Positions 1-32,000 of a stretch of 32,000 nt of DNA are shown here, piece after piece. The stretch is taken from assembly GCA_008080745.1 (NCBI GenBank), contig SHMX01000003.1, forward strand, positions 450,001 to 482,000. The letters are read 5' to 3'. The first letter of the stretch is position 1. The number at the start of each line of letters is the position of its first letter. The notes beneath the pieces are model-generated. The model did no database searches. It was given only the letters and a program-made list of their open reading frames with translations, and had not been told where the DNA came from. Both the position numbers and the translations under genes were made by a program. Source of the DNA: Candidatus Thorarchaeota archaeon. Its GTDB lineage: Archaea > Asgardarchaeota > Thorarchaeia > Thorarchaeales > Thorarchaeaceae.

Positions 1-1
1 C

Positions 2-937
2 TTTGAAAATGGAACCTCTAAAGCATACGATAGTATAGCGGATACCCCGGATTGGGTCACTCAAGCCTATGCTGAAGAATGGCTAGAACGGCAAGTAACA
101 CGGTGGGGTGGCTATCGGAGAGCGGATAGTTTTGATCTGTTTGCAGGAGGATTCCTGTGGGTTGTACCACCTTCAAATGATCGATTGGAGATGACTGAAG
201 ATACACGATATATTGTAAATCCAGATACATCTCGTGTTGAGGCATTTATCGCAGTACATCCAATTACCAATTCAAGATCATTGGCAGGTGTGTTTCGTGC
301 AACAAAAGACACAGTCTATTACCACGATCTTAGTGCCTTCAGTTATGTTAGTGGAGATGCAGCAACAGCAAATGTAGTTGGACAGCTCCCACCACCAGCA
401 GAAGGTTTCTACTATGGAGCTATGCCACTGCTCTATCCCGTGCAAATAAATTCGACCTTCACCAAATGGACATGGTATAGTCCAATATATTGGGCAAGAG
501 GGTACTACGATGACGATACGGATGACTTCTATATATCAGATATGAGGTTACATGCCTTAGCAATGGTGGATGCTTCAAATGTTGACAAATATGTCATTAG
601 AGAATTGCAGGGGTCGCTAAGTGGAGAAGACCTCGTACGAGCTACAAGAGAAGAGTTCATTGGATTATTTGGAGGCGTCATAGAGGAAGAAACTGACCAA
701 GACTTCACAATTACAGCGAATGTAACCAGTATTATCTCCTATGTTGATGATGGAGATACCCATATTGTATTGGGTACAGATAATGCTACGTATCCCTATA
801 TTGAAGGCACCAAATTATGGATGAATCTTACTGATTGGTACGAACTGTTAAATCTCCAAGTGGGTGATAACTTCACAGCAACGTTGAGGGAGTTTGGTGA
901 TCAATTCAGAATCGTCGCCATAGCTAAGAATTCGTAA
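2..937 (+). CDS. Hypothetical, probably extracellular or membrane-associated protein; 5'-truncated by the window edge
   Basis: The frame of ORF 185..937 stays open back to position 2 (FENGTSKAYDSIADTPDWVTQAYAEEWLERQ...), so the true start lies outside the window. Rich in Tyr/Trp/Asp, with several NxS/T sequons. Confidence 0.75.
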   Translation, partial: FENGTSKAYDSIADTPDWVTQAYAEEWLERQVTRWGGYRRADSFDLFAGGFLWVVPPSNDRLEMTEDTRYIVNPDTSRVEAFIAVHPITNSRSLAGVFRATKDTVYYHDLSAFSYVSGDAATANVVGQLPPPAEGFYYGAMPLLYPVQINSTFTKWTWYSPIYWARGYYDDDTDDFYISDMRLHALAMVDASNVDKYVIRELQGSLSGEDLVRATREEFIGLFGGVIEEETDQDFTITANVTSIISYVDDGDTHIVLGTDNATYPYIEGTKLWMNLTDWYELLNLQVGDNFTATLREFGDQFRIVAIAKNS

Positions 938-973
938 GCAGCAAAGGAGGGGGGCTTTCCCTCCCTCTCGCTT
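938..973 (-). terminator. GC-rich hairpin between convergent genes (putative terminator)
   Basis: GGAGGG/CCCTCC stem (946-951/959-964), extended by G-U pairs on the minus strand; T-rich tract follows on the plus strand. Lies between stops at 937 and 983. Confidence 0.55.
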
Positions 974-982
974 CTTTTATTT

Positions 983-1537
983 CTAGGATTTTCCTAAGAC
1001 TCGCTCTTTCATAGATTGATATTTTTTCTTGATGACAGACCACACACTACGATTCTTTGATTCGTTCGCTAAAGATGCCATGGGACACTTATCACCAAGA
1101 GGACATTGATCTTCGAATCCATCATGATCATGCAGAGCAGATGGTAGTGCAGTAGTGAGTAGATCGTTTTTGAATTCATTCATGATATCTGATGAAATAT
1201 GAGACCAATCGCGTTCCCGATATTTTTCCTGCATAAGAACAGACTGGACTTCCTCAAAGACTTTCTCTGCTAGAGTAGAATCATCCTCAGACAGGCCTAT
1301 AACAATGGAATGACCTTGGGGAGTAGTTTTTGAGAATCGCATCTCAGTATCGCCCATTCGTACGGACTCCAGCCGGAGACCCTCTGATAGAGTTGGGGGT
1401 ATGGTTTCAATGGCTGAAAGAAATCCTGATAACAATTCGGGATTTTTGAAAGCGGCTTTGCAAAAGTGGCCATAACATTTACTATAGATTGGTAGGCCTG
1501 ATTCAGTGTAGACCATTAGATATTCAAGACGAGTCAT
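983..1537 (-). CDS. Stand-alone longin/roadblock-like domain protein with Cys/His motifs
   Basis: N-terminal LMVYTESGLPIYSK and LLSGFLSAI pattern typical of Asgard longin-like domains. Also CYGHFC, HDHD...CPLGDKC and a basic C-terminal helix. Confidence 0.6.
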   Translation of the reverse strand: MTRLEYLMVYTESGLPIYSKCYGHFCKAAFKNPELLSGFLSAIETIPPTLSEGLRLESVRMGDTEMRFSKTTPQGHSIVIGLSEDDSTLAEKVFEEVQSVLMQEKYRERDWSHISSDIMNEFKNDLLTTALPSALHDHDGFEDQCPLGDKCPMASLANESKNRSVWSVIKKKYQSMKERVLGKS

Positions 1538-1602
1538 AATATCTCCTCAGATATGCAATATTAGAAAGTAGCTAACTATAAAGAAATAGTTTTTGTAAGA
1601 GA

Positions 1603-1616
1603 GGGGGAGGACCCCC
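1603..1616 (-). terminator. Short GC hairpin downstream of the acyl-CoA dehydrogenase
   Basis: GGGGG-agga-CCCCC, 8 nt after the stop at 1625-1627, followed by a pyrimidine tract on the minus strand. Confidence 0.4.
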
Positions 1617-1624
1617 AAATCTTA

Positions 1625-2794
1625 CTATTTTGGATAAAATTGCTTGAATACTTCGCGTTGAATAAGAAACCTCAGAATCTCTGCAGTTCCACCACCGATA
1701 GTCATTAATCGTGCATCTCTGAGAAAACGTTCTACTGGATATTCAGTAGTGTAACCAGATCCACCAAGTATCTGAAGTGCATCGTTTGTGATTTCAATTG
1801 CAGCTTCAGTAGTATAGAGTTTTGCAATAGATGCTTCACGAGTAATAGGTTCACCCCTATCGTACTTGCGAGCAGCCGCAAGAGTCAAAGCTCTACCAGC
1901 TTCAAGTTTCATTGACATATTTGCAATCTTGAAGCTTACTCCTTCAAACATTCTAATAGGTCTTCCAAACTGTTCACGCTCATTAGCATGTTTTACAGAT
2001 ACTTCGTATGGAGTGCGTCCATATCCAATAGCCTCACCAGCTATTGCTGTACGTTCACTATCCAATTCATCCATCAAAATTTTGAATCCATCTCCGGTTT
2101 CCCCTAGGAGTTTATCAGGACCAACTCGAACATCCTCCATCTTTAGCCAAGAAACACGAGCAGATTTCATCCCTAGTAGGTCATGGTCCTTGACAATACT
2201 GAAACCATCTGCTTCCGTATCTACAATAAAAGCAGACATCCCCTTCTTGGAATTGACAGAGGGGTCTGTGATTGCAAAACAAACCATATAGTCAGCTTGG
2301 CTTCCGTTAGTGATGAATCGTTTCTCTCCATTTATAACCCATTCATCTCCGTCCTTAACAGCCTGAGTCTTCATCCCAGCTGTATCAGAGCCAACATCAG
2401 GTTCGGTGATGCCTATACAACCGATTTTCTCTCCCTCCACAATCGGTTTTAGATATTTGATTTTTTGTTCTTCAGTACCAAACTTGCTTACTGGCATACC
2501 ATAGAGGGTAGTAGATGCCATTCTGGCCATGTCGAGACCACCATTTACTGCACTAATCTCCTCAGCCACGATTATCTCATAAGAGAGTCCCTTATGGGAG
2601 CCACCAACTGATTCTTCATGCAGTACACCCATGTATCCTGCAGACCCAATCTTTCTCAAGATATCCTTTGGATATGGGCCATGGTCAATTTCATCTGCAA
2701 TGGGGCCAATTTCACGTTCGCAGAATTCACGTACTTCTTCACGAAACTTGATTTCATCATCAGTCCAGAGAGCCGTATTTAGATAGTCTGTCAT
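1625..2794 (-). CDS. Acyl-CoA dehydrogenase (FAD-dependent)
   Basis: 389 aa with ITEPDVGSD, INGEKRFITNG, REQFGRPI and FLRDARLMTIGGGTAEI (catalytic Glu region) motifs. Confidence 0.95.
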   Translation of the reverse strand: MTDYLNTALWTDDEIKFREEVREFCEREIGPIADEIDHGPYPKDILRKIGSAGYMGVLHEESVGGSHKGLSYEIIVAEEISAVNGGLDMARMASTTLYGMPVSKFGTEEQKIKYLKPIVEGEKIGCIGITEPDVGSDTAGMKTQAVKDGDEWVINGEKRFITNGSQADYMVCFAITDPSVNSKKGMSAFIVDTEADGFSIVKDHDLLGMKSARVSWLKMEDVRVGPDKLLGETGDGFKILMDELDSERTAIAGEAIGYGRTPYEVSVKHANEREQFGRPIRMFEGVSFKIANMSMKLEAGRALTLAAARKYDRGEPITREASIAKLYTTEAAIEITNDALQILGGSGYTTEYPVERFLRDARLMTIGGGTAEILRFLIQREVFKQFYPK

Positions 2795-2853
2795 GCTGAT
2801 AACCAGTCTTCTCCACGGAATAAGACCCTTAAATTAGTAGCTGAGGATGATAA

Positions 2854-3198
2854 TTAGGTTTCTTTCATATCTTCCCGCATAGCTTCAAAAGCCAATTTTT
2901 TCGCTGCCTCTCGTTTTAATACTATCTCTTCAGCCTGAATACGAATCTCCTCGAACAACTGACGGCGTCCAGAGATCGATTTCTCGACAAAAGCTGCAAC
3001 CGCTTCTGAGCGACTCCGGAAGATTTCAAGTTCTACCAGAGCATCTAGAATCTCTACTATATCAGAACTCATACGGGTCATTACGGAAATCTCTCGTTTC
3101 TTGAGTCCAAATCCTTCTGATGAAAAGCGTGATCGTAGTTCCTCCATCCAGGTGATCCCCGAACTCTCTGATTCTGTAACTGATTCTTCCTCGGACAA
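2854..3198 (-). CDS. Ribbon-helix-helix (CopG/Arc/MetJ-like) DNA-binding protein with C-terminal coiled coil
   Basis: ISVMTRMSSDIVEILDALVELEIFRSRSEAVAAFVE fits the RHH pattern; TTG start. Confidence 0.75.
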   Translation of the reverse strand: MSEEESVTESESSGITWMEELRSRFSSEGFGLKKREISVMTRMSSDIVEILDALVELEIFRSRSEAVAAFVEKSISGRRQLFEEIRIQAEEIVLKREAAKKLAFEAMREDMKET

Positions 3199-3335
3199 TG
3201 AAACTCAGCTCATTTTTTCTATTGTAAGAACGCATCTAAGGTTTATGTATGCCACCAAAGAGTTAATATTTGTATTATGTAATAGTATTACATGATACTG
3301 GAGATTAACTTCGGTCCCTAGTTGAATTGTGCAAA

Positions 3336-3365
3336 GGAAGTGTCCATCAAAATATGGACACCTCC
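3336..3365 (-). terminator. Inverted repeat (terminator, or operator of the downstream RHH gene)
   Basis: Perfect GTGTCCAT-6nt-ATGGACAC (3340-3361), extending to 12 bp with one G-U pair on the minus strand, then TTT. About 10 nt after the DUF35 stop. Confidence 0.55.
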
Positions 3366-3374
3366 ACTATATTC

Positions 3375-3695
3375 TCATTTTTCAGTGAAGTGAAACAGAC
3401 CATCACTACCCTTCTGGATTATCACAGAACAGCCAACCTCAAGAGAGGATATTGCATCCTTATCCCCATGACATAGGATTGTCGCACCACTAGAGGTTTC
3501 AATTAGAGCTAAAATGAGGGGTGGTTCAAAGCCTTCAGGAGGCATTTGGGAGATTGTATAGCTAAGGATTGTTCCTTCAGATCCCAAAGGAATCTCTTCT
3601 ATAATATCAATGGCTGGGCCACAATAAGGACAGAAACTCCTTGCAGGATAAATTGTTCTATTACATTCAGAGCATCGTGAGGCTATTTCTGTCAT
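3375..3695 (-). CDS. DUF35-family Zn-ribbon/OB-fold protein (thiolase partner)
   Basis: RCSECNRTIYPARSFCPYCG (2x CxxC) then OB-fold GTILSYT...PPEGF. Start moved to the Met at 3695 (MTEIASRC), which has a purine-rich upstream segment. Confidence 0.9.
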   Translation of the reverse strand: MTEIASRCSECNRTIYPARSFCPYCGPAIDIIEEIPLGSEGTILSYTISQMPPEGFEPPLILALIETSSGATILCHGDKDAISSLEVGCSVIIQKGSDGLFHFTEK

Positions 3696-3760
3696 ATAAT
3701 CCCCATTCTCAATGAAAACGCAACTACTGAAAAGCATTACGAGTAAGTGAAATATTAGAA

Positions 3761-4111
3761 TCAAGCAGAAGGTCTAGTCTTCAAGGTGCGAATAACAGAT
3801 TTGAGATGTTTCTTGATGAATTTTCGAAATTTAGGATCTTCAGATAGATAGATCATGGTGGAATCTTGCATTCCATCAATGTTACCATCGACTTCAACTG
3901 CATCACCCAGTTCGATTAAATCCCGTTTGAATATACCTTCAATTGCATGAGGAGAGAATCCTTCCTTTTTAAAGACTGGAAAGATTTGTCCTTTAGTTCC
4001 AGCGCCTTTTAGTTTTAGAAGAGAAAGAATTAGAAGCCAATGATGCCATGCAAGAGTATAGTTTTCTAAAAATCTCATGACTTCGGAGAGTGAGCGTGTC
4101 ACGGTTTTCAC
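3761..4111 (-). CDS. Hypothetical basic protein, possibly winged-helix fold
   Basis: 116 aa; GTG start with GAGTGAG upstream, 1 nt after the previous stop. Three helices then a beta wing (AVEVDG...TMIYLS). Confidence 0.6.
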   Translation of the reverse strand: MKTVTRSLSEVMRFLENYTLAWHHWLLILSLLKLKGAGTKGQIFPVFKKEGFSPHAIEGIFKRDLIELGDAVEVDGNIDGMQDSTMIYLSEDPKFRKFIKKHLKSVIRTLKTRPSA

Positions 4112-4112
4112 C

Positions 4113-5510
4113 TCACTCTTCAGCAGAAGAATCAGATTCTTCTCCTACTTCGTCTGTTTTGGATTCACCATCCGAATCATCAGGTGTTTCTTGTATAGCA
4201 TCCTTGATACTCTTTGGACGAATCTTATCATCCTTAATTTCAACAAGACCTATGTCAACAAATTTCTGAAGATTTCGTTTCAATAATACAGTTGGTACTC
4301 CCAGAGCTTGAGAGATATGTTGTAGAGGCAGCCAAGAATATTCTTTATCAGCAATAAGGAAGTATGCTTTGAATGCAGGTTCGTCTTCAGCTACTTGATA
4401 GAGCATATCCCAACGCGCTTTTAGTTCCTCAATCTGCTTATTTAGAGCAACTAATTCTGCCTCATGGGTATCATTAAGGCCCCGCTTGGAAGAGAGTTCA
4501 TCACTCATGGAAATAATTTTCCACTCAAGCTCTCCAACTTTTTCATTAAGACCTGCAATTTGTTGTTGATAAGTTTGAATAGTTTCATCTTTCTGTTCGA
4601 TTCGTTCTTCCAATTCAGAGATGGTACCAGTTAAACTAGCTACTTCCTTCATTTTCTCTTCATAGTCACTTGTTATATCTTTGGCATCTTCAAGAGAAGC
4701 GATTAACTCTTTTTGCTGTTTCAATTCAGATTCAGCTTCTCGAAGAGAACCCTTAAGGACAGAGATTTCATGTCCACGACCCTCCATTTGACCAGAGAGT
4801 TCAGAATAAAGATCTCTGAGTCGGTCCATATCACTTTCCATTTCGTCAATGATCTCTTCTTTCATTCGTAAGCGCTCTTCCATCTCCTTGGATTTTGCTC
4901 GCCATCTCCTTGCAGAAGACCTTTCTTGTTCCAGTTGTACGTCAAGCTCATTGACTCGGGCATATAATTGAATAATTTTACCTTGAAGAGAACTTGTGGA
5001 TCTGCCCACATTACGGATTGCTCCGCGGGATGCCTTTTCTAAGATATCTTTTGCAGATTCCTGTCCTTCTTGAATAGTATCGTAAATTGGTCCAAGCAAT
5101 TTTCCTGGATCTAAACCGGTTTCTAGTTCATCTTGTACTGTCTTAATTGCCTTTGTTGCAAAAACTCCCAATCCCATTGATTGGAATTTTTTCTTTAGAG
5201 ATTGCATCATAGTGCTTACTTGTTCCTGAACAAAGGGATCTGTGGCTTTGACCGTGTCCTCGATCGAGGCAAGAATATCAACGATTCTAAATTCGATTCG
5301 TTGGAAAGTTTCATCAATGATTGATGCTTCTTGCTCTTGAGTTACGGAATCATCGGGCTCCTTCTCATCGGTTTCTTCGGGTATAGGAAACGGAATGGTT
5401 TCTGTGGAACCCCCGATACTCCTTTTCATGGCTGCTTCCATGAGTCGTTTTGTTTCAGCTTCCAAATCTGGAATATCTGTTAGCTCAGAATCTCCGTTTT
5501 CTTCAGGCAA
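4113..5510 (-). CDS. Long coiled-coil protein with C-terminal winged-helix domain
   Basis: TTG start with GAGGTG RBS. About 200 aa of continuous heptad-like E/K/Q/L sequence, then LPLQHISQALGVPTVLLKRNLQKFVDIGLVEIKDDKI (wHTH). Acidic termini; no Walker A motif. Confidence 0.75.
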   Translation of the reverse strand: MPEENGDSELTDIPDLEAETKRLMEAAMKRSIGGSTETIPFPIPEETDEKEPDDSVTQEQEASIIDETFQRIEFRIVDILASIEDTVKATDPFVQEQVSTMMQSLKKKFQSMGLGVFATKAIKTVQDELETGLDPGKLLGPIYDTIQEGQESAKDILEKASRGAIRNVGRSTSSLQGKIIQLYARVNELDVQLEQERSSARRWRAKSKEMEERLRMKEEIIDEMESDMDRLRDLYSELSGQMEGRGHEISVLKGSLREAESELKQQKELIASLEDAKDITSDYEEKMKEVASLTGTISELEERIEQKDETIQTYQQQIAGLNEKVGELEWKIISMSDELSSKRGLNDTHEAELVALNKQIEELKARWDMLYQVAEDEPAFKAYFLIADKEYSWLPLQHISQALGVPTVLLKRNLQKFVDIGLVEIKDDKIRPKSIKDAIQETPDDSDGESKTDEVGEESDSSAEE

Positions 5511-5521
5511 CTATTAGCACC

Positions 5522-5890
5522 TCAAACTGCGACTCCAGGATGACCTAGTGCTATAAGCTGGGAAGAAGTTTCACGAATACCATCAGTGATTTTCGCAGCT
5601 TCTTGAATTCTATTCATGAGCTCTTTTCTGAATTGAATTGCTGTCAGTTCGCCACTATCGAGTCGTCGAGTGAGTTCACTCCGCTCTCTCTGAAGTTCTT
5701 CACGTCTGGCAACCAAACGCTGATATTCAGCAATTAGCTGGGTTATCTTCTCCTTTGATTCAGGAGTCTGTTCAACTTCTGACTTTTTGGGAGTGCGTTC
5801 TGGAGCTTCGACTCTCATTATTTCGCGACCTCGTACAACGGTCTTCTTTTCTTTCTTTTCTTTACGTCTCCATCTGTCGAATAATCCCAT
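5522..5890 (-). CDS. Small coiled-coil protein with basic amphipathic N-terminus and SHOCT/steadiness-box-like motif
   Basis: Start placed at MGLFDRWRRKEKKEKK (ATG 5890, GAGGTG upstream); RRLDSGELTAIQFRKEL motif. Confidence 0.65.
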   Translation of the reverse strand: MGLFDRWRRKEKKEKKTVVRGREIMRVEAPERTPKKSEVEQTPESKEKITQLIAEYQRLVARREELQRERSELTRRLDSGELTAIQFRKELMNRIQEAAKITDGIRETSSQLIALGHPGVAV

Positions 5891-5904
5891 TTGGATTTCC
5901 ACCT

Positions 5905-6465
5905 CTATTTCATAAATTCTTCTACTTCTTTAAGTCGTGATTCCAATTTCTCTCGCATCTGACTCGCGACCTCTGCTTTTTCATAGTACTCATCAGCACT
6001 AGCAGGATCGGTCATGGCCATCTCTTCAAATTCGGATTCCTTCTCAAAGAGTCTTGCTATCTTTAGCTTCAATTCATCAGTAACCCGCTCTAGTTCCTCA
6101 CGAGATTGGGTTTCTGAGGTATCTTCTTCGGTCGTGGATTCATCCTCAATTGAGTCAGTAATAACAACACTCGACTTACCTAGCTCGGATTCCTCCATGC
6201 CCATAATGTGAACCTTGATTCCCTGATTCAATCGTTTTTCAAGGGTTTCAAGTCTGCTCATAATGCCATCCATTGTATCATGCAATTTCTTGATGGCTAC
6301 TGTCTGACGATTTATCGTCTTGAATATCTCATCTGCAAATTTTTCGAATTCTAATCCGTATGTGAAACTATCGAGGGATTTTTTGATGCGGTCAATTTCA
6401 TCTATTAGTCGTACTCGTTCCTCTTCGCTAATGATACTCTTGGTTATATCACTCATATCTACCAT
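5905..6465 (-). CDS. Acidic coiled-coil protein
   Basis: 186 aa; two helical coiled-coil segments separated by an acidic linker. ATG directly follows the TAA of the GTPase gene. Confidence 0.65.
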   Translation of the reverse strand: MVDMSDITKSIISEEERVRLIDEIDRIKKSLDSFTYGLEFEKFADEIFKTINRQTVAIKKLHDTMDGIMSRLETLEKRLNQGIKVHIMGMEESELGKSSVVITDSIEDESTTEEDTSETQSREELERVTDELKLKIARLFEKESEFEEMAMTDPASADEYYEKAEVASQMREKLESRLKEVEEFMK

Positions 6466-7347
6466 TTAGTCCACCTCGATATCTCCCACTATATGAAAAT
6501 CAATCTCTTCAAAAGCCAGCATCCTAAGAAGTTCTAGCCATCTGTCACGAAAATCACGTTTATTTGCCTGCATACCGTATGCAGGGACTCCAAGCCGTTT
6601 GGAAACCTCCTCAGGAGATAGTGCTCCTTTCAGGTCCTGCTTATTCGCGACAGCAATTATTCTTGCATAAGGAAGCTCCGCTCTTAAGACCGGATACGCT
6701 ACACGTTTGGTCCATGATATATTATCCTTCGTGGAGTCACTTACAATGACGACCATGCTCCCTGAACGAATAATCTTCCCCCATTCCTGTACAAAACGAT
6801 CCTGACCACCGAGATCAAACATGCTGAAAACATATGGATCAAAATTTCCGCGTAATAATGCTTTATCACCGAAAAAGGTTGGTACATAATCCTGTGGTGG
6901 TCCTTGTGAGGGAAGAGTAGCTAGTTCTAGTAAAGTTGTTTTGCCTGTACCACCATGACCTGCCAGACAGACTTTCACAGGAATTCGTCCTACTATCTTA
7001 CGAAAGTGAGAACCAAAGGATGAGAAATCAGTTGATTTCCAAGCCCCACTCTCCAGCAAATCTTGATAGTCCTCCATGAATTTTGAAACTAGGCCCATAA
7101 GTGCCTCATGGACCTTTCTAATGGAGGCTTGTCGGTCCATTGTAACTATAAATTGGGTGTCGTGACTATTCATGTACATGTATCTATAACGTTCAATCTC
7201 CAGATTGTCTATTTTCCATTCTTGGAGCTTTTTCGCAGAGGAAGACACTAACATCATAACTGCGTTTGAATCTAAATCGATGTTTGGGATGATTATATCT
7301 TCAAATAGTGTTTCGCCATCTCGGAATATGTGGATTTCACGAATCAT
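6466..7347 (-). CDS. Longin-domain/small GTPase fusion (Arf-like Ras-superfamily)
   Basis: G1 GHGGTGKTT, G2 YVPT, G3 DLGGQ, G4 NKQD, G5 region MQAN. The N-terminal ~120 aa (MIREIHIFRDGETLFE...LVSKFMEDY) has a longin-like pattern. Confidence 0.85.
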   Translation of the reverse strand: MIREIHIFRDGETLFEDIIIPNIDLDSNAVMMLVSSSAKKLQEWKIDNLEIERYRYMYMNSHDTQFIVTMDRQASIRKVHEALMGLVSKFMEDYQDLLESGAWKSTDFSSFGSHFRKIVGRIPVKVCLAGHGGTGKTTLLELATLPSQGPPQDYVPTFFGDKALLRGNFDPYVFSMFDLGGQDRFVQEWGKIIRSGSMVVIVSDSTKDNISWTKRVAYPVLRAELPYARIIAVANKQDLKGALSPEEVSKRLGVPAYGMQANKRDFRDRWLELLRMLAFEEIDFHIVGDIEVD

Positions 7348-7458
7348 CTAGTAGTCACTCCGGCACCCGCATTGCATGATGACACACAGCTGCTCATCTA
7401 GGTCCCTAAACAAATCTACTCCAAATAGGAATTTGAGGGTATGTTGTTTATCATTCAT
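7348..7458 (-). CDS. Possible 36-aa ORF in frame with, and abutting, the GTPase gene
   Basis: My translation: MNDKQHTLKFLFGVDLFRDLDEQLCVIMQCGCRSDY*, with TAG immediately followed by the GTPase ATG. Below the ORF-track cutoff. Confidence 0.25.
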   Translation of the reverse strand: MNDKQHTLKFLFGVDLFRDLDEQLCVIMQCGCRSDY

Positions 7459-7534
7459 TATTGGGATTTTGAACATTTTTTGTATCACCGTGCTGAATCG
7501 TAATATTCTAACATTTCTCATTAATCATAATAAA

Positions 7535-7572
7535 GATAGGAGAAAGGGAGGATAAACCCCCTCTCAACTATC
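7535..7572 (-). terminator. Hairpin downstream of the giant surface-protein gene
   Basis: Minus strand GAGAGGGGG-8nt-CCCTTTCTC (9 bp with 2 G-U pairs that form only on this strand), flanked by GATAG/CTATC, then TTTATT. Confidence 0.6.
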
Positions 7573-7585
7573 TCAGTGGTAGGTT

Positions 7586-10500
7586 TTATTCTTCTAATTC
7601 GTCCTCCTCAGGTTCATCTAAGTCAGACTCTTCAGTATCGATTTCTGCAGAGGCTTCGTCCTCAGCTTCACTAGCGGTATCCTCTTCTTCGGACTCGGAC
7701 ACATCAGTGTCGGACTCGCTATCCTCGCTGGATACTTCTTCCTCGGCTGGTTCTTCTACCTCTTCGACTTCTTCTTCGGGAGTCTCTTCAATACCTTCCT
7801 CAGAAACCTCGGGTTCGGTAATGCTTTCATCTTCAGCTTCAATCTCAGCTTCACCCTCTATCGAGTCAGTTTCAGCATCATCTTCAGGAAGTTCAGCTTC
7901 TTCGTCACCCAAGTCATCCTCTGTAGACTCTGTTTCTTCGACTTCATCAATGTCCTCAGGAAGATCATCAGACTCAATATCTACCTCGTCAACCGTGATG
8001 GCATCAAGTTCTGCACTAAGTTCCTCCTCAATTGAGGGGCCAGTGTCAACAAAGTCTGTGCCTTCAGTTCCAATCTCGTCAAGTGCATCTAGTTCACCTA
8101 GAAGATCATCGGTCTCATCTGTGAGAAGATCTTCATAGGGCTCTTCGATGAACTCATCGATTACTGGAGCGGTAATGTCGAGATCAGCCAATCCAGGAGC
8201 TAGGATATCTGATACAACCATGCCCATGGTGGCAATACCTTCGACACTAGCAGGCTTACCATTCTCGATGTCACTGATTGCTCGGTTAATCTGTTTGATG
8301 TGGAATGGAACTCTCCATCTCTGAATAGCTACTACTGCCAAGCCTATTACAATGAATAGACCAGTCATTACACCGATAGTTGTCAGAGTTGAAACTGGTA
8401 CTCTAAAGCCAGTACCCAGAATGTCAACGGTTGGTTCAGAAACAGTCACACGAAGTGTGGATGTCTTATTCTGATACATCGGAGCGGATGCAGAGATACT
8501 TAGTTCATATGGAGCTGATTGGATAACACCAATCTGAGCTGTAGTCAATTGAATTGAGTAATGTGTTCCATTGAAGGTGAAGTCATCCAGATCAAAGGAG
8601 GTTACTGGAGTTGTCAGAGTCATCTCAAGACCAGATATTGTTGGAGTCATTGGTACATCTGATGATATATCCAAGAACTGCCAAGTAAGGAGGAAGTTCA
8701 TCCCGTCCTCTACAACCCGATCCTGTCCCGTCAATGAAGTGTCTGCATATATAATGAGAGTTGGATGGATGGTTATTGAGGTGTAGTTCTGCAGTGTTGC
8801 AGTGATGTTCAATGTGAACATACCAGGAATCTTACTGATTGGCATTAATGACGGATTGAAGTTCATCAGATAGGTTCCACTGGAGGATCGATAGGTTGCG
8901 GTGAATGGTTCACCAGCGTACATCATTGTGATGCTAGCTCCTGCAAGAGCACCAGTGAGGTCAACCTGAAGATCTGCTACTTCGAACTCCAGAATCACAT
9001 CAATACCTGTCACACCATATGTTGTAGTGTATATGTCCTCATTAGGTGTAAGAGAGGTGTCAACTGTTGCTATGGTAACAGGGATAACCAAATCAGGTAT
9101 AGTATAGTTCTCGTTATCTACCCGGACAATCAAGTTGTAACTGCCAGCGGGCACTTGAGAGGTATCTACTGTCACTGCATAATCGTTTGGAGATGGTAAG
9201 AAGGTCAAAGCATATTGAGTTGTGTAGCCACTCCAAATATAGTAGACATAGACATTCTCTAGAGTTTCAGTAACCAAGTAGATTCGGTTGACTTCAACCT
9301 GAAGGTCGAAAGTCTCGGACCACTTGTAAGTGGGAGAATCCTGAGTTGGTGCCACCTTTATACATTCACCCTCAATTGGGTCAATGTATAATGATGTCAT
9401 GTTCACGTTGTCAACATAGTTAGGCAATGTGTATGTGAAGGTTAGATTGTAGGCACCATAAGAGGCAGCAAACCAATCATCTGATGTTAGCTGAATCTCA
9501 AAAGTTCCATCACCATTATTGGTCATGACCCATGAGTAATCATCCATAGTGATTGTGACCTCAGCACCTAACCAAATGAAACCACCATGTAAGTCATCGT
9601 AGAGAGATGCTGTGATGGTGAAATCATCTGTCCAATTCACATGTCCAATCGGATCAATCACCAGTGAAGCATCTGTCTCTTGGACCAATACTATAACAGT
9701 AGTCAGTTGATGGCTTGCATATCCAGACTTCTCCATTGTGATTTGTATCACATAGACCGAACCTTGCACATTAGCATTCATATTCAGAGCCTTGGTATCA
9801 ACCGTAAAGGTGTACCAACCACCACCAAGATTGTACATTGTTGCAATCTCAGTGGAGGGGCTAAGTAATTGATACAGTTGACTATCAGGGTTGTCAATTG
9901 TTCCGCCATCCAGAGTGTTATTCCAATAGAAGGTAACATTGAACACATCTGCATAGAATTGTTCAAAGTATTGACTATCTAGGACTATCTCATTCGGTAC
10001 GGAATTAATTCTGACAAATACAGTTGTGATCGCAGTGGTTGCATCAGCCATTGTTGCAGTGATGGTAATTGCATAGAGGTCATCCTCCATAGGTACCGCA
10101 TCAAATGCATTCAGAGTGGTATTGTATATTCCACCAGCGTATGGATCTAGAGTACCTGATTGGTCAACCACGAACTCCATGTACCAATTGTATGCCACTG
10201 TAGCCCCAAGCACTGGGTCATTATCACGGGACTGATCCATTAAAGTAATCTCGATATCGAAGGTGTGAGTCCAATATGCCTCTAATGGGCTCTCAGCTGA
10301 ACCATATTCAGTCTGAATGAACAATGGAATCCTAACAGTGATATTCAGAAATACTTGGGCATCCTCGTGATTAGTCAATGACATAGTGATATCTAAACAG
10401 TAATCTCCAGACTCGATCAGAGTATTGACTTGGAATCGGTAGGTACCAGCCCCAAGATACTCAACTGTGACGGATTTGCTCCAATTATGCACATAGCTTG

Positions 10501-13500
10501 CACCAGCAAGCCCTGTACCATCAGTTCTATTGAATACGAGGTCAAAGTGAAGAGATTCACCCCAATCAACAACTACATCTCCACTACCGACTGGTTCAGG
10601 ATTTAGGTCAGTCTGTGCTGCAGAAACTACAAAATAGCTATCAGTCATCCAAGCAAACTCGTAGTTATTCTTACTGCATGTCACGTTGATATGCCAATTT
10701 CCAACAGGGAGAAGATCTTTTGAGAAATCATATTCATAGACTCCTATTGTCTGTGACATGATAGAGGTCTCAGTGAGATAGACTTGTCCAGTATCATTGT
10801 TAATCCAATACACAGTCACTGATATTCCTGTAAGGCCAGGATCAGTTGAGTTGGTACTGAATTGATATTCAAATGTGAACGAGTCAGCTGCTGGAGACCA
10901 TTCATAATTTGATGGACCTGTTAATACTACCTCCATTGGTACCTCGTCTATGACAAGGTCGACAATAATTGTCTGTCCAACGTAATTCTGTTTATTCAAG
11001 GTCACAGTAAGAGTGTAACTACCTACATTTAATCCATGAATTGCAGATGATGGTAGATCGTAGAAGACTCCATTCTCAGATAAGAATCCTGATCTTAGCA
11101 GAGTCGTACCACGCTTAATTGTCCATGAGTAGACCGAAAGATCTGTGACATTCACGTCATTGGTTATATCTTCAAGCCAGAAACTGTGGTCGGTATGTGT
11201 TTTGTAATAGTCGTTTATCAAATAGGTATCAAATGCATCTTGTGTTGTCTGTGCATTTAGAACTGTCAGGTAGATAGTCAGTTCTGTTGGGTCATCATAA
11301 TTTGCTGGATTGGCATGTGCCCAGACTTTGATGACATAAGGTGTATCCGATGCATTTAGCATCCAGTAATCAGTGTCAACAATCATTGTGAAATTGATTG
11401 CATCTTCTTTGATGACCCAATCATATGCACTTTGATTCCACGTACCAGTTGCCACAGGTGTTATACCCATGTATACAGTGTAATTCACCCAGTAGATATC
11501 ACTTGAAGGACTAATAGCACTTGTAGTTGTACCATCAAGGTCTCGATCAAAGAAACCAACAGTCCATGAGGCATTCTGACCCCATCGAACATTAAGGAAA
11601 TATGTCGTCGAATTCAGCTCTGTGTAACTATCAGCATAAGTTGGTGAGGCAATGGTCACGTTATTCCAGAACCACCAATCCTTATCACAAGTCGCATATT
11701 GAAGTGTTGCACTCTCCTCACCTGCAATAACTGATAGATTATATCCTACAGAATATGGTGTACTCATGTTAGCATGAATGAAAAAGAATGTAACATGACC
11801 TGTACTATTGGTAGTACCTTGAGCAACCAGGCCTCCACCGACTAAAGTCACATTCACTTGAGCTCCCTGTACAAAGGTAGTAGGACTTGTTCGAACGTTC
11901 ACGATCAAACGAGAAATTGGAATTTCAATCACTTGTTCGTAATATCCCTGTAAGTCTACGATTGATTCAGTATTATTTCTAGCCAGTGGGGTTTCATCAT
12001 AGTCATCAGCAATCCAAGCATCAATATTCCAAGTACCATTTACAACTCTGTAGAAGGTATAATTACCATTCTCATCGCTGTATTCAGTAATCTTGTAGAC
12101 ATCTTGGTCAACTGAGTTGTTGACAGTGATGGTAGCTCCTTCAATCATCTGTTCATCCCATGAGGGGAGATTGATTGTGAAGGTTACAAGCGGAATTTCC
12201 CAATAATATTCAGGAGTTCCACCAAATTCAGTATCAGAGATAGACCAGTTAGCAAATTCGAGAATATTGTCATAATTGTAAGATTCTACGGGTCCAGTAT
12301 ATCTTGCAAAGAAACTGTAGTCGTCTACTGGAATTCGGTAGAAATTCGCCCAACCAGTACTGTTGACTTCAGAAGTGAAGACATAGTTACTAGTCCCGTC
12401 ATTGGAACCATCAGTGATATTTGATGCTCTAATATAGAGGGTCTCATCAGCAGTCTTTGCAATGGTATCACCCATCAAATCTTCAGCATGAATGTCAAAG
12501 CTACCCATAGGCATGACAATAGTTACCGGAGTTACTGAACCAGTGATATCGTGGTTTGAATCGTTTCTAACCCAGACAGCTGTATAATCAGTAAAACCAC
12601 CTAGCCAGTTCTTTGCGTCAATACTAGTTTGAATCTCATAAGTTGCATTGTCGAGACCCTCGAACACAACTAGACCATTAGAATCAGTTGTATCTGTTCG
12701 GGTTCCACCCTGGTCGTCTGTCCAAAGAACGTGTGTGTTTGGATCATGTAGACTTACAGCAACGCCCTCTACTGGAATACCATCAACATCAACAACAGTG
12801 ATATCAAATTCAAACAGGTGTACTTCATCACCATATTCTGCAACTAACCTAGCTTGGTCAACATCAGAATGATAGGATGGAACCATCCATCCATATCCAG
12901 TATCGGAAGTTGGATTATAGGGTGCAGAAGTAGAAAATCTGCCTAGGTTGACAATACTAATGCTTGCATTGGAATTGATATGATACAGAGTCATTGAGGA
13001 CGATACCGGCCTGAATGCAGCACAGCCACCTGCAGGAATCTGAAGCTGGCCATCGTTGTAGCCGTCAATATCCACCAGTGCGTTTTCTTGAGCCACAATC
13101 ATAAACTTGTAAGAGTTAATACCCCACATTTTGAAGTCGGTGCCAAATCGATCTCCAGTAATAGTAGGCATCCAATCTCCAGCATCTCTTGCATTCGCTG
13201 GGTCATATACTCCTTCAACCATCAACATTGCTCCAGAATCACCACGGATGTGAGTCACATCTTCAGGATTAGTATCTGAGGCAACACCATGAGCAATTAG
13301 AGAAGAGCTGTTTGCCGCAACAGTGATAGTAGTCCATGAGGACCATCCAGATCCAGCATTGCGACGCCAGTCAACATCAACGGTAGAGTCTCCAAGATTT
13401 GTTACTCGTATCCAATCATTACCATTACCCATGTCAATGATGTAGAACTCCTCTCCAGCTAATTGACCATCTACTGTGGAATAGCATCCCCATATGTCTC

Positions 13501-14668
13501 GTGCAAATGCCGAATCAACGTCGCCTGCACGGAAAGATAGAAGATTGGTTGAATTAACCATTGAAATAACGTTGTAGTCAACTTGTCGCTTTGCTATGTA
13601 CTCACCTGCATCTAATACAGCAGGCCATTCTGTAACTGCAGAGCCATTATAGAATTCCCAAAGGGTGAAATCATCAGCAGCGCCAGTTGAATCCCATGCA
13701 TAAACTTCAGTGTTATCTTCCATTGCCTGAGCCCAATAAGTGCCCTCGTTTCGGTCATCAAATCCTTCAACTCCACCGAGGATAAACTCATGACCCACAC
13801 CATAACCAAGCTGGTCGACTCCGGGGAACCAATCGTTAATAGAAGGATTACTTCCTTCATCACCTTGACCCATATGTACTGATATTGGATAATTAGAATA
13901 AATGGCATAGAACCCATGGAAAAGCGAGTAAGAATAGGTACTTGGTTCGTATCGGGCTGCTTCAAGTTTGTCTAATGTTCCACTTGGAACATTACTTGGA
14001 TATACGCTACCAGATGAACCAGACCAACGAGCATCAAGATTTCGTGGATCATCCCATGAGTCTGTTGTGTCGTCCCACATCTCGATATAGTAATTGTTAC
14101 TATCGTGATATGAAATCATGCTGATTAATGAGAAAGTGTAACTCTTGTAGACGAAGGGATAGTAATCAGGATAACTAACTGTACCAACATCAATCTTGGC
14201 ATAATAGACATAGTAGTTCCAATCAAGTGTACCTTGAGTCATGTTGACTGAGAATGTAACTGTTGCTGATTCAATAAACTCAGCTGAATAATAAGTCACA
14301 TTCCAGACCTGGAAAGGTAACTGTGTCCATGTTTCAGAGCTGTTGTCATAGTAGAGTGCTCGGATGGATCCATCATAGCAGTGACCATTCTCAAAAGTCA
14401 GGTCGATATGTACCGGAACCAGAGTTCTGTCAGAAATACCTGGTTCTGTGAAATTGAAATACCTACGATAGATGTATGTCGAGTTCCACCAGTTTGCTAG
14501 ATCCTGTATTCCAGCAATCTCCATCTCTCCCTCTTGCATAAGCAACGGTGAATCCATTATGTAATCATCAGCAGAAGCTGTATTTGAAATAGGAGTACCA
14601 TTACTTGCTGGAAGGATGAGGAGTACTGCTAGAAAAATCATAATTGATAGTTTTAGTTTGGTATCCAT
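7586..14668 (-). CDS. Giant (2360 aa) single-pass cell-surface protein: signal peptide, DUF2341-like and IgGFc-binding-like regions, Ig-like repeats, TM helix, acidic cytoplasmic tail
   Basis: Signal peptide MDTKLKLSIMIFLAVLLILPA; WWNSTYIYRR..YVYYAK (DUF2341-like); four CarboxypepD_reg-like beta repeats; about ten ~100-aa Ig-like repeats; many NxS/T sequons; TM at ~8324-8390; ~245-aa cytoplasmic tail. Confidence 0.85.
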   Translation of the reverse strand: MDTKLKLSIMIFLAVLLILPASNGTPISNTASADDYIMDSPLLMQEGEMEIAGIQDLANWWNSTYIYRRYFNFTEPGISDRTLVPVHIDLTFENGHCYDGSIRALYYDNSSETWTQLPFQVWNVTYYSAEFIESATVTFSVNMTQGTLDWNYYVYYAKIDVGTVSYPDYYPFVYKSYTFSLISMISYHDSNNYYIEMWDDTTDSWDDPRNLDARWSGSSGSVYPSNVPSGTLDKLEAARYEPSTYSYSLFHGFYAIYSNYPISVHMGQGDEGSNPSINDWFPGVDQLGYGVGHEFILGGVEGFDDRNEGTYWAQAMEDNTEVYAWDSTGAADDFTLWEFYNGSAVTEWPAVLDAGEYIAKRQVDYNVISMVNSTNLLSFRAGDVDSAFARDIWGCYSTVDGQLAGEEFYIIDMGNGNDWIRVTNLGDSTVDVDWRRNAGSGWSSWTTITVAANSSSLIAHGVASDTNPEDVTHIRGDSGAMLMVEGVYDPANARDAGDWMPTITGDRFGTDFKMWGINSYKFMIVAQENALVDIDGYNDGQLQIPAGGCAAFRPVSSSMTLYHINSNASISIVNLGRFSTSAPYNPTSDTGYGWMVPSYHSDVDQARLVAEYGDEVHLFEFDITVVDVDGIPVEGVAVSLHDPNTHVLWTDDQGGTRTDTTDSNGLVVFEGLDNATYEIQTSIDAKNWLGGFTDYTAVWVRNDSNHDITGSVTPVTIVMPMGSFDIHAEDLMGDTIAKTADETLYIRASNITDGSNDGTSNYVFTSEVNSTGWANFYRIPVDDYSFFARYTGPVESYNYDNILEFANWSISDTEFGGTPEYYWEIPLVTFTINLPSWDEQMIEGATITVNNSVDQDVYKITEYSDENGNYTFYRVVNGTWNIDAWIADDYDETPLARNNTESIVDLQGYYEQVIEIPISRLIVNVRTSPTTFVQGAQVNVTLVGGGLVAQGTTNSTGHVTFFFIHANMSTPYSVGYNLSVIAGEESATLQYATCDKDWWFWNNVTIASPTYADSYTELNSTTYFLNVRWGQNASWTVGFFDRDLDGTTTSAISPSSDIYWVNYTVYMGITPVATGTWNQSAYDWVIKEDAINFTMIVDTDYWMLNASDTPYVIKVWAHANPANYDDPTELTIYLTVLNAQTTQDAFDTYLINDYYKTHTDHSFWLEDITNDVNVTDLSVYSWTIKRGTTLLRSGFLSENGVFYDLPSSAIHGLNVGSYTLTVTLNKQNYVGQTIIVDLVIDEVPMEVVLTGPSNYEWSPAADSFTFEYQFSTNSTDPGLTGISVTVYWINNDTGQVYLTETSIMSQTIGVYEYDFSKDLLPVGNWHINVTCSKNNYEFAWMTDSYFVVSAAQTDLNPEPVGSGDVVVDWGESLHFDLVFNRTDGTGLAGASYVHNWSKSVTVEYLGAGTYRFQVNTLIESGDYCLDITMSLTNHEDAQVFLNITVRIPLFIQTEYGSAESPLEAYWTHTFDIEITLMDQSRDNDPVLGATVAYNWYMEFVVDQSGTLDPYAGGIYNTTLNAFDAVPMEDDLYAITITATMADATTAITTVFVRINSVPNEIVLDSQYFEQFYADVFNVTFYWNNTLDGGTIDNPDSQLYQLLSPSTEIATMYNLGGGWYTFTVDTKALNMNANVQGSVYVIQITMEKSGYASHQLTTVIVLVQETDASLVIDPIGHVNWTDDFTITASLYDDLHGGFIWLGAEVTITMDDYSWVMTNNGDGTFEIQLTSDDWFAASYGAYNLTFTYTLPNYVDNVNMTSLYIDPIEGECIKVAPTQDSPTYKWSETFDLQVEVNRIYLVTETLENVYVYYIWSGYTTQYALTFLPSPNDYAVTVDTSQVPAGSYNLIVRVDNENYTIPDLVIPVTIATVDTSLTPNEDIYTTTYGVTGIDVILEFEVADLQVDLTGALAGASITMMYAGEPFTATYRSSSGTYLMNFNPSLMPISKIPGMFTLNITATLQNYTSITIHPTLIIYADTSLTGQDRVVEDGMNFLLTWQFLDISSDVPMTPTISGLEMTLTTPVTSFDLDDFTFNGTHYSIQLTTAQIGVIQSAPYELSISASAPMYQNKTSTLRVTVSEPTVDILGTGFRVPVSTLTTIGVMTGLFIVIGLAVVAIQRWRVPFHIKQINRAISDIENGKPASVEGIATMGMVVSDILAPGLADLDITAPVIDEFIEEPYEDLLTDETDDLLGELDALDEIGTEGTDFVDTGPSIEEELSAELDAITVDEVDIESDDLPEDIDEVEETESTEDDLGDEEAELPEDDAETDSIEGEAEIEAEDESITEPEVSEEGIEETPEEEVEEVEEPAEEEVSSEDSESDTDVSESEEEDTASEAEDEASAEIDTEESDLDEPEEDELEE

Positions 14669-15835
14669 TTACTCAACCCCCGCGACCATTTTGGTGGCCT
14701 GTGATGGATGGAACTGTCTAAGTACCTCCAAATAGTGCAACGCTTGACGACTTGGAATCTCTTCTGTATTGTACAAGGTTACAGTTCGATCAATTAGCCA
14801 CTCAGGATAGACCGTGATAACTTCAGGACTGCTCTTTAGCAGAACATGTTGTCTACCTTCTTCATCATTTACGGTAATAACAATACCAGCTTTTTCTAGT
14901 TCTTTTAGCAATTTGCGCAGGCTTCCCTGAGTTATGTCCAGCATACCAAGAAGATCTTCACCAACTTGTGGACCCGCTCTGAGAATCTGAAGCAGGTCAT
15001 AGACCTGAAAATCAAGTAGATACTTTGCTAATTCCTCAGCCTCTGCCCAAATAGTTTCTGAGAGGTCTTTCCGAAGTTTAGCGACATATTCGCGATGATA
15101 GCGCTTTGTAGTCTCCAAGAACTGTTTTGCAACAGTTGTTGGGATTTTACCAGCTTGTACTTTCCTTAAGGTCTCTACAGGTGTCTTCCTGAGAATAAGG
15201 ATTGCACGTGTGAGATAGACAACCTCTGAGGCAAGTCCCTCAACCCAACCTGTCGCAATGATACCCATCTTGACTAAAGGGCGTAGAACCATGTCCACAT
15301 CGATTTTCTTACCCACCTCTTCAAAGATCATTTGTTCCAGGTCCGCGTTTTGTACGGTACCGTTTCGAATCAGGGTCTGAAGAAGAGACCTACGTACAGG
15401 GTCACTTAGAATAGACGCTTGTCGTTGCTCTGGCGTCATCTGAGTGTACCGTGAAATCTGTTTGTATAACTTAGGAACCATCTTGACATACTCATCGTCC
15501 TCCAAATTCAAGAAGATCTGAGTGGCCATCTCAGGAAGAGCATCCTTGTACACATCTGGGTCCTCATCTGGACCAAGTACCAAGAACACCATAGATGGTT
15601 GTCCCTTCAAGTGCATGTTGAGCCCGCCGTAATATACTGCGAGCTTAAACTCATCAAAAGCAAGTGAATTAAATCCGGGCTTCTGTGACTCCTCGGTTTC
15701 ACCAAGAGTTGCAATACCATAGACCCGCATGGACGTAGTTGGGTCTAGACCGATTTGTAGACTCTTTGGCGTCTTGGAGGTAACCACAGGTCCCAGTTCA
15801 TCATCCCATTTTAGAACCGCGAGTCCTTCTGGCAT
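14669..15835 (-). CDS. uDENN/NPRL2-type longin domain plus two winged-helix domains
   Basis: LAVLKWDDELGPVVTSKTP matches the uDENN (F/W)(H/D)xxxGP start. wHTH-like segments ILSDPVRRSLLQTLIRNG and LLGMLDITQGSLRKLLKELEKAGIV. Start placed at Met15 (15835, GGAG upstream); the track start is 15877. Confidence 0.7.
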   Translation of the reverse strand: MPEGLAVLKWDDELGPVVTSKTPKSLQIGLDPTTSMRVYGIATLGETEESQKPGFNSLAFDEFKLAVYYGGLNMHLKGQPSMVFLVLGPDEDPDVYKDALPEMATQIFLNLEDDEYVKMVPKLYKQISRYTQMTPEQRQASILSDPVRRSLLQTLIRNGTVQNADLEQMIFEEVGKKIDVDMVLRPLVKMGIIATGWVEGLASEVVYLTRAILILRKTPVETLRKVQAGKIPTTVAKQFLETTKRYHREYVAKLRKDLSETIWAEAEELAKYLLDFQVYDLLQILRAGPQVGEDLLGMLDITQGSLRKLLKELEKAGIVITVNDEEGRQHVLLKSSPEVITVYPEWLIDRTVTLYNTEEIPSRQALHYLEVLRQFHPSQATKMVAGVE

Positions 15836-16071
15836 CGTTTTTTCTCCATTGTGATATCCGACAATATATGGAGTCATCTCTCGATAGAACTAAGGCCTAT
15901 TACGATAGCTGACCCCTTTAATTAAACCACAATTCTTTGTCCCTAGTGAATTATGAAGTGGTCTAACTGTTGTTCGTTCTGTGTTTCTTGAACAAATATT
16001 CCCTAATAAGAAAAATTCGTACGGATATTACAAAATGGAAATATGCTGATACTTTTACTAGATTATGGTAA

Positions 16072-17238
16072 CTAATTTTTACTCAGAAGTGTTACTAACA
16101 TGTTATTTCCAAAGCCGCCAATGTTATGGGTAAGTCCAATCTCAGGATCATCTACTTGAAGAGATGTAGGATACAATCCACGAAGTTGTAGAACGACATC
16201 TCTGATCTGTGCAATACCAGTAGCTCCAGTTGGATGACCACGAGCTTTGAGACCCCCACTTGGATTGACGGGCATGGCTCCACCAACCTCTGACGTTCCG
16301 TTTTTAATAGAGTCGATTGCCGCCCCTCTATCAGCCAGACCAAGGTCCTCCATGTTGACTAGTTCAAGAATAGAGAATGCATCATGAATCTCACAGACAT
16401 CAACGTTCTCGGGTTCGATTCCAGCCATGGTAAAGGCGAGATTGGCAGCATGAATCGTGGCATAGAAAGATGTTAGTGAGAGACGATGTTGAACAGCATG
16501 GTAATCAGTTCCATGTCCAATACCTATCACTCTGATTGCCTGATCTTTCAATCCTAATTGACGGACCATACTATCAGATGCAATAACAGCTGCAGCCGCC
16601 CCATCTGAAGTAGGACAACTATCATAGAGAGTTAGAGGATCTGCAATAATACGACTGGAGCTTACTTTCTCCACAGTCACTTCCTTCTGGAAGTGTGCGA
16701 GAGGATTCTTCGCCCCATTTCGATGTGCTTTAACAGGGACTAAGGATAGTTCATCACGAGTTAACCCATAATCGTGCATGTATCGCCTTGCGACCATAGC
16801 ACCTAGAGCTGCTGGTGTTGCTCCATAGCGAGTTTCGTTATCATAAGACATCATCTTTGCGAGAATTTTTGATGCAATACCACGTTTAACAGCGGACATC
16901 TTCTCAACACCGATCACCAATACCAATTCAGCAAGCCCGGATGCCACCATTGCATAACCGGTTTCAAACGCGCTGGATCCAGAAGATGGGCCAGTCTCAA
17001 CGCGAGTGGCTCCCGCAGGAACAAGACCTAGCCTGTCAGCAAGCAAGGTGGATAGATGACCCTTTCCAGTGAATTCATCGGGATTTTGAGAGCCTACGAT
17101 AATTCGATCAAAGGGATACTCCAGAGTCTGGGAATCCTCCAGTGCCTCGAAGGCGGCTTGTGTTGCCAAATCCGTAATTCCTTCTTCAAGCACCCCAAAA
17201 GGAGTCATTCCAACGCCAATTACATTCACATCAGGCAT
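16072..17238 (-). CDS. Thiolase-fold protein (archaeal/SCP2-type), atypical active site
   Basis: VIGVGMTPFG, SDGAAA, EIHDAF, NPSGGLKARGHPTGATG and HNIGGFG motifs; the usual E-x-x-C-x-S-G nucleophile motif reads ETGPSSG. Start placed at MPDVNV (17238). Confidence 0.9.
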   Translation of the reverse strand: MPDVNVIGVGMTPFGVLEEGITDLATQAAFEALEDSQTLEYPFDRIIVGSQNPDEFTGKGHLSTLLADRLGLVPAGATRVETGPSSGSSAFETGYAMVASGLAELVLVIGVEKMSAVKRGIASKILAKMMSYDNETRYGATPAALGAMVARRYMHDYGLTRDELSLVPVKAHRNGAKNPLAHFQKEVTVEKVSSSRIIADPLTLYDSCPTSDGAAAAVIASDSMVRQLGLKDQAIRVIGIGHGTDYHAVQHRLSLTSFYATIHAANLAFTMAGIEPENVDVCEIHDAFSILELVNMEDLGLADRGAAIDSIKNGTSEVGGAMPVNPSGGLKARGHPTGATGIAQIRDVVLQLRGLYPTSLQVDDPEIGLTHNIGGFGNNMLVTLLSKN

Positions 17239-17251
17239 ATGCATCCGACCT

Positions 17252-17779
17252 TTACTCAATCAGTATTAGCAAATCAGTAGGGGTGACCATTGAACCAATC
17301 TCAATGTTTACCTCTTTGACTACACCGTCCATTGGAGCCTTGAGTTCATTAAACATTTTCATGGCTTCTAAGATACAAACTGTCTGACCCCCTGAAACTG
17401 AATCTCCCGGAGATACATGAACCTCCGTGATTTTTCCAGGCATGGGAGGATAGACACCACCCTCAGCCTTTGGTCCGCCTTTAGATGCTGTGGGCGTGGG
17501 GGTAACACTCTCCTGACTTTTCAATCGACCCCATTCGAGCTCCCGAGACTCTCCATTGATCTCCAATTCTATCTTGGACCCAGACCGCTTCATTATATCA
17601 ATCTTGTAGTCGGAGGTGGTATCATTTGCGGTCCATGTTCCATCCTCATTTTTTATAGTCTTGATACTGTAACTCTGTTCACCGATCTTAACAATGAGGA
17701 GTCCTCCTTCATCAAGAGTCTTCACATCGACTTCGTATTTCCTATCATCTATCTTTGCTTCGTACTTTGGACTCATCAT
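17252..17779 (-). CDS. Stand-alone biotin carboxyl carrier protein
   Basis: EAMKM biotinylation motif, PPMPGKI, Pro/Ala/Thr linker. Start at 17779 overlaps the upstream stop (ATGA). Confidence 0.92.
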   Translation of the reverse strand: MMSPKYEAKIDDRKYEVDVKTLDEGGLLIVKIGEQSYSIKTIKNEDGTWTANDTTSDYKIDIMKRSGSKIELEINGESRELEWGRLKSQESVTPTPTASKGGPKAEGGVYPPMPGKITEVHVSPGDSVSGGQTVCILEAMKMFNELKAPMDGVVKEVNIEIGSMVTPTDLLILIE

Positions 17780-19356
17780 GGACCCCCCTGTTGTCGCGTT
17801 TTCATCAATCGTTTTCGCCCCACAGAACTCCAGCGAGAGGTTGCTCGTTCCCACTGTCCAGTTAATGTGACCACTCGGCTATCATGCAGGTCTTCCCGAG
17901 CATCTTGACTCCATGCACTACCCAGACCAAAGGAAGTGAGTGCTCCTCCGGCCTGTCTACTGCTATGTAGAACGGCCGCTATCAGGGCAATCTCGTGTTC
18001 TTCTGTAATCTCGCCCATCGTGGTTCTAGCTGCTTTTCTCTTCAAGAAGTCTAGAGCATACTGTGGAAAGAGTGCATACGAGACCAAATCTCGACGGTCG
18101 TGAGGAATATCCTTGAGTGCCTCTTTCGCCGTTGGTAATTCTGGTTCAAGCAGACTTGCAGGTCGTTCTGTGAGGGGCTCTTCATCTCCAATAATCAGCT
18201 TCTTGATCTCGGGGTCAATGGGTGCGGGAGGCCGACCATAGTATCCTCTCACATATTGCTTGACCTCGTGTGGGACCATCTTGTACCGTTCTCCTGTGAT
18301 GACATTCAGGGTGGCCTGGGTGCCAACTATCTGACTGGAAGGTGTGACCAGAGGCGGGTAGCCAAGGTCAGCCCGTACGCGTGGAACCTCTTCCAGAACC
18401 TCATCATATCGATCCAGTGCGCCCTGTTCTCTAAGCTGATTGTCCAGATTAGATAACATACCACCAGGAATCTGAAAGACCAACACCTGTGGATTCACGC
18501 CCTGTAGACTTCCCTCGAACTGTGCATACTTTCTTCGGATATCTCTGAAATAAGACGCAATATCCGCCAGAAGGTTGACATCCAACTTTGTGTCCCGCGT
18601 ATTTCCCTTCATGCTCTCAACAATGGACTCGGTAGCTGGCTGTGATGTTGCTCCAGACAATGATGAGATAGCACAATCAACCACATCAACCCCAACCTCA
18701 GCTGCCTTCAGATATGCCATAGACGCCATACCACTGGTATAATGGGAATGCAATTGTATCGGAATCGATATCTCCTCTTTCAGCCGAGTCACTAACTCTC
18801 CAGCTGCCTTTGGCGTGATCAAACCAGCCATGTCCTTTATACAGATAGAATCGGCCTCTAGAGAATACAACTCTTTTGCGGTCTCAACGAACTTCTCAAT
18901 AGTATGCACCGGAGAGGTGGTATAACTGATACTGGCCTGCGTGTGTCCGCCCTCTCGATTTACAAACTTCATCGCCGCCTCCATGTTCCTGACATCGTTC
19001 AGGGCATCAAATATCCTGAAGATATCTATCCCTGCCTTCACCGCCTCCTCTACAAAGACCTCTAATACATCATCTGGGTATTGCTTGTATCCCACAACAT
19101 TAGAGCCACGAAGAAGCATCTGAAAAGGGGTCTTAGGCATAGCGTCTTTGAGTAGTTCGACTCGTTCCCAGGGATCTTCGTCCAAGAAACGCATCATGCT
19201 ATCGAAAGTAGCCCCACCCCACATCTCAAGGGAGTGGTACCCGACCTTATCGATCTTCTCACAGATCGGAAGCATATGTTCGGTACGCATTCGAGTAGCG
19301 ATAAGAGACTGATGTGCATCCCGAAGGGTAGTATCGGTAATGAGTAATTTCTTCAT
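17776..19356 (-). CDS. Pyruvate/oxaloacetate carboxyltransferase (PycB/OadA/transcarboxylase 5S family), no fused biotin domain, epsilon-like C-terminal tail
   Basis: DTTLRDAHQSL, WGGATFD, IKDMAG, HSH, QIPGGMLSNL, PPLVTPSSQIVGTQA. The C-terminal ~80 aa are not biotinyl-like. Confidence 0.92.
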   Translation of the reverse strand: MKKLLITDTTLRDAHQSLIATRMRTEHMLPICEKIDKVGYHSLEMWGGATFDSMMRFLDEDPWERVELLKDAMPKTPFQMLLRGSNVVGYKQYPDDVLEVFVEEAVKAGIDIFRIFDALNDVRNMEAAMKFVNREGGHTQASISYTTSPVHTIEKFVETAKELYSLEADSICIKDMAGLITPKAAGELVTRLKEEISIPIQLHSHYTSGMASMAYLKAAEVGVDVVDCAISSLSGATSQPATESIVESMKGNTRDTKLDVNLLADIASYFRDIRRKYAQFEGSLQGVNPQVLVFQIPGGMLSNLDNQLREQGALDRYDEVLEEVPRVRADLGYPPLVTPSSQIVGTQATLNVITGERYKMVPHEVKQYVRGYYGRPPAPIDPEIKKLIIGDEEPLTERPASLLEPELPTAKEALKDIPHDRRDLVSYALFPQYALDFLKRKAARTTMGEITEEHEIALIAAVLHSSRQAGGALTSFGLGSAWSQDAREDLHDSRVVTLTGQWERATSRWSSVGRKRLMKTRQQGGP

Positions 19357-19389
19357 TGCAGACCGAGATTCTCTGAAATGGAAGTCTAT

Positions 19390-21068
19390 TTAGTCATTCT
19401 GTTCAGGATTCTGAGAATCATCAAGGGATTTCTTGAATCTCCAGATGGCAACTTCAGACCTGCTGATTCTAAGTTCCTCCCAGATTTTGAAGCGAATCTC
19501 AGATCTTCCGTAATCCTGTTTGATGAGACTTTGAATTAATTCCTTCTCAGACTCACTCATATATCCTGCTTCACTTGATACTTGGGTCATTCTCGATAAG
19601 TGATTCAGTTTCTTCTGACGGCCAGATGCAAATTTGAATAGTGGTAGATGTGCAGCTTTAGGGATATCCTCAACACGATGAATGAGAACTCTGGAATCAG
19701 AGAATTTTGTTGAAAACCCTAGAGAGTCTAGTACTCTTGAGTAGAATTCTCCCTCTGAGGTTGTACTAATCTCTGCCAGCATAGATGTTACTGTGCCATC
19801 ACCATCTGAAACACCTTGAATAAAACAAATTCGAAAATCTTTAGGAGCATCTATAATCCACTCTGCATCAATGTTAGATTTACTTCCTTTGAGTTGAAAT
19901 CCAAGACAACTTCGTTTTATCCAGTTTAATATTGGAGAAGATTCACTAATCCAATTCATTGTATAGGATTCTCTTATTGAGTCATCCCATTCGTAAAGGG
20001 AGATAGAATCAGCTATTTGGTGGGCATTAATTCCAATCCGGCCTAAACAATAACAAAATCCATCGCCAAAGTTTTTACTCCAATCATAGGTCTTTGACAA
20101 GTTCAAAGCAACCCTCTCGACTACACTCTTTCTTTGAAAATAGCCATCGGAACAAATAACTCCAAGAACATATCCTAATGCGTTAGATTTTGATATCTTT
20201 CCAAAACTTCGTGTCCAATCTCTCATCTGCTTTGTTTCAACCGATGATATCTGAGATAATACATATCTAACAGCATCATGATATTTCACTCTAAATGGAA
20301 CCTTAATCCAGTTAGTAAAGCTCTTACCTTTAGTCGAGATCGGAAGCCACATCCAATTATGGGGAGTGGGGAATCTTGGAATCTCACTTGCGAGTCGAGG
20401 AAGTCTAGGTAATTGACATTTGATCCAGTTGTCTACATTCTTCCGATGAGTACACGATATACGAGCAATATCCCTTCTGAGACCTCCTTCTTGGATATGA
20501 GAAAGAAACCTATAGAATTGTTTAGCCATGTCTTCGTGTTTTTTATAGCCATCAAGACGTTTTAATTCGGGGTAAAGAATTGTTGCAATTTCTGTTCCAT
20601 ATCTTCAAATGTTACTGCTCCATTCAACGAATTAATTATTCGTTCATAGTATTTAGACCCCTGTTCTAGAGAGATGGCTTGACCCAGATATCGGTAAATC
20701 TGAGGAAGTTTCTGATAATGAATCCATCCTTCTGCTTTATTCCTTGATAATCCTAATTCTCTTGAGAAAGATCTTAGTTCTTCAGGGGTGATACTAGGAT
20801 TTGTGGTTTTCATTTCGAGTATTTTCAGATATGATTCAGCATCTTCAATCAGTTTGGTAAATTCAGGATGTGACTTCAAACCAGGATATCTTTCCTCAAT
20901 TGTTTCTCTAAGATGCTTGAAGGAATGAAACTCAGTTCCAACAGCTGAGGGATAAGCCATACTAATTTCTCGCTGATCTCCACGACCATCTCTGACTTTT
21001 TGATGGGAGGGAGTATTATCTTCTAACCTGCCAGAATCAGCTTGGTCAAATTCCATGACATTGTTCAT
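19390..21068 (-). pseudogene. Frameshifted free-standing LAGLIDADG endonuclease-like gene with N-terminal HTH repeats (track ORFs 20562..21068 and 19390..20529 joined)
   Basis: Two LAGLIDADG motifs (LGYVLGVICSDGY; FIQGVSDGDGT). A -1 shift at ~20570-20575 joins the ORFs and restores a second YPxLK...WI...LP repeat; ~559 aa if joined. Confidence 0.7.
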
Positions 21069-21193
21069 TCCTATTGACTGAATTTATTCCTTTGATTTTA
21101 TATGATTCATACTATATATTATCCCAACACAAGAAATCTAATTTATAATTACTTTAACAGCTATGTTTTTGACCGAATGACAGCTTCGATCAA

Positions 21194-22405
21194 GTGGTGA
21201 ATCCTATGCAAGTCCGACATGCAAAACTACAGGACAGAGATGAGCATCTCAAAAATGCAAGGTATGCCTATAATATACCAGCATCGTATGAGGAGACTCT
21301 GCGTGAGCGATTCGAGAAGCATCTAGACCAATACTATTGTGTAGTTGAAAATGATAGTGTGCGGGCAAGTGGGAGGGTCATCCCCTTCAAACAAAATATA
21401 CGAGGAGTTCTCAGGTCAATGGGAGGTATCGCAATGATATCCAGCGCTCCTGAGACCAGACGACAAGGTTATGTTCGAGAACTGATGCGGTTCATGCTTA
21501 GCGATATGAATCAACGAGATATGAGCTTCAGTACTCTCTATCCATTCAAAGATGAGTTCTATGCTCGGTTGGGATATGTACCAATGCCACCATTTCACAA
21601 GCTTCAGCTTCGGGTGGACCTCATGATTAGATGGGAGATTCCTGAGGGGTATTATCTCAAGAAAATGTCAATTGTTGACGGGCTAGAATATGCGAAAATA
21701 ATCCACCGAGAAGCTATCACGGGAATTCATGGCACAGTAGTCAAATCTGATGAGAGATGGGAAGAATATGCTATGAGTAAAGACCCAGAGTATGTCTTTG
21801 CCTTCAACTCAGACGGAAGACCCATCGCGTTTATGAGATATGGAATTCAACACTATGGTGCGTTCAGGGACGATGACAAGAATGGAAGGATGGATATCAG
21901 CCAGTCCGGTATGTTTTGGAGTGACCGAATAGGAAAGAACATGCTCCTAAACTACATTCACAACCATGCAGATCAGGTGGTCACAGCAAATATTCCCATT
22001 CATTCCATCGACAAAGACTATTGGCACTGGACACAACGCTTCAATATTGGAGGTGTTAAGATTCAGGCGTACAATGTTGCTATGGCAAGAATCGTCAACG
22101 TTGAGAGGTTGCTAGTAGGTATTCCTTCTGATGTTGAAGGAGATCTGACTGTGCAGGTGAAAGATTCAATCTGCAAATGGAACGAAGACACCTTCACATT
22201 CAGCTGCGATGGAAAGAAACTCGATATAGATAAGACAGACGATAAGGCGTCTGTGGAAATATCCATCGAGGGGCTTACCAGTCTAGTATTTGGTACCGCA
22301 TCTTTGGAGACCATTACTGAACTGAAACAGATAACTGGCGATGGCGCTAATATTCTGAACGATTGGTTCTCTCCAATCACACCATGGTTTACAGAAGATT
22401 TCTAG
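21194..22405 (+). CDS. eis: Eis-like GNAT acetyltransferase with C-terminal SCP2-like domain
   Basis: GGIAMISSAPETRRQGY, TLYPF..FYARLGY, SCP2-like region (GLTSLVFG) and terminal PWFTEDF. Confidence 0.85.
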   Translation: MVNPMQVRHAKLQDRDEHLKNARYAYNIPASYEETLRERFEKHLDQYYCVVENDSVRASGRVIPFKQNIRGVLRSMGGIAMISSAPETRRQGYVRELMRFMLSDMNQRDMSFSTLYPFKDEFYARLGYVPMPPFHKLQLRVDLMIRWEIPEGYYLKKMSIVDGLEYAKIIHREAITGIHGTVVKSDERWEEYAMSKDPEYVFAFNSDGRPIAFMRYGIQHYGAFRDDDKNGRMDISQSGMFWSDRIGKNMLLNYIHNHADQVVTANIPIHSIDKDYWHWTQRFNIGGVKIQAYNVAMARIVNVERLLVGIPSDVEGDLTVQVKDSICKWNEDTFTFSCDGKKLDIDKTDDKASVEISIEGLTSLVFGTASLETITELKQITGDGANILNDWFSPITPWFTEDF

Positions 22406-23529
22406 TCCTCGGATATAACAAGCGGTTCTAGGTCTTCCAAACCAGGAAAGGAAAGATAGTCTCTATCACCAACAAATTCGGAGAGGATTACTTTCTGAAT
22501 GTATTTTGCACTACGACGTCTACCTGTAGTAAAAGGATCAGCTGCTCCAAGAGGAATAGCCAACACCATGAGGCTCAGGTATATCCAATTCGTCAAAGAA
22601 GCTGTCACATCGGACATGGTTGCTTGGATTGTACCTATCAATAGAACCAGAACTATCAAAAATAAAGCTAGGATTATAAGATTCAATTTTACCTTCATTG
22701 AGAACTCTGATTTTGGAAGACTCCAGCTGGAGGAAAATAGTGGGGAGAAGTCTCTTTTTAGTTGGATAGGTTGTGACTCGGAGTAAAAATCCTGCTCAGT
22801 TTGATCAAATGAGGTCACAGGAGAATCATGGAGATGTTCATCCGTACCTCTGAATATGTCACCAACTCTGCCAGGTATATTCAGAAGTCGAGCATAGGCA
22901 ACATCTGCAATTTTATCATCAGACAAGAAAATCCTATTCTGCAGAATTTCCAGACATACTTTCGCATAGACAGAGGGAAATTCCGGACCATACTTCTCTT
23001 TAGCCTTTTTCAGAGAATCTCCAATCCCAAGCATTGATTTAGGAAATTTTGGTATGTTCTTCTCACCTATAGGAAAAACAACGTAAACCCACACAAAACC
23101 GATTATCGCGAGAGCTAGAAAAGAATAGTCCAGAATTCCAAGATATAACGGAATCAATCCCGCGGTGAACAAAAGAAATGCAGTGATGATCCCATACGAA
23201 ACTCCGCGAAAGTATGCTTTTACTATCAGTAGTCCAGAGATTATTCCAATAGAGCAAGACATCATAAGAAGATAGATTTCAGCCATTGGAAAAAGAAGAA
23301 GATCAGCATATGTACTATTGAATAATGATAGTATCAAAAATATTCCAAAGATAACAGAACAGAGAGCCATTATAATATTGTATAAGACGATTCCTCTTCT
23401 CTTGAGAAAGCTGATAGGTCTGGTGAAATGAAGTTCAGGATAGAGATGCAGAGAAATCCTAGTTATAGAAGAGATAATGATGAGAATAATTACAAGAACA
23501 GGGAAGATTGCTTTTGTAAACTCAAACAT
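22402..23529 (-). CDS. Hypothetical polytopic membrane protein
   Basis: About five N-terminal hydrophobic helices, a soluble middle region and two C-terminal TM helices. The stop overlaps the eis stop by 4 nt (convergent). Confidence 0.7.
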   Translation of the reverse strand: MFEFTKAIFPVLVIILIIISSITRISLHLYPELHFTRPISFLKRRGIVLYNIIMALCSVIFGIFLILSLFNSTYADLLLFPMAEIYLLMMSCSIGIISGLLIVKAYFRGVSYGIITAFLLFTAGLIPLYLGILDYSFLALAIIGFVWVYVVFPIGEKNIPKFPKSMLGIGDSLKKAKEKYGPEFPSVYAKVCLEILQNRIFLSDDKIADVAYARLLNIPGRVGDIFRGTDEHLHDSPVTSFDQTEQDFYSESQPIQLKRDFSPLFSSSWSLPKSEFSMKVKLNLIILALFLIVLVLLIGTIQATMSDVTASLTNWIYLSLMVLAIPLGAADPFTTGRRRSAKYIQKVILSEFVGDRDYLSFPGLEDLEPLVISED

Positions 23530-23696
23530 CTATAGATGACTCCATAAGTTTCATAGACTCAACGAGCATAAACATTTACGTGTTCTATAACAAGTCGTTT
23601 GTTATAACATTCAATGGATATTCCACTACAATTATAGATTCGATTGGCAATAGTAATAGTAGAACTACAATAGGATGCAAGAGGATAGATATCTCC

Positions 23697-25646
23697 ATGA
23701 GTAAAGACGATTTTCAGGAGTGCATGGAGGAGAAGCTAGAGAGGGCTCATGACTTAGTATATTATGGAGACCCATCAGAAGCATTGGATAATCTGGATAG
23801 GCTGGAAGAGGAGGAACTTGAGAAAAGAGATATTTTAGAGATTTCGATTCTAAGACAGAGAATTGCCATCAAATTAGGAAAATTCAGAGATACGCTGAAA
23901 CATCTTGAAAGCTTGGAGAAACATCATCTTGTTCTAGAATACCCAGAACTACAATTGGAGGTAGTAGCTAACAAAGCAAGGGCCTTGTTGAAGATGGGTC
24001 AACTTGACATTGCTCTTCTCGAGTTGAAACGAGCGAGAGAAGCCATTGAAAAGATAACGTCAAAACGATTTAGAGATATGCAAGAAGCTGAGATTCTATT
24101 TGATCTCGGGCTTGTGTATTATGTTGCAAGAGAATGGAATCAATCTATAACACATCTGAAAGATAGCATCGAGCTGCATAGAAAGATAGGGAAAGATAAT
24201 CGAACTGGCCCAGCACTCAATATTCTTGGGATAGTCTATATGATGCAGGGAAACCTTGAGAAGGCACTGGATTACTTTCATGAATGTCTGATGATATCAG
24301 AGAGAATCAATGCTAGTGGAGGGGTCTCTACTGCATTAAACAACATTGCAGAGGTACACCGACTCAGAGGTGATTTATCCTTTGCACTTCATTACTTTCA
24401 ACAAAATCTCGAATTAAACAAAATACAGGATAGAAGAATCAAACAAGCAATCAGTCTAATGAGTGTCGCTAGTGTGCTTGCTGAATTAGGCCGACCACAA
24501 GAAGCTCTCGAATTATACAAAGAAGCAGAAACACTTGCGAAGAAATGTGAAGACCCCCAAAAGACAGCAATCAGTATCTATGAAACGACTATACTTGCCC
24601 TTGAGAATAATTGGATGGATGAGGCCAAGAGATCTCTTGAGAAACTAAAGCAGCTAGCCCAGCAATACGATCTGCAGGATATAATTACACAGACCACGAT
24701 AGCAGATGCTATTATGCTAAAACAAAGTTCAAGAATTGTTGACCATGCTCGAGCCCAAGAGATGTTAGAAAGAGTTGTTGCCGATGAAAAAACAACATAT
24801 GAGAAACGGATTTTCGCGATGTTTCATCTCTGTGACCTCCTGCTATTAGAGTTGAAGTTGAATCAGAGTTCTGACGTTCTAAAAGAGATCATCGAAATTG
24901 TGACCAAACTCAAACGATTGGCGCACGACCAAAACGCATATCCAACATTTTTGAAGGCTAAAATTATTGAGGCAAAACTACACCTCATTGAGCTAAAGCC
25001 AGAGCTCGCAAAGGTCACAATCGAGAGAGCTAGAAAGATAGCTGAAGAACATGGACTTACAAAATACATTGAGATAATTCGTGAAGAGGAGAAGGTAATT
25101 CAGAACCAGATGTCACGATGGACCTTATTGAAATCAAATGATGCATCCCTTGAAGAGAGGATTCGATTAGCAAATATCGATGACGCAGTTACGCTGATGC
25201 TTAGACGGCAGCTTGTTGATATGGCAGATATGGAGAATGAAGAGCCGATTATGCTCCTCATCATTGCAGTAGAGAGAGGACTGAGTGTCTATACTAAGAA
25301 GTTTATTCCAGAGGATAAGACCAATGAGATGGCGATTGGAGCATTCATCACTGCGATAAACAGCTTTCTACAAGAGAGTCTGGAAGTTTCTGGAATTGTT
25401 GAGAGAATCAAGCATAGTAATTACACCCTTATTATGAAACAGGTAGAGGGGTTGCTATTCTGCTACATGTTCAAAGGAGAGTCGTATTCCTCCACTCAGA
25501 AATTGAACACCTTCATTGATTTTTTAAAGAGATACCAAAAGATCTGGCAGTATCTGGTAACGGCTAGTAAAGCCCTGGATAAGGATTCTGTAAAGATTCT
25601 AGAGAAGAAGACAAAATCACTCTTTGTTGAAGGTGTAATGACATGA
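23697..25646 (+). CDS. TPR-repeat protein with C-terminal longin/roadblock-like domain
   Basis: Tandem TPRs (ALNILGIVYMMQGNLEKALDYF; ALNNIAEVHRLRGDLSFALHYF); C-terminal PIMLLII..RGLSVYTKKF...AIGAFITAINSF. Start placed at MSKDD (23697); the track start is 23580. Confidence 0.85.
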   Translation: MSKDDFQECMEEKLERAHDLVYYGDPSEALDNLDRLEEEELEKRDILEISILRQRIAIKLGKFRDTLKHLESLEKHHLVLEYPELQLEVVANKARALLKMGQLDIALLELKRAREAIEKITSKRFRDMQEAEILFDLGLVYYVAREWNQSITHLKDSIELHRKIGKDNRTGPALNILGIVYMMQGNLEKALDYFHECLMISERINASGGVSTALNNIAEVHRLRGDLSFALHYFQQNLELNKIQDRRIKQAISLMSVASVLAELGRPQEALELYKEAETLAKKCEDPQKTAISIYETTILALENNWMDEAKRSLEKLKQLAQQYDLQDIITQTTIADAIMLKQSSRIVDHARAQEMLERVVADEKTTYEKRIFAMFHLCDLLLLELKLNQSSDVLKEIIEIVTKLKRLAHDQNAYPTFLKAKIIEAKLHLIELKPELAKVTIERARKIAEEHGLTKYIEIIREEEKVIQNQMSRWTLLKSNDASLEERIRLANIDDAVTLMLRRQLVDMADMENEEPIMLLIIAVERGLSVYTKKFIPEDKTNEMAIGAFITAINSFLQESLEVSGIVERIKHSNYTLIMKQVEGLLFCYMFKGESYSSTQKLNTFIDFLKRYQKIWQYLVTASKALDKDSVKILEKKTKSLFVEGVMT

Positions 25647-25697
25647 TAATGCCTAACTGGTGTATCTTATATACAACCTAATTTGTAATTCAAAAAT

Positions 25698-27674
25698 ATG
25701 AGCGAACAGAGAGTTATCCGGCAGATGAAATGGGACATCAGCCCTGAGCAAATGCATATGAATGCTGAAAGGACAATCGAGACTGTTAGAAAACAGCTTG
25801 ATGACATTGCTAGCACACCAGCTGGAGATGAAAACCTTGAAACACTCTTACAGTTCGAAGAGGCTTTTGCATCGGTGCGAGAAACCTGTGGTCCAATAGA
25901 GTTTCTAAAGTATGTGTCAACAGACAAGAATCAGCGTGATGCCGCTGATGAGATTGAGAAAGAAGCACAGAAGTTTGTAAACGAGATGTGGAGCAGAAGT
26001 GACCTATACAAAGTTCTTGTCAGATTGGAACCGCAAATGGATGATTTTGATGATGAGGAGAAGCTCCTGCTTCAACGGACCCTTGAGGAGTTTCGTCATC
26101 GAGGTGCAGCACTAGAGAAAGATAAAGGAATGGAATTTCTGGAGATTGCTAATAATATCTCCGTACTTCAATCGGAATTTAATAGAGTTCTAAATGAGGT
26201 CACTACAAAGGTACCTTGTACCGAAAAAGAGCTAGAGGGAGTTCCAAAGCAGGTGTACGAAGAACTTGAGGTGGTTGATGATAAGTACCAATTGCCTCTT
26301 GATTATCCTGTTTACTTTGCTGTAATCAAATATGCAATGAATCCTGATACCCGGAAACGAATGATGATTGCATTCCTACAACGCGGAGGGGAGGATAATA
26401 AGGAAAAGCTTGAGGATGCCCTAGCATTACGAGAACGTCAATGTAAACTACTAGGACACTCGAATTTTGCAGAATACGAGATAAAGCGGAAGATGGCCAA
26501 GACACCAGAACGTGTTCAGACATTCTTGGAAGATCTCAAAGTGAAACTTGCACCGTTGGCGGAGAAAGAGATGCAGGTCATGGCAGAGATGAAGGCTAGG
26601 GACTTGGAAATTCCTGTGAACGATGTCAAGTTAGAACCCTTTGATTTGTTCTACTATAATGAACTCATATTGAAAGAGAATTATCAGATCGACCAAAACG
26701 AGATCAAAGAATATTTTCCCATGTCCACCGTTGTACAGGGAGTTCTAGATGTCTATCAGACTGTCTTAAACCTTCGATTTGAGGAGGTAGAAGATGCAAA
26801 TATCTGGCATGAGGATGTTCGAGAGTTTCAGGTATATGACAAAGTATCTGGAAATCTAATGGGTGTGTTTTACCTAGACCTTTATCCCCGGGATGGAAAG
26901 TTCAAGCACTATGCAGTTTTCAACTTTCTAGATGGAAGAGTAAAGGATGGTCAGAGATTACTACCTATTACGTCTATGGTCGCCAACTTCCAAAAACCTT
27001 CCAAGACTCAACCATCACTTTTGACACATAGTGAAGTTGAAACATTCTTTCATGAGTTTGGGCACCTAATGCATGTAATTACTGGCAAGGCTAAGTTCGC
27101 TCGATTTGGATTGGAGGGTGTACTTCCTGATTTCATTGAAGTACCCTCTCAGATGTTAGAGAATTGGGCGTGGAAGGAAGAGGTACTAGAACTACTATCG
27201 GGACACTACAAGAATCCCGAGAAGAAATTACCCAGTGAGGTGCTCAAAAAGATGATTGAAGCAAAATTGCTCAATGTTGGATGTTTCCAGTTGCGACAAG
27301 TATTCTATGCTTCAATAGATATGTTGTATCACACAAAAGAAGTAGAAGATACAACTCAAGCATTTTTGAATCTCTTTAAAGAGATAACCAAATTTGACCT
27401 TATGGAGGATACAACTCCAGAGGCTAGCTTTGGACACATAATGAGCAGTTATGCTGCAGGATACTATAGCTATCTCTGGTCAAAGGTCTATGCAGAAGAC
27501 CTTTTCACCAAGTTCGAGAAGAATGGGTTTATGGATGAAAAGACCGGACTCGAATATCGGGAAACAATTCTCGCACCAGGTGGAAGCAGGGATCCTGATG
27601 AAATGGTGATCGAGTTTCTGGGCCGAGAATCCAACAATAAGGCGTTCTTGAAATCTCTAGGAATCGGAGAGTAA
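25698..27674 (+). CDS. M3A oligopeptidase (thimet oligopeptidase/neurolysin-like)
   Basis: FFHEFGHLMH zinc motif, DLYPRDGK, DFIEVPSQMLENW, SFGHIMSSYAAGYYSYLWS. Confidence 0.93.
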   Translation: MSEQRVIRQMKWDISPEQMHMNAERTIETVRKQLDDIASTPAGDENLETLLQFEEAFASVRETCGPIEFLKYVSTDKNQRDAADEIEKEAQKFVNEMWSRSDLYKVLVRLEPQMDDFDDEEKLLLQRTLEEFRHRGAALEKDKGMEFLEIANNISVLQSEFNRVLNEVTTKVPCTEKELEGVPKQVYEELEVVDDKYQLPLDYPVYFAVIKYAMNPDTRKRMMIAFLQRGGEDNKEKLEDALALRERQCKLLGHSNFAEYEIKRKMAKTPERVQTFLEDLKVKLAPLAEKEMQVMAEMKARDLEIPVNDVKLEPFDLFYYNELILKENYQIDQNEIKEYFPMSTVVQGVLDVYQTVLNLRFEEVEDANIWHEDVREFQVYDKVSGNLMGVFYLDLYPRDGKFKHYAVFNFLDGRVKDGQRLLPITSMVANFQKPSKTQPSLLTHSEVETFFHEFGHLMHVITGKAKFARFGLEGVLPDFIEVPSQMLENWAWKEEVLELLSGHYKNPEKKLPSEVLKKMIEAKLLNVGCFQLRQVFYASIDMLYHTKEVEDTTQAFLNLFKEITKFDLMEDTTPEASFGHIMSSYAAGYYSYLWSKVYAEDLFTKFEKNGFMDEKTGLEYRETILAPGGSRDPDEMVIEFLGRESNNKAFLKSLGIGE

Positions 27675-27675
27675 G

Positions 27676-28088
27676 TTAGCTGAAGTAGAGTACGAATGGG
27701 TTCATCAAGAGCCCATTGGTACTCAAGTCTGATTTGTATGCGGAGTATATCCGAATTCATATGTTCGCCTATTCAGCATTTGATTTTTTCACACCTCCTG
27801 TACTCCCAATCCACGTATCTGATGAAACAACCGAACCGATTATCGAGCTCAGGGACACGCTCAGAATTTCCTCCCTGATTTTTTTCAAATCGAATTCAAT
27901 CAGATCATAGGAGCGTAGAAACTCTGGAGTTTACTGGTGATGACCTACGATTCTGCTAGCTTGGTATCGTGGTCGACATTCAGAATCTCAGGAAGGTTGG
28001 CCGACCTCACCAAGATACTGAATGAAATTCCAAGTTGATGGATTTTATCACAAAACAGACCCATCTCCAAAGAACCCAATATCACCAT
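27676..28088 (-). pseudogene. Possible degraded gene remnant in a 600-bp gap between convergent genes
   Basis: Protein-like but interrupted minus-strand frames: 28088-27945 (MVILGSLEMG...KLAES*) and 27930-27676 (TPEFLRSYDLIEFDLKKIREEIL..., with internal stops). Confidence 0.25.
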
Positions 28089-28224
28089 GTGAACCTAATA
28101 TGGACTATATTTAGGTCCTGTATGATCCGTTTGCAAACGGAAATACCAGGTTATGGAATATTGATTGGACATGGCTAAAATTCGCAGGAAGCTTAGGTAT
28201 ATAAGTTTTAACAAAAATTAACCT

Positions 28225-28248
28225 GAGGAGGGAGAAGTTCCCTCGCTC
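28225..28248 (-). terminator. Hairpin downstream of the pccB-like gene
   Basis: GAG-GAGGGA-gaagt-TCCCTC-g-CTC (9 bp, one bulge), about 21 nt after the stop; TTTTT follows on the minus strand. Confidence 0.55.
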
Positions 28249-28269
28249 TTGGTTTACTGTATCTAGGTA

Positions 28270-29817
28270 CTACAATGGAATATTGCCATGTTTCTTTGGA
28301 GGGCGTGTCTGACGCTTGGTTGAGAGAATATCAAGACCCTGACAAATGAGTTTGCGAGTTTCATGCGGAAAGATGACCTTGTCAATATAGCCTAACCCTG
28401 CAGCAATATATGGATTAGCAAACTTCTCTCTGTAATTTGCGACTAATTCAGCTTTCTTGGCAACCTTATCCTTGGCCTTTGCCAGCTCTTTTCGGAACAC
28501 AATATTGATAGCTCCATCGGGACCCATCACAGCAATCTCAGCAGTAGGCCAAGCATAGACCTGATCTGCTCCAATATGACGAGAAGACATGACATCATAT
28601 GCCCCACCATATCCCTTTCGTGTGATGATGGTAATCAGAGGAACTGTAGCCTCTGCATAAGCATACAAGATCTTTGCACCATGACGAATGATTCCACCCC
28701 ATTCCTGTTCAGTACCCGGAAGATATCCAGGCACGTCCATGAAGGTAATAACGGGTATATTAAAGGCATCACAGAATCTGACAAAACGTGAGCATTTATC
28801 GGATGCGTCAATGTTAATGGTTCCGGCCAAATGAGCGGGATTATTTCCAACTATTCCAACTGAACGTCCGTCAAATCTGGCGAATCCAACAGTCATGTTT
28901 TTGGCCCAATGCTCATGAACCTCAAAGAATTCTCCATTATCCACAAGTTTTGTAATGACCTCACGCATATCATAGGGTTTGTTTGGATCCTCGGGAACAA
29001 CGTCGTCAATGGATTCGTCAACATCATCAGGAGAATGTCCTGTATCAACTCGTGGAGGATCCTCCATGTTGTTGCTTGGAATATAACTGAGTAGTGTTCG
29101 AAGTTGGGCGATACACTCGTCCTCATCCTCACTAGCAAAGTGAGACACTCCGCTGACCGAGTTATGGGTCATAGCTCCACCTAACTCCTCAAAGGATACT
29201 TCTTCACCAGTCACGGTCTTGATCACCTCTGGACCGGTGATGAACATATGAGAAGTTTCTTTGACCATGAAAGTAAAGTCTGTCACTGCTGGGCTATAGA
29301 CAGCGCCACCAGCACAGGGTCCCATGATGGCAGAGATTTGAGGGATAACGCCGCTAGCATGGGTATTTCTACGGAAAATCCAACAGTAGCTGGCAAGTGA
29401 TTTGACACCCTCCTGAATACGTGCTCCACCACTGTCATTGAACCCAATGACAGGAGCCCCGGTCTCTAATGCCATATCCATGACTTTGCAAATCTTGAGA
29501 CCATACATCTCAGCCAGTGAGCCACCAAAGACGGTGAAATCCTGACTGAAGACAAAGACTTTGCGACCATTCACAGTACCATATCCGGTAATAACACCGT
29601 CACCTAGAATGGTCTTTTCATCCATACCAAACTCGGTCTCTCGATGGACAACAAATTCATCAATCTCGACAAAGGAACCAGGATCGAGGAACTTCTCGAT
29701 TCGTTCTCGAGCCGTATATTTACCCTTGTCATGCTGGCGTTTAATTCGTGCCTCTCCACCAGCTTTCAATAATTCTTCACGTTTTCTTTTTAGCTCTTCA
29801 AAACCGTCTTTGGTCAT
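28270..29817 (-). CDS. pccB: Acyl-CoA carboxylase carboxyltransferase beta subunit (PccB/MmdA/transcarboxylase 12S family)
   Basis: [53 protein letters not shown] and terminal KKHGNIPL. Confidence 0.95.
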
Positions 29818-29992
29818 GACTTGGCCTCACGATAGATTCAGGTTAGGGGGACTCGCCATATTTAGGATTTGAATGTTCTGGTTAAACGTACGTCACGAAT
29901 ATGAACGGTATTCCCAATCTAAATACAACTAGAGTGTTCATTCGGGCAAATTGACAAGAATCATCTCTATTCAGATGAATTCGTGTGTGTCT

Positions 29993-30184
29993 TTATGCTC
30001 GCTTACAGATACGCATGCAACGGGAGTTGGTTATGCCCAGTTCGGTAAGGTCAGGATTTGGTTTGCTGAGTTCCACCTCTAGTCTATGAAGATACTCAAC
30101 ATACAATTTTCTTATTTCCAGACAATCCAAATTTGATTCGTGTGGGATATTACTTTCATCCTCAGAAATGGGATTATGTTTCAC
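29993..30184 (-). CDS. Small hypothetical protein (63 aa)
   Basis: GTG start preceded by a strong GAGGAGGG RBS; helical, amphipathic middle. Confidence 0.45.
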   Translation of the reverse strand: MKHNPISEDESNIPHESNLDCLEIRKLYVEYLHRLEVELSKPNPDLTELGITNSRCMRICKRA

Positions 30185-30276
30185 TGACTTCCCTCCTCAC
30201 GACAAGTATATTGACTTGAAGACTATTATATATTGAGTTTCTAATTTGAATGAAAAAAAGTACTGAATATATCCTT

Positions 30277-31404
30277 CTAGCTCAGATTACTGGTGGGGTA
30301 CTTGTATGAAAATGAAAATACCCTAAAGACATCCGAAACAAACTCACCATGAGATATAGGAAAATTAGCAGAAACACCGCCGGAAAAAGCATATCGCTCT
30401 TCATAGATATTTGTGATTCTTCGTAGAGCAATCAGTGATACCTTATCGGGATTCTCCGCAACAAGATATCCTGTAAAATGATTAGTCCGTTCGATTACAA
30501 CTTCACGCTTCCCAAGTTTTATTCTACTTATTTTCTCATTGATTTCATCGGTTGCTGTAATTTCATTGAGTAAAATTGAAGCCCCATGTAGAGCAGCGGA
30601 AGTCATTTCGGGAGTTGTCATAGAACGATCTAACCAATCCACACATGCAATAGGAAGGCTGGGATCGTCATTAGACGACAATATTATTCGATACAACACA
30701 CTGGAAGAGAGAGAAAGAAAAAGAGGTGTTCTTGCAAAGGAGTAAACTACCAACCCCATTGCAATGGATAGAGAAATGTTGGAGAGCGTCATACCAACAG
30801 CATTGGGAAACAGATAGATGATGCCAGTCCCCAGAGAGGCGATAATACAACCCAGTCCAAATAATCTGAACGAATGGATTGCGCTAGACCGAAGATTTAC
30901 TCTTCTCAGTCTTCTGAGAATTAGAACGATTATCTCGATTGCAGGAAGTGCAGTCATAGTGTTGAGTATCGGGAAATACACGCTGTCTGACAATACAACC
31001 CATAGTCCAGTCGTCATGTCAAAAGCTACCCATACATAACGGGGTAACAAATAGAGTAAACACATCGCTCCATAAAAAAAGGCATAGATTATCAAACGGT
31101 TCCAGGGCGTGTCAGATTGCGACTCTAAAAGAGAACGAATAACAAGAAAAGCAGCTAAATAGAAACAGACCCCCGAGAGGCGTAGGAACATATCGACCAA
31201 ATAAATGGGGGTTTCTTGAGAATACCGGACAAAGAGGTCAAATATGGAAGATATCGCCATCAGGGACATCCCAATACCAAGATGGAGAATTGGTCTAAAC
31301 CGCCAAAGGAGAAACTGCTTCATGGATACTACAACCAACGTAGAATAAATAGCCAACATGAAGAGATTCGATATCATATTAGCAAGGTAGACCTCCATAC
31401 TCAT
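30277..31404 (-). CDS. Seven-TM membrane protein with C-terminal cytoplasmic longin/roadblock-like domain
   Basis: Seven hydrophobic segments in residues ~1-225, then LYRIILS...EMTSAALHGASILLNEI...IKLGKREVVIE...GYLVAE (longin pattern). Confidence 0.75.
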   Translation of the reverse strand: MSMEVYLANMISNLFMLAIYSTLVVVSMKQFLLWRFRPILHLGIGMSLMAISSIFDLFVRYSQETPIYLVDMFLRLSGVCFYLAAFLVIRSLLESQSDTPWNRLIIYAFFYGAMCLLYLLPRYVWVAFDMTTGLWVVLSDSVYFPILNTMTALPAIEIIVLILRRLRRVNLRSSAIHSFRLFGLGCIIASLGTGIIYLFPNAVGMTLSNISLSIAMGLVVYSFARTPLFLSLSSSVLYRIILSSNDDPSLPIACVDWLDRSMTTPEMTSAALHGASILLNEITATDEINEKISRIKLGKREVVIERTNHFTGYLVAENPDKVSLIALRRITNIYEERYAFSGGVSANFPISHGEFVSDVFRVFSFSYKYPTSNLS

Positions 31405-31425
31405 TCATAACACCACGAATAACGG

Positions 31426-31433
31426 TTTATATA
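31426..31433 (-). promoter_or_regulatory. Archaeal TATA box for the 7TM-longin gene
   Basis: TATATAAA on the minus strand, about 22 nt upstream of ATG 31404, consistent with a leaderless or short-leader transcript. Confidence 0.45.
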
Positions 31434-31549
31434 TCGGTGCAAATCTTCACTAATAGCATTATTGGGACAAGAATGAGAAGTTTGACTTGATTGATGCCAA
31501 TGAAATACATTTTAACCAGTGAGTAGATACAGAAAATGTCGTGTGAATA

Positions 31550-31840
31550 ATGGCAAAGGTTGTACAACAAGAATGGAGAGTACAATTTCACAAGGCTTTG
31601 AGTAATCCTGTTAGATTGCAGATTGTCGAAACCTTAATTGATGGGGAATTGTGCCAATGTGATATATTCCCAGTAATTGGTCTCTCTCAATCAACAGTGT
31701 CATCTTATCTAACACAATTGGTTAAAGCTGGAATTTTACACGTTAGACGTGATGGACAGAGAAAGCTTTACTCCATTGCTAATGACAAAATCTTACGGCT
31801 AATCACAAGGATAAAAGAGGTAGCGACGGCACTCAATTAG
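31550..31840 (+). CDS. arsR: ArsR/SmtB-family metalloregulator
   Basis: KALSNPVRLQIV, ELCQCDI (ELCxCD As/Sb-binding box), LSQSTVSSYLTQLVKAGIL. Confidence 0.9.
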   Translation: MAKVVQQEWRVQFHKALSNPVRLQIVETLIDGELCQCDIFPVIGLSQSTVSSYLTQLVKAGILHVRRDGQRKLYSIANDKILRLITRIKEVATALN

Positions 31841-31860
31841 ATATGCCGTCATATGGAATC

Positions 31861-32000
31861 TTACTGGTTCTCACATAAAAGAGGATCGCCTCTTTCACGA
31901 CCATAGAATTTTCTTCCCAACCACAAAGAAACATAGACCAGGCCGATTAGAACAGGCACCTCGATTAACGGACCAACTACAGCTGCTAGAGCTTGACCTG
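31861..32000 (-). CDS. acr3: Acr3-family arsenite efflux transporter, C-terminal fragment (truncated by the window edge)
   Basis: Not in the ORF track. My translation: [45 protein letters not shown]; GPLIEVP is the Acr3 signature. Confidence 0.85.

Follow-up and report, generated by a model that had tools for sequence, protein, structure and literature searches.

A gain- and loss-prone gene cassette in Thorarchaeota that may link a giant surface protein to an Arf-family GTPase switch

Seven ORFs, designated A–G, occupy the minus strand of a Thorarchaeota genome between positions 3761 and 15835 of the window (the whole 32,000-nucleotide stretch analyzed), and they raise the question of whether a giant surface protein, a longin–winged-helix (wH) protein, a longin–GTPase, and a set of helical proteins constitute one system. 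The first-pass annotation had proposed a receptor or adhesin linked to a GTPase switch. The central idea of that proposal is supported by the behavior of the cassette as a single indel, by A-C-E(-F) and giant-A neighborhoods that recur across families, and by fusions of giants to A in Lokiarchaeota. On balance, A–G probably encodes a transmembrane (TM) surface protein and, in the cytoplasm, a switch module built around a small GTPase.

Table 1. Positions of the seven genes, their domains, and the RNA hairpin within the window
Feature	Residues	Position (nt)	Strand	Description
Gene A	388 aa	14669..15835	-	Cytoplasmic, longin + two wH; start is the database-called ATG, a longer ORF extends to 15877
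A longin domain	1-132	15440-15835	-	
A wH1	135-217	15185-15433	-	
A wH2	276-342	14810-15010	-	Helical linker before, C-terminal helices after
Gene B	2360 aa	7586..14668	-	Predicted type-I surface protein
B signal peptide		~14597-14668	-	From hydropathy
B ectodomain	~2070 aa		-	Ig/prealbumin-like modules
B TM	~2095-2115	8324-8386	-	Single, from hydropathy
B juxtamembrane motif	2116-2160	8189-8323	-	QRWRVPFHIKQINRAISDIENGK...
B acidic tail		7589-8188	-	42% Asp/Glu
RNA hairpin		7533..7574	-	Just 3′ of the B stop codon, ahead of a U-rich stretch
Gene C	293 aa	6466..7347	-	Longin fused to Arf-family G domain
C longin domain	1-120	6988-7347	-	
C G domain	121-282	6502-6987	-	Catalytic Gln (DLGGQ), NKQD
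Gene D	186 aa	5905..6465	-	Acidic, helical or coiled-coil
Gene E	122 aa	5522..5890	-	ATG start; GTG alternative at 5902
Gene F	465 aa	4113..5510	-	Acidic N-terminus, coiled coil (~165-370), probable wH (~372-450)
Gene G	~113-116 aa	3761..4102/4111	-	Last in cassette

The intergenic gaps measure 0 (A/B), 238 (B/C), 0 (C/D), 2–14 (D/E), 11 (E/F), and 1 nt (F/G), such that B/C is the sole wide spacing and the others range from 0 to 14 nt. These positions agree with the tightly coupled, co-oriented genes and single 238-nt gap described earlier. The hairpin annotated in the gap is real, with a folding energy of -22.2 kcal/mol (z = -3.5) that none of 200 shuffled sequences equals in stability, and it probably attenuates or terminates transcription between A-B and C-G. 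This split of A-B from C-G by gap and hairpin was counted against the main reading.

The fold of A is predicted with confidence (AF2 pLDDT 92.6, pTM 0.87), and its N-terminus carries the motif MPEGLAVLKWDDELGP. Across the A family, W10 (62/66), D11 (54/66), G15 (62/66), P23 (65/66), and R216 (64/66) are conserved, and the two winged helices are homologous to each other (hhalign 97.4%). A PDB-wide structure search places NPRL2 (8fw5_B, Z 11.3) and Npr2 (Z 10.8) at the top, and in the ESM Atlas the closest eukaryotic clusters that bear a name are likewise NPR2. The "uDENN-like" label given earlier is therefore better replaced by NPRL2/Npr2-like, as DENND1 scores lower (Z 9.6), while the longin and both winged helices hold. 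The predicted model thus shows A as a longin protein with tandem winged helices, whose nearest relatives by shape are NPRL2 and Npr2. The family alignment contains no conserved arginine finger in the longin domain, and GAP activity is thus not implied; a Pfam search yields no NPR2 match. These two absences, together with the likeness of wH2 to ArsR-type DNA-binding domains, were also counted against the main reading.

C was correctly called a longin–GTPase. Its longin domain aligns to that of VAMP7 over 116 residues (Z 16.1, rmsd 2.1 Å), and its G domain aligns to Arf6 (Z 19.9; AF2 pLDDT of the model 89.4). The sequence matches Pfam Arf with 47.7 bits (cut-off 22.3), and the best 60 of 72 PDB sequence matches all belong to the Arf family, headed by the Asgard GerdArfR (9.4e-11). 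The G1–G4 elements, i.e., the P-loop, switch-I Thr, DxxGQ, and NKQD, are invariant. These features show C to be an intact Arf-family GTPase to which a longin domain is fused.

For B, the surface-protein call holds, with a signal peptide, a large ectodomain, one TM helix, and an acidic tail. The protein harbors 47 NxS/T sequons, compared with 23.9±4.2 in shuffled sequences, and none of them lies in the tail. Pfam matches of the ectodomain, to CarboxypepD_reg, SdrD_B, and SpaA, are sub-threshold. The juxtamembrane motif is kept in 15/15 orthologues. Judged from its sequence, B is a giant type-I surface protein, probably N-glycosylated, whose juxtamembrane motif on the cytoplasmic side is strongly conserved.

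The remaining genes encode helical partners. E has a conserved basic or amphipathic N-terminus that starts with MG (MGLFDRWRRKEKKEKK), in which a conserved Gly2 precedes hydrophobic and polybasic residues and a helical hairpin follows; G2, L56, and G84 are conserved in the alignment, and the N-terminal hydrophobic moment is 0.52–0.63 in homologues from families f7, f19, and f6. In at least five families of Asgard archaea, E lies 3′ of the gene for the GTPase, with HMM matches after C at loci L031, L032, L035, L036, L048, and L050 and after A at L061. F shows weak coiled-coil/SMC-like matches. The winged helix also claimed for it is sub-threshold here (E~0.1) but is detected in a distant homologue at L035 (1.8e-4/1.4e-3), and the C-terminal domain is probably a winged helix by profile similarity. 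An F-like gene also comes after C/E in f13 and in f8. The coiled coil proposed for D is matched by coiled-coil families only, and weakly. The idea that G is a small wH-like protein is not supported: Pfam, the atlas, and hhalign gave no evidence of a winged helix. G orthologues share 47–74% identity.

The complete A-B-C-D-E-F-G order is found in 11 genomes of 10 genera, in which protein identity is only 30–50% for B and 35–43% for F. Orthologues of A, B, and C are jointly missing in four members of the home family, f1. In two of these genomes (G006 and G010), a thiolase-like gene directly adjoins a DUF35 gene, leaving an empty site at the exact borders of the cassette. A–G is a discrete, gain- and loss-prone cassette, i.e., one indel block at one site. 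The same genome also has a second, paralogous A-C-coiled-coil operon (C1:69398-72196), which at least 13 relatives share.

Beyond f1, A and C are adjacent in at least seven families (f7, f8, f12, f13, f15, f19, and f2), and in f7, f13, f19, and f8, E and/or F come next. In f2, f3, f9, and f13, A-family genes adjoin those of giant signal-peptide and TM proteins; in many cases the gap is 0 nt or the stop and start codons overlap, and all of these giants bear a similar juxtamembrane motif. In eight giants of Lokiarchaeota, the A module is part of the same polypeptide and lies behind the TM helix, a Rosetta-stone fusion. These giants share homology with B over the membrane-proximal ectodomain, TM, and juxtamembrane helix (hhalign 98.7%, E 3.4e-16, 372 columns). 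A is thereby shown to be tied genomically both to B-like giants, by adjacency and fusion, and to C-like GTPases, by adjacency. Longin–GTPase genes also lie beside two of the Lokiarchaeota fusions, on the opposite strand and only 14–15% identical to C; this divergence and strand placement, and the different upstream partner of some C homologues in f20, were counted against the main reading.

An alternative is that A–G is not one system, so that a genuine A-C-E(-F) GTPase operon merely lies beside an unrelated surface-protein gene, with D and G as lineage-specific fillers and the order kept by descent. The gene order, proposed earlier as a check, is conserved across Thorarchaeia, but this synteny is not specific evidence because unrelated flanking genes (thiolase-like, DUF35, and other metabolic genes) are equally syntenic in f1. 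The hairpin and gap between B and C point the same way, as do the restriction of D and G orthologues to f1 and its sister family (G025) and the many distant A-C operons that have no giant gene. In genus g3, B, D, and F are missing and A-C-E-G remains; the GTPase part can thus occur without B, which was likewise counted against the main reading. Nevertheless, A is translationally coupled to B, giants recur beside or fused to A in other families, and all seven genes come and go as one block, which together make this alternative unlikely.

A could also be an ordinary ArsR/MarR-type wH transcription factor, bearing a sensor domain at its N-terminus, that regulates the transcription of its neighbors rather than binding their products. 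Its wH2 aligns to SmtB, HlyU, CzrA, and SqrR (Z 8.8–9.3, 18–23% identity), all PDB matches of the A1 profile are ArsR-type chains (best E 1.1e-4), and HTH_20 is matched by 11/66 family members (best 2e-8). Many members are publicly annotated as "ArsR family transcriptional regulator", and the genes of regulators often neighbor those of their targets. However, the whole A module sits behind the TM helix in the eight Lokiarchaeota giants, and neither the winged helices nor their recognition helices are basic (median net charge -1; -11 for whole proteins). The N-terminal longin is closest to the GTPase regulators NPRL2/Npr2, and winged helices serve for protein contacts in NPRL2/3 and ESCRT-II. 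A weakly positive A–C complex prediction adds to the case, and the transcription-factor explanation is improbable.

That prediction bears on the longin–longin interface suggested earlier, to which it lends weak support. The A–C pair scores an ipSAE of 0.47 versus 0.01 for the best control, with at least 77% of contacts shared between runs and a partner pLDDT of at least 83. The mark applied is reached by 58/80 solved complexes and 2/110 mismatched pairs, but passing scores of 0.60 or below come from only 7/80 solved complexes plus both passing mismatches. Since solved longin–GTPase complexes exist, the pass may reflect likeness instead of binding.

If A–G is a surface protein with a GTPase switch module, A would dock on or stay near the cytoplasmic tail of B. 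The longin of A would pair with that of C, forming a heterodimeric platform like NPRL2–NPRL3, FLCN–FNIP, or C9orf72–SMCR8, which would determine, as a GAP or GEF, which nucleotide the Arf-like G domain carries. E might anchor the assembly at the membrane via its N-terminus, in a role like that of LAMTOR1/Ego1, and F, joined in this lineage by D and G, would act as scaffold or effector. Speculatively, the output could be local remodeling at sites at which B meets a ligand or a partner cell; adhesion-site assembly, protrusions, trafficking, and filamentous tethers, suggested earlier, are likewise conjectural. It is quite improbable that the module is instead an Arf-type membrane-remodeling or trafficking device, in which C bends membranes by recruiting coats or tethers of the coiled-coil type and B is cargo, not a signal receiver: the Arf-type sequence and fold of C, the Arf-like MG-amphipathic N-terminus present on E (and absent from C), and the coiled-coil proteins next in the operon suit such a device, but the cassette encodes no coat, adaptor, or SNARE-like protein, and internal membranes are not known from Thorarchaeota. 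The membrane association of some Asgard Arfs, described in PMC11914678, also favors it.

As individual protein types, A and C belong to already catalogued Asgard classes. "NPRL2-like" longin proteins appear in an Asgard ESP catalogue (Liu et al., bioRxiv 10.1101/2020.10.19.343400), FLCN/SMCR8-type longins with a GP motif in PMC12290439, and longin- or roadblock-fused Arf/Rag-like GTPases in PMC10933270 and PMC11914678. These papers ask which GTPases pair with GAP-type longins, and they state that most ESP genes, as well as the GTPase genes of MK-D1, do not share conserved operons with genes for longin or roadblock proteins. In the literature searched, no description of the A-C-E-F operon, the giant-surface-protein link, or the giant::A fusion was found, consistent with the first-pass annotation, which did not recognize the gene set as a described operon.

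The closest known parallel by fold is GATOR1/SEACIT, in which NPRL2–NPRL3 (Npr2–Npr3) act on Rag/Gtr. The second longin for pairing is present, here on the GTPase itself, and the small MG-initiated E could serve as a membrane anchor as in Ragulator/EGO (LAMTOR1/Ego1). In contrast to GATOR1, A lacks the Pfam NPR2 match and a conserved arginine finger, and the cassette has no DEPDC5 or NPRL3 counterpart. Rag GTPases carry a C-terminal roadblock, whereas C is of the Arf family with an N-terminal longin, and a giant surface protein takes the place of the lysosomal nutrient-sensing scaffold.

C9orf72–SMCR8(–WDR41), a longin–DENN GAP, acts on Arf GTPases, the family to which the GTPase beside A belongs. 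In A, the β1-β2 motif W-D-x-x-x-G-P is spaced like W33-D34...G38-P39 of C9orf72, which PMC12290439 calls essential and conserved. The A family conserves W, D, and G, but the Pro of the GP pair occurs in only 16/66 members. The structural likeness of A to C9orf72 (Z 8.8) is lower than that to NPRL2, winged helices stand where a DENN domain would be, and no SMCR8-like arginine-finger partner was identified.

Bacterial MglA–MglB and the actinobacterial conservon (CvnA-D) are likewise prokaryotic operons that combine a small Ras-superfamily GTPase with roadblock/longin-type regulators, and the conservon also includes a membrane sensor. In the cassette, however, the GTPase is Arf-like with a catalytic Gln, the regulator is a longin–wH protein and not a roadblock dimer, there is no histidine kinase, and the membrane component is a single-TM giant glycoprotein. 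This proposed membrane-to-GTPase switch module, apparently undescribed, would provide a matched receptor, regulator, and GTPase set for testing in the Asgard archaea, the closest prokaryotic relatives of eukaryotes.

The cassette comprises seven ORFs, labelled A to G, which all lie on the minus strand within positions 3761-15877. Their coordinates and the computed folding energies agree with the layout described in the first-pass annotation, namely co-oriented genes in tight succession with one wider gap containing a hairpin. The stop codon of A abuts the start of B and that of C abuts the start of D (0 nt each), while the other intergenic gaps are 1-14 nt, except for the 238 nt that separate B from C. 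A U-rich stretch lies directly 3′ of the hairpin in this gap. No direct or inverted repeats of at least 9 nt are found between the two ends of the cassette. A known defense system was rejected as an identity, the PADLOC matches being generic ones to winged-helix (wH; Csa3) and coiled-coil (JetC/LmuB) proteins. The DNA of the region is matched in two marine-sediment metagenome DNA runs, which may be the source sample; no RNA run is among the matches.

Genes of the cassette and the RNA hairpin within it (window positions)
Feature	Position	Strand	Remarks
Gene A	14669-15835	minus	388 aa from the ATG used by public gene calls
Gene B	7586-14668	minus	2360 aa
Gene C	6466-7347	minus	293 aa
Gene D	5905-6465	minus	186 aa
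Gene E	5522-5890	minus	122 aa
Gene F	4113-5510	minus	465 aa
Gene G	3761-4102/4111	minus	about 113-116 aa
RNA hairpin	7533-7574		just 3′ of the B stop, in the B–C gap; -22.2 kcal/mol; z -3.5; 0/200 shuffles as stable

Eleven genomes from 10 genera, all of the same GTDB family, have the complete order A-B-C-D-E-F-G, and contig ends cut it in four more. Conservation of the gene order across Thorarchaeia, the test originally suggested, is therefore seen in these 11 genomes but is unspecific, as the flanks are equally syntenic (a thiolase-like gene and two others upstream, a DUF35 gene and three others downstream). Because these unrelated genes are conserved likewise, inherited order could explain the synteny of A–G, and within-family synteny was discounted as specific support. 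The four family members without an A orthologue are also without orthologues of B and C. Two of these four, G006 and G010, harbor an empty site in which the thiolase-like gene directly adjoins the DUF35 gene, at a distance of 112 and 210 nt, respectively (loci L068 and L069). Since the empty sites join these two genes, A–G is one insertion/deletion block with exactly the borders first drawn, and DUF35 lies outside it. One empty-site genome is a congener of a block-bearing genome, which points to recent gain or loss of the block. The cassette interrupts an otherwise contiguous row of the thiolase-like gene, the DUF35 gene, and a gene for a 389-aa protein (16072-17259, 3375-3764, and 1625-2794, respectively); the DUF35 gene was ruled out as a cassette member on account of its place beside the thiolase-like gene at empty sites.

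The block occurs in a reduced version, A-C-E-G, in one genus of the family (g3). The genome from the sister family, G025, has a C-D-E-F-G run that is interrupted between F and G by a further protein of 510 aa (L049:11420-12952), the N-terminus of which matches the longin domain of A; its A gene lies elsewhere, directly 3′ of a B-like gene (L030). Downstream of the cassette, a stand-alone longin-like gene (983-1537) is syntenic in many relatives; it is kept in some genomes and absent from the empty-site loci examined.

B was described from the sequence as a 2360-aa transmembrane surface protein, and its features bear this out: a signal peptide, an ectodomain of about 2070 residues, a single transmembrane helix (TM; residues ~2095-2115), and a 245-residue tail of which 42% is Asp/Glu. 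The ectodomain has sub-threshold Ig/prealbumin-like Pfam matches, and the first 600 residues of B have no match among PDB sequences at E<=1. There are 47 N-x-S/T sequons in the ectodomain (23.9+-4.2 in composition-matched shuffles) and 0 in the tail; this excess outside the membrane fits a putatively N-glycosylated extracellular part. The ectodomains of 15 B orthologues are just 30-50% identical, and their juxtamembrane motif, (R/Q)RW(R/K)(I/V)P(Y/F)(Q/H)IKQI(N/D)xA...IE..K, is almost invariant. Tandem copies also occur inside the cassette in genomes G020 (L019) and G011 (L017): one genome has A-B-A-B-C, and the other has two B copies that share 30% identity over the ectodomain. These tandem duplications suggest diversification of the surface protein.

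Beyond the family, 37 further loci were fetched, starting separately from C and A homologues in other GTDB families of the phylum. A longin-GTPase of the C type lies directly 3′ of A in f7, f8, f13, f15, f19, and f2, and 5′ of A in f12. An E homologue is found 3′ of C in f7, f13, and f19 and 3′ of A in f6, and in f13 and f8 the next gene encodes a coiled-coil/wH protein resembling F. E and F thus accompany C in other lineages, and the cassette unites A, B, and C with them. The host genome itself encodes a second, paralogous operon of the order A-C-coiled-coil (C1:69398-72196, L051), and the matching paralogous A-C pair is adjacent, by coordinates, in at least 13 relatives. In the L051 operon, the gene for an A-like protein of 371 aa overlaps that of a 286-aa longin-GTPase, and a 211-aa coiled-coil protein follows. 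A third A paralogue of the host (379 aa; G000:C1:343153-348759, L052) lies ~3 kb from a 529-aa protein with a C-like GTPase domain, the two being separated by opposite-strand genes, and two relatives have an A paralogue 0.5-1.4 kb from a 395-560-aa longin-GTPase fusion (L065, L066). In f20, C homologues are preceded by a conserved 620-640-aa protein, not A (L042, L043, L046, L047), which may be an alternative partner of C.

A-family genes also adjoin giant proteins with a signal peptide and a C-terminal TM in f2, f3, f9, and f13; at several of the junctions the gap is 0 nt or the stop codon overlaps the start codon. The giants of these four families display a juxtamembrane motif of the same pattern; as an HMM of the B C-terminus has no match in those of f3, f9, and f13, their relation to B rests on this motif, seen by eye. 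A search of 1.8 billion representative proteins recovered eight giants, the longest of 2548 aa, whose TM and juxtamembrane helix are followed by a complete A module, and at least two of the eight are labelled Lokiarchaeota or Promethearchaeota. The last ~370 residues before the A module, comprising membrane-proximal ectodomain, TM, and juxtamembrane helix, are homologous to their counterpart in B (98.7%, E 3.4e-16), a relationship seen in profile comparison only; when the B tail was compared directly with the Lokiarchaeota fusions by BLASTP, the result was not significant. The fission counterpart occurs in one f9 genome, where the giant ends right after this segment and a separate A gene overlaps its stop codon. 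Two of the fusion genes have neighbors that encode longin- or roadblock-fused small GTPases; these neighbors are of a different subfamily and lie on the other strand. Just upstream of one Lokiarchaeota fusion gene, a divergent gene encodes a 651-aa protein with two tandem Arf-type G domains (L034:5733-7688), and the fusion gene is followed downstream by two further genes for longin- or roadblock-GTPases.

These comparative data tie A to surface proteins of the B type as well as to GTPases of the C type. To this extent, the proposed link between a surface protein and a GTPase switch is upheld; its functional steps are putative. The hairpin and the 238-nt gap between B and C, together with the g3 variant A-C-E-G, would favor the view that B is an unrelated neighbor of an A-C-E-F operon, but the coupling of A to B, the giants that adjoin A elsewhere, and the fusions of giants to A make this unlikely.

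The model of A (pLDDT 92.6, pTM 0.87, from a 66-sequence alignment) is composed of a longin domain (residues 1-132), a first winged helix (wH1, 135-217), a helical linker, a second winged helix (wH2, 276-342), and C-terminal helices, with wH1 and wH2 mutually homologous (hhalign 97.4%). A structure search independent of Foldseek, against 48,161 PDB representatives, gave human NPRL2 as the best match (8fw5_B; Z 11.3, rmsd 2.8 Å over 122 residues), followed by a Lokiarchaeota roadblock-longin protein (Z 11.2) and yeast Npr2 (8adl_S; Z 10.8). Lst4, DENND1A, FNIP2, FLCN, and C9orf72 score Z 8.8-9.8, and the lead of NPRL2/Npr2 over other longins (Z 9-10) is only about 1-1.5 Z. The earlier designation of A as a uDENN-like longin with two winged helices thus holds for its domains, though by shape it is better called NPRL2/Npr2-like, with DENND1A at a lower Z. 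In the ESM Atlas, A's own Asgard clusters come first (TM score 0.86), and among clusters that bear a name, eukaryotic NPR2 families are the nearest; their alignments cover both the longin and the wH parts of A (207 and 190 residues, spans 1-337 and 3-378) but at low TM scores (0.38 and 0.31), and full-length Foldseek alignments of A with NPRL3/NPRL2 reach 0.24-0.26. At the level of sequence, A has no match to Pfam NPR2 (PF06218) at E<=1 and none to a longin family, and NPR2 is absent from the 25 most-matched families listed for the 66 A-family members (E<=0.1; 79 families matched).

Conserved residues in the A family are W10, D11, G15, P23, R216, and R286. The first two longin strands carry W10-D11-x3-G15-P16 (W in 62, D in 54, G in 62, and P in 16 of the 66 sequences), with spacing identical to that of the W33-D34...G38-P39 motif of human C9orf72, which is presented in a 2025 survey as essential, conserved, and specific to GAP-type longins (PMC12290439). 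No candidate arginine finger is apparent in the longin domain (residues 1-132), in which no column reaches 50% Arg across the 66 sequences; Arg occupies position 13 in 30/66, where the host A has Glu. With the WD...G(P) motif of a GAP-type longin but no conserved arginine, A could be a GAP, a GEF, or a mere adaptor.

The second winged helix of A structurally matches Rv0081, CzrA, SmtB, and BigR (Z 8.8-9.3 over about 75-88 residues), sharing the wHTH fold of ArsR/SmtB factors, and is the only part of A with ArsR-type sequence matches. These are sub-threshold (HTH_5/HTH_20, 16-18 bits, under cut-offs of 22-27) and account for the public "ArsR family regulator" labels on A. Despite this similarity, it is rather improbable that A is an ArsR-type transcriptional regulator of the neighboring genes, a role hard to square with its fusion behind a TM and with winged helices that are non-basic (median net charge of the recognition helix, -1 across the family).

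C was called a longin-GTPase, as its model (pLDDT 89.4) and Pfam matches confirm. Residues 1-120 form a longin domain similar to that of VAMP7 (Z 16.1, rmsd 2.1 Å, 116 residues), and the G domain resembles Arf6 (Z 19.9), exceeds the gathering cut-off of Pfam Arf (PF00025; 47.7 versus 22.3 bits), and has, among the best 60 of 72 PDB sequence matches, exclusively Arf/Arl/ArfR proteins, with an Asgard ArfR on top. K125, G130, G135, K136, T157, G181, Q182, N235, K236, and D238 are invariant in 30 homologues, across which the P-loop, switch-I Thr, DxxGQ, and NKQD elements are unchanged. Because the G1-G4 motifs, including the catalytic Gln, are invariant, C is probably an active GTPase. Its own longin domain, with the conserved residues R3 and R72, might supply an arginine. 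The N-terminal amphipathic helix of Arf proteins begins in eukaryotes with a myristoylated Gly2; C has the Pfam and motif hallmarks of the family without this helix, the place of which is taken by the longin domain, and an MG-amphipathic start is instead found on the separate protein E. Rag/Gtr proteins combine a Gtr1_RagA G domain with a C-terminal roadblock, whereas C has neither: there is no Gtr1_RagA match at E<=1, and the extra domain is N-terminal with longin topology. Remodelling of membranes in the manner of Arf proteins, in which B would be cargo, is a possible though improbable role of the cassette.

A prediction of the A–C complex gave an ipSAE of 0.47 (0.45-0.48 in three runs) versus 0.01 for the best of three controls, with at least 77% of contacts agreeing between runs and partner pLDDT of at least 83. 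During calibration, the mark was reached by 58/80 solved complexes and 2/110 mismatched pairs, yet values of 0.60 or below account for just 7/80 solved complexes and both passing mismatches, so the A–C pass is a weak one. The pairing of the A and C longins suggested in the first-pass annotation is consequently above controls, at the lower end of the passing range. Solved structures of longin domain–GTPase complexes exist, and the score may reflect likeness to them rather than binding.

E starts with MGLFDRWRRKEKKEKK, and an MG start is shared by 10/12 of its homologues (six families). The residues after it make up either a clearly amphipathic stretch (hydrophobic moment 0.52-0.63) or one that is hydrophobic and polybasic, and a conserved helical hairpin comes next, in line with the initial description of E as a basic-amphipathic helical protein. 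D is an acidic helical protein. F was described as a long coiled coil with a winged helix; the coiled coil is indicated by weak matches to coiled-coil families, and a C-terminal wH is probable, its match being sub-threshold in the host F and stronger in a distantly related homologue, at E 1.8e-4 and 1.4e-3 (hhalign against the winged helices of A, 11-37%). In the ESM Atlas, E and F fall in unnamed Asgard clusters only. G has no detectable family or fold in Pfam, the ESM Atlas, or hhalign, and its designation as wH-like was abandoned: it has no Pfam match, Atlas features of <=0.90 from mixed families, and hhalign values of 2.6-9.4% to the winged helices of A.

The most economical mechanism for A–G, which we infer from these data, would have four parts. 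A would be located at the cytoplasmic tail of B; its longin domain would pair with that of C, as in NPRL2-NPRL3, FLCN-FNIP, and C9orf72-SMCR8; this pairing would control the nucleotide state of the Arf-like domain of C; and E would hold the assembly on the membrane, with F (together with D and G) as a scaffold or effector. NPRL2 acts on a Rag/Gtr GTPase inside the DEPDC5-NPRL2-NPRL3 complex. A has the longin fold of NPRL2/Npr2 (GATOR1/SEACIT) but neither the Pfam NPR2 signature nor a conserved arginine finger, and in contrast to GATOR1, which targets Rag/Gtr, the cassette GTPase belongs to the Arf family and a DEPDC5-like gene is absent from the cassette. A shares the WD...GP motif with C9orf72 (CSW), whereas the DENN domain that follows the longin there is replaced by two winged helices and helical linkers. 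By analogy only, E may be compared with the LAMTOR1/Ego1 anchors, small helical proteins in which an N-terminal Gly2 segment targets the membrane; the amphipathic or polybasic MG start of E would be the counterpart of that segment.

Small GTPases, as well as longin or roadblock proteins, number in the dozens in Asgard genomes. "NPRL2-like" longins (10.1101/2020.10.19.343400), GP-motif longins (PMC12290439), and longin-fused Arf/Rag-like GTPases (PMC10933270; PMC11914678) of Asgard archaea have already been catalogued. According to these papers, conserved operons that include longin or roadblock genes do not contain most ESP genes or the GTPase genes of MK-D1, and regulators therefore cannot be matched to GTPases (PMC10933270); which GTPases partner GAP-type Asgard longins is a question posed in the survey (PMC12290439). 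No description of the A-C-E-F operon, its link to a giant protein, or the fusion of a giant to A was found in the literature searched, which did not cover every journal, in keeping with the early view that this gene set is not a described operon.

The system is best read as a putative small-GTPase switch under longin control that, in this case, would be connected to a giant surface protein. The cassette and its relatives supply a regulator–GTPase match, pairing an NPRL2/C9orf72-like longin with a longin-fused Arf-family GTPase, to which they add a coiled-coil partner, a candidate anchor for the membrane, and a surface protein; in Lokiarchaeota, the surface protein and the longin module are physically one fusion. 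The cytoplasmic parts are all small soluble proteins, fit for expression, binding, and GTPase assays, and the fused forms occur in a phylum with cultured members. A tentative extension, possible though not favored, is a widespread Asgard outside-in device in which a giant receptor carries or recruits an NPRL2/C9orf72-type longin regulator, the regulator and an Arf-family GTPase pair through their longins to form a switch at the membrane, and a LAMTOR1-like anchor and coiled-coil effectors take part; both the longin GAP complexes (GATOR1/FLCN/CSW) and Rag-Ragulator logic would then have a forerunner in prokaryotes. If the link between surface protein and GTPase switch is real, longin-based GTPase regulation would have been wired to the cell surface before eukaryotes, which would bear on the origin of the Rag/Arf regulatory complexes. 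The system matters for the cell biology of Asgard archaea and for the question of how eukaryotic GTPase regulators arose.

Follow-up and report, generated by a model that had tools for sequence, protein, structure and literature searches.

What can a protein of thiolase shape do once its catalytic cysteines are gone, and why should its gene lie next to that of a biotin carrier? The question is raised by a locus of Candidatus Thorarchaeota archaeon (assembly GCA_008080745.1, contig SHMX01000003.1, positions 450,001-482,000 of the forward strand; this whole stretch of 32,000 nt was analysed and is called the window below). On the minus strand, at 16072..17238, it encodes a Cys-less protein of 388 aa (P0001) with the Pfam domains Thiolase_N and Thiolase_C_1, and the presence of both the N- and C-terminal domains of the thiolase fold is also seen in its AF2 model (pLDDT 96.4), which superimposes on 6ESQ/6ET9 with a TM-score of 0.97. 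NCBIfam PRK06064 matches with 413 bits, below its cut-off of 420, and matches in the ESM Atlas are generic “thiolase family” clusters only. The first-pass annotation had noted, in the motif RVETGPSSG, a Pro where thiolases have their nucleophilic Cys, and this is borne out by translation and by reading of the minus-strand DNA (cgc gtt gag act ggc CCA tct tct gga, Pro84 codon at 16987..16989). The motifs that it described as retained, HDAF (16375..16386, minus strand) and GHP (16231..16239, minus strand), are both present, so that His285 and His335, the pair of the first oxyanion hole, are kept together with Asn325 and the SDG loop, and Ala287 replaces the acid/base Cys of HDCF. The counterpart of the CxG position we take, by alignment to the Zoogloea thiolase sequence, to be Asn372 of HNIGG. 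With both catalytic Cys lost, P0001, judged from these residues, is thiolase-shaped but cannot work as a normal thiolase. The replacement of the usual KNH by KAH, listed in the same annotation, does occur but has no diagnostic value, Cys-bearing relatives showing KAH, NAH and NSH too; it was rejected as a signature.

The Pro represents neither an error nor a pseudogene, since all 120 of the 120 nearest homologues (69-74% identity) possess it as G-P-S-(S/A)-G; the contrary case considered at first sight, Cys in all orthologues, is the opposite of what is found. Codons for this Pro in orthologous loci are CCA, CCC or CCT, implying synonymous changes only, and by this codon record the loss of Cys is fixed and selected. 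The nucleophilic Cys and the Cys of HDCF are absent across all orthologues, in line with the non-thiolytic character proposed initially. The gene is near-universal in Thorarchaeaceae, single-copy in 21 of 22 family genomes, and conserved as well as the neighboring carboxyltransferase gene (69-73% versus 75%).

A FastTree phylogeny of 229 sequences, of the kind that the first-pass annotation had proposed as a check, places P0001 in a clade of 79 bacterial and archaeal members (support 0.985) devoid of Cys at the nucleophile site, in which the Thorarchaeota group is nested; Cys occupies this site in 124/124 Cys-type relatives of the alignment. By this topology P0001 is a member of an ancient and widespread Cys-less branch of archaeal/SCP2-type thiolases. 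Residue 84 in the clade is Pro in 46 members, Ser in 27, Thr in five and a gap in one, but never Gln, the residue which replaces the active-site Cys in decarboxylating ketosynthase-like proteins of the KSQ/CLF type, these serving as a mechanistic analogy only. Just four positions (84, 287, 379 and 244) distinguish the clade from Cys-bearing relatives: Ala287 has a frequency of 0.91 within versus 0.23 outside, Asn379 of 0.87 versus 0.06, and Thr244 of 0.84 versus 0.29, P0001 having all three. The Cys of HDCF is present in 70% of Cys-bearing relatives, and HDAF is found also in some Cys-bearing archaeal thiolases (7YVY, L031, L038 and L061). Conservation of H285, D286, F288, N325, H335 and P336 is 90% or higher on both sides of this division, which, given so few differing positions, argues for retained ligand binding or catalysis.

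Structurally, P0001 approaches the archaeal acetoacetyl-CoA thiolases of M. thermolithotrophicus (6ESQ/6ET9) and P. furiosus (PFC_04095, 7YVY), sharing with them fold and length (~38-40% identity, TM 0.97, rmsd 1.3-1.4 A), a DUF35 partner gene, the His residues of HDxF and GHP, and HN(I/V)GG; they have the nucleophilic Cys (EAACASG), whereas P0001 has ETGPSSG. E-values amount to 9e-86 for 7YVY, 2e-70 for 6ESQ and 1e-31 for Ltp2 (6OK1). Since a canonical HMGCS-thiolase-DUF35 cluster is present elsewhere in the genome (locus L002), the Cys-less gene is an extra paralogue. Another relative, ST0096 of Sulfolobus tokodaii (PDB 4YZO; TMt 0.95, ~33% identity), carries a Ser in place of the nucleophile (DNTSGSGG) and HDMA for HDCF, motifs matching the L051/L063 branch of the Cys-less clade; it is thus of the Ser type while P0001 is of the Pro type. 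ST0096 itself was not among the 229 sequences of the tree, and no function was reported for ST0096/4YZO in the literature searched.

Part of the genomic surroundings is conserved as well. Upstream of the thiolase-like gene and on the same minus strand lie the gene of a 5S-type carboxyltransferase (CT; PycB/OadA/transcarboxylase-5S-like, 526 aa, 17776..19356; Pfam HMGL-like plus PYC_OADA, NCBIfam PRK09282 with 743 bits), having no fused biotin domain, and that of a biotin carboxyl carrier protein (BCCP, 175 aa, 17252..17779; Pfam Biotin_lipoyl, NCBIfam), whose orthologues count 174 aa. The BCCP carries its biotinyl Lys in an EAMKM motif (codon at 17357-17359) and is the only biotin carrier found by a search of the genome. 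The CT stop and BCCP start overlap as ATGA, and 13 nt separate BCCP from the thiolase gene. All 20 family genomes amenable to checking preserve the order CT-BCCP-thiolase, with CT ~780 nt upstream of the thiolase gene in each; the tight unit with carrier and carboxyltransferase suggested by the first reading of the sequence is thereby confirmed. BCCP adjoins the thiolase gene as far out as the 63%-identical P0121. Past the thiolase stop codon a T-rich tract gives a visual hint only of an archaeal terminator, and a promoter/terminator scan returned counts at chance level with a sigma-70 consensus, inapplicable to archaea. Complex prediction for two thiolase chains plus BCCP, run without controls, gave a score of 0.00, below the mark, and counts neither way.

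A further carboxyltransferase, of the 12S type (PccB/MmdA-like; Pfam Carboxyl_trans, TIGR01117 mmdA with 860 bits), is encoded at 28270..29817 on the minus strand and is likely the second half of a transcarboxylase; the same gene is situated 2 kb upstream of CT in L020. Altogether two 12S CTs, two methylmalonyl-CoA mutase genes and one biotin ligase occur nearby. A search of 41 family genomes yielded no biotin carboxylase, nor was OadB found in this genome, and the combination of a 5S CT, a separate MKM-bearing BCCP and a 12S CT without either of them is as in a transcarboxylase-type enzyme. The operon order and the failure to find a biotin carboxylase in the 41 family genomes thus point to a transcarboxylase setting, as far as gene content can indicate it. 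The methylmalonyl-CoA:pyruvate transcarboxylase of Propionibacterium (12S + 5S + 1.3S) is alike in its 5S-type CT, small separate BCCP and 12S-type CTs, but has no thiolase-fold/DUF35 component, while here the thiolase-like gene is within the conserved CT-BCCP operon.

A candidate for the DUF35 partner expected from the first-pass annotation exists, although some 12 kb off in this window. It is a protein of 107 aa from its ATG (3375..3695, minus strand, the ORF reaching 3764; Pfam zf-ChsH2 plus OB_ChsH2_C), separated from the thiolase gene by a block at 3761..15877 (minus strand) comprising a giant surface protein, an Arf-like GTPase and others. No such block intervenes in L017, where the DUF35 orthologue comes immediately after the thiolase gene; in L016 and L018 the inserted cassette, 12 kb long in the window, is shorter, and the DUF35 orthologue is found 3.3 kb downstream of the thiolase gene. 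The eight best matches of this DUF35 all adjoin Cys-less thiolases, a DUF35-like ORF follows the thiolase gene at 28 of 39 loci surveyed in the clade, and the genome contains five thiolase paralogues and five DUF35 genes, four of them in adjacent pairs. From synteny and co-variation we infer that the protein at 3375..3695 is the cognate partner of P0001. Its conserved neighbor is an acyl-CoA dehydrogenase (ACAD, 1625..2794, minus strand, assigned by Pfam), 79% identical to the product of the gene following thiolase-DUF35 in L017 and having acryloyl-CoA reductase AcrC as best NCBIfam match (351 bits, below its cut-off).

Taking these data together, we lean tentatively towards P0001 being a decarboxylase or lyase that proceeds through an acyl-CoA enolate, without thiolysis, and works with DUF35. 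Acyl-CoA would still be bound and its thioester polarised, so that a C-alpha carbanion (enolate) could be formed or stabilised with no acyl-enzyme intermediate, and Pro84 would have removed the thiol and also, in the second oxyanion hole, one backbone NH. In PhlC the oxyanion hole is formed in part by the main-chain NH of the nucleophilic Cys (PMC6392133); Pro being unable to supply such an NH, this contribution is presumed lost in P0001. The active form would most likely be a dimer in complex with the DUF35 protein encoded at 3375-3695. Because of the operon, decarboxylation or enolate formation with a substrate of the malonyl-, methylmalonyl- or propionyl-CoA type would be favored, this substrate being made or used by the transcarboxylase without biotin carboxylase (5S CT + BCCP + 12S CT). 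Something comparable is described for TbSLP, the SCP2-thiolase-like protein of Trypanosoma brucei, which is reported to lack thiolase activity, to bind malonyl-CoA and to decarboxylate it very slowly and weakly (cited in PMC12329534). TbSLP (5AB4-7) differs in being eukaryotic and mitochondrial, in its YDCF motif and in its identity to P0001 of only 22%. We know of no DUF35 or biotin context for it. Several points sit uneasily with an enolate enzyme: a free (methyl)malonyl-CoA decarboxylase beside a transcarboxylase would waste carboxyl groups; no proton donor was found in place of the HDCF Cys; the variation among Pro, Ser and Thr at residue 84 suggests that its side chain takes no part in catalysis; and biotin genes are missing from the neighborhoods of P0144, P0159, P0165 and the bacterial ENGPASG group.

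Instead of catalysing anything, P0001 might together with DUF35 form an acyl-CoA-binding scaffold or regulatory subunit, a dead pseudo-thiolase organising, for instance, the transcarboxylase or ACAD; we regard this as possible though rather doubtful. The loss of both catalytic Cys and of the oxyanion-hole NH would be consistent with it, as would the interchange of Pro, Ser and Thr at residue 84 inside one clade. Moreover, thiolase-DUF35 pairs are known to serve as hubs of assembly, both in the HMGCS complex and in the fatty-acid synthase complex of S. acidocaldarius (bioRxiv 10.1101/2024.07.05.601840). Against it stands the conservation of at least 90% of H285, D286, N325 and H335 across Bacteria and Archaea, unusual for a pure scaffold, as well as the retention of a single-copy gene across the family.

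The aldolase chemistry raised by the first-pass annotation fares worse and appears unlikely. Ltp2 and Sal are thiolase folds without the nucleophilic Cys which work with a DUF35 domain and use as base the Tyr of YDHF/YDCY (PMC12329534), and among Cys-less thiolase folds partnered by DUF35, aldolases are the only ones with a known function (PMC12329534). A retro-aldolase of this type would split a 3-hydroxyacyl-CoA into an aldehyde or ketone and acetyl- or propionyl-CoA, its substrate being formed after the action of the neighboring ACAD and a hydratase, and His285, which occupies the position of the Ltp2/Sal Tyr, would replace it as base. The compact thiolase-DUF35-ACAD order in L017 and the DUF35-ACAD adjacency in L016, L018 and the window suit this pathway, but a hydratase gene is not seen in the conserved cluster and the operon with CT and BCCP is left unexplained. 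While Ltp2/Sal (6OK1; CtSal) resemble P0001, with its Pro84, in having no nucleophilic Cys, they possess the Tyr that HDAF lacks, convert steroids in Actinobacteria and Proteobacteria and show no link to biotin enzymes; P0001 is far nearer to acetoacetyl-CoA thiolases (TM 0.97) than to Ltp2 (TM 0.85, E 1e-31).

It is also conceivable, but quite improbable, that P0001 is a BCCP-served station of carboxyl transfer or decarboxylative condensation, where the acyl-CoA enolate would accept CO2 from carboxybiotin or a malonyl-type unit would be condensed without an acyl-enzyme. Tight coupling to the only BCCP of the genome, an operon universal in a family in which biotin carboxylase was not found, and the kept enolate-stabilising His pair speak for it; two canonical 12S carboxyltransferases already in the genome and relatives in other lineages lacking biotin neighbors speak against it. 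Fusions of P0001-type protein with biotin-enzyme domains were not found in a longer-protein search (weak evidence), which matched eukaryotic SCPx-type and unrelated fusions only. To our knowledge, such BCCP-served chemistry has no precedent in the thiolase superfamily. It would be a long shot to see in the Cys-less thiolase-DUF35 pair a new partner of biotin enzymes, fed by the 5S CT and the sole BCCP; that the enolate in such a partner would be carboxylated, decarboxylated or condensed without an acyl-enzyme is a proposal to which we attach equally little weight. If true, it would let Thorarchaeota, which lack biotin carboxylase, form or consume malonyl- or methylmalonyl-CoA independently of ATP, and would bear on whether Asgard archaea are able to make fatty acids.

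A working thiolase with another nucleophile, such as Cys208 of YDSCPT or Ser85/Ser86, is scarcely credible in spite of the intact fold and His residues and of a Cys (residue 207 or 208) shared by all orthologues seen, for the HDCF acid/base Cys is lost too, residues 85 and 86 range over Ser, Ala and Thr in the clade, and the YDSC Cys, presumably located by homology in the SDG pantetheine loop away from the nucleophile elbow, is equally common (D-C-S-P) in Cys-bearing thiolases, hence not a compensating change, and was rejected as the substitute raised in the first-pass annotation.

So far, the only function assigned to thiolase folds that lost the catalytic Cys is that of a steroid side-chain aldolase (Ltp2, Sal). 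The clade delimited here is much larger and older, spans Bacteria and Archaea, and keeps the rest of the active site and a DUF35 partner gene without the aldolase Tyr; its reaction could bring new chemistry to the superfamily. In Thorarchaeaceae, where the operon of the only biotin carrier houses the Cys-less thiolase and no biotin carboxylase was found, knowing the reaction of this protein would close a gap in the C3/C4 acyl-CoA metabolism of Asgard archaea (propionate, methylmalonyl-CoA, transcarboxylase). Genes of this clade labelled “acetyl-CoA C-acetyltransferase” should not be tallied as thiolases in metabolic reconstructions.

Outside the family, a Pro-type relative from Thermoplasmatota, 50% identical to P0001, sits among propionyl-CoA carboxylase genes, beside ORFs that, from their N-terminal sequences, may be read as methylmalonyl-CoA epimerase and mutase, and a biotin ligase gene adjoins the Cys-less thiolase on a haloarchaeal-type contig. 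Biotin neighbors are absent at the P0128, P0127, P0144, P0159 and P0165 loci. A general link of the clade to biotin genes was rejected, such neighbors being limited to the Thorarchaeota group, the one Thermoplasmatota locus and the one haloarchaeal-type contig; the carboxyl-transfer link may thus be lineage-specific, or mere co-regulation. Nothing usable on a thiolase-like plus DUF35 link to AllFGH was met in the literature searched; it is with AllFGH-like genes that the bacterial ENGPASG group sits.

The protein under study (P0001; 16072-17238, minus strand; 388 aa) carries the Pfam domains Thiolase_N and Thiolase_C_1, and its top NCBIfam model, PRK06064 ("thiolase domain-containing protein"), is reached with 413 bits, just below its cut-off of 420. 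The first-pass annotation, made from the sequence alone, had placed a proline at the site of the nucleophilic cysteine, and this is confirmed by the motif RVETGPSSG in the translation and by the codon CCA read in the DNA at 16989-16987 (minus strand, context ...ggc CCA tct...). The motifs HDAF (16375-16386, minus strand) and GHP (16231-16239, minus strand), said there to be retained, are both in place; the replacement of KNH by KAH is real as well, but uninformative, as KAH, NAH, and NSH occur in Cys-bearing relatives too. An alignment of 47 sequences yielded an AlphaFold2 model of very high confidence (pLDDT 96.4, pTM 0.95), which, overlaid on the acetoacetyl-CoA thiolase of Methanothermococcus thermolithotrophicus in its DUF35-bound form, gives a TM score of 0.97 and an rmsd of 1.3-1.4 Å. 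Pro84 is no accident: instead of orthologues all bearing Cys at this residue, for which the annotation had allowed, G-P-S-(S/A)-G was found in 120 of the 120 nearest database proteins (69-74% identity to P0001), originating from Thorarchaeota, Sifarchaeia, and Promethearchaeota MAGs. At the twelve loci compared, all orthologous or related, this Pro is written as CCA, CCC, or CCT, implying only synonymous changes there. In a sample of Asgard genomes, one copy with 64-74% identity is present in 21 of 22 Thorarchaeaceae genomes, and none at this level was found in the other families sampled; between-genome identity (69-73%) is about equal to that of the neighboring carboxyltransferase (75%).

Alignment and tree comprised P0001, 150 representatives at 50% identity, thiolases of 80 genomic loci, and the four paralogues of the same genome. 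Every Pro-type sequence falls into a single clade of 79 members (support 0.985) having Pro (46), Ser (27), Thr (5), or a gap (one) at the nucleophile site and Cys in no case. Its bacterial side includes Clostridia, Chloroflexota, Ignavibacteria, Spirochaetota, Methylomirabilota, and others, its archaeal side Thor-, Hel-, and Heimdallarchaeota, Thermoplasmatota, methanogens, and a contig of haloarchaeal type. What distinguishes the clade from 124 Cys-bearing relatives comes down to four positions, namely, 84, 287, Asn379, and Thr244. Residue 84 changes from Cys to Pro/Ser/Thr and residue 287, the Cys of HDCF, is Ala in 91% of the clade, while H285, D286, F288, N325, H335, P336, and the SDG loop are conserved by at least 90% on both sides, so that both catalytic cysteines have been lost from an otherwise retained active site. 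The oxyanion hole that holds the acyl-enzyme of PhlC has two donors, one being the backbone NH of its nucleophilic Cys (PMC6392133). Since Pro at position 84 is unable to give this NH and both cysteines are gone, covalent thiolase chemistry is excluded, and P0001 is not a thiolase.

Upstream of the P0001 gene lie a 5S-type carboxyltransferase (CT; 526 aa; PRK09282, 743 bits) and a biotin carboxyl carrier protein (BCCP; 175 aa, EAMKM motif), the stop of the first overlapping the start of the second within ATGA at 17776-17779 (minus strand) and 13 nt separating the BCCP stop from the thiolase gene start. In PycB and OadA the biotin domain is usually fused, whereas the window and all orthologues have a separate carrier of 174-175 aa with its own N-terminal domain of ~85 aa; the split is natural because orthologues measure 526 aa and 174 aa. 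In all 20 Thorarchaeaceae genomes returning both coordinates, the CT domain precedes the thiolase gene by ~780 nt on the same strand, and adjacency to BCCP persists down to P0121, a 63% identical relative; one Thorarchaeota locus, L018, has neither CT nor BCCP upstream. The P0001 gene belongs to this conserved CT-BCCP operon, and the lineage is devoid of biotin carboxylase: neither this enzyme (PF02785, PF00289) nor OadB was found in the genome, which is 98% complete, and among 41 family genomes biotin carboxylase was found in none and 5S CT in 38. Two 12S-type CTs and just one BCCP are encoded in the genome, one of the two CTs (mmdA-like, 860 bits) being situated in the window at 28270-29817 (minus strand), and a biotin ligase gene and two methylmalonyl-CoA mutase genes are found 2-36 kb outside the window. 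The parsimonious reading of the biotin genes is a methylmalonyl-CoA:pyruvate-type transcarboxylase, in agreement with a report that propionate and methylmalonyl-CoA genes are conserved in Asgard archaea (bioRxiv 10.1101/726976). Divergent to the genes upstream of the CT operon is an Eis-like GNAT acetyltransferase with C-terminal SCP2 domain (21194-22405, plus strand).

The first-pass annotation had brought up DUF35 as a possible partner. No DUF35 gene adjoins that of P0001 in the window, but a candidate cognate one, detected by domain search (zf-ChsH2 and OB_ChsH2_C), lies at 3375-3695 (minus strand). All eight of its best matches among the fetched loci adjoin Cys-less thiolases of the same subclade. 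Thiolase paralogues and DUF35 genes number exactly five each in the genome; four of the former lie side by side with four of the latter, one pair belonging to the canonical HMGCS-thiolase-DUF35 cluster. P0001 is itself conserved, belongs to an ancient clade without the Cys, and has, by synteny and co-variation, a cognate DUF35 gene. In locus L017 the orthologue of this gene overlaps the thiolase gene end, and in L016 and L018 it follows at a distance of 3.3 kb; an acyl-CoA dehydrogenase (ACAD) gene comes after the DUF35 gene, with 79% identity between the window and L017. Given the overlap and the ACAD next to it, L017 displays the most compact order observed, CT-BCCP-thiolase-DUF35-ACAD, taken to be the ancestral arrangement. 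The 12-kb block between the thiolase and DUF35 genes of the window (3761-15877, minus strand), encoding a 2360-aa giant surface protein, a 402-aa protein, an Arf-like GTPase, and coiled-coil proteins, is missing at the equivalent spot of L017 and has a shorter counterpart in both L016 and L018, and therefore appears to have been inserted into the older cluster.

Elsewhere in the clade neighborhoods are mixed, so that the link to carboxyl transfer is strong in Thorarchaeaceae, but not clade-wide. In a Thermoplasmatota MAG (L021, 2253-12958), a 50%-identical Pro-type relative is accompanied by a 98-aa OB-only DUF35 gene and stands next to genes for PccB, biotin carboxylase, and BCCP, a second biotin carboxylase and BCCP pair, and ORFs resembling, by their N-terminal sequences, methylmalonyl-CoA epimerase, mutase, and crotonase. 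A 48%-identical relative (L014) adjoins a biotin ligase gene, other members have a small DUF35/OB gene alone nearby, and the large bacterial ENGPASG group occurs in a conserved cluster of another kind, together with AllH-, AllF-, and AllG-like genes. Its order is a ~230-aa protein, thiolase-like, DUF35, AllH-like, AllF/FdrA-like (CoA_binding and Ligase_CoA), and AllG-like (L096:7321-13639; L025, L034, L044, L048, L055, L073, L075, L081, L083, L085, and L092), spread over many phyla plus one Bathyarchaeia and one Heimdallarchaeota locus. AllFGH-like genes of this cluster are lacking in the window's genome, AllG included.

Thiolase folds that lack the Cys and have a DUF35 partner are already known; P0001 departs from these in its active-site pattern (Pro/Ser/Thr combined with HDAF, without Tyr), in the breadth of its clade, and in the biotin operon. 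The characterized DUF35-dependent examples, Ltp2 and Sal, are steroid aldolases using as base the Tyr of YDHF or YDCY (PMC12329534), in place of which P0001 has HDAF. By sequence search it is far nearer to archaeal thiolases (7YVY, 9e-86; 6ESQ, 2e-70) than to BbsB (5e-49), Ltp2 (1e-31), or PhlC (1e-23). Both features place P0001 outside the Ltp2/Sal group; of the initial reading as an aldolase-like enzyme or a non-catalytic subunit, the non-thiolytic character is supported and the specific Ltp2-like aldolase is not. P0001 would keep binding acyl-CoA and employ its His pair, possibly polarizing the thioester, for enolate chemistry. Gene context tentatively favors a substrate of the malonyl-, methylmalonyl-, or propionyl-CoA type, on which P0001 would catalyze decarboxylation or form an enolate; a precedent is the weak malonyl-CoA decarboxylase activity of TbSLP, as reported in PMC12329534. 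A non-catalytic scaffold acting with DUF35 has a smaller, though appreciable, chance of being correct. Less probable is an aldolase with His285 as base, given the missing Tyr motif, and a module for direct, biotin-dependent carboxyl transfer or condensation appears improbable. A thiolase with another nucleophile is scarcely credible, for the Cys of YDSCPT, initially queried as a substitute, is the D-C-S-P Cys general in the family, true thiolases included.

Several further proteins deviate at the nucleophile site. Thiolases with Asp, Gly, or Ala there are encoded in canonical HMGCS-thiolase-DUF35 (mevalonate-type) clusters of Thermoplasmatota and Halobacteriales MAGs (L041, L060, L065, and L080), raising the question of the acetoacetyl-CoA source in those organisms. 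A second paralogue in the window's genome (L005, G000:C3:418592-419629; 431 aa) has Gly and is followed by a 219-aa gene for a longer DUF35-containing protein. DNTSGSGG and HDMA of the solved structure 4YZO (ST0096, Sulfolobus tokodaii), for which the literature search found no reported function, match motifs of the L051/L063 branch of the clade, ST0096 being outside the sequence set of the tree. Ser-type members are often 480-540 aa long (P0126, P0135, P0139, P0147, P0163, and P0186), and weak OB_ChsH2_C (DUF35) matches in the C-terminal extensions of two of these six, P0147 and P0163, suggest putative thiolase-like/DUF35 fusions.

What the first reader, a model, noticed from the sequence alone, without database searches (positions are those of the whole stretch)
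17252..29817. Possible archaeal methylmalonyl-CoA:pyruvate transcarboxylase (12S+5S+1.3S)
Seen: PccB-type CT, PycB/OadA-type CT without a biotin domain, and a free biotin carrier, all on the minus strand. There is no biotin carboxylase and no Na+-pump beta subunit in the window. Known: this three-part set defines the ATP-independent Propionibacterium transcarboxylase of the Wood-Werkman cycle, whereas archaeal pyruvate carboxylase has the biotin domain fused to PycB. Inference: propionate/succinate fermentation or amino-acid catabolism by transcarboxylation. The 9-kb gap between the two CT genes weakens the link.
Basis: partly seen in the sequence, partly recalled or inferred. Interest (0 to 1): 0.6.

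Follow-up and report, generated by a model that had tools for sequence, protein, structure and literature searches.

The report
Asgard archaeal biotin transcarboxylase gene set
A Thorarchaeota (Asgard archaeon) genome encodes the three parts of an ATP-independent methylmalonyl-CoA:pyruvate transcarboxylase and nothing else that could load or unload its biotin; the reading holds up well, but it was already proposed for Asgard archaea in 2020 and has never been tested biochemically.

Summary
On the minus strand lie a PccB/12S-type acyl-CoA carboxyltransferase (28270-29817), a PycB/OadA/5S-type pyruvate carboxyltransferase without a biotin domain (17776-19356), and a free 175-aa biotin carrier (17252-17779; its start overlaps the 5S stop).

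The genome is 98% complete. It has no biotin carboxylase, no OadB/MmdB pump subunit and only this one biotin carrier. None of 81 Thorarchaeia genomes has a biotin carboxylase, while 67 have the 5S-like gene.

The 9-kb gap is a local insertion. In related genera the order is 12S-5S-BCCP with no gap. In other Asgard families one cluster reads epimerase-biotin ligase-12S-5S-BCCP-mutase-MeaB. Here the ligase, epimerase, mutase and MeaB lie 2-10 kb beyond the window, in the same order and on the same strand.

The transcarboxylase reading is therefore well supported (about 0.85). The direction of flux is open.

It is not new. Imachi et al. 2020 scored this trio in Asgard genomes and named a "transcarboxylase" BCCP and biotin ligase.

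Details added here:
- The 5S-like protein is closer to fused PycB/OadA than to Propionibacterium 5S.
- It has a conserved 80-aa C-terminal tail.
- The BCCP has an N-terminal beta-barrel.
- A thiolase-fold gene that lacks the nucleophilic cysteine is co-operonic.

The parts
28270..29817 (-). 12S/PccB-type acyl-CoA carboxyltransferase (515 aa), the methylmalonyl-CoA/propionyl-CoA half-reaction
   Evidence: Pfam Carboxyl_trans E 2e-200. TIGR01117 mmdA 860 bits, below its 998.8 cut-off. Best solved relatives are PccB-type hexamers, about 708 bits; P. shermanii 12S scores 603 bits. Asp408 aligns with S. coelicolor PccB Asp422 in GGAYD and is invariant in 24 homologues. This is the only native copy: the second Carboxyl_trans hit is on a 2.4-kb contig with 63% GC.
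17776..19356 (-). 5S/PycB/OadA-type pyruvate:oxaloacetate carboxyltransferase without a biotin domain (526 aa)
   Evidence: NF006761 PycB profile positions 1-452 of 591, 743 bits; NF008984 (5S equivalog) 535 bits, cut-off 827. PDB: 5ks8_C 548 bits, 2nx9 524 bits, 1rqb (5S) 434 bits. The motifs LRDAHQS, IKDMAG and LHSHYTSG align with their counterparts in all three alignments shown. It is the only PYC_OADA gene in the genome.
17779..18018 (-). Conserved C-terminal tail of the 5S-like protein (aa 447-526): an amphipathic helix (E-x-E-x-A-x-IAAVLH) followed by two W-x-x-AGR motifs. Proposed, not shown, to be a tether to a partner subunit.
   Evidence: In 31 homologues A457 and W509 are invariant; G448, E453, L463, W482 and W502 are nearly invariant. 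No Pfam family matches. The AlphaFold model gives helix 452-468 at pLDDT about 60 and the rest below 50.
17252..17779 (-). Free biotin carboxyl carrier protein (175 aa): N-terminal 8-strand beta-barrel, disordered linker, biotinyl domain with EAMKM
   Evidence: Biotin_lipoyl E 1.7e-18. The ATG at 17779 overlaps the 5S stop. It is the only biotin carrier in the genome; the other two Biotin_lipoyl hits are an E2 lipoyl domain (confirmed by Pfam) and a weak hit in a 135-aa open frame, probably a GcvH-type protein. Model pLDDT 77: barrel aa 4-84, linker 86-100, biotinyl domain 101-174. The biotinyl domain reaches Z 13-14 against the P. horikoshii BCCP, PC-beta and the 1.3S carrier. The whole model aligns over 149 residues to yeast ACC BT-BCCP (5csa_B, Z 12.1, rmsd 13.8). 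Weak ACCA_BT hit at aa 5-41, E 5e-4, below cut-off.
16072..17259 (-). Thiolase-fold protein lacking the nucleophilic cysteine. It overlaps the BCCP stop by 8 nt and is co-operonic with 5S and BCCP across Thorarchaeia. Role unknown.
   Evidence: Thiolase_N and Thiolase_C_1 domains. ETGPSSG replaces EAACASG of the archaeal thiolases 7yvy and 6esq, so Cys becomes Pro. The change is conserved in four other genera. The order 5S-BCCP-thiolase-like is found in G005, G006, G009 and G024.
19390..28269 (.). Roughly 9-kb insert between 12S and 5S; not part of the system
   Evidence: Genes present: two ORFs with no family, GNAT+SCP2, one ORF with no family, a TPR protein and an M3 oligopeptidase. None of them lies between 12S and 5S in genus g5, where the two genes abut, or in g6 (gap 0.6-2 kb).

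Best explanation
The three genes encode an ATP-independent biotin transcarboxylase that works like methylmalonyl-CoA:pyruvate carboxytransferase (EC 2.1.3.1).

Proposed mechanism: the 12S-like hexameric carboxyltransferase moves the carboxyl group of (S)-methylmalonyl-CoA onto the biotin of the free carrier. The carrier swings to the metal-dependent 5S-like TIM-barrel subunit, which passes the carboxyl group to pyruvate to give oxaloacetate. The reaction can also run in reverse.

Links to the rest of metabolism: the epimerase, the B12-dependent mutase with MeaB, and either a succinate CoA-transferase or succinyl-CoA synthetase connect it to succinate. A fumarate reductase/succinate dehydrogenase, fumarases and malic enzyme complete a Wood-Werkman-type loop.

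What is shown: the gene set, intact catalytic motifs, the biotinylation motif, the absence of any other carboxybiotin donor or acceptor, and conserved clustering with the methylmalonyl-CoA genes.

What is inferred: that the subunits assemble; that the 5S tail and the BCCP beta-barrel act as tethers; that the acyl-CoA substrate is propionyl-/methylmalonyl-CoA; and the direction of flux. I lean slightly (about 55:45) towards propionate formation as an electron sink during peptide fermentation rather than propionyl-CoA assimilation.
For: (1) All three components are present with intact active-site or biotinylation motifs.

(2) In a 98%-complete genome there is no Biotin_carb_C and no OAD_beta. 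The three weak ATP-grasp hits are accounted for: two are RimK-like and Mur-ligase-like by Pfam, and the third lies in the open frame that one search places in succinyl-CoA synthetase beta. There is one PYC_OADA gene, one native acyl-CoA CT and one biotin carrier, so each CT is the only possible partner of the other.

(3) Class-wide counts in 81 Thorarchaeia genomes: BC 0/81, no credible OAD_beta, 5S-like 67/81 (23/24 high-quality genomes), 12S-like 70/81.

(4) Across 151 Asgard genomes, BC occurs in 41 and the 5S-like gene in 46. They co-occur in only one genome, which has 9% contamination. The search therefore does detect BC in this phylum, and the 5S-like gene is not used with it.

(5) Synteny: 12S and 5S lie on the same contig and strand in about 35 genomes and are contiguous in genus g5. 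Other families carry the cluster MCE-BPL-12S-5S-BCCP-MCM-MeaB. In this genome BPL, MCE, MCM large subunit, MeaB and the MCM B12 subunit follow in the same order and strand, 2-10 kb past the window end.

(6) Other pathway genes are present: FrdA/B-like, succinyl-CoA synthetase, an AcetylCoA_hydro-type CoA-transferase, class I and Lyase_1-type fumarases, and malic enzyme.

(7) The same inference was published for Asgard genomes (PMC7015854). NCBI names several Thorarchaeota homologues of the 12S-like protein 'methylmalonyl-CoA carboxyltransferase'.
Against: - There is no biochemical evidence for any archaeal transcarboxylase.
- The proteins fall below the curated equivalog/subfamily cut-offs for the 5S and MmdA/12S models. 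The 5S-like protein is closer to PycB and OadA.
- The genome is a draft of 19 contigs, so a missing gene cannot be strictly excluded.
- No malate dehydrogenase of the Ldh_1 or Ldh_2 families was found. The oxaloacetate-to-malate step of a classical Wood-Werkman cycle is therefore unaccounted for.
- Acyl-CoA specificity rests on one conserved Asp and on gene context.
Confidence: 0.85

Rival explanations
1. The two carboxyltransferases are halves of ATP-dependent carboxylases (two-subunit pyruvate carboxylase and propionyl-CoA carboxylase). Their biotin carboxylase would be missing from the assembly or too divergent to detect.
For: The 5S-like protein scores best against PycB models and the two-subunit PC beta chain 5ks8_C. 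The 12S-like protein scores best against PccB structures. The genome is a draft of 19 contigs.
Against: Biotin_carb_C was not found in any of 81 class genomes, including single-contig ones. The same search finds it in 41 other Asgard genomes and in 13 of 14 control genomes. The weak ATP-grasp hits are RimK-like, Mur-ligase-like or succinyl-CoA synthetase. BC and the 5S-like gene are almost mutually exclusive within the phylum.
Confidence: 0.03
2. They are biotin-dependent decarboxylases (oxaloacetate and/or methylmalonyl-CoA decarboxylase). They would use an unrecognised membrane subunit, or a soluble route, to discharge carboxybiotin.
For: High scores against OadA models (TIGR01108 693 bits, NF008985 702 bits) and the MmdA model (860 bits). 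The BCCP resembles MmdC-type carriers (NF047903, NF004173).
Against: No OAD_beta in this genome. In 81 class genomes the only hits are a 61-aa, 33-bit fragment and a 19-bit hit. All OadA and MmdA equivalog scores are below their cut-offs. The cluster contains no membrane protein but does contain mutase, epimerase and MeaB.
Confidence: 0.04
3. It is a transcarboxylase, but with a different or broader acyl-CoA pair, for example oxaloacetate plus acetyl-CoA giving malonyl-CoA plus pyruvate. That would supply malonyl-CoA without ATP.
For: PccB-type enzymes of archaea are often promiscuous (general knowledge, not tested here). The genome has no ATP-dependent acetyl-CoA carboxylase. A thiolase-fold gene is co-operonic.
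Against: The Asp at the position of PccB D422, which favours propionyl-CoA, is invariant. The conserved cluster holds methylmalonyl-CoA epimerase, mutase and MeaB, not malonyl-CoA users.
Confidence: 0.07

Closest known systems
Propionibacterium freudenreichii subsp. shermanii methylmalonyl-CoA carboxytransferase (12S + 5S + 1.3S; PDB 1on3, 1rqb, 1dd2)
   Same: The same three-part logic: a hexamer-type acyl-CoA CT, a TIM-barrel pyruvate CT without a biotin domain, and a small free biotin carrier. There is no ATP-grasp subunit and no pump. The 5S metal-site and substrate motifs are conserved. The biotinyl domain matches the 1.3S carrier at Z 12.9.
   Different: These are not orthologues. 5S scores 434 bits against 548 for PC-beta and 524 for OadA. 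The NF008984 score is below its cut-off. The carrier is 175 aa with a folded N-terminal beta-barrel; 1.3S is recalled as 123 aa with a short N-terminal peptide. The 5S-like protein has an extra conserved 80-aa tail. In Thorarchaeia a Cys-less thiolase-fold gene is added to the operon.
Two-subunit pyruvate carboxylase PycA/PycB (Methanocaldococcus; Methylobacillus flagellatus, PDB 5ks8)
   Same: This is the closest sequence relative of the 5S-like protein: 548 bits, aligned 1-446 without gaps.
   Different: PycB carries a C-terminal biotinyl domain and needs the PycA biotin carboxylase. Here the carrier is a separate gene, and BC is absent from the genome and the class. The nearest non-Asgard cluster representatives (52-59% identity) are 600-670 aa and carry a fused biotinyl domain.
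Na+-translocating oxaloacetate and methylmalonyl-CoA decarboxylases (OadABG; MmdABCDE)
   Same: OadA-like and MmdA-like catalytic subunits and an MmdC-like carrier.
   Different: There is no beta (pump) subunit anywhere in the genome or the class.
The 'propionate' gene set of Asgard archaea in Imachi et al. 2020 (PMC7015854)
   Same: The same trio (methylmalonyl-CoA decarboxylase alpha, BCCP, pyruvate carboxylase B) was used to score propionate metabolism. [quoted passage not shown]
   Different: That work is a comparative-genomic inference without enzyme-level analysis. The passages read do not mention the absence of BC/OadB, the operon structure, the 5S tail, the BCCP barrel or the Cys-less thiolase-fold partner; the full paper was not read.

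Membership tests
Methylmalonyl-CoA:pyruvate transcarboxylase (functional class, EC 2.1.3.1) | Acyl-CoA carboxyltransferase of the 12S/PccB type | tested here: met
   Carboxyl_trans E 2e-200. The Asp at PccB position 422 is conserved.
Methylmalonyl-CoA:pyruvate transcarboxylase (functional class, EC 2.1.3.1) | Pyruvate/oxaloacetate carboxyltransferase lacking its own biotin domain, with the metal-site motifs intact | tested here: met
   HMGL-like plus PYC_OADA only, no Biotin_lipoyl. RDAHQS, KDMAG and HSH motifs align with 5S, OadA and PC-beta. About 120 homologues have the same architecture.
Methylmalonyl-CoA:pyruvate transcarboxylase (functional class, EC 2.1.3.1) | Separate small biotin carrier with the AMKM lysine, and a biotin ligase | tested here: met
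   175-aa BCCP with EAMKM. BPL_LplA_LipB plus BPL_C gene about 2 kb past the window end.
Methylmalonyl-CoA:pyruvate transcarboxylase (functional class, EC 2.1.3.1) | No biotin carboxylase and no decarboxylase pump subunit available to the carrier | tested here: met
   for this genome (98% complete). for 81 class genomes.
Methylmalonyl-CoA:pyruvate transcarboxylase (functional class, EC 2.1.3.1) | Genes co-located with each other and with the methylmalonyl-CoA epimerase and mutase | tested here: met
   Contiguous in related genera. One cluster in other Asgard families. Stretched but collinear in this genome.
Methylmalonyl-CoA:pyruvate transcarboxylase (functional class, EC 2.1.3.1) | ATP-independent carboxyl transfer from methylmalonyl-CoA to pyruvate; a stable 12S-5S-carrier complex | not testable with these tools
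   Needs an enzyme assay and a structure.
Propionibacterium-type 5S subunit (NCBIfam NF008984 equivalog) | Score at or above the curated cut-off (827 bits) | tested here: not met
   534.8 bits. The protein is closer to PycB/OadA.
MmdA/12S subfamily (TIGR01117) | Score at or above the curated cut-off (998.8 bits) | tested here: not met
   860.3 bits.
Two-subunit pyruvate carboxylase (PycA/PycB) | PycB with a fused C-terminal biotinyl domain, plus a PycA biotin carboxylase gene | tested here: not met
   The profile match stops at position 452 of 591 and the carrier is a separate gene. No BC was found.
Na+-pumping biotin decarboxylases (Oad/Mmd/Gcd) | Integral membrane beta subunit (OAD_beta, PF03977) | tested here: not met
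Acyl-CoA carboxylase epsilon-type small subunit (AccE/PccE/PccX), considered for the 5S tail | Recognisable match to the family profile | tested here: inconclusive
   The tail alone and 31 full-length homologues returned no small-subunit family from Pfam, at thresholds up to E 5. Whether this Pfam copy holds a model of that family was not checked. The resemblance is at motif level only (a lead from an earlier scan note and from my own reading).
BT (BC-CT interaction) domain of biotin carboxylases, considered for the BCCP N-domain | Eight-strand beta-barrel preceding the BCCP, matching PF21385 | tested here: inconclusive
   PF21385 E 5e-4, 20 bits, below its 27-bit cut-off. The model is an 8-strand barrel. 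5csa_B BT-BCCP aligns over 149 residues at Z 12.1 but rmsd 13.8. The barrel alone matches only generic barrels at Z 7-8.

The most novel reading that the evidence does not exclude
The Asgard enzyme is an independently assembled transcarboxylase holoenzyme that arose from a PycB/OadA-type protein by fission of its BCCP. It would be held together in a new way: the conserved 5S C-terminal tail (amphipathic helix plus two W-x-x-AGR motifs, reminiscent of the epsilon subunits of acyl-CoA carboxylases) docks on the 12S hexamer, and the BCCP's BT-like beta-barrel anchors the carrier. In Thorarchaeia a Cys-less thiolase-fold protein would be a fourth, functionally coupled component.
Probability: 0.2. 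Interest if true: 0.6.

Novelty: new member of a known kind. Interest (0 to 1): 0.35.

Why it matters
If the enzyme works as inferred, Thorarchaeia and at least two other Asgard families carry out all their biotin chemistry without ATP. They would link pyruvate/oxaloacetate to propionyl-/methylmalonyl-CoA by transcarboxylation. That bears on models of the fermentative, syntrophic metabolism of the closest archaeal relatives of eukaryotes, and on whether propionate is one of their products.

It would also be the first archaeal transcarboxylase, apparently built from PycB/OadA-type parts rather than inherited from the bacterial 5S lineage. The physiological idea is already published, so the remaining value is a defined, compact gene set for reconstitution and structural work.

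Tried and rejected
- Complex prediction of the 12S-like protein with the 5S tail (aa 440-526) gave no verdict (score 0.01). It counts neither for nor against binding.
- Pfam scans of the tail alone and of 31 full-length homologues, at thresholds up to E 5, found no small-subunit family. An ESM Atlas search with the tail returned nothing usable.
- A frameshifted PycB-BCCP fusion was considered, because the two ORFs overlap by 79 nt as first listed. I rejected it: the carrier starts at an ATG that overlaps the 5S stop, and the 526-aa form with its tail is conserved in about 120 homologues.
- The second Carboxyl_trans gene, on contig C19, was considered as an alternative partner. I rejected it as contamination: a 2.4-kb contig, 63% GC against about 42%, 66% identity.
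- The three weak CPSase_L_D2 hits were checked. They are RimK-like, Mur-ligase-like and the open frame assigned to succinyl-CoA synthetase beta, not biotin carboxylases.
- A literature search for the haloarchaeal PccX small subunit found no relevant paper in the library.
- Malate dehydrogenase of the Ldh_1 and Ldh_2 families was sought and not found.
- A FastTree of 92 cluster representatives shows the Asgard unfused proteins as one supported clade. Fused and unfused forms are interspersed elsewhere (at least 14 changes), so the tree does not identify a specific ancestor.


Full report
WHAT IS THERE

The window is part of contig C3 (450001-482000) of a 3.16-Mb, 19-contig genome estimated at 98% complete and 4.8% contaminated. 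The closest homologues of its proteins are named Thorarchaeota, so the organism is an Asgard archaeon.

Four overlapping or nearly contiguous genes lie on the minus strand:
- A PycB/OadA/5S-type carboxyltransferase, 17776-19356, 526 aa.
- A biotin carboxyl carrier protein, 17252-17779, 175 aa.
- A thiolase-fold gene, 16072-17259.
- A PccB/12S-type carboxyltransferase about 9 kb upstream, 28270-29817, 515 aa.

The carrier ORF as first listed (to 17854) is over-extended. The real start is an ATG whose last two bases and the next base form the TGA stop of the 5S-like gene. The carrier's stop overlaps the thiolase-fold start by 8 nt. The three genes are therefore probably translationally coupled.

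The 5S-like protein matches the PycB profile only over positions 1-452 of 591, and the carrier matches positions 469-590. That could suggest a frameshifted fusion. However, about 120 homologues are all roughly 526 aa, cover 100% of the query and have no biotin domain. The split is real.

ARE THE PARTS FUNCTIONAL?

5S-like protein. It aligns without gaps to the Methylobacillus PC-beta chain (548 bits), to Vibrio OadA (524 bits) and, less well, to P. shermanii 5S (434 bits). It keeps the motifs that hold the metal ligands and substrate-binding residues: LRDAHQS, IKDMAG with the lysine that is carbamylated in those structures (from my knowledge of them), and LHSHYTSG.

12S-like protein. It is a typical PccB-type enzyme, about 708 bits to PccB structures and 603 bits to the 12S subunit. 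Asp408 aligns with Asp422 of S. coelicolor PccB in the GGAYD motif. That residue is known to favour propionyl-CoA (recalled from Diacovich et al. 2004). It is invariant among 24 homologues.

Carrier. It has the EAMKM biotinylation motif.

IS THERE ANY OTHER DONOR OR ACCEPTOR FOR CARBOXYBIOTIN?

No. The genome has no Biotin_carb_C domain and no OAD_beta. The three weak ATP-grasp hits are accounted for: two are a RimK-like and a Mur-ligase-like protein by Pfam, and the third lies in the open frame assigned to succinyl-CoA synthetase beta.

There is one PYC_OADA gene and one biotin carrier. The other two Biotin_lipoyl hits are an E2 lipoyl domain and a weak hit in a 135-aa open frame, probably a GcvH-type protein. 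The second Carboxyl_trans gene sits on a 2.4-kb contig with 63% GC and is a contaminant. The only closed catalytic cycle available to the biotin is therefore transfer between the two carboxyltransferases.

COMPARATIVE TEST

In 81 genomes of the class:
- Biotin carboxylase: 0/81.
- OAD_beta: no credible hit.
- 5S-like gene: 67/81 (23 of 24 high-quality genomes).
- 12S-like gene: 70/81.

Across 151 genomes of the phylum, biotin carboxylase occurs in 41 and the 5S-like gene in 46. They occur in different families and meet in only one genome, which has 9% contamination. This is an internal positive control for the search. It shows that the 5S-like gene is not used as a pyruvate carboxylase subunit in these lineages.

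SYNTENY

Coordinates show 12S and 5S on the same contig and strand in about 35 genomes:
- Directly adjacent in one genus (for example G005).
- 0.6-2 kb apart in another genus (G006, G009).
- 2-25 kb apart elsewhere.

ORF comparison confirms the order 12S-5S-BCCP-thiolase-like. The genes in this window's gap have no counterparts there: two ORFs with no family that an earlier scan note reads as a frameshifted LAGLIDADG/HTH gene, a GNAT-SCP2 protein, an unknown ORF, a TPR protein and an M3 peptidase.

In three other Asgard families the cluster is larger. It reads MCE-BPL-12S-5S-BCCP-MCM large-MCM small-MeaB, or the same set in the order MCM-MCE-BPL-12S-5S-BCCP.

In this genome the same genes follow on the same strand just beyond the window:
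- Biotin ligase at C3:483913-484710.
- Epimerase, mutase large subunit, MeaB and the B12-binding subunit at C3:488.6-492.1 kb.
- A second mutase gene next to a corrinoid adenosyltransferase about 26 kb further on.

The window thus holds a stretched copy of a conserved methylmalonyl-CoA module.

REST OF THE PATHWAY AND DIRECTION

The genome also encodes:
- An FrdA/FrdB-type flavoprotein and iron-sulfur pair.
- A second FrdA-like gene next to a class I fumarase.
- A Lyase_1 enzyme near the first Frd.
- Succinyl-CoA synthetase.
- An AcetylCoA_hydro-type CoA-transferase fused to a GNAT domain.
- Malic enzyme.

No Ldh_1- or Ldh_2-type malate dehydrogenase was found. The oxaloacetate-to-malate step is therefore open; a route through aspartate or malic enzyme is possible.

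Sequence cannot tell whether the module makes propionate (a Wood-Werkman loop acting as an electron sink) or feeds propionyl-CoA from amino acids into succinyl-CoA. Imachi et al. favoured fermentative propionate formation and noted that the set is incomplete for syntrophic propionate oxidation.

HOW IT COMPARES WITH WHAT IS KNOWN

Functionally it is the Propionibacterium 12S/5S/1.3S design. By descent it is not.
- The 5S-like protein falls below the 5S equivalog cut-off (535 against 827 bits) and the 12S-like protein below the MmdA cut-off.
- The nearest non-Asgard cluster representatives (52-59% identity) are 600-670 aa and carry a fused biotinyl domain.
- In a tree of 92 representatives the Asgard unfused proteins form one supported clade among fused forms.

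A fission of a PycB/OadA-type gene is the simplest reading, but the tree does not resolve the ancestor.

Three features differ from the textbook enzyme.

First, the 5S-like protein ends in a conserved 80-aa tail: an E-x-E-x-A-x-IAAVLH helix and two W-x-x-AGR motifs. The model predicts one helix of moderate confidence followed by low-confidence segments. An earlier scan note likened the tail to the AccE/PccX epsilon subunits. I could not confirm that with profiles, and the complex prediction gave no verdict.

Second, the carrier has a folded N-terminal eight-strand beta-barrel. It has a weak, sub-threshold ACCA_BT match. The whole model also aligns to the BT-BCCP unit of yeast ACC. This suggests an anchoring domain but does not prove one.

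Third, the co-operonic thiolase-fold protein has Pro in place of the nucleophilic Cys. The change is conserved in five genera. Its role is unknown.

NOVELTY

Imachi et al. 2020 (PMC7015854) scored 'propionate' in Asgard genomes by exactly this trio. [quoted passage not shown] NCBI already names several Thorarchaeota homologues of the 12S-like protein 'methylmalonyl-CoA carboxyltransferase'.

The finding is therefore a well-supported new member of a known kind, not a discovery.

VERDICT

- Observation: confirmed.
- Interpretation: supported.
- Confidence in transcarboxylase function: about 0.85.
- Interest: moderate to low (0.35), because the idea is published and no biochemistry exists yet.

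Noticed in passing
window 16072-17259 (-): The thiolase-fold gene co-operonic with 5S and BCCP has ETGPSSG where archaeal thiolases have EAACASG, so the nucleophilic Cys is replaced by Pro. The change is conserved in five Thorarchaeia genera. The protein is closer to true archaeal thiolases (7yvy, 292 bits) than to the Cys-less aldolase Ltp2 (6ok1, 114 bits).
   Followed up: partly
G000 contig C19 (locus L006, 2448 bp): A 2.4-kb contig with 63% GC carries a second PccB-type carboxyltransferase that is 66% identical to the window's. It is almost certainly bacterial contamination of the bin and should not be counted as a paralogue.
   Followed up: yes
G014:C10:102394-110013; G015:C209:26176-30057; G066:C100:6785-9350; G044:C63:7114-7649; G012:C67:11913-12149: Several Thorarchaeia genomes carry strings of truncated 3' fragments of the 12S gene, covering the C-terminal part of the Carboxyl_trans profile. 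Where an intact copy is on the same contig (G015, G066, G044, G012) they lie a few kb from it; in G014 they lie on the contig that carries the 5S gene, and the intact 12S gene is on another contig. In G015, and by position in G014, the fragments fall in the stretch between 12S and 5S. This suggests repeated insertion or duplication events at this spot.
   Followed up: no
G028:C4:48777-50246: In one relative the 12S-like gene is interrupted by TGA stops (three inside one matched piece, two in another). It may be a pseudogene or an assembly error.
   Followed up: no
window 14669-15877 (-), and L014:11400-12605, L015:10739-11941, L016:2138-3301: The 402-aa ORF with no family lies directly next to the thiolase-fold gene in at least four genera. 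The two modules are therefore conserved neighbours.
   Followed up: no
G000:C2:550989-554450 (L025:904-2790, -): The only AcetylCoA_hydro-type CoA-transferase in the genome, a candidate succinate:propionyl-CoA transferase, is fused to a C-terminal GNAT acetyltransferase domain (628 aa).
   Followed up: no
whole genome G000 and same-genus G077: No malate dehydrogenase of the Ldh_1 or Ldh_2 families was detected, although fumarases, Frd/Sdh and malic enzyme are present.
   Followed up: partly
window 19390-21068 (-): Two ORFs with no family hit (379 and 168 aa) lie directly upstream of the 5S-like gene and are absent from the compact clusters of relatives.
   Followed up: no
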